Shown here piece after piece: positions 1 through 64,000 of a stretch of DNA of 64,000 bases. The notes beneath the pieces were generated by a model. The model had not been told where the DNA came from and did not search any database. It worked only from the letters and a program-made list of their open reading frames with translations. A program made the translations under genes and the position numbers. The stretch's first letter is position 1. Each line of letters starts with the position of its first letter. Source of the stretch: Macrostomum lignano (lineage: Eukaryota); contig NIVC01000137.1 in NCBI GenBank assembly GCA_002269645.1, positions 558,001 to 622,000 of the forward strand, written 5' to 3'.

Positions 1-970
1 CTCGTAAACGTATTGTTTTATATTCGTTGACAATACATTTGAATTTATGATTTGCAGTTAATTTTTTAAACAAAAATTCAAAAAGGAAATTGTTTTCGAA
101 TCCATATTGCTTGAAAAAACTTGAAAAGATTTATATTACTGGAAAGTACATGTAACATTTAAAATTCTAGTCCTTATTTCAAACCATGCAGTTTCGATTC
201 TCCGTAACGACTACGAGCGAATTATTAACGCAGACAATGGTCGATTTTCAGCGATATTACTTCCTTCGCCAGTGCAATAGTGATTTAAAACTGCTTTGAT
301 AATTTCCTTCGATTCTGGAAGCTCAAGAACTTGTTGTACTTCTCTAAGAATGTATCGATTTCTAAGAAATGCGAGCGTGACGTCCTGCCTCACTTGACGG
401 TGGTCTGAAGCTGCACTACGATCGTATCAATTTCCGCTGGTCGCATGAGTTTTAAAATCTTCAAATTGTCTCATGCATATTACTTTCAGTAGACAGATCA
501 GTAAATGATTGCACTTTCATAGATTTACTTTCATCTACTGTTCCATAAAATTTGGAAAATTTGTCAGCCATTTTGATCATGGTTAACAACATTTTACATT
601 TGTATAATGACCGGATCTAACTACTCAAGGTTATCACAGTATGTGCAAATGCATGCAAGTAGGCACTGGTGTAAATTAAAATCGTTTATTGATTGTTTCC
701 CCGATGAGAAACATAAAATATGAAATATTCGATTGCAACTTTTCATATCCTTACAGTCTCGGGTATATGTTCCTGCCTGTCTAAGTTAGAGATGGATGAA
801 AAATTAAACTAAAAGTACATGTAACTAATTTTATAAATGAACTAATAATACATTTTTCAAATATATACTCTAGCAATTTGTCGGTTGCAGCTTAAACTGA
901 TTTGTACGTAAAATTCTGTAGGCTTGTTGAAGAAAAAAAGTTCTTTGTTTTAATAAATCCCTTGTTGAAG

Positions 971-1815
971 CAGGGCGTTGCCACTCGGGGGAGGGGGGAC
1001 ACGGGCCGGGACTGGTTCCACCGGGAATGGCATGCCGGGATAAGGAGCATGCCAATGCTTTGTCCGCTCACCCAACCTTGTGACCCGCTATAAAAATCAA
1101 TAATTTTGCTTTAGGGTAAAAAATAAAGCGCATGCGGTGCCAAAATTATGAGTGTCTGCGGCGCCAGAATGAGTGTCTGCGGCGCCAGAATGAGTGTCTG
1201 CGGCACCAAAATGAGTGTCTGCCGCGCCAAAATGAGTGTCTGCGGCGCCAAAATGAGTGTCTGCGGCGCCAAAATGAGTGTCTGTAGCGCCAAAATGAGT
1301 GCCCGCAGCGCCAAAATAAGTGTCTGCGGCGCCAGAATGAGTGTCTGCGGCGCCAAAATGAGTGTCTGTAGCGCCAAAATGAGAGTCTGCGGCGCCAAAA
1401 TGAGTGTCTGCGGCGACAAAATGAGTGTCTGCTTGCGGCGCCAAAATGAGTGTCTGCTGCGCCAAAATGAGTGTCTGTAGCGCCAAAATTAGAGTCTGCG
1501 GCGCCAAAATGAGTGCCCGCAGCGCCAAAATGAGTGCCTGCTTGCGGCGCCAAAATGAGTGCCCGCAGCGCCAAAATGAGTGCCTGCTTGCGGCGCCAAA
1601 ATGAGTGCCCGCAGCGCCAAAATGAGTGCCTGCTTGCGGCGCCAAAATGAGTGCCTGCTTGCGGCGCCAAAAAGAGTGCCCGCTGCGCAAAAATGAGTGC
1701 CTGCGGCGCTAATAAAACGAGTGCTGACAACGCCAATTCTGAAAATAATGTACCTTGTACCTGTAGAATTCGTGGCTCTGTCACCCCCACCATAAAATCC
1801 ATAGCGACGCCTCTG
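971..1815 (+). mobile_element. Non-autonomous hAT-like MITE carrying an internal ~21-bp minisatellite
   Basis: Termini CAGGGCGTTGC (971) and GCGACGCCTCTG (ends 1815) are imperfect inverted repeats. Shares AATCAATAATTTTGCTT, CACCATAAAATC and the repeat unit with the inverted copy at 48558-48994. TSD poor (4/8). Confidence 0.6.
1148..1707. repeat. Minisatellite, ~21-25 bp unit (GCGCCAAAATGAGTGTCTGCG)
   Basis: Direct tandem copies; source of the spurious ORFs at 1097-1872. Confidence 0.95.
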
Positions 1816-3301
1816 TAGTCGAGTATTCACATATGATCCTGAAAGCAGAACTATAAAAATAAAATAGAACAACTTTCGTAACTCTGACAGTGGCGTGCGA
1901 TGAAGTTTCTACAGTTCCGGAATTATAGACAGCTTTTTTTGACATCCCGAAATGTCGGTTAGGCAAATGTTATAGTGCATAGTTTAAACTTCATTCATGG
2001 AGTCCTTAAACGAAAATTTGGAGTAGTAACTGGAAAATGTAATATCCAGATATTTTTTCTTGTAGTTTTAATAAAAAATGCAACTATAAGAAACTAAAAT
2101 AATTATTTTTATTGTAGAGATGCTCAAGTCGTGGCGTGCGGAAACATTGCGGAAGCATCGGTGAGATTGGACTTTTACCATAAGTAGGCTATAATAGCTC
2201 AATTTAGCATATTCATACTAGCCTAAAATAGTAGACTTTTGTAATTGATTCAATATGAAATGGAAACCATCTGTTTTTCTATTTTTAGACTTAAAATTGC
2301 ATCTAAATATTGGAATTTAGCTTTCTTGGGCGAGTGAATATATGGTAATTTTGTTTCAAGATAAAAATGCTTCGAAGCATGCAAATAAGTGGCCATACTG
2401 CTCGATAGATCTTGATATTGCTGATATATGATGAAAATTATTCTTAAAAGGTTTTAAAGTATTGGTTAAAAATTGAAATACATCAAATAATTCGAAAAGA
2501 ACTAAATGGGGTTAAAGACCCCAACAAATCATCTCTTTTAGGGAATCTATACTCATTGAGAAGTGACATTCGGTGTTACTGTCAGCATACCTAATCTTCA
2601 CCAGTGTACTTTAACTGAGGAAATTTTTACATCAATCAAGTGGCGTAAGCAACAACAGAAGTTGTTTGAAAGCATTCCTGCCCGTGGGACTGCATCAATC
2701 ATTGCCTACAGTGAGTGTTGAAAGCGGGGTGTGAAAAACCTCATGACTCCAGACTGACTGTCTGTCCCAAAACCCTTGCTTCGTGTCTGCAGACCTTCGA
2801 AAATAAGGCCGGATTTGCTACGCCTGTACTCTTAGAGAAAATTGGCATACTCGGCTAAGCCTGCACAAAGGCTTAATCGCCTCCATACCCCATGAGCCGG
2901 CTGCGTTGAAGTTTCACGGCCCTGACGAGTCAGTTGCTACCCAATCCTATCCTTCTCTCTTCATCGCTGCAGCACGCCAACCCCGCTTATTCCCACACTC
3001 GCAATGCATCTGTCCCCTCCCCCCTGGCTACTGAGAGAGAACAGCCCCACCCGATTCGTCCTCCACTTGACAATCCGACGCCCACACGGCAGCAACCGTG
3101 TAAGACCATCATCCCAGCAGGCTCAAGCTAGCTACTCCCTTCTAATTTTGCCTCCCTTCCCCAGCCCCCTCTTCCCCCGCCCACTCGCCTACTTACCATT
3201 CGCCCGGAGGCCCCGTCCTCTCCTTTCATCCGGCTAGGGAAAACACGCGACCCCACCCGGGCCAGACAGACGCGTGCGAAGGAAGCCCCCCCCAACACTT
3301 C

Positions 3302-3309
3302 TATAAAAG
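3302..3309 (+). promoter_or_regulatory. Candidate TATA box of the QPCT-like gene
   Basis: TATAAAAG about 90 bp upstream of ATG 3394. Positional evidence only. Confidence 0.4.
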
Positions 3310-3393
3310 ACCGTTAACAAACAAAGCTAGCTGGGTTGCCAAGCACACAAACTGAATAGGCTCCACCCACCTGCCTTCGCGGTGGAACAAGCG

Positions 3394-4368
3394 ATGGCGC
3401 CTCTGATTCTCTTGTTACTAACGTTTCTGGCAACAACTGACGCGAGAAACGACCGAGACATCAGTGTCTCACCTGCCCGCCTGGCTGAACTCTCAGAGCC
3501 GCTCGCCGTTATCAGGCAGGTTGGCACATCCGGCCATCGGCGGGTTCGCAACCATCTGGTCGAGTTTCTGTCGCGTCAGCCTGGTTGGCAAGTCGAATTA
3601 GACACGTTCCATGCCGAGACACCGATAGGCAGGCAGCGGTTCGATAACATCATCGCTACGCTGCGTCTTAACGATGCTCAATCCGGCTCGAGTGGACAAC
3701 GCCGTCTGGTCCTCGCTGCGCACTACGACTCAAAACTGTTGCCCGGATTCGTCGGAGCCACCGACTCGGCGGTTCCCTGCGCTGTGCTGCTGCGCGCTGC
3801 CGAAACCATCGGCAGGGCCGTAGCCAGAGCGAGTCGACTGAGTCCTCCAGGCCCAGGCGTTGACATCCTTCAGCTGGTGTTCTTCGACGGCGAAGAAGCC
3901 TTCAAGGAGTGGACGCGGACGGACTCGCTGTACGGATCGCGTCATCTGGCCCAAAAATGGGCCCAGGATGGAACTGCGCAGCAGGTCGAAGCGCTGGTGC
4001 TGCTGGACCTGATCGGTGGCAGGAATCCGAAGTTCTACTATAACCCGCATCCCAGCAGCGATGAGCGAGTGATCGACACCGAGATGCGAATGTTCATCCA
4101 GCTGGGCGCCACCGAGGCCGCGATTATACCCGGCAGCGACGAACCCGACTTCGACTACTTCCAGCTGATGAAGATCGGCTCAGGGACGGTGCAGGACGAC
4201 CAGCTGCCATTTCAAGAGATCGGCGTGCCGACTGTGCACCTCATACCGCAGCCGTTTCCCACGGTGTGGCACACGCCAGCCGACACGCTTGATGCCATCG
4301 AGTGGGATCAGGCTGCTGATGTGGCCAATATTGTGCTGTTCTGGACTGCTCAGACTATCGGGCTGTAG
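3394..4368 (+). CDS. QPCT: Glutaminyl-peptide cyclotransferase (M28 fold, animal type II QC), intronless, secreted
   Basis: Signal peptide MAPLILLLLTFLATTDA. QC motifs LAAHYDSK, GATDSAVPC, FFDGEEAF, SLYGSRHLA, LLDLIG, QDDxxPF, VHLIPxPFPxVWHT. First ATG is 3394 (the track's 3382 start is GTG). Confidence 0.93.
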   Translation: MAPLILLLLTFLATTDARNDRDISVSPARLAELSEPLAVIRQVGTSGHRRVRNHLVEFLSRQPGWQVELDTFHAETPIGRQRFDNIIATLRLNDAQSGSSGQRRLVLAAHYDSKLLPGFVGATDSAVPCAVLLRAAETIGRAVARASRLSPPGPGVDILQLVFFDGEEAFKEWTRTDSLYGSRHLAQKWAQDGTAQQVEALVLLDLIGGRNPKFYYNPHPSSDERVIDTEMRMFIQLGATEAAIIPGSDEPDFDYFQLMKIGSGTVQDDQLPFQEIGVPTVHLIPQPFPTVWHTPADTLDAIEWDQAADVANIVLFWTAQTIGL

Positions 4369-4446
4369 TGATTGACTGACTATCTAAACTGACTATCTGG
4401 ACTGCTCAGACTATCGGGCTGTAGTGATTGACTGACTATCTAAACT
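4341..4446 (+). repeat. Tandem duplication (50 bp x2, 56-bp period) spanning the QPCT stop codon
   Basis: CTGGACTGCTCAGACTATCGGGCTGTAGTGATTGACTGACTATCTAAACT at 4341-4390 and 4397-4446. Confidence 0.95.
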
Positions 4447-5021
4447 TATATTTCAGCAGCAGGGTGCATCGGGAGTTTTGGGTCGTGTAGAATTTGCTCG
4501 GATGTTGATCAATTCTTTCATAATTGATTAATCACGGTTGTGCAAACTGAGATTCACCCACCCGCTTCGGGACCTGTGGTTGTTGACACTACTCGAATGC
4601 TATCTGCCATGCTACATGCGGTTGTCAGAGTGATTCGAAAAGCATTGCGACGCGCCTAATTGAATATTGATAACAATGGAAATGAGTCTACACTTTTCAA
4701 GTATTCACCAAAATATAACTCGGCATGCCTGTTCTTTCAGCGATGGCACAAGCTAAAAAAGGTTGATGTTGAAAATGTAGAGCGCTAATCCGCTCGTTCA
4801 CCGGATGTATTTATGACACTGACAGCTCTTGGAAATCTGGTTCCCGTGAACGTCAGAAATCACGCAAGGCATGAGTTCAGAGTCCAAGGGTAACTTTTAA
4901 ATGATATATGCCGTAACTGCCTGTAAGTCTACAGCTCACGCGAGGCACATGTCGTTGCTGATTATTGCAAAAAGTAAAAAGTTCTGGTAAGACTATTTAG
5001 AAAGGCAGGTATAGCCTATGT

Positions 5022-5380
<359 letters not shown>

Positions 5381-6144
5381 AAAAGCAAACAGGCTGGAAG
5401 ACCCATATCGCACACGAAAAAGATGTATTGTAAATTTCTATAGCACAGAGATTTCCAGGCATAGCGTGACTTACATTGAATTGGAGGCATTGTGAAAGAG
5501 ACTGAAGCTAGATTTGAATTATAGCTACTTCTAAAAGACCAGAAAGCACAGCGGCGGTGCAGCTTACTGCAGTTGCGCAGCGATGATGGATGCATGCGGG
5601 ATTCATGAGGAAGCCGATTTTTAGTCGCAGGATGCAAACAGCGAGAGACTTGTTGAATGAATTGGCACTGGTATGAAAAGCTAAAACACACTCTTAGCAA
5701 TGAGCAGGAGCAGATACCTAATTAAAGAGCAGAGCTAAATCCCTAGCACTATAGTACTTTGCATGTAGGAAAGAGAAATAGTAGCAAAGGTATAGATCCA
5801 CAACGAATTTCCCATCTCGAACAGTCACTCCTTTCCTCGATACGACTCAAGACATCTTTCACCCAAGCCTTTCCTCGGATGCAATTAGCTTTACGTCACG
5901 TGTACACCTGCGTTTCCTTCATCCCGCCTTGGTGGAAAACAGGCTTGGAAAACTCTGGTTTAGACAGAAATGCTGTGCACAACATATGCAGCCTTGTTTA
6001 CCTGCACTCGCAAAGCGGATCAGCATGGGTATTCCTAAGCATTATGCTTCTGCTTCATTAGCTACATAGAAATGTCCCCATTACACAGAATTTTGCTGTA
6101 TGACGTGAAAACAGGTATTGACTAATCCAAAGGTAGAGTTAGTA

Positions 6145-6663
<519 letters not shown>

Positions 6664-7178
6664 CATGACGTATTGAGTGAAGCGCATCTGTATAAAAAGC
6701 TAGCTTCATACATGTAATTAAGCAGCATTGAAATACAACACGCAGCACCTTGCGAAAGAGTTCACGGCAGCCTAAATTTAGCCTTGATGATGCCGGCAAA
6801 AAAACCCAACGGAACTCTGCTGCGTGGGTGGCTTCTGCTTGCTGACAGATATCGCCCGCAAACAGAAACTCATGAGACGCTTTCCTCCTCCCTATCCTCA
6901 CTTGCCCCCTTACTGCAGTTCAGCTATCCTGTCCGCGAATTCTAATTTAGTCACAGTTATAAAGGTTTAGTGCTCAGCTACGTAGCCACTCCGCCATCTC
7001 AGGGCCTATCTTTCGTCAATAAACGGGCTTAGTGAAGTTTCTCTCAACTTCTCTTTCAGCTTAGCTCCCTTCCCTCTATGAAACGTCATCGCTTGCTTGT
7101 CGTAAAATCTCTCTCTGAAGGATTCTGGTGAGGAAAAGGATATTAGCTGATAAGGCGGCGGGTGTAATATAAGCTAGA

Positions 7179-8166
7179 TCTATAGAGAAATATTGACTAT
7201 GGCGTAATTAAAACTGCGGTATACTACAGTAAGGGTGCACCTGTTTTAATTGAGCGCGTACAGTTCTGAATTCATATTTAATTATGGAATATTCTACGAG
7301 TATAATCACAGAATTCATTTTTGCAAGATATTTAAACTTTTTTGCTTTACAAAAGTCAGTTCTCACTTTCGAGGGAATTGCAGAGATGCCAAGGTCTCTG
7401 AGATAGTAAGGGTCAAGAAGGAACTGCTGTAATTCCAAGACTCAAGAGAGTTGTTGAGAGGCCAAGGGTCGAGGGGGAGATGCTGAGATGCCGAGGGTCG
7501 AGGGGTAGATGCTGAGGTGCCAAGGGTCGAGGGGGAGATGCTGAGATGCCAAGGGTCGAGGGGGAGATGCTGAGGTGCCAAGGGTCGAGGGAGAGTTACT
7601 GAGATGCCAAGGGTCGAGGGGGAGTTACTGAGATGCCAAGGGTCGAGGGGGAGTTACTGAGATGCCAAGGGTCGAGGGAGAGTTACTGAGATGCCAAGGG
7701 TCGAGGGGGAGTTACTGAGATGCCAAGGGTCGAGGGAGAGTTACTGAGATGCCAAGGGTCGAGGGAGAGTTACTGAGATGCCAAGGGTCGAATGGGAGTT
7801 ACTGAGATGCCAAGGGTCGAGGGGGAGTTACTGAGATGCCAAGGGTCGAATGGGAGTTACTGAGATGCCAAGGGTCGAGGGTGAGTTACTGAGATGCCAA
7901 GGGTCGAGGGTGAGTTACTGAGATGCCAAGGGTCGAGGGAGAGTTTCTGAGATGCCAAGGGTCGAGGGGGAGTTTCTGAGATTCCAAAGTTAAAAGGGGA
8001 AGCTGATATCTTAGGCTAGATAGCTGGCCTTTAAAGCAGATGATTATTTTGCTTTTAACATTTTTTCGAAAAAAGATATTCCTTTCTCTATTGCCTTTAT
8101 TGCCTCCCCTAAGGTGGTCCAAAGATTGCCGTCTTTAAATAGGCAGCTACGACGAGTTACACTAGT
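7179..8166 (+). mobile_element. Putative non-autonomous Helitron-like element containing the 29-bp minisatellite
   Basis: A|TC at 7178-7180 (tentative 5' end) and CTAG|T at 8162-8166. The sequence after the array aligns by eye with the 3' part of the 41 kb Helitron-like element. Confidence 0.4.
7450..7985. repeat. 29-bp minisatellite (GAGATGCCAAGGGTCGAGGGGGAGTTACT)
   Basis: About 18 tandem copies; the reverse complement matches the 30-bp unit at 41108-41360. Confidence 0.95.
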
Positions 8167-9190
8167 AGTTATTATATATTAAATACTACTTACTGAAGAG
8201 ACTAGGCAGTAGTATAGGTAACGAAATAAAATCTAAAATAGCCGGAGGTACTAAAGCATTCCAGTTGTTTTCAACTGCTTCAATGCTGTGTGCCAGAAAT
8301 TTTTTAATTACTAAGTCATGAGCCATAAATCAGTGGAAATATTTACTGTAGTCAACAAAGAACATTGGTACCTATATTGGGTATAAGTGCGCCTTTTCAG
8401 TAGGGTCCAGTGGAAATGAGAGCAAAAGGTGTACAAAGCGTACACCGACGAAAAATGAAGTCTCCAGTTTCCCGAGACGCTTCCAGATACGTCAATTTCT
8501 CACCAAAGAAGATGCTTTGCTTGCGTCAACGGTGGGAAGTGTGTCAGAGAGTAGAATAATTGATGAGCACTGTTGACTTTGGCTGTTGTCATTTGCCTGC
8601 GCACTTGTTCCAACATTTACCTTTTTTGTTGCGCTGGCCTGTGTCAGAGTGTGTCTCAGAAATACGCAGGCGCGCTTATGCTAGAGCGCGCGTTTGCAGT
8701 CCTCCCGTAGAGTCAAGAAAACAGATTTTTTTCTATAAGAAGCGTGGTGAAAATGTGATGGAAGATGCAAAAAATGCCTAAGTAGTTTGCATACTTCTGA
8801 ATGTATGTAATTTTTTTGTTCTATTCAAACGTGTCTAGCATATCTGAAATGACAGGTTTTATTATGAGCATCCTGAGAAGAATATCACCATTTGATTCGT
8901 ATATTGTCTTGGGATATTCTCGAGATATTCAGCTTATCATCTTGAAGTCAGAATTGCGACCAGCAACTGAGTCTTCAACCTCTTAAAGGCGTCACCTCCG
9001 CGAAAAATCTTCGACCTGCTTCTTTTTGCAAGCGCGCAATTAATAACCAAGGGCAAATACAAGAAACCCAAGAAGCTAGCTTTTGTTGCTTATAAGCAAA
9101 CTACCCTAAGATACTTATTGCCGAATATACGAGCATAACGCATTATCGAGAATTTTAGTAAACAGCTTGGACACAAGAAGCTAGCAAATC

Positions 9191-9490
9191 ATGCAGCTCG
9201 CACCTCTAACCATATCACTTCTAGTTGCAATCAGCAGCTTCGTTGAAGGCTCCGGGAGCTTCAAGAGCTCCGAGTGGCGAGCTCAGAGAGACGACCTCGC
9301 CGAGTACCTGGTTGACCGCTCGGTGCGCGCCGCAAGCCGCATCCAGTGCGCGTCTCTGGCCAGCAAGCGGCACCAAGCCGTCTCATTCTCAAGCGATGAA
9401 GGAGTCTGCCGGCTGCTGCGCTGCCGCCTGGGCCGGAGCGGCTGCAGGAAGTGCCGGAACGCTGCAAAATCCGGACTGCCTCTGTTCATG
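9191..9490 (+). CDS. Exon 1 of secreted PAN/apple-like + fibrinogen-C (FReD) protein
   Basis: Signal peptide MQLAPLTISLLVAISSFVEG; Cys-spaced SRIQCA...SFSSDEGVCRL segment; phase-0 donor ATG|GTAAGA at 9491. Confidence 0.75.
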
Positions 9491-9575
9491 GTAAGAAACT
9501 TTGTTCGATATGTGCTGCAATGCAGTTGCAAAAATATGAAAACGAGAACATATCATACCCGCTTATTCTTTCAAG

Positions 9576-10214
9576 GTGAGTCGGCTCGAAAGCCTCGGAG
9601 CGAGCTGGTGCTGGCGCACCTTCCAGCACAGAGTAGATGCGACTGTCGACTTCAACCGTGACTGGACAGACTACGTGTCCGGGTTCGGACAGGGCGAGGA
9701 CAGAAACTTCTGGATGGGTCTGCAGGCGATCCACCTGCTCACTCGAGCTGGCGACAGGAGAGTGAGGTGGGAGATGAGCTCGTGGAACGGCAGCTGGTGG
9801 TGGTGGGAGAACGCCGTGCTCATTGTCAAGGACGCCAGTCAGGAGTATCGAGTCACCGTCGGTAAACAGGATGTCGATCGGTCCAACGTCATTGAGTGTC
9901 CGAAGAACGCCTTGGAGTCCATGGACAACCAAAAGTTTTCCACTAAGGGCAACGATCAAGATTCCTATTCGTATGGCTCATGCGCTAACCTGTATCGAAG
10001 CGGATGGTGGTTCAAGAGCTGTTTCTGCTTCAATCCGAACGGAATTTACTACAGTCCTCCGGCAGCTCTGGATTTGTCTCGATATGATTTATTAAGCTTT
10101 GGAATCTCGTTTTCGGGTTCTGTTCCACCTGATCCCAGCATGTATCCGTTGGATTACCGCCAGTCCATGAAGACATTCGAGTGCCTGCTGATGGACACTG
10201 CCCCGGAAAATTAA
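9576..10214 (+). CDS. Exon 2: fibrinogen C-terminal domain
   Basis: Acceptor TTCTTTCAAG| at 9575 (85-bp intron, frame preserved). FReD motifs FQHRVDATVDFNRDWTDYVSGFG, NFWMGLQAIHLLT, KFSTKGND, GWWFKSC..NPNG. Stop TAA 10212-10214. Confidence 0.9.
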   Translation: MSRLESLGASWCWRTFQHRVDATVDFNRDWTDYVSGFGQGEDRNFWMGLQAIHLLTRAGDRRVRWEMSSWNGSWWWWENAVLIVKDASQEYRVTVGKQDVDRSNVIECPKNALESMDNQKFSTKGNDQDSYSYGSCANLYRSGWWFKSCFCFNPNGIYYSPPAALDLSRYDLLSFGISFSGSVPPDPSMYPLDYRQSMKTFECLLMDTAPEN

Positions 10215-10513
10215 AGGCATGATTTTGACGCAAAAACGCTTACTCTATAAGATGTTTTTCACTTCTCTCCAGGGATGTAGCAGTTCTAAAGTTTGAGTCG
10301 TAAGAAATAGCTTTACTTTGTATTGAATCTGATAAAAAAGGTGCCAGCAATAGCTGGGGTAATTGATTTTGTTTTGAAAAAATTTCTTGAACGTGTCACA
10401 ATTTTCAAAAATACATTGACTCTGCTGTTGAACTTTTTTGTTCTCAATCGAAAACCTGAACTTTTTCTGTTACTTTTCCGTCAAAATGTAACCTGACTCT
10501 GCTGTCAAAATGT

Positions 10514-10742
10514 CGACCCCACTGGAACAATTTGAGTCTTTGAGCAAGACACTTAAGCATTGATTCAGTTCACCCAGCTGTAAAATGGGTGCCAGCATTA
10601 GCTGGGGTAATTGAGGGTATGTGTGGTGATCCCCCAGTCCTTGGACTGAACAGCCGTACGCAGCCTTCAGATGCGGCTGCGGCTGAGCTGTCGGTTGCAC
10701 ATCTTCCCACTGGGGCAGGTGTAATAAATTATTATTTTTATT
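10514..10742 (+). mobile_element. 5'-truncated CORE-type SINE copy
   Basis: Near-identical to the body and 3' end of 43427-43740; ATT-rich tail; tRNA head missing. Confidence 0.85.
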
Positions 10743-11159
10743 CTATCGGATAATTTTCAAGCAGGTTTTCCAACCGAAAAATCATGATTTACTTAACAAA
10801 GAACTGCGAGTTTGTAACGTCTGACGCCTTAACTTTCATGTTTACTACTGAAAAACTTCTATAGTAACGCAACTGCATCGATTGCGAGCAGTGCCAGCTT
10901 CTTTGATCAACAATTTAGTAATAGGAATCTACAGAGGAAAAGTTTCTCGCTAATAGAAATTAAATATTACTGACAAAGTAAGTATATAGTGCTGTCTGGT
11001 GGATGCTTGCTATTTGGAGGATGCTTTGCTCTCAGGGGAGGGGGTACTTGCTATCGTACATGTAGGTGTGCTTGCTATCGTACATGTAGGTGTGCTTGCT
11101 ATCTAGGATTCTTTCTATCCAGGGATGCTTGCTAGCTTGTATTTAGGGACGCTTTCTAT

Positions 11160-11885
11160 CTGGCGGATGCTTGCTATCTGGGGTTGCTTTCTCTCGGAGG
11201 GGGTTCCTTGCTATCTGGGTTGCTTGTTCTCGGAGGGGGTTGGGGTTGCTTTCTCTCGGAGGGGGTTCCTTGCTATCTGGGGTTGCTTGTTCTCGGAGGG
11301 GGTTGGGGTTGCTTGCTCTCGGAGGGGGTTGCTTGCTCTCGGAGGGGGTTGCTTGCTATCTGGGGTTGCTTGTTCTCGGAGGGGGTTGGAGTTGCTTGCT
11401 CTCGGAGGGGCTGCTTGCTATCTGGGGTTGCTTGCTCTCGGAGGGGGCTGCTTGCTATCTGGGGTTGCTTGTTCTCGGAGGGGGTTGGAGTTGCTTGCTC
11501 TCGGAGGGGGCTGCTTGCTATCTGGGGTTGCTTGTTCTCGGAGGGGGTTGGAGTTGCTTGCTCTCGGAGGGGGCTGCTTGCTATCTGGGGTTGCTTGTTC
11601 TCGGAGGGGGTTGGAGTTGCTTGCTCTCGGAGGGGGCTGCTTGCTATCTGGGGTTGCTTGTTCTCGGAGGGGGTTGGAGTTGCTTGCTCTCGGAGGGGCT
11701 GCTTGCTATCTGGGGTTGCTTGCTCTCGGAGGGGGCTGCTTGCTATCTGGGGTTGCTTGCTCTCGGAGGGGGTTTGCTTGCTATCTGGGGTTGCTTGCTC
11801 TCGGAGGGGGCTGCTTGCTATCTGGGGTTGCTTGCTCTCGGAGGGGGTTGGGGTTGCTTGCTCTCGGAGGGGCTGCTTGCTATCT
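11160..11885. repeat. Composite G-rich minisatellite (alternating ~21-bp GGGTTGCTTGCTCTCGGAGG and ~17-bp GGGTTGCTTGCTATCTG units)
   Basis: Direct reading. Confidence 0.95.
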
Positions 11886-13695
11886 GTGAGTGCTTGCTAC
11901 GAGTATTTGGGGGAACGCCTGCTATCTTTGTGAACGCTTTATTTTGTTGCGTATTTTTGTTACTTTTATAAAAAGAGACTCATATCAAACGTCTTTGTCC
12001 GTGACAATTTTACTCGAATAGAGTGATTTATAAAACTGAAGAAGGAATCGGTTTTTAAGAAAATGTGCATTTGTAATGGATTTGCATGAATAATTTTTTC
12101 TCCTTGCTTATTGGCCGACATGAAGGGGGCACTAGATTGCTAGTTTAATATTATATTATTCTATTGCCAATGCATTTCTTCCACTTCGAATATCGTCAGA
12201 TCCAAATAAATTTATTAAAGAAAAAACGAAATTGTTTGTATATTTTTTGATTTGAGACATTGTACAAGTATATATTCTCTACCATGGACGCATTGGCTTT
12301 TCGAAGCGGTCCATATTCCATACTTTTGAAGACATCAATAAGATGCTTTAATTTGACATAAACGTGAAAAGTCACTCAGGGGTATGGGAAATTTGCAGAA
12401 AATTAATAAATGCTTCGCCATGACGCCGCATCTGATCAAGCAGATTCTGCCAAATCGAATCATTCAGTGAAGTTGAACGCACCTTATGTCATGCAAGTTC
12501 CATTCCCCCAAGCATTTGTAGTCGTGGTGTTCTTTTACACTCGACTCAGTGATTAGCTTCAACTCGCACAGTAGTTGTATATTACAATCAGAGATCCGAC
12601 ATGGCTTCTTATCACTTCTTTCTGTCTAGTTAGTCCTCTCTAGCCTTCTTCTTACCGTACAATGCTCTTAAAGCCTTTGCCTCTGCCTGCAAGTTGTCTA
12701 TGGCCATATATTGGCTCTGGCTTTCTCTGGCATGTCCCACTTGGCTTCTCTTCACCGTATCCGTTGCTCAAAAGTGTGAAACTAGCGACCACTTGAACAA
12801 CTATGGAATAATGACACAGACGCTAGCATAGAGAATATATACAATGTTGGATTATCTAGTTGGTTGCATCGATAAACACGAGAGCTAATGGTCATAAACA
12901 CTCGCGCACAGTTGAAATTGAAAGTTGAGTACATAGCTGGGTACAAAAGTTTGGGTGGAAAGGCGTGGTACACATCAAATGAATTCAGATCCGGATAGAA
13001 AACGTAAAGTTGACGACGACTATAGCACCCCCATGGCCTTTCTCGCTACTCGTTAGTAGGCAATCTTTGTACCCCAAAGCGCAAACCTGTTCCACAACGA
13101 AGTTGCAGAAAACTTCTTGACTTTCCAACGACCGTGAATTCACGCAAATGTTTGAGAATTTTCCCGTCCATCCGCCAGTCTGGGATGGGATTAAATCTTG
13201 GTATTTAATTGATTCCTGTTGACACTACAAACCTATACCACCTGGGATATTTAGTAAAGGTGATTATATTCAATATCTGATGAGCGAATGGCAGCACTAC
13301 TGCATCAGACCATAGGGTTTCATCGGGCAATATTAATAATCAGTCGAATGCAGAGATGCTGGATCTAAGGCGCTTCAATCTGAAGTTAAAATCTGTCTGA
13401 CTGTTTGGGTTAACAGCTCCATGCAATAATGGTGATCAAATCGCTTACAACATTCGACGATGCCTGCGCAGATGGGTGAGAAAAATTGAAGATATTTTAT
13501 ATTAGTTTATAGAAAATTACTGAAATCGAATTTCAAAATAAGCTTACAAAATGTTTCAGAATTCACATGCTGAATTTAGCACATAAACCTGTACTATGGA
13601 CTTGCATTGTGTTCAACTTGCTGATCACGGCTATTGGTTTAGTTGGTAAGATTGTTGCGGGTCATGAATTGTATTGTTTCTCTAATCTATTGTTA

Positions 13696-16600
13696 ACAGT
13701 GTCTAACTCATTGTGAGTAGTGTCTAACTCATTGTGAGTAGTGTCTAACTCATTGTGAGTAGTGTCTAACTCATTGTCAGCAGTGTCTAATTCATTGTTG
13801 GTAGTGTCTAATTCATTGTCAGTAATTGTCTAATTCATTGTCAGCAGTGTCTAATTCATTGTCAGCAGTGTCTAATTCATTGTCAGCAGTGTCTAATTCA
13901 TTGTCAGCAGTGTCTAATTCATTGTCAGCAGTGTCTAACTCATTGTCAGCAGTGTCTAATTCATTGTCAGCAGTGTCTAATTCATTGTCAGCAGTGTCTA
14001 ACTCATTGTCAGCAGTGTCTAATTCATTGTCAGCAGTGTGTAATTCATTGTCAGCAGTGTCTAATTCATTGTCAGCAGTGTCTAACTCATTGTCAGCAGT
14101 GTCTAATTCATTGTCAGCAGTGTCTAATTCATTGTCAGCAGTGTCTAATTCATTGTCAGCAGTGTGTAATTCATTGTCAGCAGTGTCTAATTCATTGTCA
14201 GCAGTGTCTAACTCATTGTCAGCAGTGTCTAATTCATTGTCAGCAGTGTCTAATTCATTGTCAGCAGTGTCTAATTCATTGTCAGCAGTGTCTAATTCAT
14301 TGTCAGCAGTGTCTAATTCATTGTCAGCAGTGTCTAATTCATTGTCAGTAATTGTCTAATTCATTGTCAGCAGTGTCTAATTCATTGTCAGTAATTGTCT
14401 AATTCATGGTCAGCAGTATCTAATTCATTGTCAGTAATTGTCTAATTCATTGTCAGCAGTGTCTAATTCATTGTCAGTAATAGTCTAATTCATTGTCAGC
14501 AGTGTCTAATTCATTGTCAGCAGTGCCTAATTCATTGTCAGTAATTGTCTAATTCATTGTCAGCAGTGTCTAATTCATTGTCAGCAGTGTCTAATTCATT
14601 GTCAGCAGTGTCTAATTCATTGTCAGCAGTGTCTAATTCATTGTCAGCAGTGTGTAATTCATTGTCAGTAATTGTCTAATTCATGGTCAGCAGTATCTAA
14701 TTCATTGTCAGTAATTGTCTAATTCATTGTCAGCAGTGTCTAATTCATTGTCAGCAGTGTCTAATTCATTGTCAGCAGTGTCTAATTCATTGTCAGCAGT
14801 GTCTAATTCATTGTCAGCAGTGTCTAATTCATTGTCAGCAGTGTCTAATTCATTGTCAGCAGTGTCTAATTCATTGTCAGCAGTGTCTAATTCATTGTCA
14901 GCAGTGTCTAATTCATTGTCAGCAGTGTCTAATTCATTGTCAGCAGTGTCTAATTCATTGTCAGCAGTGTCTAATTCATTGTCAGCAGTGTGTAATTCAT
15001 TGTCAGTAATTGTCTAATTCATTGTCAGCAGTGTCTAATCCATTGTCAGCAGTGTCTAATCCATTGTCAGCAGTGTCTAATTCATTGTCAGTAATAGTCT
15101 AATTCATTGTCAGCAGTGTGTAATTCATTGTCAGTAATTGTCTAATTCATGGTCAGCAGTATCTAATTCACTGTCAGTAATTGAGTGTCTAACTCATTGT
15201 CAGCAGTGTCTAATTCATTGTCAGCAGTGTCTAATTCATTGTCAGCAGTGTCTAATTCATTGTCAGCAGTGTCTAATTCATTGTCAGCAGTGTCTAACTC
15301 ATTGTCAGCAGTGTCTTATTCATTGTCAGCAGTGTCTAATTCATTGTCAGCAGTGTCTAACTCATTGTCAGCAGTGTCTAATTCATTGTCAGCAGTGTCT
15401 AATTCATTGTCAGCAGTATCTAATTCATTGTCAGCAGTGTCTAATTCATTGTCAGCAGTGTCTAATTCATTGTCAGCAGTGTGTAATTCATTGTCAGTAA
15501 TTGTCTAATTCATTGTCAGCAGTGTCTAACCCATTGTCAGCAGTGTCTAATCCATTGTCAGCAGTGTCTAATTCATTGTCAGTAATAGTCTAATTCATTG
15601 TCAGCAGTGTGTAATTCATTGTCAGTAATTGTCTAATTCATTGTCAGCAGTGTCTAATTCATTGTCAGCAGTGTGTAATTCATTGTCAGCAGTGTCTAAT
15701 TTATGGTCAGCAGTATCTAATTCATTGTCAGTAATTGTCTAATTCATTGTCAGCAGTATCTAATCCATTGTCAGTAATTGTCTAATTCATTGTCAGTAAT
15801 TGTCTAATTCATTGTCAGCAGTGTCTAATTCATTGTCAGTAATTGTCTAATTCATTGTCAGCAGTGTCTAATTCATTGTCAGTAATTGTCTAATTCATTG
15901 TCAGCAGTGTCCTATTCATTGTCAGCAGTGTCTAATCCATTGTCAGCAGTGTCTAATCCATTGTCAGCAGTGTCTAATTCATTGTCAGTAATAGTCTAAT
16001 TCATTGTCAGCAGTATCTAATTCATTGTCAGTAATTGTCTAATTCATTGTCAGTAATTGTCTAATTCATTGTCAGTAATTGTCTAATTCATTGTCAGCAG
16101 TGTCTAATTCATTGTCAGTAGTGTCTAATCCATTGTCAGCAGTGTCTAATCCATTGTCAGCAGTGTCTAATTCATTGTCAGTAATAGTCTAATTCATTGT
16201 CAGCAGTGTCTAATTCATTGTCAGCAGTGTCTAATTCATTGTCAGCAGTGTCTAATTCATTGTCAGCAGTGTCTAATTCATTGTCAGCAGTGTCTAATTC
16301 ATTGTCAGCAGTGTCTAACTCATTGTCAGCAGTGTCTTATTCATTGTCAGCAGTGTCTAATTCATTGTCAGCAGTGTCTAACTCATTGTCAGCAGTGTCT
16401 AATTCATTGTCAGCAGTGTCTAATTCATTGTCAGCAGTATCTAATTCATTGTCAGCAGTGTCTAATTCATTGTCAGCAGTGTCTAATTCATTGTCAGCAG
16501 TGTGTAATTCATTGTCAGTAATTGTCTAATTCATTGTCAGCAGTGTCTAATTCATTGTCAGCAGTGTCTAATTCATTGTCAGTAATTGTCTAATTCATTG

Positions 16601-17151
16601 TCAGCAGTGTCTAATTCATTGTCAGTAATTGTCTAATTCATTGTCAGCAGTGTCTAATTCATTGTCAGTATCTGTCTAATTCATTGTCAGCAGTGTCTAA
16701 TTCATTGTCAGCAGTGTCTAGTTCATTGTCAGTAATTGTCTAATTCATTGTCAGCAGTGTCTAATTCATTGTCAGCAGTGTCTAATTCATTGTCAGCAGT
16801 GTCTAATTCCTTGTCAGCAGTGTCTAATTCATTGTCAGCAGTGTCTAATTCATTGTCAGCAGTGTCTAATTCATTGTCAGCAGTGTCTAATTCATTGTCA
16901 GCAGTGTCTAATTCATTGTCAGTAATAGTCTAATTCATTGTCAGCAGTGTGTAATTCATTGTCAGTAATTGTCTAATTCATGGTCAGCAGTATCTAATTC
17001 ACTGTCAGTAATTGAGTGTCTAACTCATTGTCAGCAGTGTCTAATTCATTGTCAGCAGTGTCTAATTCATTGTCAGCAGTGTCTAATTCATTGTCAGCAG
17101 TGTCTAATTCATTGTCAGCAGTGTCTAATTCATTGTCAGCAGTGTCTAATT
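13696..17151. repeat. 21-bp minisatellite (CAGCAGTGTCTAATTCATTGT), ~3.45 kb, probably intronic to the GPCR
   Basis: Direct reading; ends 35 bp before the GPCR acceptor; source of the SNSLSAV ORFs. Confidence 0.98.
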
Positions 17152-17186
17152 CACAGAAATTTGTTTCGCTCAACTTGAACACACAG

Positions 17187-17694
17187 GCAACAGCCTCGCC
17201 TACCTGGTACTGACGGGCCGCAGTCGGAGCAGATCCTGTCACGGCTCCCTGTACCTGCGCTGGCTCAGCGTGGCTGACTGCTGCGCCCTGCTGCTCTCCG
17301 GGCTGCCGCTCACTCTCGAGCTGCTCACCGCGCACGCCCTGCAGTTGCCTAGCAACCATCCTGCTGCCATCGGTGTCAGCCTCAACTCCTATCCGACTTG
17401 TGTGCTCAGACTCTACGCTGCTCAAGCTGCTCCCCTGGTTGCCACCGGCTTCATCGTGCTGTTCAGTCTGGAGCGCTGCACTGCAGTTTTGGCGCCGCTG
17501 CTGCCAACCAGACGAAATCGTCTGAGACAAGCCGCGGTGGCGCTTGCCGTGGCTTCGGGCTCCTGCCTGGCCTGCGTCCCGGCGCTGTTCAGCTTAGAGG
17601 AGTCGACGACGGGACTGAGCGGGAATGGGACCGGCTCCACTGCGGGTGGAAGCTGCCACGCAAGGTGCCAGGATTCGGGGTTAAAATGGCTATG
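17187..17694 (+). CDS. Rhodopsin-class GPCR, exon covering end of TM1 to ECL2
   Basis: Acceptor ACACAG|GC at 17186 gives (G)NSLAYLVL; TM2 LYLRWLSVAD; TM3 SLERC; TM4 ACVP. The donor is uncertain: three phase-2 GTs at 17665, 17680 and 17695. Confidence 0.8.
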
Positions 17695-18050
17695 GTTCTG
17701 GCTTGGCTAGATGACTGATGAAGTGGTTGAGATCATGGGAACGGGACAGTTAACGGGACTTTAGACAGGTTGGGATGATAGAATAAGATGTCATGATGGG
17801 ATGATGTCACGGTAGGATGTCGTGACGGAATGTCTTGATCTACTCCTATGTGATGTACTCCTATGTGACGGACTCTTAAGTGATTTAGCAATCGGAACAG
17901 AAAATTTCAGACTGCAAGCTGGTTTTGGATAGCAGTTAAAAATTTTCACCAATTTTTTCTCGTATTTCTACTATGAGTAGACGAATCAGGGAATAACGTT
18001 TTTTACTACAAACTGTCTAATTTAGCTAGAAGTTTTTACAACCCTTTTAG

Positions 18051-18653
18051 GGCGCCACTTCACGCCGCTTCCGTGACTTCCTACACCCTGTTGAGGTGCG
18101 TGGTGCCCTTCATCATCACGGCCGCTTGTAACGCACTAATCTGGCGCCGGATTCGAGCCCGCAGACTCGAGCCGCATCTCACGAACTCCTCCGCCTGGGC
18201 CAAAGCTGAGAGCAGTCGCAGCGAACGATTAGCAACTAGGAAGCTGCTGCTGATTTCTGCAACTTTTCTAGCGCTGAACTTTCCATTGGCTGTGCATCAC
18301 GTTGTCATGCTGGTGGCGAGTCCTCGCTCGCACTGCAGTCCGCTGGCGGCCGACTCACTGGCCGTGAGCGCCAGCCTGAGCTGCGCCAACTTTGCCGTTA
18401 ATTTTGCGCTCTACTGTCTGAGCGAGCGGCAGTTTCTGAGAGCGGTGACCTGGCTGCTGTTCGTTGGCCGGGGTCGAGTTGAAGCGTCGGGTAGACGGCA
18501 GCGTGTACTGAATCGCTTCATCAGCTACGTGTACCAGCACTCCGTTAGAGCCTTCGCCACCGGTCCCAGAGCAGTCAGCGCCAACGGAGAGGAGCTGAGG
18601 CGTGCGGGGAATCGCCGAACGCACAGACAACAAAACAGGCCGACTTCGATGAG
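18051..18653 (+). CDS. GPCR exon covering TM5-TM7
   Basis: Acceptor CTTTTAG| at 18050. TM5 YTLLRCVVPFIITAACNALI, TM6 ATRKLLLISATFLALNFP, TM7 ANFAVNFALYC. Phase-2 donor AG|GTAGAT at 18654. Confidence 0.85.
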
Positions 18654-18780
18654 GTAGATTTTGCTAACTATAACTGTGATAGCTTATAGGTATAGGGACA
18701 ATGAAGCAATCATGGTAATGCACCTATAGACTACGAAGAAGAAGAACTAAAAGAACTAAGAACTAAAGAAGAACTAAAAC

Positions 18781-19060
18781 TACATACAGTACACACGATA
18801 ATCTGGGAGCGATGGTGCAGTGACCAAACTGAATTCTACATACAGTAAACTGGGAGCGATGGTGCAGTGACCAAACTGAATTCTACATACAGTAAACTGG
18901 GAGCGATGGTGCAGTGACCAAACTGAATTCTACATACAGTAAACTGGGAGCGATGGTGCAGTGACCAAACTGAATTCTACATACAGTAAACTGGGAGCGA
19001 TGGTGCAGTGACCAAACTGAATTCTACATACAGTAAACTGGGAGCGATGGTGCAGTGACC
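18781..19060. repeat. 47-bp tandem repeat (~5.5 copies) in a GPCR intron
   Basis: TACATACAGTAAACTGGGAGCGATGGTGCAGTGACCAAACTGAATTC repeated head to tail. Confidence 0.95.
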
Positions 19061-19217
19061 ATAATAAACAGAGCTGCACACATTTCCAGACCTGGGTAGC
19101 TCGATGCCTTATTAATGTAGCCTATGTGAATTCATATAGCATCTCAAAGCCAAATGGTTCACCTTAAAACTAACTCTCATCTTCATCATTCCTTTCGTAA
19201 TTAAATCTGACTTTCAG

Positions 19218-19386
19218 ACTCCGCAAGCGGTCAACTCTGCAGCATCAATATCCTCATCAAAGCCAAGGCGGACAGATCCTCCAACAGTGGGATGCAATCG
19301 GCCGGACTCGCCCAGTGACCGCTGACCTGTGGGCCCCTGACCTCATCGGAGACATTCGATTTATGGATTTGCCTGACGAGCTGTAG
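19218..19386 (+). CDS. Probable last coding exon of the GPCR (C-tail ...RLRKRST...MDLPDEL*)
   Basis: Acceptor CTTTCAG| at 19217 is phase-compatible with donor 18654; open GC-rich frame to TAG 19384-19386. Confidence 0.6.
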
Positions 19387-19851
19387 CCATGGAACACTAC
19401 ATACAGAGCATCGATCGGCACGCTAGAAGATTTTCTCGGCAAGCTTTTTGCAATAAACACGGGCATTGCTAGAACAAATATTAACTCAATTACTGTCTTC
19501 ATTTGTCCAATTTACCTAATAGATTCTCATGCCTCTGCTGAGAAGTAATTAAGTAAAATAAAAAATGGCTGAGGCAAAACGTGTAGCAGGTTAATGGACC
19601 GCCGACTGTGGAGGGCGCTGAGACAGGCTCGGTCTCTGCACCGTTCTTAGAATGCTGTTGAGTTGCTTGCCTACCCATGGTACCTCATAAGCAGTAATTT
19701 ATCATATTTATTGTCTTTTATAAGTCTGACAAAAATAGTTCTACCTGTTGTGACCCTAAACTTTGTCCTCGTGGACTGCTTTATTGGAGTCTGAGGATGA
19801 AAGACATTTGATCAACTATGTTTAACACTTTCCGGAATCGTGAATCGTGAA

Positions 19852-21605
19852 GTAGAGTAGAGTAGAGTACAGTAGAGTACAGTACAGTATAGTATAGTAC
19901 AGTAGAGTATAATAGAGAGAGTACAGTAGAGTAGAGTAGAGTAGAGTAGAGTAGAGAGAGTAGAGAGAGTAGAGTAGATTAGAGTAGAGTAGAGTAGAGT
20001 AGAGAGAGTAGAGAGAGTAGAGTAGATTAGAGTAGAGTAGAGTAGAGTAGAGTAGAGTAGAGTAGAGTAGAGTAGAGTAGAGTAGAGTAGAGTAGAGTAG
20101 AGTAGAGTAGAGTAGAGTAGAGTAGAGTAGAGTAGAGTAGTGTAGAGTAGAGTAGAGTAGAATAGGAGTAAAGTAGAGTAGATTAGAGTAAAGTAGAGTA
20201 GAGTAGAGTAGAGTAGAGTAGAGAGAGTAGAGAGAGTAGAGTAGATTAGAGTAGAGTAGAGTAGAGTAGAGAGAGTAGAGAGAGTAGAGTAGATTAGAGT
20301 AGAGTAGAGTAGAGTAGAGAGAGTAGAGAGAGTAGAGTAGATTAGAGTAGAGTAGAGTAGAGTAGAGTAGAGTAGAGTAGAGTAGAGTAGAGTAGAGTAG
20401 AGTAGAGTAGAGTAGAGTAGAGTAGAGTAGAGTAGAGTAGAGTAGAGTAGAGTAGTGTAGAGTAGAGTAGAGTAGAATAGGAGTAAAGTAGAGTAGATTA
20501 GAGTAAAGTAGAGTAGAGTAGAGTAGAGTAGAGTAGAGTAGAGTAGAGTAGAGTAGAGTAGAGTAGAGTAGAGTAGAGTAGAGTAGAGTAGAGTAGAGTA
20601 GAGTAGAGTAGAGTAGAGTAGAGTAGAGTAGAGTAGAGTAGAGTAGAGTAGAGTAGAGTAGAGTAGAGAGAGTAGAGAGAGTAGAGTAGATTAGAGTAGA
20701 GTAGAGTAGAGTAGAGAGAGTAGAGAGAGTAGAGTAGATTAGAGTAGAGTAGAGTAGAGTAGAGTAGAGTAGAGTAGAGTAGAGTAGAGTAGAGTAGTGT
20801 AGAGTAGAGTAGAGTAGAATAGGAGTAAAGTAGAGTAGATTAGAGTAAAGTAGAGTAGAGTAGAGTAGAGTAGAGTAGAGTAGAGTAGAGTAGAGTAGAG
20901 TAGAGTAGAGTAGAGTAGAGTAGAGTAGAGTAGAGTAGAGTAGAGTAGAGTAGAGAGAGTAGAGAGAGTAGAGTAGAGTAGAGTAGAGTAGAGTAGAGTA
21001 GAGTAGAGTAGAGTAGAGTAGAGTAGAGTAGAGTAGAGTAGAGTAGAGTAGAGTAGAGTAGAGTAGAGTAGAGTAGAGTAGAGTAGAATAGGAGTAAAGT
21101 AGAGTAGATTAGAGTAAAGTAGAGTAGAGTAGAGTAGAGTAGAGTAGAGTAGAGTAGAGTAGAGTAGAGTAGAGTAGAGTAGAGTAGAGTAGAGTAGAGT
21201 AGAGTAGAGTAGAGTAGAGTAGTGTAGAGTAGAGTAGAGTAGAATAGGAGTAAAGTAGAGTAGATTAGAGTAAAGTAGAGTAGAGTAGAGTAAAGTAGAG
21301 TAGAGTAGAGTAGAGAGAGGAGAGTAGAGTAGAGAGAGGAGAGTAGAGTAGAGAGAGGAGAGTAGAGTAGAGTAGAGTAAAGTAGAGTAGATTAGAGTAA
21401 AGTAGAGTAGAGTAGAGTAAAGTAGAGTAGAGTAGAGTAGAGAGAGGAGAGTAGAGTAGAGAGAGGAGAGTAGAGTAGAGAGAGGAGAGTAGAGTAGAGA
21501 GAGGAGAGTAGAGTAGAGTAGAGTAGAGTAGAGCAGAGTAAAGTAGAGCAGAGTGGAGTAGAGTAGAATTAAAGTAGTGTAGATTAAAGAGTAGAGTAGA
21601 GTAGA
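19852..21605. repeat. (GAGTA)n pentamer satellite with higher-order blocks
   Basis: Direct reading; recurrent variant block GAATAGGAGTAAAGTAGAGTAGATTAGAGTAAAG. Confidence 0.98.
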
Positions 21606-22163
21606 GAATATTACCCTCGTAGGAGTAGAATCCTAGCCCCCATATATTCAGAACTTATTGTGCTCAGCATCGGGCATTTAACAGTTATTTAGGACCCACT
21701 GCTGGCTTGAGTATAAGAGACCACCCATAGTGCCAGCAACTGTGGGACTGCTTTGCAAAAAAGTGGCCACTTACTGCACACACTGCAGATGATTAGACAG
21801 GTTACAGACAGGCAAGATAAAATAGAAAAAAGTAACTGTCACTCATTAAGGTTGACAAACCTGAGGGGGGGTACTGTAATGAACGGTTAATTATGGTACA
21901 ATTATTTCGCTCCATTAAGAGCTGATTGACCATGTTCTTATAGTTTTTCTTCTATTCGCTATGCATTGGATAGAATGACCCAATGATATTTGCTGTTTCA
22001 TCTAAGTCTCTGATTTTCACAGCTCAAAGGTGCACAGCGGCTGATGTCCCAGCGCATCGTAAAAATTGTCGTCGACGTCAAATGGCGCGTCAGGGAAGGT
22101 AATAATTACGAGTGTCAGGGCTGTAAACTAAGTGCTGGGGGGGGGGTCAGGTAGAGCTACATC

Positions 22164-22785
22164 GGAGTGTCAGGGGCGCCGAATTTTATGTGTCAGGAGG
22201 TGCCAAAGTGGATCGTGTCAGGGGGCGCCAATCAGGGTGTCAGGGGGGCGCCAATCAGGGTGTCAGGGGGGCGCCAATCATAGTGTCAGGTGGCGCCAAT
22301 CATAGTGTCAGGGGGCGCCAATCAGAGCGTCAGGGGGCGCCAATCAGAGTGTCAGGGGGCGCCAATCAGAGCGTCAGGGGGCGCCAATCATAGTGTCAGG
22401 GGGCGCCAATCAGAGCGTCAGGGGGCGCCAATCAGAGTGTCAGGGGGCGCCAATCAGGGTGTCAGGGGGCACCAAACTGGAGTGTCAGGGGGCGCCAATC
22501 AGAGCGTCAGGGGGCGCCAATCAGAGTGTCAGGGGGCGCCAATCAGGGTGTCAGGGGGCTCCAATCAGAGTGCCAGGTGGCACCAATCATAGTGTCAGGG
22601 ATCGATAATCAGAGTGTCAGGTGGCGCCAATCATAGTGTCAGGGATCGATAATCAGAGTGTCAGGGGGCGCCAATCAGGGTGTCAGGGGGCACCAAACTG
22701 GAGTGTCAGGGGGCGCCAATCAGAGCGTCAGGGGGCGCCAATCAGAGTGTCAGGGGGCGCTAATCAGGGTGTCAGGGGGCGCCAA
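22164..22785. repeat. ~22-bp GC-rich minisatellite (GTCAGGGGGCGCCAATCAGAGT)
   Basis: Direct reading. Confidence 0.95.
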
Positions 22786-23228
22786 GTTTAGCAGTCAGGA
22801 GCAAGCGCAGAACCGCAGCGAATTTAGTGAAAAGGGGCCGCTGAATTCAGTTGACATTCACGCGCGCCTTAAGCTCAGATGAAGCGACTCAAACTGAAGA
22901 GAAGAAAGAACTCTCCGCAAAACAATTTACGGGTCGCGACCCTAACCGGGACCCCGAAAAAGTGAATCCCAAGCCTCGAGCCTGCTTAACGTAAATTTCG
23001 TCAGTAACCATTCGAACGAAAAATTTCTGGAATTGGGAAAACGAATTTATGGCCTGGACTCGGGTGAGCACTTCCTCGGCGTGCTCGTTCGATTAGAAAA
23101 TACGATTTCGAATAGTTGAGAGTGCTTTGGCAAAGAAGGTGCAGCAATTCTGGATTGGATGAGCAATTTTCACTGATTGACACTTTTAGAGTCCTTAAGT
23201 GCCTTAGACACTGAGTACTTTTCTCACA

Positions 23229-23712
23229 GAGTGTCTTGGTCACTGAGTATCTTAGTCACTGAGAATCTTAGTCACTGAGTTTCTTTGTCACTGAGTTTCT
23301 TTGTCACTGAGTATCTTAGTCATTGAGTATCTTAGTTACTGAGTATCTTAGTCACTGATTGTCTTGGTCACTGAGTATCTTAGTCACTGAGTATCTTAGT
23401 CACTGATTGTCTTGGTCACTGAGTATCTTAGTCACTGAGTATCTTAGTCACTGATTGTCTTGGTCACTGAGTATCTTAGTCACTGAGTATCTTAGTCACT
23501 GATTGTCTTGGTCACTGAGTGTCTTGGTCACTGAGTATCTTAGTTATTGAGTATCTTGGTCAATGAGTACCTTTGTATTTGAGTATCTTAGTCACTGAGT
23601 ACCTCAGTCATTGAGTACCTTAGTCATTGAGTACCTCAGTCATTGAGTATTTTAGTCATTGAGTATCTTAGTGATTGAGTATCTTGGTCATTGTGTACCT
23701 TAGTCACTGAGT
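23229..23712. repeat. 16-bp minisatellite (GTCACTGAGTATCTTA)
   Basis: Direct reading. Confidence 0.95.
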
Positions 23713-24915
23713 AGGTACATTGGTCTCTTAGTACTTTTGTAACTGGGTACCTAAACCACTTAGCTGGGTACCTAAACCAAAAACATATCGATAGCTGAAT
23801 TATGACAATCGAACTATACCTTTTAACCTAAACCTGATAGATCGTTAAACCACTTAGCACCGAAGACTCAAGCTAGACCTGGCCTGACCCGATTCGACCT
23901 AAGAAAAAATATCCGAGATGGCAATGCAGCAGTTCTGCCAGCAAGTTCAATGAACCGCGATGCCGTTGATGCAGGGATGGCGACTTTTTGGAGAGTACGG
24001 ATTACGCAGACTTGAGCCTGGAGACAGCACCCTCTTCAGTCACTCACGCTTCAGTTGCGATGGCCGGGGATCTAATGCCTCCCCGCCTTCGGTCCCCTTC
24101 TCTCCTCTTTCTCCCCTCTATTGCTCATTCGATTTTTCGAACAACCACCCACATTTAGCATAGTCTAAGCGCTCACGCGCAAGTCGATAAGGACTTACAG
24201 CCAAGGAAGAAGAATAGAGCATGCAGAAAGAAAAGTTGTCATCATTGCCTGAAAGTATAAAAGGAAAGGATTGGGCTAAGGCTTTTCTAGGAAACCATAA
24301 TGAAAGAAAGCCTGCATGCGGAGAAGACAAGACTAAAGGGACTCGAGCAAGTAAACTAGCTCAGCGTTCATGCCGCTAAGCCCCTCTGTGCCAACCCCTC
24401 GGCCTCACTCACTCTCTCCAATATCCAATCGCTTAGATTTTATCATCGGAAACTCATCAGTAGTGGGACTGCAGCGTCACGTATAAAGTAGGATCCCCCC
24501 AGCGATTCCCCAGCGAGCCCTGATTTCTAATACCCTAGCAACCCTCCCAGCTCCCCAGTCCAGAATTGGTTCGGAACTTCTCTCTCTCTCTCTTTCTCTC
24601 AAAAGTTTTGGGTGGAGTAGCATTATGGGTGCCACTCTGTCTGGACTAGGGGGTTTTCAGGAACCTCTATAGCTACACTATCTTTGTCTAAATGTTCCTA
24701 ATTCCCATTACAGTTGAGATGGCCAAGGCTCAATTTAGCTATCCGACAGAATTGGGTAAAAGTGTTTCGACTCTCCTGATTGTTATTGGGAAATTTCGAT
24801 ATCTCTGCCTCCTCAGACTGAGTTACTCGTATAAGCAACAGCTACTTGGCTTCTTAGGCTATGTGAGCACGTAGAGTAATTTTCAGACAGCGCAAAATAA
24901 GCTCTACAAAAACAA

Positions 24916-25612
24916 GACATATCTCCACAGACCATAGATATATCTCCACAGACCATAGACATATCTCCACAGACCATAGATATATCTCCACAGACCATAG
25001 ACATATCTCCACAGACCATAGACATATCTCCACAGACCATAGACATATCTCCACAGACCATAGACATATCTCCATAGACCATAGACATATCTCCACAGAC
25101 CATAGATATATCTCCACAGACCATTGACATATCTCCACAGACCATAGAAATATCTCTACAGACCATAGAAATATCTCCACAGACCATAGAAATATCTCCA
25201 CAGACCATAGACATATCTCCACAGACCATAGAAATATCTCCACAGACCATAGACATATCTCCACAGACCATAGACATATCTCCACAGACCATAGACATAT
25301 CTCCATAGACCATAGACATATCTCCACAGACCATAGACATATCTCCACAGACCATAGACATATCTCCATAGACCATAGACATATCTCCACAGACCATAGA
25401 CATATCTCCACAGACCATAGACATATCTCCACAGACCATAGACATATCTCCACAGACCATAGACATATCTCCATAGACCATAGACATATCTCCACAGACC
25501 ATAGACATATCTCCACAGACCATAAAAATATCTCCACAGACCATAGACATATCCCCACAGATCATTAGACATATCTCCACAGACCATTAGACATATCTCC
25601 ACAGACCATAGA
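24916..25612. repeat. 21-bp minisatellite (CATAGACATATCTCCACAGAC)
   Basis: Direct reading. Confidence 0.97.
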
Positions 25613-26127
25613 CATTTACACAAACTATGGACATTTCTAGACAGCACCACAAGCCATAGAAATAGGATAATAAACTATACAGATAGCACCACAGAGACAG
25701 TTTAATCTCTATCCAAGAGACTACCCAGAGACACTCGCACAGTGTACTCAGAAAGAGCTCCGACACACTCCCTCTGGTGAAGAAAAAGAAAAGCAAACAG
25801 ATACTCTGGAGGGCCAGAAAAATGGATGGACAAGGAAGAAAATACCCCACTCTTTGAAGCTAATCTACCCATTAGGACTAAGGGATTAAGTAAACCTTTC
25901 AGTAAAGGGTTGAGGCGCTTTCAGTTCAAAGTGAGGAACCGGATTAAAGTTAGCTTCTCGATTGGACAAATTCCAAATGCAATTCGACACCTTAATGATG
26001 CTAGTATACTCGTAAAAGAGCTTTTTACAAAATCCTGATTTCCTTATTCTGAATTTGATTCCTTGGGACCTCCTAAATGCTCATTTTGTCATGGACTAAT
26101 TGCATCGATAACTAAATATGCTATTCT

Positions 26128-26928
26128 TTATTACACCTGCTCCCAATGCTCAGATGTGTAACCGACAGCTCAGCCGCAGCTATTGTGCGGCTGGGTCGCC
26201 ACACACACCCTCAATGGGGGGGGGCATCATAAACCCGAAAAATCATAACTCCGAAAGTTCTAGCAATGTCCAACACTATTTTGGTTTTCGGAGTTATGAT
26301 ATTTCAGGTTTATGATATTTCGGGTTTGTGATTTTTCGGGTTTATGATATTTCGGGTTTTTGATTTTTCGGGTTTCTGATATTTCGGGTTTGTGATTTTT
26401 CGGGTTTCTGATATTTCGGGTTTGTGATTTTTCGGGTTTCTGATATTTCGGGTTTGTGATTTTTCGGGTTTCTTATATTTCGGGTTTGTGATTTTTCGGG
26501 TTTATGATATTTCGGGTTTGTGATTTTTCGGGTTTATGATATTTCGGGTTTGTGATTTTTCGGGTTTATGATATTTCGGGTTTATGATGGTTCGGGTTTG
26601 TGATATTTCGGGTTAGTGATTTTTCGGGTTTATGATATTTCGGGTTAGTGATTTTTCGGGTTTATGATATTTCGGGTTAGTGATTTTTCGGGTTTATGAT
26701 ATTTCGGGTTTGTGATGGGAAGTGCTTTCGGAGTTGTGATTTTTCGGGTTTATAATGGCGACCCCCCACAATTACCCCAGCAATTACCCATTTCACAGCT
26801 GGGTGAACTGAAGCAATTCAGAGTTAATTGTCTTGCTCAAGGACACAAATTGTTCTAAGTGGATCGAGATTCGAACCCCCGACCTTTCAGTCGTGAGTCA
26901 GACGATCTGACCACTAGGCTAAAACCCC
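26128..26928 (-). mobile_element. CORE-type SINE copy, minus strand, split by a MITE and with an internal ~45-bp deletion
   Basis: 26128-26214 and 26769-26928 are reverse-complement matches to 43427-43740 and join seamlessly when 26215-26768 plus one CAA is removed. Confidence 0.88.
26215..26768. mobile_element. 554-bp TIR MITE with 3-bp TSD (CAA), filled with a 17-18 bp repeat of its own TIR motif
   Basis: Left TGGGGGGGGGCATCATAAACCCGAAAAATCATAACTCCGAAAG versus right-end reverse complement TGGGGGGTCGCCATTATAAACCCGAAAAATCACAACTCCGAAAG. CAA at 26212-26214 and 26769-26771. Confidence 0.88.
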
Positions 26929-27448
26929 ATTCATTCATATGTACTCGTAATTAGAAAGTATTAAAAGATTCTTAGGCTAGTTTTAACAAAAGTAGACCAT
27001 TTCAAACTAAGATGCACCAACAGCAGCTAATGGTTTTTAATTCATCTTAGGAGCCGAAATTAAAACCAAAGTAAATAAAATTTATCGCATCGAAACTGTG
27101 CAGCTTTCGATCATGCGACTTCAAGCAAATAATCTCTGCGAGCTTTAAGGTAAGAGAAAATCATCTTTATTTAGCTGCAGTGCGGACACAGCCATTAAAG
27201 AGGGCGCCACAAAAACACTGTTGAGAGCTTTGCGGGAGATCCGGCAAGCGCGAAGAGCGGATACTTTCTTGTGAGCCCGCGAACAAAATTTTAGGAACTT
27301 GAAACCGCTGTGACTCATCCAGTGCATCACTCAGTTTGTGCAGAGGGACGCTGCTGTAATTCATTTTTTTCAGCCAGAAAAACTTGGCTGCTGAATCTGT
27401 TTATAACAATATAAGAACCGTTCTTGAATTGGTGCAGTGTGCACACGG

Positions 27449-27699
<251 letters not shown>

Positions 27700-28572
27700 A
27701 CAATGTCACAAGGACAGGCAGACACTGGGAAAGATGGATACTGAGACAGACGCAGGGACACAGAAGTAGGCGAGGCAGACTAACGGACAGAATGATAGAC
27801 AGGCACAAATACAGTCGTTCAGAGCCGCAACAAGCGTCTAAAGAAGTACCAATAGCCTGTGAGTGAGCGAATCAGTACAAAAAGAACTTTGATAATAGAC
27901 GAATGGTCCAGTAGAGCTGGATATCCCTTCTGGCCAACGTCCCTCGACTTTCGTCCTAAAATGATTTGGAATTTCCGCGCGTAAAAATCGAGAAAATACA
28001 GGCCAGCTAGCGCATTCATTCAGTTCAGGTGCGTTGCTGATGAAGAATGAAAATAAACTTGCAGAAAATATATGGCTTACACGGGGAACACCCGCTGTCA
28101 ATATGGTCCCTATCTAATCATACGCTTCTCGTGATTTCTACGTTATCTACGAAGTTGATTTTTTTTTCAAATCAATCGACCAAACCGGATGGAGATTAAG
28201 TCTTCCGATAGCAGAACGGGTGCCTGCAGCCTGCAGTTTAAAGTCTTTGTTCGAATTTAGTGACGTAACAACGGGCTAGGGGGTCCGGCTGCTCCCCGAC
28301 ATTCAATGTGAAATCCACGTGTTCGAGTTGGCCTAATCGTAAATCAGTGTCTGCATGTGTGCATAAAATTCTTCACGAGAACTGTAATTGACATGTACAA
28401 TGATATCGATTTGGGGCTGAGGTCGTTTTGCAGTAGCTATGGGCATTTATGAAATATGGCCATGATTATTGGCTGTGATATCTTGATAAACTATACTCTT
28501 TGGCAAGACGGATTGTAGGTATTCACTCTGGATGGGAGCTCGTGCACAATTATCTAGTTTTCTTTAGTAATT

Positions 28573-31500
28573 TGTCTTTCCCAGTGTCTGCCTGTCCTTG
28601 TGTCTGTCTCAGTATCTGTCTTTCCCAGTGTCTGCCTGTCCTTGTGTCTGTCTCAGTATCTGTCTTCCCAGTGTCTGCCTGTCCTTGTGTCTGTCTCAGT
28701 ATCTGTCTTTCCCAGTGTCTGCCTGTCCTTGTGTCTGTCTCAGTATCTGTCTTCCCAGTGTCTGCCTGTCCTTGTGTCTGTCTCAGTATCTGTCTTTCCC
28801 AGTGTCTGCCTGTCCTTGTGTCTGTCTCAGTATCTGTCTTTCCCAGTGTCTGCCTGTCCTTGTGTCTGTCTCAGTATCTGTCTTTCCCAGTGTCTGCCTG
28901 TCCTTGTGTCTGTCTCAGTATCTGTCTTTCCCAGTGTCTGCCTGTCCTTGTGTCTGTCTCAGTATCTGTCTTTCCCAGTGTCTGCCTGTCCTTGTGTCTG
29001 TCTCAGTATCTGTCTTTCCCAGTGTCTGCCTGTCCTTGTGTCTGTCTCAGTATCTGTCTTTCCCAGTGTCTGCCTGTCCTTGTGTCTGTCTCAGTATCTG
29101 TCTTTCCAGTGTCTGCCTGTCCTTGTGTCTGTCTCAGTATCTGTCTTTCCAGTGTCTGCCTGTCCTTGTGTCTGTCTCAGTATCTGTCTTTCCAGTGTCT
29201 GCCTGTCCTTGTGTCTGTCTCAGTATCTGTCTTTCCCAGTGTCTGCCTGTCCTTGTGTCTGTCTCAGTATCTGTCTTTCCCAGTGTCTGCCTGTCCTTGT
29301 GTCTGTCTCAGTATCTGTCTTTCCCAGTGTCTGCCTGTCCTTGTGTCTGTCTCAGTATCTGTCTTTCCCAGTGTCTGCCTGTCCTTGTGTCTGTCTCAGT
29401 ATCTGTCTTTCCCAGTGTCTGCCTGTCCTTGTGTCTGTCTCAGTATCTGTCTTTCCCAGTGTCTGCCTGTCCTTGTGTCTGTCTCAGTATCTGTCTTTCC
29501 CAGTGTCTGCCTGTCCTTGTGTCTGTCTCAGTATCTGTCTTTCCCAGTGTCTGCCTGTCCTTGTGTCTGTCTCAGTATCTGTCTTTCCCAGTGTCTGCCT
29601 GTCCTTGTGTCTGTCTCAGTATCTGTCTTCCCAGTGTCTGCCTGTCCTTGTGTCTGTCTCAGTATCTGTCTTTCCCAGTGTCTGCCTGTCCTTGTGTCTG
29701 TCTCAGTATCTGTCTTTCCCAGTGTCTGCCTGTCCTTGTGTCTGTCTCAGTATCTGTCTTTCCCAGTGTCTGCCTGTCCTTGTGTCTGTCTCAGTATCTG
29801 TCTTTCCAGTGTCTGCCTGTCCTTGTGTCTGTCTCAGTATCTGTCTTTCCCAGTGTCTGCCTGTCCTTGTGTCTGTCTCAGTATCTGTCTTTCCCAGTGT
29901 CTGCCTGTCCTTGTGTCTGTCTCAGTATCTGTCTTTCCCAGTGTCTGCCTGTCCTTGTGTCTGTCTCAGTATCTGTCTTTCCCAGTGTCTGCCTGTCCTT
30001 GTGTCTGTCTCAGTATCTGTCTTTCCCAGTGTCTGCCTGTCCTTGTGTCTGTCTCAGTATCTGTCTTTCCCAGTGTCTGCCTGTCCTTGTGTCTGTCTCA
30101 GTATCTGTCTTTCCCAGTGTCTGCCTGTCCTTGTGTCTGTCTCAGTATCTGTCTTTCCCAGTGTCTGCCTGTCCTTGTGTCTGTCTCAGTATCTGTCTTT
30201 CCCAGTGTCTGCCTGTCCTTGTGTCTGTCTCAGTATCTGTCTTTCCCAGTGTCTGCCTGTCCTTGTGTCTGTCTCAGTATCTGTCTTTCCCAGTGTCTGC
30301 CTGTCCTTGTGTCTGTCTCAGTATCTGTCTTTCCCAGTGTCTGCCTGTCCTTGTGTCTGTCTCAGTATCTGTCTTTCCCAGTGTCTGCCTGTCCTTGTGT
30401 CTGTCTCAGTATCTGTCTTCCCAGTGTCTGCCTGTCCTTGTGTCTGTCTCAGTATCTGTCTTTCCCAGTGTCTGCCTGTCCTTGTGTCTGTCTCAGTATC
30501 TGTCTTTCCCAGTGTCTGCCTGTCCTTGTGTCTGTCTCAGTATCTGTCTTTCCCAGTGTCTGCCTGTCCTTGTGTCTGTCTCAGTATCTGTCTTTCCCAG
30601 TGTCTGCCTGTCCTTGTGTCTGTCTCAGTATCTGTCTTTCCCAGTGTCTGCCTGTCCTTGTGTCTGTCTCAGTATCTGTCTTTCCCAGTGTCTGCCTGTC
30701 CTTGTGTCTGTCTCAGTATCTGTCTTTCCCAGTGTCTGCCTGTCCTTGTGTCTGTCTCAGTATCTGTCTTTCCAGTGTCTGCCTGTCCTTGTGTCTGTCT
30801 CAGTATCTGTCTTTCCAGTGTCTGCCTGTCCTTGTGTCTGTCTCAGTATCTGTCTTTCCAGTGTCTGCCTGTCCTTGTGTCTGTCTCAGTATCTGTCTTT
30901 CCCAGTGTCTGCCTGTCCTTGTGTCTGTCTCAGTATCTGTCTTTCCCAGTGTCTGCCTGTCCTTGTGTCTGTCTCAGTATCTGTCTTTCCCAGTGTCTGC
31001 CTGTCCTTGTGTCTGTCTCAGTATCTGTCTTTCCCAGTGTCTGCCTGTCCTTGTGTCTGTCTCAGTATCTGTCTTTCCCAGTGTCTGCCTGTCCTTGTGT
31101 CTGTCTCAGTATCTGTCTTTCCCAGTGTCTGCCTGTCCTTGTGTCTGTCTCAGTATCTGTCTTTCCCAGTGTCTGCCTGTCCTTGTGTCTGTCTCAGTAT
31201 CTGTCTTTCCCAGTGTCTGCCTGTCCTTGTGTCTGTCTCAGTATCTGTCTTTCCCAGTGTCTGCCTGTCCTTGTGTCTGTCTCAGTATCTGTCTTCCCAG
31301 TGTCTGCCTGTCCTTGTGTCTGTCTCAGTATCTGTCTTTCCCAGTGTCTGCCTGTCCTTGTGTCTGTCTCAGTATCTGTCTTTCCCAGTGTCTGCCTGTC
31401 CTTGTGTCTGTCTCAGTATCTGTCTTTCCCAGTGTCTGCCTGTCCTTGTGTCTGTCTCAGTATCTGTCTTTCCAGTGTCTGCCTGTCCTTGTGTCTGTCT

Positions 31501-33799
31501 CAGTATCTGTCTTTCCCAGTGTCTGCCTGTCCTTGTGTCTGTCTCAGTATCTGTCTTTCCCAGTGTCTGCCTGTCCTTGTGTCTGTCTCAGTATCTGTCT
31601 TTCCCAGTGTCTGCCTGTCCTTGTGTCTGTCTCAGTATCTGTCTTTCCAGTGTCTGCCTGTCCTTGTGTCTGTCTCAGTATCTGTCTTTCCAGTGTCTGC
31701 CTGTCCTTGTGTCTGTCTCAGTATCTGTCTTTCCAGTGTCTGCCTGTCCTTGTGTCTGTCTCAGTATCTGTCTTTCCCAGTGTCTGCCTGTCCTTGTGTC
31801 TGTCTCAGTATCTGTCTTTCCCAGTGTCTGCCTGTCCTTGTGTCTGTCTCAGTATCTGTCTTTCCCAGTGTCTGCCTGTCCTTGTGTCTGTCTCAGTATC
31901 TGTCTTTCCCAGTGTCTGCCTGTCCTTGTGTCTGTCTCAGTATCTGTCTTTCCCAGTGTCTGCCTGTCCTTGTGTCTGTCTCAGTATCTGTCTTTCCCAG
32001 TGTCTGCCTGTCCTTGTGTCTGTCTCAGTATCTGTCTTTCCCAGTGTCTGCCTGTCCTTGTGTCTGTCTCAGTATCTGTCTTTCCCAGTGTCTGCCTGTC
32101 CTTGTGTCTGTCTCAGTATCTGTCTTTCCCAGTGTCTGCCTGTCCTTGTGTCTGTCTCAGTATCTGTCTTCCCAGTGTCTGCCTGTCCTTGTGTCTGTCT
32201 CAGTATCTGTCTTTCCCAGTGTCTGCCTGTCCTTGTGTCTGTCTCAGTATCTGTCTTTCCCAGTGTCTGCCTGTCCTTGTGTCTGTCTCAGTATCTGTCT
32301 TTCCCAGTGTCTGCCTGTCCTTGTGTCTGTCTCAGTATCTGTCTTTCCCAGTGTCTGCCTGTCCTTGTGTCTGTCTCAGTATCTGTCTTTCCCAGTGTCT
32401 GCCTGTCCTTGTGTCTGTCTCAGTATCTGTCTTTCCCAGTGTCTGCCTGTCCTTGTGTCTGTCTCAGTATCTGTCTTTCCCAGTGTCTGCCTGTCCTTGT
32501 GTCTGTCTCAGTATCTGTCTTTCCCAGTGTCTGCCTGTCCTTGTGTCTGTCTCAGTATCTGTCTTTCCCAGTGTCTGCCTGTCCTTGTGTCTGTCTCAGT
32601 ATCTGTCTTTCCCAGTGTCTGCCTGTCCTTGTGTCTGTCTCAGTATCTGTCTTTCCCAGTGTCTGCCTGTCCTTGTGTCTGTGTCAGTATCTGTCTTTCC
32701 CAGTGTCTGCCTGTCCTTGTGTCTGTCTCAGTATCTGTCTTTCCCAGTGTCTGCCTGTCCTTGTGTCTGTCTCAGTATCTGTCTTCCCAGTGTCTGCCTG
32801 TCCTTGTGTCTGTCTCAGTATCTGTCTTTCCCAGTGTCTGCCTGTCCTTGTGTCTGTCTCAGTATCTGTCTTTCCCAGTGTCTGCCTGTCCTTGTGTCTG
32901 TCTCAGTATCTGTCTTTCCCAGTGTCTGCCTGTCCTTGTGTCTGTCTCAGTATCTGTCTTTCCCAGTGTCTGCCTGTCCTTGTGTCTGTCTCAGTATCTG
33001 TCTTTCCCAGTGTCTGCCTGTCCTTGTGTCTGTCTCAGTATCTGTCTTCCCAGTGTCTGCCTGTCCTTGTGTCTGTCTCAGTATCTGTCTTTCCCAGTGT
33101 CTGCCTGTCCTTGTGTCTGTCTCAGTATCTGTCTTTCCCAGTGTCTGCCTGTCCTTGTGTCTGTCTCAGTATCTGTCTTCCCAGTGTCTGCCTGTCCTTG
33201 TGTCTGTCTCAGTATCTGTCTTTCCCAGTGTCTGCCTGTCCTTGTGTCTGTCTCAGTATCTGTCTTTCCCAGTGTCTGCCTGTCCTTGTGTCTGTCTCAG
33301 TATCTGTCTTTCCCAGTGTCTGCCTGTCCTTGTGTCTGTCTCAGTATCTGTCTTTCCCAGTGTCTGCCTGTCCTTGTGTCTGTCTCAGTATCTGTCTTCC
33401 CAGTGTCTGCCTGTCCTTGTGTCTGTCTCAGTATCTGTCTTCCCAGTGTCTGCCTGTCCTTGTGTCTGTCTCAGTATCTGTCTTTCCCAGTGTCTGCCTG
33501 TCCTAGTGTCTGTCTCAGTATCTGTCTTTCCCAGTGTCTGCCTGTCCTTGTGTCTGTCTCAGTATCTGTCTTCCCCAGTGTCTGCCTGTCCTTGTGTCTG
33601 TCTCAGTATCTGTCTTTCCCAGTGTCTGCCTGTCCTTGTGTCTGTCTCAGTATCTGTCTTTCCCAGTGTCTGCCTGTCCTTGTGTCTGTCTCAGTATCTG
33701 TCTTTCCCAGTGTCTGCCTGTCCTTGTGTCTGTCTCAGTATCTGTCTTTCCCAGTGTCTGCCTGTCCTTGTGTCTGTCTCATTATCTGTCTTTCCCAGT
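28573..33799. repeat. 44-bp satellite array, ~5.2 kb (CCCAGTGTCTGCCTGTCCTTGTGTCTGTCTCAGTATCTGTCTTT)
   Basis: Highly homogeneous; variants are mostly single-base losses in the TTT/CCC runs. Source of the 1668-1749 aa pseudo-ORFs. Confidence 0.99.
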
Positions 33800-34044
33800 G
33801 TACGCGAAGGCGTATTCAGCATGCCAGTGAAGTATGAGACAGACTAGGCCCATGGGCTAAGGTCTGCGATGCTTCACGCCTGCCCCTATCTTCAGCAGGT
33901 CAAGGCTGGTGGGAGGTCTGCACCCTCTATTTGCCTCTGGCAGCCGCAGACCCCCCCCCCCACGCTGTCTCGCAAGTCGACCCAGGGTACTCGTCCCCGC
34001 GTGTGTTCAAGGCAGTCCCTAGGGCTGCTGGACAGACTGGGCTC
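33800..34044 (+). ncRNA. Predicted HDV-like self-cleaving ribozyme at the retrotransposon 5' end
   Basis: Hand-folded. P1 GTACGCG(33800-06)/CGCGTGT(33998-34004) with G1-U wobble; P2 GACCCA(33979-84)/TGGG-c-TC(34038-44); P3 GGG(33985-87)/CCC(33995-97); L3 TACTCGT; P1.1 C33990-G34005 and A33989-T34006; P4 hairpin GCAGTCC-cta-GGGCTGC; J4/2 CAGAC(34033-37). Confidence 0.75.
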
Positions 34045-34319
34045 CGGCGCTGGCGACCCTATCCAGTGGCTTCGGCCGAATTTGGGTATGCGGGTCTGGC
34101 TCGCCAACCTGCAGGCCGTGGTACTGCTCAACGTACTCTCTAATGCCTAAGGTGTTGACCGTGCCGATGGGCTGGAAGGCCGGGGAGTAGTCCGGTCGCA
34201 AGCGGTCCCCCTCCTGGTGTCGGGCCAGCCTTGAGGGTGCTATTGGCCTACTGCCCGGTCAGGTGGAGCGGCCGGGTGGGTACCGCGCCCCTTTGAGGGT
34301 AGCCCACCAACCTTTTATC

Positions 34320-35824
34320 ATGGCCTTCGAGCCGACTATGGATAAACAAGCTATTTCTAGGGACGGGGACCCTTCTAAACCCCAACCTCAGTCCGAAGGA
34401 CCGGCCGGCCCTGCTGGCAGATCCCAACCGACTGATTCAACTGTGGCAAAGGAAGGACCGGCTGGCTCTGCTGGCAGATCCGACCAGAGCTACCAAACTC
34501 AAAATACCCTAAGACCTGCCAGCTCCGCTGGTGGATCTAAGGGAACCGCGAGCTCTGAGCCTAAAGGACCGGCCAAATCTGGCAGATCCGATGAAGCTCA
34601 GCGGGCTCGGCTTGAGCGCAAACGCGCTAAACAACGCGCCAAAAGGCAGGCCAAGAAGGGAGCTGCGGGGGCCAAAGCGGCGGCGTCCACCATGGATGCT
34701 GAAGCGACTGGAGTCCCAAGGCAACCAGGCGGGCCGGCCGGTGGAAGCTCCAGTAGTTCAGCGGCGGCGCTCCCTGGAGCTGCTGCCGCGGCTGCTGAGG
34801 CCGAAACCACGGCGCAACAAATGGCCACTGCCAACAAGGAGGTTCCTTCGGGAGCTACCTTTGCGGCGAAGGCCAAGGCCAAAATCCCGGGAGTGATCAT
34901 CCAAGGTCGCGACCAGGACTGGACCACTGATCAGCTTCAAAAAGTGTGGAGTGCTGTTGACTCCTATCTGATTGAGCTGACTGTCGAGGAGGGAATCTCC
35001 ATCGGCGTTGAGCGGATGGTGCTGCGAAGCACATTCGTTCTTATTGCTCCTAGCAGCGAGGAGGACGCTCGGCGGCTGCTCCAGCGGCTACCGACGGTCT
35101 CCTTGGATGCTGACCTTGGTGGAGCTCTTTTTCTTCGCGAGGGCCAGCGTCCAAAGACGATACCCTATGTGGTTTTCGTCCCTGCTAAGAGCACCGCAGC
35201 TGGACCAGACGTTATTCGCCGGGTCCTACTGCGTCTGAACCCCGACCTCCCTGCTAGTGGACTGGTGTATCACCGCAAAGTCCGCAGGGGGGAGACGGGC
35301 AACTCAATTGTCCTCGGCCTTTCCAGCACTTGGGCGAGTCGGTACCCTAATGGATCCTCTTTCCAGCTGGGTGCCCTCAAGCTCAAGTTGCGCCGAGGAA
35401 AGTCTGCCAAAGGGAAGGCTACTGCCAACCCCGGCATCTCCGGCAAGAGCGGGGCGCAGTCTAAGGCCCAAGGAAAGGCGCAAGCCGATCCCAAAGCCAA
35501 AGCTGCATCTCGCCCCTCTGCTAGCAGCAGTTCGGCGACCGCGGTAACGGCTCCGGCCGAGCCCCGGGAACCAAACCTGCCAGTCGGAGAAGGAGTTGAG
35601 GACGAGGCCGGGTCTTCGGAATCCGAGCTCTCCTCGGCCACCTTGGTGGGGTCTGAAGGTAAAGATGCAGGTGAGGAAGCTTCCTCCATCCTGTCATCGG
35701 AGCCTGAGGACTCTGCTGGGGGGCCGGTGGGGGTGAGGAGGCCATGGACGTCGACCAACTCCCATCTCCCAGTCAAGCCCCAGCGGCCTGGGACGAGGAC
35801 GATCTGTTGTCCAAGTCTCCTTGA
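34320..35824 (+). CDS. Retrotransposon ORF1 (gag-like, no zinc knuckle; central region recalls DUF4780 of LOA-type ORF1s)
   Basis: ATG 34320; basic low-complexity N-terminus; globular core WTTDQLQKVW...RRVLLRLNPDL. The true end is probably ...DEDDLLSKSP* (TGA 35822-35824) after a -1 shift in a G-run near 35720-35733. The domain name is from recall, not a search. Confidence 0.75.
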
Positions 35825-35863
35825 TGGCCCTGGGCTCTAGCCAGATATTGCATTTAATACAGT

Positions 35864-38800
35864 ATGACTAAGCTCCACGCTGCCAAAGGAGCGACATTCT
35901 GTCTGCAAATAAATTTACAGCATTGCGTATCTGCGTCAGTAAATCTGATGAAGATTGCTGAGCTGTACAGGCCAGGCCTCATCCTGATCCAGGAACCCTG
36001 GATGCGCAACGGTAAGTTGCCCAACATTCCCTCTGGCTACTCTGATTTTTATGTGTGTGGCCCGGGGAACAGCCGCCCTAGAGCGGCTATCCTCGCTGCT
36101 AGCCATCTCCAGGCTTGGCTGAGGACTGATCTCTCTGATGGAGACCTTTGCGTCATCCAATCTAATCATTTCTCTCCGCGTACGTGTCTTGTTGCCTCGG
36201 TTTATATCCCAGGCGACAGAGACCCTGCTCCCGAGAGTTTACTGCGCCTTGCGCAGTACTGCGAGTCCCAGAACGCTGAGCTGTGCTTAGGGGGCGACCT
36301 CAACGCGCACCACAAGCACTGGGGCAGCAAAGATACCAACACTAGAGGAGAGGAGCTTCTGGCCCTCATCTCTAACACAAACCTCATGCTCTGCAACCGC
36401 GGCAGCACTCCTACCTTTAATAATGGCAGATGGACCGAGGTCCTCGACGCCACACTCGTTACCCCAAGACTCTTTGACAGAGTCAAGGAGTGGAGAGTCT
36501 GGTCTGAGGAGCCCTCCCTGTCTGACCACTGCTTTATCGCCTTTAATATCGCGGACACTAAAACCCAGTCTCCGATCACTTGGAGACGCAATATCCGCAA
36601 CACTGATTGGGCGGCCTACAAGGCTGCCCTTGATCTGCACCTGCAGGAACTCACGGACTTACGTCCGATTGAGACCTGCGAGGATGTGGATCATATGGCT
36701 GAGACGCTGACAGGTTGCATTATTGCAGCCTACGAAGCGGCTTGTCCTGCTCGCGCCTACAGAGGCAAGACCTCGGCGCCGTGGTGGAACCCGGAGCTGG
36801 GGAAACTCAGGCGGAAGGCCAAAAGCCTTCATCGCCGTGCCATGAAGACCGGAAACCCGGAGGACATGGAGCTTTTCCGGCAAGCCTCCCGCAATTTCAA
36901 ATCTGAAGTGCGCAAGGCCAAGGAATGTAAGTGGCGCCAATTCTGCAATGAATTGGATCAAGACAGACCTACTTCTAGGCTTGTCAAGGCCCTTACAATG
37001 GACAAAATGTCCAAATTAGCCATGATAAAAAAGATGATGGCTCTCTTACTAAAGACCCTGAAGAAGTGCTTCAGCATATGCTTAGCACATTCTTCCCGAG
37101 GGTACCTACTGCTAGACCGGAGCCCAACCATTCGATGGATGGAGCCACCCTAGCGGCGGGCATTGTCACTGAAGACCTAATCGCTCGTGCGGTCAGAACC
37201 TTCAAACCCTTCAAATCTCCTGGACCTGATGGTATCTACCCTGTTCTCCTTCGTGAAGCAGCCAAGATACCCTCGTTCCTGAGACTCACCCGCAATCTTA
37301 TGCGGGCCTCTATCCAGCTGGGATACGTTCCCAAAAGCTGGACTGAAGCTCGAGTAGTCTTTATTCCCAAACCTGGGAAGGGTGACTACCAAAGCGTCAA
37401 GGCCTTCCGGCCAATTAGCTTAACGTCAGCAATGCTTAAGCTCACTGAGAGGCTTATTCTCTGGCGGCTGCTCTCCTGCGAGCTGACAGCGATGCCCCTC
37501 AGCAATAATCAGCACGCCTTCCGTACCGGGAGGTCGACTGACAGCGCCCTGCATGCGATTGTCGAAAAGATTGAACGGGCGGTACTGGGTGACGGTTACG
37601 CCCTGGCTCTCTTTCTTGACATTGTTGGCGCCTTCGACAACGTTATCTTTGAAGCGTTTCAGAGGGCCCTTCAAAATCGCAAAGCTCATGCTACCCTCAT
37701 ACGGTGGATCATGTACATGATCTCCAACCGTACGGTCACTGCCCAACTTCTTGGGCAAACTGCCTCCACCAGAGTCTGTAAGGGTGGACCCCAAGGCGGA
37801 GTCCTCACCCCGACGCTCTGGAACCTGGTCATGGACGCTCTTCTGAGTGACTCCCGACCTGACCCCGTCTTCAAAGTCGGGTATGCTGATGACGTCACGG
37901 CCATTGTGGCAGGACCGTCTCCCAGCACGCTCAGGGATCTGATGCAGAGCTTTATCCGCAAAGCAGAATCCTGGGCCAATGACAATGGTTTGGAACTCTC
38001 TGAGCCCAAAACCGTTGCCATTATGTTTACCAGCAGACTACGCTGGAACATACGTCCTCTGCAGCTCTACGGCAGAGATATTGCCTTCGCGCACCAGACC
38101 AGATGTCTCGGGGTCACACTTGACCACCGGCTCAACTGGTCCTTCCACGTGAAAGCAAAAGCTAAGCGTGCCTCAGCCATCCTGGCCCAGCTCCGACGAG
38201 CACTTGGCACTTCTTGGGGTCTATCCCCAAAGCGGCTTTGGTGGATCTATACTTCCGTAGTTAGACCTGCCATTACGTACGCCTCTGTTGTCTGGGTTAG
38301 CGCTACCCAGGTCAAAAGCCATGCAGACCTGCTCAACACGATCCAAGGCAGAGCGTGTAGGCTCATCTGCAACGCCACCAGGTCCACGCCCTTTGCTGGC
38401 ATGGGGGCCTTTCTTAATCTTCCGCCTCTTGACCTCTTCATCAGGGGTGAGGCGGCTAGAACGACGCGGCGTCTAATTGATGCCGGCGTCAAATTCATTT
38501 ACATGAGAGCACCTGCTAAGCGGAACCTTGTCCCGCATAGCGATCTGTGCCTCAACTTTCTCAACGAGTGTCAGGCCAATCGCGTCTTCACCGATGGCAT
38601 TGCCTCAACGCTCAACCTGAGACAGCGCTACTCCGTAGCTATCGACTCGCGCGATAACATCAATGACCATTGGAACCCTGGTGAGCTTCATTGCTACACC
38701 GACGGTTCTAAGCAGTCAGCCAACACCGGCTTTGGTGTTGGAATCTTTCTGAACGGGAGGGTCATCGCTACCCACGCTCAATACACTGGGGTCAACTCCA

Positions 38801-39602
38801 GTGTTTTCCAAAATGAAGTTCTGGCCATCAGCTCCTGCACTGCAGAGCTTCTCGCCACTGGCGTTACTGGTAAGAACATCATTTTCCATTCGGACAGCCA
38901 AGCTGCCTTGCACGCCATCAGTGGCTGCAGCACCAACTCTGCTACAGTCCTTGACTGTATCAAACTCCTCAATGTGTTGGGTTCCGCCAACAAAATTACC
39001 CTTAAGTGGGTTCCGGGGCATGTGGGGATCCGAGGAAATGAGTTGGCTGACACCCTTGCAAAGTTGGTGCCTCCGGCTCCTCTCTCGGCCCCGAACCTCT
39101 TGTCCCGATTCCTGGCTGTGTCATCGACTCGCGCATCAAAGCGTGGATCAGGACTCAGCACCGCTCGACTTGGGCGAACCGCACGAACTGCAGGCAATCC
39201 AGAGGCGCTGTCCCTCAGCCCTCTCACCAGCTCCGGAAGCTCCTCTTGCGCCTCTCGCGCAGAGACATCCGGGCTGCCACCATGACCCTCTCTGGTCACG
39301 GCTGCTTCTCCAGGCACCAGTACCTGCAGGGCAACGCCACCAACGCCACCTGTAGTTTCTGCAACTCAGGTGACGAAACCGCTGAGCATTTCGTCAGCAT
39401 CTGTCCCGCCTTCACGCGGGCCAGACTCACTTACCTCGGGCCACACACATCTATTACTGAAGCGTGCAAACCCGAAAACTTTAATCAGCTCATGCGCTAC
39501 CTTCGGGCCACCCGCAGGGCTGAACTCTCCTTTCCAGAGAGCACCATAGCTGCTGGCGACACTGGGGGACCTCCCTGGGCGGCGCCAACCCTCCGTCCAT
39601 AG
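35864..39602 (+). CDS. Retrotransposon ORF2: AP endonuclease, reverse transcriptase, RNase H, CCHC finger (two apparent -1 frameshifts)
   Basis: APE: QINLQH, LIQEPW, GGDLNAHH, SDHCFI. RT: KSPGPDG, FRPISL, QHAFR, LDIVGAFD, GGPQGGVL, YADD. RNase H: YTDGSK, QNEVLAI, SDSQAAL, WVPGH, GNELAD. CSFC...ETAEHFVSICP. Frame shifts at ~37030 and ~39066. Confidence 0.92.
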
Positions 39603-39689
39603 CGACGCGTCGGCCGTTCAGGGACTAGCGGAATGGGCGCCCGCGCCTTCCCGCTGTGTCCCCTCCGGGACAGCCCTGCAGCTAAGTCA

Positions 39690-39912
39690 AGTGTCTGCCT
39701 GTCCTTGTGTCTGTCTCAGTATCTGTCCCAGTGTCTGCCTGTCCTTGTGTCTGTCTCAGTATCTGTCCCAGTTTCTGCCTGTCCTTGTGTCTGTCTCAGT
39801 ATCTGTCCCAGTGTCTGCCTGTCCTTGTGTCTGTCTCAGTATCTGTCCCAGTGTCTGCCTGTCCTTGTGTCTGTCTCAGTATCTGTCTTTCCCAGTGTCT
39901 GCCTTTCCTAGT
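39690..39912. repeat. Continuation of the satellite as a 40-bp variant
   Basis: Units read ...ATCTGTCCCAGT (TTTC missing) for four copies, then a 44-bp unit and decay. Confidence 0.95.
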
Positions 39913-40779
39913 GTCTGTCGCGGTATGTCTTTTCCTGTGTGTGTCTGTCCTAATTTATTTTTCCCTAGCCTCGGTATTTCACCCCATTTATTCTTTTCTA
40001 GCTGTCTTACTTGTGCTCTTTATCCGTCTCAGTTTCTCATTATTACCTGTCTGTCTGTCATTCTCCCCCAGCAAATTATTAACTTCGAGGTCGCAGTATT
40101 AATCCAAAGTTAACCATGCCTTATCCCAATCAAAGCATCAGTCACACACGAAACCGGCTTGCATCCAATGACTGGGAGCAGCTACCTCAGTGTATTTGCT
40201 TTGCTCTTATCAGCAAAATGTGGACTTGCGGCCTGTCTTTCGGAAAGGGCTCGACTTCTTTTGTAAACAAGCACATGCGCACACACTCACACTGCCCTAG
40301 GAGAAAATGAAAGGCGAAACGAAGAAAGCGACAGGAAGTGAAGAAAAAATAGCGAACGGGAGCGGCTGAGCCTGATGCTGGGAGTCTCAAAGCCTAACAT
40401 GTAATCAGCCGGGAACAACACGCATTCAACCGATGTTAAAAATCTTTTCTTACTTTGACTTTTGCTCGCCAATTTTTTTCGATCATTCACTCTTCTGAAA
40501 AGTCAGGGCATCAGGTGGCCTAAGTAAGTTGCCATGGAGTTTACAAAACCAAAATCTGGCTAGGAAATCAAGGTTTTTCTACATTGAACCAGTTCGATAT
40601 GTATGAGCAAATCAGATTAAAGAATTGTTTAATTTAAACTGGACATACAAGACTAAGAATTTGTTGAAATATTCACTGACACTTTTTTTCGATTTTTTAC
40701 TTACGCTCGTATCAATACTTTGACCATGAAACGGCTCAGAATCTCGTGGTTTTGGTTGACAAAGAACAAATAAGACAAA

Positions 40780-41020
40780 TCTCTCCTAATACTAAAAGTG
40801 GTGCGATGTTTGTCTGTCTGTATGTAGTAAGTGAACTCCTACAATTCTGCCAAGTCAGCGTCGAAACTTATATGGGAAAACTGCAAATTTTCCGGAGCAG
40901 GCTTTAGGCTATTTTAATTTTTATTTAATAATAAAAAAATTGACTTGCAATGCATTTTTGTGAAAGACTGCTGAAATCAATCTCATACCTAGCCATAGAC
41001 AAACAACTCATTTTTAGTAT
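40780..41020 (+). mobile_element. 5' portion of a Helitron-like non-autonomous element
   Basis: A|TCTCTCCTAATACTAAAAG...TGTTTGTCTGTCTGTATG resembles typical Helitron-N 5' ends. 3' end not clear. Confidence 0.4.
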
Positions 41021-41026
41021 ATTGGA

Positions 41027-41836
41027 CTAGCAATCAACGCCCCCCCCCGTTGGGGAGCCAACGAAGAATGGAAAAGTTTTTTTGAATAAACTACAGCTTT
41101 TAACGCCTCAGCCTTGACATCTCAGCAATTCCCCCCGTCAGCCTTGACATCTCAGCAATTCCCCCCGTCAGCCTTGACATCTCAGCAATTCCCCCCGTCA
41201 GCCTTGACATCTCAGCAATTCCCCCAGTAAGCCTTGACATCTCACAATTCCCTCCGTCAGCCTTGACATCTCAGCAATTCCCTCCGTCAGCCTTGACATC
41301 TCAGCAATCCTCCCGTCAGCCTTGACGTCTCAGCAATCCCCCCGTCAGCCCTGACATCTTGAATCGCTTTGCAGTTTGAAAAAACTCCGGTTACAACTCC
41401 AGTTGTTTAGTTAACTTGGCGCAACTTTTCCGAACTCGCCAGCTTCGTTGCAACCCTTGCCCGGAAAATATTCCCTCGAGGCAATGCGAGCTGCTGCCTG
41501 CTGCTGTTCTGTTTAACAACCTTCGTCTGGTGGTGCAAGCAAGGTTTTCTAAGAATCAAGCCGTGTTGAAAATCAGCAACGTGCATGGACGACACGGCTG
41601 CTCGTTAACGCTTCGCTACTAGGAGCTAGGTGGCTGCTTCGGGTCTGATGAAACAAATGATGAAGAGAAAAATCTCTACAAATCTGAAAGGATTTTCCAG
41701 TTTTTCGGCTACAATTTTGCTTTGCATTCGAAAGTTCTGGCTTATTTCAGATGTTCGATACGGAGTGCTTAATATGCATATTGAGACTTTTAGTGCTGAT
41801 TTTGATGCATAAAGAAATATATATAATTATAGAGGA
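41027..41836 (-). mobile_element. Helitron-like element (minus strand) carrying a 30-bp minisatellite
   Basis: Minus-strand CTAG|T at 41030-41026; perfect hairpin CGTTGG-ggag-CCAACG (41048-41063) 17 nt inside it; tentative TC/TATA-rich 5' end near 41836. Confidence 0.6.
41108..41360. repeat. 30-bp minisatellite (CAGCCTTGACATCTCAGCAATTCCCCCCGT)
   Basis: About 8 copies. Confidence 0.95.
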
Positions 41837-41859
41837 ATCATACAAAGGAAACAAAATCA

Positions 41860-42130
41860 TATTGAGGTTAAGAAGTAAGAGGGAGATAGTGAGATGCGAG
41901 TACACAATAAGAAAGAGAGACATGAAGAGAAGGAGAGAGGGAGAGAGGGAGACAGGGAGAGAGAGGGAGGCAGGGAAAGAGGGAGGCAGGGAGAGAGGGA
42001 GCTAAGAAGAGGGGAATAAAGTGCGAGGGAGCGAGCTACTGAGAGAAGATGGAGAAAGGAAGGGTCGGTAAGGAGATTAAAAGAAAGCGGAGAGGACAAG
42101 AGAAGAGCCCAATAAAAAGAGAGAAACAAA
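41860..42130. repeat. GA-rich low-complexity tract
   Basis: Direct reading. Confidence 0.85.
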
Positions 42131-43426
42131 AGCAGATCTTAGCGGAGACTTTCTCAATTTCACCAAGCTATTGCAAAGTCTAATAGAAATCCATCACTGC
42201 TAAAAAACAGTTTCTTTAGAACCGGTTGCGTCATAAAAGCCTTTTCACGCGTGTAGATTTTCGCGCTCAAAAGCAGTCTGTGAACAGATTTGGCCTCTGA
42301 GCAGACAGGCACCATGTATAACAAAGGCTAAGAATGGAAAATAATACGCAGCATTAATGGCGAAGATGCATCAAGGCTTTAGCAGAGATTAGAGCGCACT
42401 GAACCGCAACCAGTGCCAGATCCAGAGCATCCGATTCGCATAAAGACAGTCGAACGAATGTGGCTGAAGGTGAACACATAGAGGACCGCGTGTTATTTTG
42501 CGCCTGGCATCACACACAGAGACCGCTCTCGGGATTCTTCGAATTCCCTCCTGCCATGCTCGTCTTTAACGCAAGCAAAGCATCTGTTTGAGCGCTTTTC
42601 TGTTAACACAGCCATCGGCTTCAAAGCGGACAAGGGAAGCCCTCTGATCAGCGATCGTGTGGCTCTCATGCTTCGAAGCGAATGCTAAGCATTAATTAGG
42701 ATAAGGGCTGGGGACACTGCGACGGAGGGAAGGGATGAGAAGGCGATACAAAGACTCCGCCCATATATTTGCAGTCATGCTTCTTCCTCTGCTCTCCCGT
42801 CTCCTCTTCCCATCTCCTCACCACACGCGGCCGTCTCAGGTTCGTTGGCGGTTTCCCCCAGTTTTTTGTGTCATTGTTATTACGCAACCTCGAACACTCC
42901 CCGTCCATACAGGAGGACCTAAGAAGGCTTATTGAAGGTTTTGCTCAGTTAATAAATACAAACTCGAGCTGTAGTTTGAGACAGGAAATAGATGACCTGC
43001 ATTGGAGTTTGCTGTGGAGCAGCAACTAAAAAAGTTGGCTGATGAGTGAAAGTTGATTACAGATGCAGTGAAAGTTTTGAAACGGCGAAGCTCGCGTAAG
43101 ATAATAAGATGAGCACAAGTTTAGGATAAAATGTGGCATCCTTGAACCAGAAACTACACTTTCTACCCCCGCACAGCAATTAAGAGAGCTTTGGTCTCGC
43201 AATTCAGTCCTCATTGTTTCTTAGGTCAGCTAATCTAAGTGACAGGGTGCACTTTAATTCTGGGATCAAAGTTTCCAGGACATCATTTCCGGTTGAGTAG
43301 AAATGACCTCGCTTTGTAGAGTTCTCTACTCTTTGTCTCCAGTGTCTCGGTGCTAAAGATTTGGTGCTCAAGACTAAAAACTTTGTCCACAATTCTGAAT
43401 AAAGCTTCTTAACATTTGAAAATGAA

Positions 43427-43740
43427 GACCGTTGTAGCCTAATAGGTTAGAGCGTCGGACTCAGGACTGAAAGGTCGGGGTTCGATTCTCGACGACCCAC
43501 TCGGAAAAATTTGTGTCCTTGAGCAAGACACTTAACTCTGCATTGCTGCAGTTCACCCAGCGGTAAAATGGGTGCCAGCATTAGCTGGGGTAATTGAGGG
43601 TATGTGTGGCGACCCCCCAGTCCTTGGACTGAACAGCCGTACGCAGTCTTCAGATGCACCGCGCAATAGCTGCGGCTGAGCTGTCGGTTGTACATCTGTC
43701 CACTGGGGCAGGTGTACTCAATGATGATTATTATTATTTG
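43427..43740 (+). mobile_element. Full-length tRNA-derived CORE-type SINE
   Basis: Pol III A box TAGCCTAATAGG and B box GGTTCGATTC; MIR-CORE-like GTGTCCTTGAGCAAGACACTTAAC...CAGCGGTAAAATGGG; (ATT)n tail; two more copies in the window. Confidence 0.88.
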
Positions 43741-44644
43741 TTTTTTTAAATAGTCGGCAAACATTAAACTTCGAGCTTGATTCAGATTGTGTTGTGTTGG
43801 CTTGATGCCACGCACTAACTAACAAAGCAAACCCATTGAGTTGATGAAGCTATTAGCCAAATCCTTAGTTTAGGAAGTAGACAGTAGGTGTAGACCAGAG
43901 ACTCGAGACTAATTGCCTTCTTGAGAAGGCGTCGCAAAAAAGCAGAGAGGAAAACAATGTATCGCTTGCTAGATTGACATTCGTCCATGCTAGTATAGAA
44001 GAGATTTTCAACTCGAAAAGCATGCAGAGTGGCTTTGGCCTCTCTTTGGCTAAACTGTGCATTTTTAACAGTCCTGTCATAACTTGCAATGCAAGCCTCT
44101 AATTACTGCACTCGAAACTAACACAAAGGCGAAACCAGGGTCTGTAATGGAAGATATGTATGAGTGGTCTGGCTCTGATGTGCTACAGAGGACCCCTTCA
44201 ACTTGTTTGTACACAAAATTGTCGGACCACTTGAACAAGATTGAGGCGGGGTTTGAGTAGTGTATGGAAGGACTCACCGACCAGCAAACATAGGAAAATA
44301 TCTTTTTTGTTAGATTCAGACTGCTTTTGTTCCAAGAGTGGTCCAAGAGGTTCCCTAGCTAAATCTATTAAACAATTATTGCATTACATGTGCACATAAA
44401 TGTATAATTATACAAACTTATATATCGCTTTGTTGTCAGGGGCATTCCCCACATGTCACTTTGGCGCGGGGCCCACCAACAGAGATAAACACTGAGTAGA
44501 CGGCGCCACGAGACAGATGAGATATTTGTGGGTTCATGAGCCGCTTAGCCAAGGTGAACTTAAACCAGAATCTGGAGCACCAACAACTCCTTTTTCAGCC
44601 ACTAATGAAGCCATCAGCTAGTACTGGCGCCCCTTGATCTCGCA

Positions 44645-44990
44645 ATCATCTATGGGATGATGACTATCATCTATGGGATGATGAGTATCATCTATGGGAT
44701 GATGACTATCATCTATGGGATGATGACTATCATCTATGGGATGATGACTATCATCAATGGGATGATGACTATCATCAATGGGATGATGACTATCATCAAT
44801 GGGATGATGACTATCATCTATGGGATGATGACTATCACTTATCATTATCTACAATCATCTATGGGATGATGACTATCATTATATACAATCATCTATGGGA
44901 TGATGACTATCATCTATGGGATGATGACTATCATTTATGGGATGATAACTATCATCATCAGCTATCATCAATGGGATGATGACTATCACA
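44645..44990. repeat. 21-bp minisatellite with internal palindrome (GACTATCATCTATGGGATGAT)
   Basis: Direct reading. Confidence 0.95.
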
Positions 44991-45484
44991 ATCAACAATA
45001 ATGTATTCGATGACTATCATGATTATCTTAGATTCAGAGGCAACTTCTCCAATGAGCTCCTGGCGACAGCTCTGAGAAAAAAGCTGGGGAAAGTCAGAAA
45101 TCCGATGGCATTTCGCATTGGATAAAGTAATTCACTTTCAGCACGCCACAGTTGCTCTCTCTGCTCTTGAAGAAGATTTGTCAAATTGCATTGACCCTCT
45201 GCTTCTCTCTGTCGGTCTGATCAGTTTGAAAGGGGACTTGCAGAATGCAGCTGAGTGAAGCTGAGAGCTAAGGTGGTGAGGCAAGGCAGAGAGCTCCATC
45301 TCTCTGTGCCCCTACTCAATTCAATTTGCAGCACTGGCTCATTCTCTATACATATATGGGCCTTGAATCTGAGTCCTCTTGTGGCTCGGAATGTGCCCGA
45401 TTCTTTTTTGGAAGCAGAAATTCCACTGAGGCTTAGACTCTCATAATGGATTGGATGGAAGGAAAACATCTAAACAGAAAATAG

Positions 45485-46520
45485 ATAAGAGAGTGAACAG
45501 AATGATAAAAGAGTGAACAGAGCGATAAGAGAGTGAACAGAGTGATAAGAGAGTGAACAGATTGATAAGAGAGTGAACAGATTGATAAGAGAGTGAACAG
45601 ACTGATAAGAGAGTGACCAGATTGATAAGAGAGTGAACAGACTGATAAGAGAGTGACAAGGTTGATAAGAAAGTGAACAGAGTGATAAGAGAGTGAACAG
45701 ACTGATAAGAAAGTGAACAGAGTGATAAGAGAGTGGCCAGATTGATAAGAGAGCGACCAAATTGATAAAATAGTGAACAGACTGATAAGAGAGTGAACAG
45801 ACTGATAAGAGAGTGAACAGACTGATAAGAGAGTGAACAGACTGATAAGAGAGTGAACAGACTGATAAGAGAGTGAACAGACTGATAAGAGAGTGAACAG
45901 ATTGATAAGAGAGTGAACAGATTGATAAGAGAGTGAACAGACTGATAAGAGAGTGACCAGATTGATAAGAGAGTGAACAGACTGATAAGAGAGTGACAAG
46001 GTTGATAAGAAAGTGAACAGAGTGATAAGAGAGTGAACAGACTGATAAGAAAGTGAACAGAGTGATAAGAGAGTGGCCAGATTGATAAGAGAGCGACCAA
46101 ATTGATAAAATAGTGAACAGACTGATAAGAGAGTGAACAGACTGATAAGAGAGTGAACAGACTGATAAGAGAGTGAACAGACTGATAAGAGAGTGAACAG
46201 ATTGATAAGAGAGTGAACAGATTGATAAGAGAGTGAACAGATTGATAAGAGAGTGAACAGACTGATAAGAGAGTGAACAGACTGATAAGAGAGTGAACAG
46301 ACTGATAAGAGAGTGAACAGATTGATAAGAGAGTGAACAGACTGATAAGAGAGTGAACAGACTGATAAGAGAGTGAACAGATTGAAAAGAGAGTGAACAG
46401 ACTGATAAGAGAGTGAACAGACTGATAAGAGAGTGAACAGACTGATAAGAGAGTGAGCAGACTGATAAGAGAGTGAACAGACTGATAAGAGAGTGAACAG
46501 AGTGAAAGGAGAGTGAACAG
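45485..46520. repeat. 20-bp minisatellite (GAGTGAACAGACTGATAAGA)
   Basis: Direct reading; a variant block recurs with 340-bp period (45611 and 45951). Confidence 0.97.
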
Positions 46521-47084
46521 ACAGTAAATTACGGGGCAAAGGGCTGTCTGCAACAAGCGGATGCAGCGATAAATAATGACTGAACTAACCAAAATTAGCT
46601 CCCGGTGCCTCCTAAAAAGGAAGTCAGAAAGCGCGAAGCCCCGCTAATGGAGCCCTGAACCCGATCAATTGCCATTAGTCTCGTCTAGGGAAGAATCGGT
46701 GCAGCAATTTTCACCTGTTCTTCTTCTTCTTTTTCTTCTACCCTTCGCATCGCTCAAATTGTCGACTCGTGCCAAGACTAAATCACACCGCTAGGCAAGA
46801 AAAAAATCCCGACTATGAAAAATGAACGAAGAATTCGTCCAGTTTATTATGTATGGCAGTTAAAGACAGGTAGGTGAATGGGCTGCTACAGGAAAAGGTA
46901 GATTTGTTGTCTAATTGTGTTCAGACTGTAATCGGTCTGGCGGCGAACGGCCCCCCTCAAGGTTCTACACAAAAATTGCACGTCTGTCAAAACTAAATGA
47001 TGGCGGTGACCAAGCTCAACGAATGACACGGGAGCTCAACTTTGCCACCTTTTGGATGTGGCGTCCATTGGCCTGAAAGACAGA

Positions 47085-47935
47085 AACAGGGGCGTCCACC
47101 CACCAAGAGACAGGGGCGCTCACCAAGAGACAGGGGCGCCCACCAAGAGACAGGGACGCCCACCCACCAAGAGACAGGGGCGCTCACCAAGAGACAATGG
47201 CGCCCACCAAGAGACAACGGCGCCCACCAAAAGACAGGGACGCCCACTCACCAATAGACAGGGGCGCCCAACAAGAGACAGGGGCGCCCAACAAGAGACA
47301 GGGGCGCCCAACAAGAGACAGGGGCGCCCAACAAGAGACAGGGGCGCCCAACAAGAGACAGGGGCGCCCAACAAGAGACAGGGGCGCCCAACAAGAGACA
47401 GGGGCGCCCAACAAGAGACAGGGGCGCCCAACAAGAGACAGGGCGCGCCCAACAAGAGACAGGGGCGCCCAACAAGAGACAGGGGCGCCCAACAAGAGAC
47501 AGGGGCGCCCAACAAGAGACAGGGGCGCCCAACAAGAGACAGGGGCGCCCAACAAGAGACAGGGGCGCCCAACAAGAGACAGGGGCGCCCAACAAGAGAC
47601 AGGGGCGCCCAACAAGAGACAGGGGCGCCCAACAAGAGACAGGGGCGCCCAACAAGAGACAGGGGCGCCCAACAAGAGACAGGGGCGCCCAACAAGAGAC
47701 AGGGGCGCCCACAAAGAGACAGGGGCGCCCACTCACCAAGAGACAGGGGCACCCACTCACCAAGAGACAGGGGCGCCCACCCACCAAGAGACAGGGACAC
47801 CTACCAAGAGACAGGGGCACCCACTCATCAAGAGACAGCGGCGCTCACCCACCAAGAGACAGGGGTGCCCACCAAGAGACAGGGACGCCCACCAGAGACA
47901 GGGGCGCCAACCAAGAGACAGGGGCGCCCACCAAG
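47085..47935. repeat. 20-bp minisatellite (AAGAGACAGGGGCGCCCAAC)
   Basis: Direct reading; homogeneous centre, degenerate edges. Confidence 0.97.
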
Positions 47936-48557
47936 ACATCAAATATTGGCGCGCCCCTCCCTTGTCACCTCTCACCAAGACCGCAGACGAAGCTAAAATG
48001 AAAACTGCTGCGCTCACCACTGACTCCGTTGCTGTGTCAGATCTGAGTTCAACCTCGAATTCGATTGTTTGGACCTATCGATTTCTTCGAAGCGACTAGG
48101 AATTAATGAATCCCTTAATAATGAAAATAACGATTAATTGACTGACATGAAATATCAGGACCTGGAGCCCACATGCCTAGCTTAAAGAAAGCCCTAAGCA
48201 TTCATTCTTAATCAAACAAGCTAAGCAGGCACAGTGCAGTGTAAACTCTGCCCGAATAAGCCAGAGTTTTTCTTGTCCCGCCCCCTCCGATTACGTAATG
48301 GTTCCTAAGGAGCCAAGGAGACTCCCCCCTGGGGAACTCCGGACTCGATCCCCCTTCATGCTCCGGTACCAACGAATGGGATCGAGTTCCATCAATAGGC
48401 GCATTGCGTACGCGCGCGAATAATGCTAATAAGGTTTATTTTTACATGGAAAGTGAAGATATTAATGAAGGAAGTAATGAGAGACATTACGGTGGCTCCA
48501 GGGTCTAGATAGACTAAAGAGATAAGGATTTAGGGAACTGTGTTGAATGTGGATATT

Positions 48558-48994
48558 CAGGGGCGTCATGGAAATGAGATTTTATGGTGCGGGAGCAAAG
48601 CAGTCTTTTTCGCCGCAGGTCTTCATTTTGGGGCCGCAGACACTCATTTTGGGGCCGCAGACACTCATTTTGAGGCCGCAGACACTCGTTTGGCGCCGCA
48701 GGCACTCATTTTAGCGCTGATAGTCATTGTGGCGCCGCAGCCAGGCACTCATTTTGGCGCCGCAGGCACTCATTTTGGCACCGCAGTCAGGGACTCGTTT
48801 TGGCGCCGCAGGCACTTTTTTTGGCGCCGCAGGCACTTATTTTGGCGCCGCAGGCACTCATTTTGGCGCCGCAGGCACTCATTTTGGCGCCATGAAGCAA
48901 AATTATTGATTTCCACAACGCGTCACATGGTGTGGGGGGGGGGGGCAAATGCATTAGCATGTCTCTTTTGTCCCCTCCGGTGGCGACGCCCCTG
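48558..48994 (-). mobile_element. hAT-like MITE, same family as 971-1815, inverted, shorter array
   Basis: Perfect 10-bp TIR CAGGGGCGTC/GACGCCCCTG; flanks TGGATATT / CGAATATT (6/8 match, consistent with a decayed 8-bp TSD); internal CACTCATTTTGGCGCCGCAGG repeats. Confidence 0.7.
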
Positions 48995-50387
48995 CGAATA
49001 TTACAAGACCACAAGACTTTATTTTTCTTGGCTTCCAAAAGGCTCCAATCCGTCGCTTTTCACTTGAATTTCCAGGCGCCACTTTGCTGCAATGCTGCAG
49101 ACAATGCGGCTGCACTGGGGGGAGGATATAAGCATGGGAAGATTGAGTGATAAAATGATTGACAGGTGGTCAGCTTTGAGCCGCTCAAACGACTTTGCAA
49201 GGAGTTTGTGTGCGCAAGAAGGAAGCTGGTTATGGGACTGCAGATTGGACAAAATGGGAAGCTGGACGCGGAGGGCCATACGCCACATCATAAACACACA
49301 GAGAGAAAGGGAAAGGCAACTTATTCCTGCGTGAGACGCTTGCCACCCTTCCCAAGAGCCTGACGGAGCGTGGGCCGTTCATCTGCGCTCATCGATGGTG
49401 ATGACAAGACTGCATGGACCGGCTTGAGTCGGAGACAGCTGGAGGCGTGCACAGCTTTCAGTTTGCGCCAGAGACCTGCATGGTCTCAGGGGATTGGAAC
49501 AACAAAACGCCACTTTACATTAGCACGCTCTGTTTAGAGGGCCTATACCATTCAATATAAGTGGGAGGAGTCCAACTGCCACCTGCCCACTGCTTGCACA
49601 CCTTGACCAGCTCCCCCCATCCATTCGATGAAATATTAATTTGCTGCCCAGTTTTTAGTTTAGTCCGGTGGAACAAAAACCCCCCCTCTCCAATGGCGCC
49701 AGGGGCGATTTATACAGACTGGCAACTACAAAGCAGAGGGTTTTGTGAAAAAACTGTGGGAATTGAACCTTTAAATCGTGTCTAAAAACCCATCTAAATT
49801 GTATCTCCTACTTATAGCAGCTCTCTGCAACCCGTTATTCAATTGCAAGAGTAAATGAGAGGTGGTTGATCAGCAACATCAACCAACTGTGTGTCATCGT
49901 GACACTTCATCTATCTTCACGGGGGGGGGCGCACAACCAACGAGTATGACGCCCGATCTCCGCCCACCCTAAGTGGGGTGGAGTGTGTGTGTGTGTGCGT
50001 GAGGAAGAAAAGAAAACAAGCCTTCAGTTTCAATAGGAACACAGCAAGCTACTCTAAGGTCTGACAGGGCAGTTCATTGCCTGGACCAATAGCAGTCCAC
50101 GAAAGCGAATGAACGAATCGCATTGGCAGGAGGCTCGTCTCTCCTTTAGTTAGTAAAACTTCGATGCAGCCCTCTGCCTTCCTCACAGAACTCTCATCTC
50201 TCTTCTACTCTGAAGCCATCGCGTGGCATCAACGAAACTCGAAATTCAAAACACGCGCTCGGCGGCTTGAAAGTTTCCTCAGTTGGAAGTCGAAAACTTT
50301 ACTAAACATCCCACCGACCGAGGATGATTCGCATGGGATTTAGTTGAAACTCGAACGGCTAACTAATCTCAAAACCAGAAGCGCCAG

Positions 50388-53201
50388 ATGAAAGGGCTGA
50401 GAATGCTTCGTCTGGTTGGTGCTTTTATCTTCGCAGCAAGTCTGCGTTTCGCAGTCGCCTCAGAGACGAGACTGCCTGACAACATCAACTTCAACAGCAA
50501 AGTGGCCAGCTTGACCGCGCTGAGCCGGGACTTCCCGCCGCCACCTGCTGGAGATCCGAGCGGCTATTATCGAGCCAGCCTGCGCCCGTACCAGACTCAG
50601 CTCGAAGGATTCTTCGTGGTTGACCGGTTGGGCACCATTTCCGCTAATCGAGACATCGATAGGGACGAGATCTGCTCAAAGCTAGACTGCTGCGGCAGCC
50701 TCGAGTGCCGGATGGAGTTCATCGCCTCAGTGACGGTACGTCCAGCCGACTCAGCACGAACGCTCACCTTCCAGCTTGTGCTCATTGATGAGAACGACGA
50801 GGCGCCAAGCTTCCCCAACTCTGGGCCAATCGACATTCGAGAAGACGCTGTGGTTGGCTCGGACAATGTCAAACTGCCTGCAGCAGTAGACAAAGATTCC
50901 CCAGCTTTCTCAGTCAAGGCGTACAATCTCACTGACCCGACTGGTACTTTTGCTGTGGTGCTGAAATCCGGTGTTCCGCATATAAAACTGCTGCGCCCCC
51001 TAGACAGAGAGACCGAGCCGCAGTACCAGGTAACACTGCGAGCCACTGACGGCGAGCACGAGGGTTCCGTGGTCATCACAGTTCGAGTAGGCGACGTCAA
51101 CGACAATCCTCCAATTTTTGACCAGGGAACGTTTGTAAAGTCAGAATTCCCCGAGAACAGAAGAGTCAACAACGACCCAATCAGTCCGCTGACCGCTAGT
51201 GACAAGGATGCAGGGCGGAACGCGAAAGTCATCTACCGCATCGCTGCGGTGGATCCGCCGACCTTAAACAGCTTTTTCGATGTTCGTATTGAAAACGGTT
51301 TCTGGGGCCTCTTTCTTAATCAGAGCTTGGACTACGAGGTACCCCAGCAGCGAACTGCCAAGGTGTTTATTGAAGCTCGCGATCAAGGCAGTCCTCCACA
51401 ATCATCGACGTGTACAGTCAGCATCAGCGTCACTGATATCAACGACAATGAGCCGGTGATTAAAGAGCTGGCGAACTATCAACTTGATGAACATCGTCCG
51501 CCGGAGGTTCTGGTCAAGGCCATCCAGGTAACTGATGCAGATGCTGTGTCTATCGGCAAGGTGCAGTGCATGCTTGAGTCAAATCCCAAGTTTAAGTTGG
51601 AAAGGAACACAATATCCAGTCCCACTGACATTGTGGAGCAAGCAACCTACAACATGTACAGCACCACCACCTTCGACTATGAGGTAGCCCAGGAGGAAAA
51701 GGTGGACATTAAGTGTCTGGACAATGCATCGCCAGTAAGGACCACGCGACAGTCGTTCATCATACCGATTCGTGAGACGAACGATGACCCACCGAAATTC
51801 ATCTCAAAAAGCTACTTCAAGCAGGTGGATGAAGACCTTTCAGTGAACAGGCAAGCGTTAAAGGTGAGCGCAACCGATCGCGATAAAGGCTTCTACGGCG
51901 AAATCGAATACTTGCTTGACGAGATCGGGCAGCGCAACTTCACTGTCGATAGCGAAGGCAGCATCAAAGTCAAAGTGCCATTGGACCGTGAGACCGCAAA
52001 AAACCTGCGCTTCAACGTCATAGCTAGAGACCGAGGCAACCTGTCGGACACAGCGACAGTTGTCATTGAGCTTCTCGACGTCAACGACAATGACCCCTAC
52101 TACACCGGTCCCTTGACTGCCAGCGTGCAGGAAAACAGCCCGCCAGGCACCCCGGTAGCTCAAGTGTCTTTCGCCGACCCGGATTTAGGCGAGAATGGCA
52201 CGGTCGATTTCGATCTGAGCAGCAGCGAAGAGCATCGCCCAGTCAACGAGTACTTCAGCCTGCATCGCAACGGCACCCTGACGGTCAGAAAGCCAATCGA
52301 CAGGGAGACTTGGTCAAGCATGCCCGTGGCGCTAACCGCCTGGGACATGGGATTGCGAAGGAGAAGCTCAACGGCTGTGCTGACAGTCAACATCGGCGAC
52401 GTCAACGACTGTCCACCAACGGTGGTTAAGCCACGACCTGGAGCACTACTAGGCATCGGCAATGTCTTCTACACAAACGTACCCCGCAAGACCCTTCTGA
52501 TAACTGTCGAGGCTGAGGACAAAGACGCTGGAGAGAATCGTACAGTCGACTACCGCCTGCTGGCGTCCAATGCCAGCTCCCTCTTCGACATCGACAGGCA
52601 GAGTGGCGAGATTCACTCGGTGTGGCGGCCCGAGGAGGCTCCCCCGATGCCCGGGCTGTACTACCTCACCGTGCAGGTGACCGACCGAGGCAGCCGTGTG
52701 CGACTGAGCAGCGAGACCACATTCTACGTGCGACTGACAGCTCCGCCTGAGGCTCAATTCGCCTCGGCCGGCATCAGCGGCCTCATCATCCTGATTCTCA
52801 TCATCGCCGGCACGGTGGTCATCGCTGTTGGCCTCATCGTGGCGATTTGCTACGTGCGCGGCCGGGCAGACAGTCCGGACGACCTTGGCGCTGGCGTCGC
52901 CGAGGCAGGCGCCTCCGATCTGGCCGAGGCGCGCTTGAAGATGCGCGCTAACGCTGAGGATTTCCATGGCTACCACCGGGAGAGCCCCGTGCCGCCCTAC
53001 GATGCCCGACTGCTGCACCAGCAGCAGCACCAGTGCCAGCACCAGCTGCAGCACCTGTTGCAGCATCAGCATCAGCCGCCTCACGGCTCCTTGAAGCGGC
53101 ACCAGCAGGATTATTACGCCTGGTCGCGGCCGGGCTCCCCGCTGACAATGATGTCGTTGCAGCAGCAGCAGCAGCAACAACACGGAGACGACATTAAGCA
53201 G
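50388..53201 (+). CDS. Delta-type protocadherin, large first coding exon (signal peptide, 7 cadherin repeats, TM, start of Q/H-rich tail)
   Basis: DRDEIC...CC in EC1; linkers DENDEAP, DVNDNPP, DINDNEP, ETNDDPP, DVNDNDP, DVNDCPP; DRE/DYE motifs; TM GISGLIILILIIAGTVVIAVGLIVAICYV; donor CAG|GTGAGA at 53202. Later exons not established. Confidence 0.92.
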
Positions 53202-54173
53202 GTGAGACAACCGGGCCGGTAGACAGGGAGGGGCAGGAACCGGAATGAGTGGTAATTATTAACACCCATACAGCTGAAGGGCCGTGTTTGTTCTGCGTGA
53301 CTTTGCTAATTAAGCAGCGGGAGGTCCGGCATATTCCGGCGACTCTGAACAGCCCCCGAGTACCCTCCAGAGCGGCTTCGGATCTTGGCTAGAAGCAGAA
53401 GTTCGTGCTGTACATTAATTTTCAGTCCACTTCAGGGCCAGCGTGAGATCTCAGACGAGCTCGAGTTGCAGCTCCGCCTCACATCCAGCCTCGACCCCTG
53501 GCGAGTATTCAGACTTGCTAAAAAAGCCATGCGGCTACTCGGATAGGGCGCGGGCAACTCAAACTCAACTTAACACCCGAGACAGGGCCTTAAGGGTTGA
53601 AGTGAAAAGAGAGAGAGGGAAAGCCTGAGCTGTATGGCTCTGGCGTGTTTTGAGTCAGGATTTGTCACGCCTGTGCACCTGATTTAATTAATTCCTTCCT
53701 TCCTCCCCTTCGGCCCCACCAACCCAGCCAGCCCAAAAACAACCGAGCAAAGCAAAGAAATTTCGAATCGCCTCTCCTGCTTGCCTCTTCCCCCGTCTCC
53801 ACTTTCTATTGAGACGTTTCTTCCTGCGTAGCAATTGCATCCGAGTGTCGAGAGGTCTTTGGCAAAATTTTTATTTTCACTTTTTTTTAGGCTGAAAATG
53901 GGCAGGCCAGAAAAACATATCAGACTTTATTGAGCTCTCGCTTCAACTGCGGACTGAGCAGAATTTATGCGAGGTCACGAACAAATTTGCTCAATTTTGC
54001 AGGTCAGTCTGGAGTGAAGCCAAAAATACTCAACTGCAAGGGTGACACGTTGATTGATTAGGTGTAACGGCAATTAATGACTAGAATCATCTTCAGGCTT
54101 TTTATTATTGGATTAAGATTGTGGCAATCTGATAAGGAACCTGACAGACATTCAAAATTTTACGGAAGGCTAT

Positions 54174-57100
54174 TCTGACACCCTCCTGACAGCTACTCTG
54201 ACACCCTCCTGACAGCTACTCTGACATCCTCCTGACAGCTACTCTGACATCCTCCTGACAGCTACTCTGACATCCTCCTGACAGCTACTCTGACATCCTC
54301 CTGACTGATACTCTGACATCCTCCTGACAGCTACTCTGACATCCTCCTGACAGCTACTCTGACATCCTCCTGACTGATACTCTGACATCCTCCTGACTGA
54401 TACTCTGACATCCTCCTGACTGATACTCTGACATCCTCCTGACTGATACTCTGACATCCTCCTGACAGCTACTCTGACATCCTCCTGACAGCTACTCTGA
54501 CATCCTCCTGACTGATACTCTGACACCCTCCTGACAGCTACTCTGACATCCTCCTGACTGATACTCTGACATCCTCCTGACAGCTACTCTGACACCCTCC
54601 TGACTGATACTCTGACACCCTCCTGACAGCTACTCTGACATCCTCCTGACTGATACTCTGACATCCTCCTGACTGATACTCTGACATCCTCCTGACTGAT
54701 ACTCTGACATCCTCCTGACTGATACTCTGACATCCTCCTGACAGCTACTCTGACACCCTCCTGACAGCTACTCTGACACCCTCCTGACTGATACTCTGAC
54801 ACCCTCCTGACAGCTACTCTGACATCCTCCTGACTGATACTCTGACACCCTCCTGACAGCTACTCTGACATCCTCCTGACAGCTACTCTGACATCCTCCT
54901 GACTGATACTCTGACATCCTCCTGACAGCTACTCTGACACCCTCCTGACAGCTACTCTGACACCCTCCTGACAGCTACTCTGACACCCTCCTGACAGCTA
55001 CTCTGACATCCTCCTGACTGATACTCTGACATCCTCCTGACTGATACTCTGACATCCTCCTGACTGATACTCTGACATCCTCCTGACAGCTACTCTGACA
55101 CCCTCCTGACAGCTACTCTGACATCCTCCTGACAGCTACTCTGACATCCTCCTGACTGATACTCTGACACCCTCCTGACAGCTACTCTGACACCCTCCTG
55201 ACTGATACTCTGACATCCTCCTGACAGCTACTCTGACACCCTCCTGACTGATACTCTGACATCCTCCTGACAGCTACTCTGACACCCTCCTGACAGCTAC
55301 TCTGACATCCTCCTGACAGCTACTCTGACACCCTCCTGACAGCTACTTTGACATCCTCCTGACTGATACTCTGACATCCTCCTGGCAGCTACTCTGACAC
55401 CCTCCGGACAGCTACTCTGACATCCTCCTGACAGCTACTCTGACACCCTCCTGACTGATACTCTGACATCCTCCTGACTGATACTCTGACATCCTCCTGA
55501 CTGATACTCTGACATCCTCCTGACAGCTACTCTGACACCCTCCTGACAGCTACTCTGACACCCTCCTGACAGCTACTCTGACACCCTCCTGACAGCTACT
55601 CTGACATCCTCCTGACTGATACTCTGACATCCTCCTGACTGATACTCTGACATCCTCCTGACTGATACTCTGACATCCTCCTGACAGCTACTCTGACACC
55701 CTCCTGACAGCTACTCTGACACCCTCCTGACAGCTACTCTGACATCCTCCTGACTGATACTCTGACATCCTCCTGACTGATACTCTGACATCCTCCTGAC
55801 TGATACTCTGACATCCTCCTGACAGCTACTCTGACATCCTCCTGACTGATACTCTGACATCCTCCTGACAGCTACTCTGACACCCTCCTGACAGCTACTC
55901 TGACACCCTCCTGACAGCTACTCTGACACCCTCCTGACAGCTACTCTGACATCCTCCTGACTGATACTCTGACATCCTCCTGACTGATACTCTGACATCC
56001 TCCTGACTGATACTCTGACATCCTCCTGACAGCTACTCTGACACCCTCCTGACAGCTACTCTGACATCCTCCTGACAGCTACTCTGACATCCTCCTGACT
56101 GATACTCTGACACCCTCCTGACAGCTACTCTGACACCCTCCTGACAGCTACTCTGACATCCTCCTGACAGCTACTCTGACATCCTCCTGACAGCTACTCT
56201 GACACCCTCCTGACTGATACTCTGACATCCTCCTGACAGCTACTCTGACACCCTCCTGACAGCTACTCTGACATCCTCCTGACAGCTACTCTGACACCCT
56301 CCTGACAGCTACTCTGACATCCTCCTGACTGATACTCTGACATCCTCCTGGCAGCTACTCTGACACCCTCCGGACAGCTACTCTGACATCCTCCTGACAG
56401 CTACTCTGACACCCTCCTGACTGATACTCTGACATCCTCCTGACTGATACTCTGACATCCTCCTGACAGCTACTCTGGCACCCTCCTGACAGCTACTCTG
56501 ACATCCTCCTGACTGATACTCTGACATCCTCCTGACAGCTACTCTGACATCCTCCTGACTGATACTATGACATCCTCCTGACAGCTACTCTGACACCCTC
56601 CTGACAGCTACTCTGACACCCTGACAGCTACTCTGGCACCTCCTGACAGCTACTCTGACATCCTCCTGACTGATACTCTGACATCCTCCTGACTGATACT
56701 CTGACATCCTCCTGACAGCTACTCTGACATCCTCCTGACTGATACTCTGACACCCTCCTGACTGATACTCTGACATCCTCCTGACAGCTACTCTGGCACC
56801 CTCCTGACAGCTACTCTGACATCCTCCTGACTGATACTCTGACATCCTCCTGACAGCTACTCTGACATCCTCCTGACTGATACTCTGACATCCTCCTGAC
56901 AGCTACTCTGACACCCTCCTGACAGCTACTCTGACACCCTCCTGACAGCTACTCTGGCACCCTCCTGACAGCTACTCTGACATCCTCCTGACTGATACTC
57001 TGACATCCTCCTGACTGATACTCTGACATCCTCCTGACTGATACTCTGACATCCTCCTGACTGATACTCTGACACCCTCCTGACTGATACTCTGACATCC

Positions 57101-57245
57101 TCCTGACTGATACTCGGATATCCTTCTGACAGCTACTCTGACACCCTCATGACAGATACTCTGTCACCCTCCTGACAGCTACTCTGACACCCTCATGACA
57201 GCTACTCTGACACCCTCCTGACAGCTACTCTGACACCCTCCTGAC
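54174..57245. repeat. 23-bp minisatellite (CTGACAGCTACTCTGACATCCTC), ~3.1 kb
   Basis: Direct reading. Confidence 0.98.
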
Positions 57246-57506
57246 TCTCCATTCTGTCATATTTGTATTTGATTAAGATGACAATGCTCCATTTGACACC
57301 GTCTCCGCCAATCACCCCTATCAGATGTTAATATTCCTACCGTAAAATGCAAGAAATTAAAAGTACAAATATTCACTAACAGCCAGATAGCTGTATCAGT
57401 TATATGCTAGCCAAGGTAGGTTATCAATGAGATCGCTATTCACAGGCAGGGACACATTTATGCGTTAGAATTTGGAATTTGAGCACCTTGGGGAACGTCA
57501 GGTAAA

Positions 57507-58272
57507 TGTGATGGGGGACGGAGCTTGAGCAGGTCAAGCGAGCAGCGCGTCACTAAGGGAGGGGGGACACAAGGCGCACCTGTAGATTATGGAAAAAACT
57601 AAGCAAGAAATGCAGGAAAGGAAGAGAAGGCAGCAGACGGATGAAGGCAGCCTCAGAGAGTCTGAGACGAAAAGGAAAAGGTAGAGAGGATGTGGGAGAC
57701 GCGTCAGAAGGAAGAGCTTGCAGGATGATTGTGAATTGTGATTTTTTTGCAACTATTGACACAATATGGAATATTAGATTATAGAAAAGGTCTCGATAAA
57801 GCCAAGCATTTATCATGCCATCCTCTTTAAGATTAGGCGTGTCAAGAGCATCCCAAGTGGGATTTGAGAAAATCTGCTCCAAAGGGATCAGGCAGATGGC
57901 GCGTTTCTTTTGTGCTTAATTAAAGAAATTTTTCATATGTAGGGAAAGCTTTTGATTTTCGCTTTGAGCCTTTGAAAATTGTATGTGCGATTAGCCAAGC
58001 AAATTCCCGTGACTGTCTGAGCTGGCACGTGCCAAGGATCGATTTGTGAGCTCTGCGGGTGCCTCAAAACTGAAATATGAGCAACTGCATCTGGTGTCAG
58101 TGCGTGGCAGATTGCTGATTGGGTCGCTGGGAACTCATTCATCCAATCAATTGGAATAATTGCGATATCTAGCTAGCATCATCTTTTTGGTTATTAACCT
58201 AGAATCTGATAGGCACTCGGCATTTCACTTTAGCAAACATAATAAAAAGATAAAGTTACATTGGTGAACCGT
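57507..58272 (+). mobile_element. Possible LTR followed by a primer-binding site
   Basis: Starts TGT (57507), AATAAA at 58241, ends ACA (58260), then TTGGTGAACCG. No partner LTR or gag-pol in the window. Confidence 0.35.
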
Positions 58273-58293
58273 TCCTAACAAATCGTGGTGACT

Positions 58294-61200
58294 ACTACTC
58301 TGTCTACTCCCTCTCTCCACCCTCTGTCTACTCCTCTCTCTCCACCCTCTGTCTACTCCCTCTCTCCACCCTCTGTCTATCTCTCTCTCCACCCTCTGTC
58401 TACTCCTCTCTCCACCCTCTGTCTACTTTCCGTCTCTCCACCCTCTGTCTACTCCCTCTCTCCACCCTCTGTCTCTTTCCCTCTCTCCACCCTCTGTCTA
58501 CTCCTCTCTCCACCCTCTGTCTTACTCCTCTCTCTCCACCCTCTGTCTACTCCTCTCTCTCCACCCTCTGTCTACCTCCCTCTCTCCACCCTCTGTCTAC
58601 TTTCCGTCTCTCCACCTCTGTCTACTCCTCTCTCTCCACCCTCTGTCTACTCCTCTCTCTCCACCCTCTGTCTACTCCTCTCTTCCACCCTCTGTCTACT
58701 TTCCGTCTCTCCACCCTCTGTCTACTCCCTCTCTCCACCCTGTCTACTTTCCGTCTCTCCACCCTCTGTCTACTCCTCTCTCCACCCTCTGTCTACTTTC
58801 CGTCTCTCCACCCTCTGTCTACTCCCTCTCTCCACCCTCTGTCTACTCCTCTCTCTCCACCCTCTGTCTACTCCTCTCTCCACCCTGTCTACTTCCCTCT
58901 CTCCACCCTCTGTCTACTCCCTCTCTCCACCCTCTGTCTACTCCTCTCTCTCACCCTCTGTCTACTCCCTCTCCACCCTCTGTCTACTCCTCTCTCTCCA
59001 CCCTCTGTCTACTCCCTCTTCTCCACCCTCTGTCTACTCCTCTCTCTCCACCTCTGTCTACTTTCCCTCTCTCCACCCTCTGTCTAATCCTCTCTCCACC
59101 CTCTGTCTACTCCCTCTACCCTCTGTCTACTCCCTCTCTTCACACTCTGTCTACTCCTCTCTCTCCACCCTCTGTCTACTTTCCCTCTCTCCACCCTCTG
59201 TCTACTCCTCTCTCTCCACCCTCTGTCTACTCCTCTCTTCACACTCTGTCTACTCCTCTCTCCACCCTCTGTCTACTCCCTCTCTCCACCCTCTGTCTAC
59301 TCCTCTCTCTCCACCCTCTGTCTACTTTCCGTCTCTCCACCCTCTGTCTACTCCTCTCTCCCCTCTGTCTACTCCTCTCTCTCCACCCTCTGTCTACTCC
59401 CTCTCTCCACCCTCTGTCTACTTTCCCTCTCTCCACCCTCTGTCTACTCCCTCTCTCCACCCTCTGTCTACTCCTCTCTCTCCACCCTCTGTCTACTCCC
59501 TCTCACCCTCTGTCTACTCCTCTCTCTCCACCCTCTGTCTACCTCCCTCTCTCCCTCTCTCCACCCTCTGTCTACTCCTCTCTCTCCACCCTCTGTCTAC
59601 TTTCCCTCTCTCCACCCTCTGTCTAATCCTCTCTCCACCTCTGTCTACTCCCTCTTACCTCTGTCTACTCCCTCTCTCCACCCTCTGTCTACTCCTCTCT
59701 CCACCCTCTGTCTACTCCCTCTCTCTACCCTCTGTCTACTCCTCTCTCTCCACCCTCTGTCTACTCCCTCTCTTCACCCTCTGTCTACTCCCTCTCTTCA
59801 CACTCTGTCTACTCCCTCTCTCCACCCTCTGTCTACTCCCTCTCTTCACCCTCTGTCTACTCCCTCTCTCCACCCTCTGTCTACTCTCTCTCTCCACCCT
59901 CTGTCTACTCCTCTCTCTCCACCTCTGTCTACTCCTCTCTCTCCACCCTCTGTCTACTTTCCCTCTCTCCACCCTCTGTCTACTCCTCTCTCCACCCTCT
60001 GTCTACTCCCTCTCTCCACCCTCTGTCTACTCCCTCTCTTCACACTCTGTCTACTCCCTCTCTCCACCCTCTGTCTACTCCCTCTCTCCACCCTCTGTCT
60101 ACTTTCCGTCTCTCCACCCTCTGTCTACTCCCTCTCTCCACCCTCTGTCTACTTTCCCTCTCTCCACCCTCTGTCTACTCCCTCTCTCCACCCTCTGTCT
60201 ACTCCTCTCTCTCCACCCTCTGTCTACTCCTCTCTCTCCACCCTCTGTCTACTCCCTCTCTCCACCCTCTGTCTACTTTCCGTCTCTCCACCCTCTGTCT
60301 ACTCCTCTCTCTCCACCCTCTGTCTACTCCTCTCTCTCCACCCTCTGTCTACTCCTCTCTCTCCACCCTCTGTCTACTTTCCCTCTCTCCACCCTCTGTC
60401 TACTCCCTCTCTCCACCCTCTGTCTACTTTCCGTCTCTCCACCCTCTGTCTACTCCCTCTCTCCACCCTCTGTCTACTTTCCGTCTCTCCACCCTCTGTC
60501 TACTCCCTCTCTCCACCCTCTGTCTACTCCTCTCTCTCCACCCTCTGTCTACTCCCTCTCTCCACCCTCTGTCTACTTTCCCTCTCTCCACCCTCTGTCT
60601 ACTCCCTCTCTCCACCCTCTGTCTACTCCTCTCTCTCCACCCTCTGTCTACTCCCTCTCTCCACCCTCTGTCTACTTTCCCTCTCTCCACCCTCTGTCTA
60701 CTCCCTCTCTCCACCCTCTGTCTACTCCTCTCTCTCCACCCTCTGTCTACTTTCCCTCTCTCCACCCTCTGTCTAATCCTCTCTCCACCCTCTGTCTACT
60801 CCCTCTACCCTCTGTCTACTCCCTCTCTTCACACTCTGTCTACTCCTCTCTCTCCACCCTCTGTCTACTTTCCCTCTCTCCACCCTCTGTCTACTCCTCT
60901 CTCTCCACCCTCTGTCTACTCCCTCTCTTCACACTCTGTCTACTCCCTCTCTCCACCCTCTGTCTACTCCCTCTCTCCACCCTCTGTCTACTCCTCTCTC
61001 TCCACCCTCTGTCTACTTTCCGTCTCTCACCCTCTGTCTACTCCCTCTCTCCACCCTCTGTCTACTCCTCTCTCTCCACCCTCTGTCTACTCCCTCTCTC
61101 CACCCTCTGTCTACTCCTCTCTCTCCACCCTCTGTCTACTCCCTCTCTCCACCCTCTGTCTACTCCTCTCTCTCCACCCTCTGTCTACTTTCCCTCTCTC

Positions 61201-62190
61201 CACCCTCTGTCTAATCCTCTCTCCACCCTCTGTCTACTCCCTCTACCCTCTGTCTACTCCCTCTCTTCACCCTCTGTCTACTCCCTCTCTTCACACTCTG
61301 TCTACTCCCTCTCTCTACCCTCTGTCTACTCCTCTCTCTCCACCCTCTGTCTACTCCCTCTCTTCACCCTCTGTCTACTCCCTCTCTTCACACTCTGTCT
61401 ACTCCCTCTCTCCACCCTCTGTCTACTCCCTCTCTTCACACTCTGTCTACTCCCTCTCTCCACCCTCTGTCTACTCCTCTCTCTCCACCCTCTGTCTACT
61501 CCTCTCTCTCACCCTCTGTCTACTCCTCTCTCTCCACCCTCTGTCTACTTTCCCTCTCTCCACCCTCTGTCTACTCCTCTCTTCACCCTCTGTCTACTCC
61601 CTCTCTCCACCCTCTGTCTACTCCCTCTCTTCACACTCTGTCTACTCCCTCTCTCCACCCTCTGTCTACTCCCTCTCTCCACCCTCTGTCTACTCCCTCT
61701 CTTCACACTCTGTCTACTCCCTCTCTCCACCCTCTGTCTACTCCTCTCTCTCCACCCTCTGTCTACTCCCTCTCTTCACACTCTGTCTACTCCCTCTCTC
61801 CACCCTCTGTCTACTCCTCTCTCTCCACCCTCTGTCTACTCCTCTCTCTCCACCCTCTGTCTACTCCCTCTCTCCACCCTCTGTCTACTTTCCCTCTCTC
61901 CACCCTCTGTCTACTTTCCCTCTCTCCACCCTCTGTCTACTCCCTCTCTCCACCCTCTGTCTACTCCCTCTCTTCACACTCTGTCTACTCCCTCTCTCCA
62001 CCCTCTGTCTACTCCTCTCTCTCCACCCTCTGTCTACTCCCTCTCTTCACACTCTGTCTACTCCCTCTCTCCACCCTCTGTCTACTCCTCTCTCTCCACC
62101 CTCTGTCTACTCCTCTCTCTACCCTCTGTCTACTCCTCTCTCTACCTCTGTCTACTCCTCTCTTCACACTCTGTCTACTCCCTCTCTCAA
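58294..62190. repeat. ~24-bp CT-rich minisatellite (CCCTCTGTCTACTCCCTCTCTCCA), ~3.9 kb
   Basis: Direct reading; source of the 1329-aa pseudo-ORF. Confidence 0.98.
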
Positions 62191-62636
62191 CCTACTGTCT
62201 GCTTTCTCTCAATCAGTTTATGTGTCTTCTTTCTCCTATCTTCTAGCTGTTTTTTTGACCTCAGTAAAAAATGAATGCTTCTTATTCATGTCTTGATATC
62301 TCCATTTCATATGTGACCTTTAAAGCCGATTGCTTTTAAAAAAGATACAAAATCAAGGAGTTTTGCCGGCGCTCATTTGTCTTTGATCTGTGATAAAAAA
62401 TTTTTGACCCTCAAAGCTTCGGTCAGAAGGATTCAAAATTCAATGCGGTTCAGATCTTTCAAGTCGAGCCAAAGTCAACAGCTGACGCGTTCGGATGCAG
62501 TTGCTTGGCTAGGAAAAACTTTAATCAAGACTTTGGCAATAAGTAAGTTTAAACAATTAAAGCATTGATATTTTGGGGTCAAAGGTTACATAAATTATAT
62601 TTAGTTTGAGATAAAAAGGTTGGTGATAGACACATC

Positions 62637-63191
<555 letters not shown>

Positions 63192-64000
63192 GGCATTCCA
63201 GAAGCATGTATCGATTGCATCACACGTGGCTGCTCTAATTCCAGCAATCGATTGTAATGCCATTCGATCACGCAATCCCCCATGTCGAGTATCAATCGCT
63301 TCCTTTTGTGTCCCTGCGACTTCAAGCAATAACGTGGGGTGTTTTTTGCGTCGCCTTCCCCGCCATCCTGCAAATCTGTCCGAGGGAAAAATATCCCCTG
63401 CGGAATCCCAGAGCCCGCTAACAGTCTCGCTGGATTCTTTGTTCCTGCTATCAAGTCAGGCTTGCCAAATCCCCCACAGGACAAGTCGTGCGCTGCATGC
63501 TTTCACGCGCCGCTAGGAGTATAGTCTCAAAAAACCTACACCATTATTATCTAAAGACTAGGATTAAAATCCTACGCTTAAAGAAACCACGTTTATAGAG
63601 AGGATTTAAATAATAACAATAATGGTGGGGCTCAAGAGAGGATTAGCGAGTACGGAGAATTCTGACGGATGCAGGTCACTCTGGCATCGAGGCTTGCTTG
63701 ACTCATCAGGAGGAGACAGATTTAAATTTCAACGCAAAAAAAATTAGCTCGTATTTAATCCCGCAGATCCTGTCCACTCCACAGAGAATTTAAGCAGCTG
63801 AAATCTCTCCGGCCGCATCAATTATGCAACCATCTATCCCGAGCAAGGTTTCCCTCTCTATTTAGTCAGGTGAAATCGGTGCCTTCTATCTGGCAGCTGT
63901 GTACAATAATTCTACCCTAGTATAAAAAATGCTAAATTCCCTATTTCTCATTAAGTTGGCGGCTGACTGGAACATCAAGCTAAAGCCAGCATGGGAATAT

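What the first reader, a model, noticed from the sequence alone, without database searches (positions are those of the whole stretch)
33800..34090. HDV-like self-cleaving ribozyme whose cut site falls at the 5' junction of a LOA-like retrotransposon
Seen in sequence: every element of the HDV nested double pseudoknot can be paired. P1 is GUACGCG/CGCGUGU (7 bp, opening with the required G-U wobble), and its 5' strand is the first 7 nt at the satellite/element junction. P3 GGG/CCC closes a 7-nt L3, UACUCGU (canonical UCCUCGY). The unusual A in L3 is matched by a U after P1' (GU instead of GG), so P1.1 keeps two pairs, which looks like a compensatory change. P4 is a clean hairpin, J4/2 is CAGAC (CNRA pattern; candidate catalytic C34033), and P2 has 6 bp with one bulge. 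An alternative register uses C34077-GAA and UGGGU 34083-87. The ~170-nt J1/2 folds on itself (GTGAAGTAT/ATGCTTCAC, CAGAC/GTCTG, GGTCTGC/GCAGACC). Established: HDV-like ribozymes process the 5' ends of R2, RTE and some other non-LTR elements out of read-through transcripts. Inference: this element frees itself from satellite read-through RNA without needing its own promoter. I do not recall this being described for this family in a flatworm-like genome.
Basis: partly seen in the sequence, partly recalled or inferred. Interest (0 to 1): 0.88.

Follow-up and report, generated by a model that had tools for sequence, protein, structure and literature searches.

The report
HDV-like ribozyme heading a flatworm LINE
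The first 245 bases of a Macrostomum-type LINE retrotransposon fold into a hepatitis-delta-like self-cutting RNA whose predicted cut lies exactly at the element's 5' end, a known trick of such elements seen here in a new lineage and backed by compensating base changes in one relative.

Summary
A 5.9-kb APE-RT-RNase H LINE (33800-39689, Macrostomum lignano-type DNA) sits in a 44-bp satellite. Its first 245 nt can form every helix of the HDV nested double pseudoknot.

- **Uniqueness:** my own descriptor finds one such core in the 128 kb of both strands. Its only P1 partner is 33800, the junction.
- **Chance:** shuffles give 0.04 cores per 128 kb. One of 40,000 shuffled 5' UTRs places P1 at the junction.
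- **Comparative evidence:** the only relative with retrievable DNA (Logan contig L001, ORF2 57% identical) has the same architecture at the same place, and the contig begins at the predicted +1 G. Of 17 compared pairs, 33 of 34 cells pair and 7 pairs changed on both sides (P1 2, P2 3, P1.1 2).
- **Registers:** the C34077 register is not conserved; C34033 is the candidate catalytic base.
- **Untested or unclear:** cleavage itself, read-through transcription, absence of a promoter, and the 'LOA' label. Rfam models do not match. A 5' hairpin competes with P1. This copy's ORF2 needs two frame changes.

Verdict: a real, probably functional HDV-like 5'-processing ribozyme, and a new member of a known kind.

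The parts
28573..33799 (.). 44-bp satellite array into which the element is inserted (upstream flank)
   Evidence: TRF: 119 copies, 99% matches
33797..33799 (+). Target-site duplication AGT, 5' copy. The 3' copy is at 39690-39692. GT at 33800-01 also matches the satellite (microhomology).
   Evidence: Read. The start of L001 aligns to 33800.
33800..33806 (+). P1 5' strand GUACGCG. Predicted scissile bond 33799/33800. First bases of the element.
33800..33815 (+). 5'-terminal hairpin GUACGC-GAAG-GCGUAU, mutually exclusive with P1
   Evidence: Part of the minimum-energy fold. -7.0 kcal/mol. Three compensated pairs against L001.
33807..33978 (+). J1/2, a 172-nt self-contained structured insert. 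The invariant stretch AGGCCCAnGGGCUAAGGUCU lies at 33846-33865.
   Evidence: z = -2.2. 12 of 40 consensus pairs compensated against L001.
33979..33984 (+). P2 5' strand GACCCA
33985..33987 (+). P3 5' strand GGG
   Evidence: Invariant in L001
33988..33994 (+). L3 UACUCGU. U33988 and G33993 are the candidate reverse wobble. A33989 and C33990 are the 5' strand of P1.1.
   Evidence: L001 has UCUCCGU
33995..33997 (+). P3 3' strand CCC
33998..34004 (+). P1 3' strand CGCGUGU
34005..34006 (+). J1/4 GU, the 3' strand of P1.1
   Evidence: Both pairs changed on both sides in L001
34007..34032 (+). P4 region; hairpin stem 34011-34029
   Evidence: L001 has a different, longer hairpin at the same place.
34033..34037 (+). 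J4/2 CAGAC; C34033 is the candidate catalytic cytosine
   Evidence: CNRA pattern. L001 has GCUGC here.
34038..34044 (+). P2 3' strand UGGGCUC
34045..34319 (+). Rest of the 5' UTR, with blocks conserved in L001 (34180-34195, 34243-34255, 34268-34283)
34320..35840 (+). ORF1 (506 aa from the ATG), no Pfam domain
35864..39602 (+). ORF2: AP endonuclease, reverse transcriptase, RNase H and a weak C-terminal zinc motif. Needs two frame changes, near 37012-37093 and 39060-39183.
39603..39689 (+). 3' UTR ending CCCTGCAGCTAAGTCA, without poly(A). L001 has the same terminus.
39690..39926 (.). Satellite resumes as a 40-bp variant (downstream flank)

Best explanation
Bases 33800-34044 encode an HDV-like (nested double pseudoknot) self-cleaving ribozyme. 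It forms the 5' end of a 5.9-kb APE-RT-RNase H LINE of a Macrostomum-type flatworm.

**Proposed mechanism.**
1. The element is transcribed from upstream, here through the satellite or a host transcript.
2. P1 (33800-06 with 33998-34004) pairs across a closed 172-nt J1/2 domain.
3. P2, P3, P1.1 and P4 complete the fold.
4. C34033 in J4/2 acts as general acid, and the chain breaks between 33799 and 33800.
5. The released element RNA begins with G33800 and a 5'-OH.

**What is shown.** The fold can form, it is very unlikely by chance, it is kept by compensating changes in a diverged relative, and in both elements it starts at the element's first base.

**What is inferred.** The chemistry, the cut site in real RNA, the source of transcription, and any further role in translation start or protein binding.
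For: **In the window.**
- All helices verified.
- One core in 128 kb, with its only P1 partner at the junction.
- Shuffles: 0.04 cores per 128 kb; 1 of 40,000 5' UTR shuffles places P1 at the junction.

**In relative L001** (ORF2 57% identical).
- P3 GGG/CCC and L3 UCUCCGU lie at the homologous place.
- P1 is GCCUGC/GCAGGC, P2 is CUCAGA/UCUGAG, and P1.1 is CU/AG.
- 17 pairs were compared: 97% of cells pair and 7 pairs changed on both sides. With partners slid by 1-3 columns, 25-47% pair and 0-2 pairs are compensated.
- The L001 contig starts at the +1 G and aligns without gaps to window 33800.
- Both elements share the 3' terminus.
- Only 45 of 20,000 shuffles of the L001 5' UTR place a loose match at its start.

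**Literature.**
- P1-P1' distances of 23 to over 700 nt, P2 mismatches and 6-7 bp P1 stems are normal in R2 ribozymes (PMC3774820).
- P1.1 with A-U or non-standard pairs occurs in fast cellular HDV ribozymes (PMC13635239).
Against: - No Rfam HDV-family model matches, even at E <= 10 on the core alone.
- The minimum-energy nested fold does not choose P1: -103.6 against -94.6 kcal/mol with P1+P3 forced and pseudoknots not scored.
- The first 6 bases prefer a local hairpin of -7.0 kcal/mol.
- In L001 the J4/2 reads GCUGC, so the CNRA pattern is not kept, and the pair at the cut site is G-C rather than G.U.
- Comparative support rests on one relative, which was found with a descriptor that demands pairing.
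- More distant relatives (35-47% ORF2 identity) show no such motif.
- This copy's ORF2 needs two frame changes.
- There are no RNA data.
Confidence: 0.75

Rival explanations
1. A conserved structured 5' UTR with another job (internal ribosome entry, or binding of the element's own proteins) has an HDV-like topology but no longer cleaves, or never did. The 5' end would then be set by an internal promoter.
For: - The whole 5' UTR, not only the core, carries conserved blocks and covarying helices.
- The 5' hairpin competes with P1.
- J4/2 and the pair at the cut site differ between the two elements.
- Rfam models are silent.
- L1Tc combines a promoter and a ribozyme in the same bases (PMC3383444).
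Against: - The pairs kept by double changes are exactly those that define the catalytic fold, including the 2-bp P1.1.
- P1 starts at the first base of the element in both cases.
- A fold used only for binding would not need its P1 to begin at +1.
Confidence: 0.13
2. The family's ribozyme is real, but in this copy it is an inert relic. The copy is dead, sits in untranscribed satellite, and never makes RNA.
For: - ORF2 needs two frame changes.
- P2 carries an A.C mismatch or bulge that L001 lacks.
- There is no evidence of transcription.
Against: - The frame changes may be long-read indel errors.
- The ribozyme helices are otherwise intact.
- P2 mismatches occur in about a third of R2 ribozymes (PMC3774820).
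- ORF1 fragments 87-98% identical occur in other M. lignano predictions, so the family is young.
Confidence: 0.1
3. Chance: a GC-rich 5' UTR happens to satisfy a permissive pattern chosen by eye.
For: - The descriptors were written after the fact.
- The loose descriptor hits 6-7% of shuffled UTRs somewhere.
- It gives 14 sense and 34 antisense hits in 425 kb of relatives.
Against: - Requiring P1 at the element start gives 2.5e-5 with the strict descriptor and 0.2-0.4% with the loose one.
- The same fold recurs at the same place in L001 with different bases in 9 of 17 pairs.
Confidence: 0.02

Closest known systems
R2 retrotransposon 5' ribozymes (Drosophila, Bombyx and many animals, including a predicted one in the planarian Schmidtea; PMC3774820)
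   Same: - HDV-like double pseudoknot in the 5' UTR.
- Cut at or near the element's 5' end.
- Long and variable J1/2 (23 to over 700 nt between P1 and P1').
- P1 of 6-7 bp, tolerated P2 mismatches, variable P4.
- 5' junctions with microhomology when the cut is at the element end.
   Different: - R2 has a restriction-like endonuclease and one ORF, and inserts only in 28S rDNA, where it is co-transcribed by Pol I.
- This element has an AP endonuclease, two ORFs and RNase H, and sits in a satellite.
Baggins and RTE 5' HDV-like ribozymes (Ruminski et al. 2011, as summarised in PMC6765202 and PMC3774820)
   Same: - APE-type, non-site-specific LINEs said to lack their own promoters.
- They are freed from host or upstream co-transcripts by a 5' HDV-like ribozyme that cuts at the element's end.
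   Different: - Arthropod elements.
- No sequence similarity was tested here, because the primary paper is not held.
- Whether this element belongs to the LOA clade, where I recall Baggins being placed, was not tested.
L1TcRz of Trypanosoma cruzi L1Tc and the ingi clade (PMC3185411, PMC4035085)
   Same: An APE-RT-RNase H LINE with an HDV-like ribozyme formed by its first bases.
   Different: L1TcRz is compact (77 nt), overlaps an internal promoter (Pr77), and acts on polycistronic transcripts. Here the ribozyme spans 245 nt with a large J1/2 domain.
Twister-variant ribozymes at the 5' end of Perere-3 LINEs in Schistosoma mansoni (PMC8501958)
   Same: A flatworm APE-type LINE that trims its own 5' end with a ribozyme.
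   Different: A different ribozyme class (twister, not HDV-like) and a different element clade (RTE, from my own knowledge).

Membership tests
HDV-like self-cleaving ribozymes | Strand order P1-J1/2-P2-P3-L3-P3'-P1'-J1/4-P4-J4/2-P2', giving a nested double pseudoknot | tested here: met
   All helices can be paired in that order. L001 has the same order.
HDV-like self-cleaving ribozymes | Helices supported by compensating changes in relatives | tested here: met
   One relative only: 7 of 17 pairs changed on both sides and 33 of 34 cells pair. Slid controls give 0-2 such pairs.
HDV-like self-cleaving ribozymes | L3 with a 5' U and a G near its 3' end (reverse wobble), and two L3 bases pairing with J1/4 (P1.1) | tested here: met
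   UACUCGU in the window and UCUCCGU in L001. P1.1 is AC/GU against CU/AG.
HDV-like self-cleaving ribozymes | Unpaired catalytic C at the start of J4/2 (search pattern CNRA) | tested here: inconclusive
   The window has C34033-AGA. L001 has G-C228-UGC, so a C is present but the trailing A is not.
HDV-like self-cleaving ribozymes | G at +1 closing P1, usually as a G.U wobble | tested here: met
   G33800.U34004. L001 has G1-C194.
HDV-like self-cleaving ribozymes | Match to a curated covariance model of the family (Rfam HDV, CPEB3, drz-Agam and others) | tested here: not met
   No such match at gathering score, nor at E <= 10, in the window or in L001. These models score no pseudoknot. I expect a 172-nt insert to be penalised, but I did not measure that.
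HDV-like self-cleaving ribozymes | Divalent-ion-dependent self-scission 5' of +1, leaving a 5'-OH | not testable with these tools
   Needs in vitro transcription and cleavage, or mapping of 5'-OH ends.
Ribozyme-terminated non-LTR retrotransposons | The ribozyme's +1 base is the first base of the element | tested here: met
   The satellite/element junction is at 33799/33800, with 2 nt of ambiguity. The L001 contig starts at the homologous base.
Ribozyme-terminated non-LTR retrotransposons | The element is a non-LTR retrotransposon (endonuclease plus reverse transcriptase, target-site duplication, no LTRs) | tested here: met
   Pfam Exo_endo_phos_2, RVT_1 and RNase_H. Target-site duplication AGT.
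Ribozyme-terminated non-LTR retrotransposons | Transcribed as part of a longer upstream transcript | not testable with these tools
   No RNA data. The only hint is that same-strand host exons flank the region.
LOA clade of LINEs | Reverse-transcriptase phylogeny groups it with LOA, Baggins and Lian | not tested
   No reference sequences were on hand. The names of database hits are uninformative.
LOA clade of LINEs | ORF2 domain order APE-RT-RNase H | tested here: met
   From my own knowledge this order is shared with the I, Ingi, Tad and Nimb clades, so it does not decide the clade.

The most novel reading that the evidence does not exclude
The ribozyme may be one state of a conserved RNA switch.
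- The first six bases can pair either with P1' (the cutting fold) or with a nearby segment (33810-15; L001 11-17), forming a 5'-terminal hairpin.
- Both partners have tracked the changes in the 5' strand.
- A large J1/2 domain with an invariant 20-nt hairpin cap is built into the ribozyme.

After cleavage the 5' end could snap into the hairpin. That would dismantle the ribozyme and expose the conserved J1/2 and downstream blocks for binding of the element's proteins or for cap-independent translation of ORF1.
Probability: 0.2. Interest if true: 0.65.

Novelty: new member of a known kind. Interest (0 to 1): 0.45.

Why it matters
- It extends 5' HDV-like processing to an APE-RT-RNase H LINE of a free-living flatworm. 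The flatworm cases I found in the held papers are a predicted planarian R2 ribozyme and twister variants in schistosome LINEs.
- It gives a ready, mutation-testable example with a very long, conserved J1/2 domain and a competing 5' hairpin. That is useful for studying how such ribozymes fold during transcription.
- It offers a simple rule for annotating full-length copies in Macrostomum genomes: they should start at the +1 G.
- It does not change the general picture of how LINEs free their RNA.

Tried and rejected
- **Rfam:** no HDV-type match at gathering score on the whole window, nor at E <= 10 on 33600-34400, on the core alone, or on L001.
- **Other copies in the window:** none by blastn.
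- **Other copies through ORF1:** two protein searches found only chimeric UniProt predictions from M. lignano without DNA. Exact look-ups found nothing.
- **Exact-pattern scans:** the core against metagenomes, and the J1/2 invariant stretch against prokaryote genomes and viral contigs, gave 0 hits.
- **Protein-guided scan of metagenomes:** 80 loci, all distant (24-43% identity in the endonuclease region, many apparently from termite-gut samples, judging by contig names), without a credible motif. The viral-contig scan gave none.
- **P0004 (59% identical):** no DNA could be returned.
- **Seven further relatives with upstream sequence (L003, L004, L085-L089):** no HDV-like motif with my descriptor. 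L002 is cut inside ORF1.
- **Alignment:** MAFFT misaligned the cores, so I aligned helix segments by structure.
- **C34077 register:** rejected, because the homologous L001 bases (CUAAACCGGGU) cannot pair with its P2 5' strand.
- **Thermodynamics:** neutral. With P1+P3 forced, the nested fold is 9.0 kcal/mol (window) and 3.6 kcal/mol (L001) above the minimum-energy fold, before any credit for P2 and P1.1.
- **Clade:** could not be assigned. ORF1 has no Pfam domain.

Full report
**What is at the coordinates.**
- The 44-bp satellite (28573-33801 by TRF, 119 copies) stops at the finding's start and resumes at 39690.
- Between them lies a 5.9-kb element with four parts:
  - a 520-nt 5' UTR;
  - ORF1 (34320-35840), with no Pfam domain;
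  - ORF2 (35864-39602), with AP endonuclease, reverse transcriptase, RNase H and a weak zf-RVT motif;
  - an 87-nt 3' UTR without poly(A).
- ORF2 needs two frame changes, near 37012-37093 and 39060-39183. The copy is either dead or carries assembly indels.
- The target-site duplication is AGT (33797-99 and 39690-92). GT at 33800-01 also matches the satellite, so the sequence alone places the 5' end within 33800-33802.
- ORF1 hits only Macrostomum lignano predictions, at 87-98% identity.

**Checking the fold.**
  - P1 33800-06 with 33998-34004 (7 bp, opening G.U then U.G);
  - P3 GGG/CCC around L3 UACUCGU;
  - P1.1 C33990-G34005 and A33989-U34006;
  - P4 hairpin 34011-34029;
  - J4/2 C34033-AGAC;
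  - P2 33979-84 with 34038-44, with one bulge or an A.C mismatch.
- J1/2 (172 nt) folds on itself as described; z = -2.2.

**Is it more than chance?** I wrote a descriptor with these requirements:
- a 3-bp Watson-Crick P3;
- a 7-nt L3 of the form U.C..G.;
- a 7-nt P1' ending in U;
- a J1/4 that begins with G and completes P1.1;
- a P4 hairpin;
- a J4/2 of the form CNRA;
- a P2 of at least 5 bp, or 6 bp with one bulge.

Results:
- It finds exactly one core in both strands of the window, at 33985. The only P1 partner within 300 nt upstream is 33800.
- Block shuffles of the window give 0.04 cores per 128 kb.
- Of 40,000 dinucleotide shuffles of the 5' UTR, 18 have a core, 5 also a P1, and 1 a P1 within 3 nt of the junction.
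- A looser descriptor gives 71 of 20,000.
- Both descriptors were written after seeing the candidate, so these figures are generous. They still leave little room for chance.

**Comparative evidence.**
- No second copy lies in the window.
- ORF1 searches gave no DNA.
- The reverse-transcriptase search found many relatives on 4-6.5-kb assembled contigs.
- The closest one with DNA is L001, a Logan contig of run ERR14788467 with ORF2 57% identical. It holds a complete element: 547 nt upstream of ORF1, the same 3' terminus CCCTGCAGCTAAGTCA, then about 530 nt of unrelated flank.
- Its first base aligns without gaps to window 33800.
- At the homologous place it has these elements:

| Element | L001 sequence and position |
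|---|---|
| P3 / L3 | GGG-UCUCCGU-CCC (176-188) |
| P1' | GCAGGC (189-194), complementary to contig bases 1-6, GCCUGC |
| J1/4 | AG, pairing with L3 bases CU |
| P4 | a long, different hairpin |
| P2 | CUCAGA (170-175) with UCUGAG (232-237) |

- On a structure-guided alignment of the helix segments there are 17 pairs, and 33 of 34 cells form standard pairs. Seven pairs changed on both sides: P1 2, P2 3, P1.1 2. With partners slid by 1-3 columns, 25-47% of cells pair and 0-2 pairs are compensated.
- Only 45 of 20,000 shuffles of the L001 5' UTR give a loose match with P1 at its start.
- Caveats: this is one relative, and it was found by a rule that demands pairing. The position, the start of the contig and the changed bases are nevertheless independent of the window.

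**Which register.**
The homologous L001 bases cannot pair with its P2 5' strand.
- In the window, C34077 lies in the stem of a C(UUCG)G hairpin (my reading).
- I keep C34033. L001 has C228 in GCUGC at that place, so the C is kept but the CNRA pattern is not.

**Points against, or unexplained.**
- Rfam's HDV-family models are silent even at E <= 10. They do not score pseudoknots. I expect a 172-nt insert to be penalised, but I could not measure their sensitivity to ribozymes of this build.
- Nested minimum-energy folds do not choose P1. The gap is 9.0 kcal/mol in the window and 3.6 kcal/mol in L001, before any credit for P2 and P1.1.
- The first six bases can instead form a 5'-terminal hairpin: 33800-15 at -7.0 kcal/mol, and L001 1-17 at -8.1 kcal/mol. 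Its 3' strand has also tracked the changes, with three compensated pairs.
- In L001 that same segment can alternatively close the J1/2 domain with a 9-bp helix.
- This may be an inhibitory fold, a post-cleavage state, or a leftover of a 5' extension of the kind Eickbush proposed (PMC3774820). I cannot tell which.
- The pair at the cut site is G.U in the window but G-C in L001.
- More distant relatives (35-47% ORF2 identity, plus 80 metagenome loci) show no credible motif. The loose descriptor gives 14 sense and 34 antisense hits in 425 kb, which is noise.

**Comparison with what is known.**
- HDV-like ribozymes at the 5' ends of non-LTR elements are established for R2, R4, Dong, Baggins, RTE and L1Tc. 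A planarian R2 ribozyme has been predicted (PMC3774820, PMC6765202, PMC3185411).
- The features that look odd here are within the published range:
  - P1-P1' separations of 23 to over 700 nt, 6-7-bp P1 stems, P2 mismatches and variable P4 (PMC3774820);
  - P1.1 helices with U:A and even C:U or U:U pairs in fast cellular ribozymes (PMC13635239).
- Schistosome LINEs use twister variants instead (PMC8501958).
- No held paper links Macrostomum with a ribozyme.
- The 'LOA' label was not tested. From my own knowledge, the domain order is shared with several clades.

**Verdict.**
- This is a new member of a known kind: an HDV-like 5'-processing ribozyme of a Macrostomum LINE family, with C34033 as the likely catalytic base and 33799/33800 as the likely cut.
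- Cleavage, upstream transcription and the absence of a promoter remain to be shown.
- Confidence is about 0.75 that the family's sequence self-cleaves at that site. It is higher (about 0.85) that the conserved fold is real.

Noticed in passing
window 33800-33815; L001 1-17 and 153-161: A 5'-terminal hairpin uses the P1 5' strand and is kept by three compensated pairs. In L001 its 3' strand can instead close J1/2 with a 9-bp helix. L001 155-161 (GCUCUGC) is a near copy of the P1 5' strand. This may be a switch, or a trace of a 5' extension.
   Followed up: partly
window 33846-33865 (L001 47-66): The stretch AGGCCCAnGGGCUAAGGUCU is invariant except for the one base marked n, between elements whose ORF2 is only 57% identical. 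It caps a covarying hairpin inside J1/2 and may be a protein-binding site.
   Followed up: partly
window 34180-34195, 34243-34255, 34268-34283: Further 5' UTR blocks downstream of the ribozyme are conserved with L001, for example the hairpin CCGG-GGAGUAGU-CCGG. Their function is unknown.
   Followed up: no
window 39674-39689; L001 5946-5961: Both elements end in CCCTGCAGCTAAGTCA with no poly(A) or simple repeat. This is probably the 3' recognition sequence for reverse transcription.
   Followed up: no
window 37012-37093 and 39060-39183: ORF2 changes frame twice relative to the intact ORF2 of P0005. This is either a dead copy or long-read indel errors.
   Followed up: partly
window 1-64000: The window is crowded with more than 20 unrelated tandem arrays, with periods of 4-63 bp and up to 5 kb each. 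Examples: 13681-17153, 19851-21606, 54169-57245 and 58298-62200.
   Followed up: no
window 3382-4368 (+) and 50388-53222 (+): Open frames on the same strand as the LINE encode a Peptidase_M28 domain and five or more cadherin repeats. These are host exons, so the LINE could be reached by same-strand host transcription.
   Followed up: partly
L087 954-2684, L088 780-2126, L004 927-2582: ORF1 of more distant relatives carries Pfam DUF4780. ORF1 of the window and of L001 does not reach any Pfam threshold.
   Followed up: no
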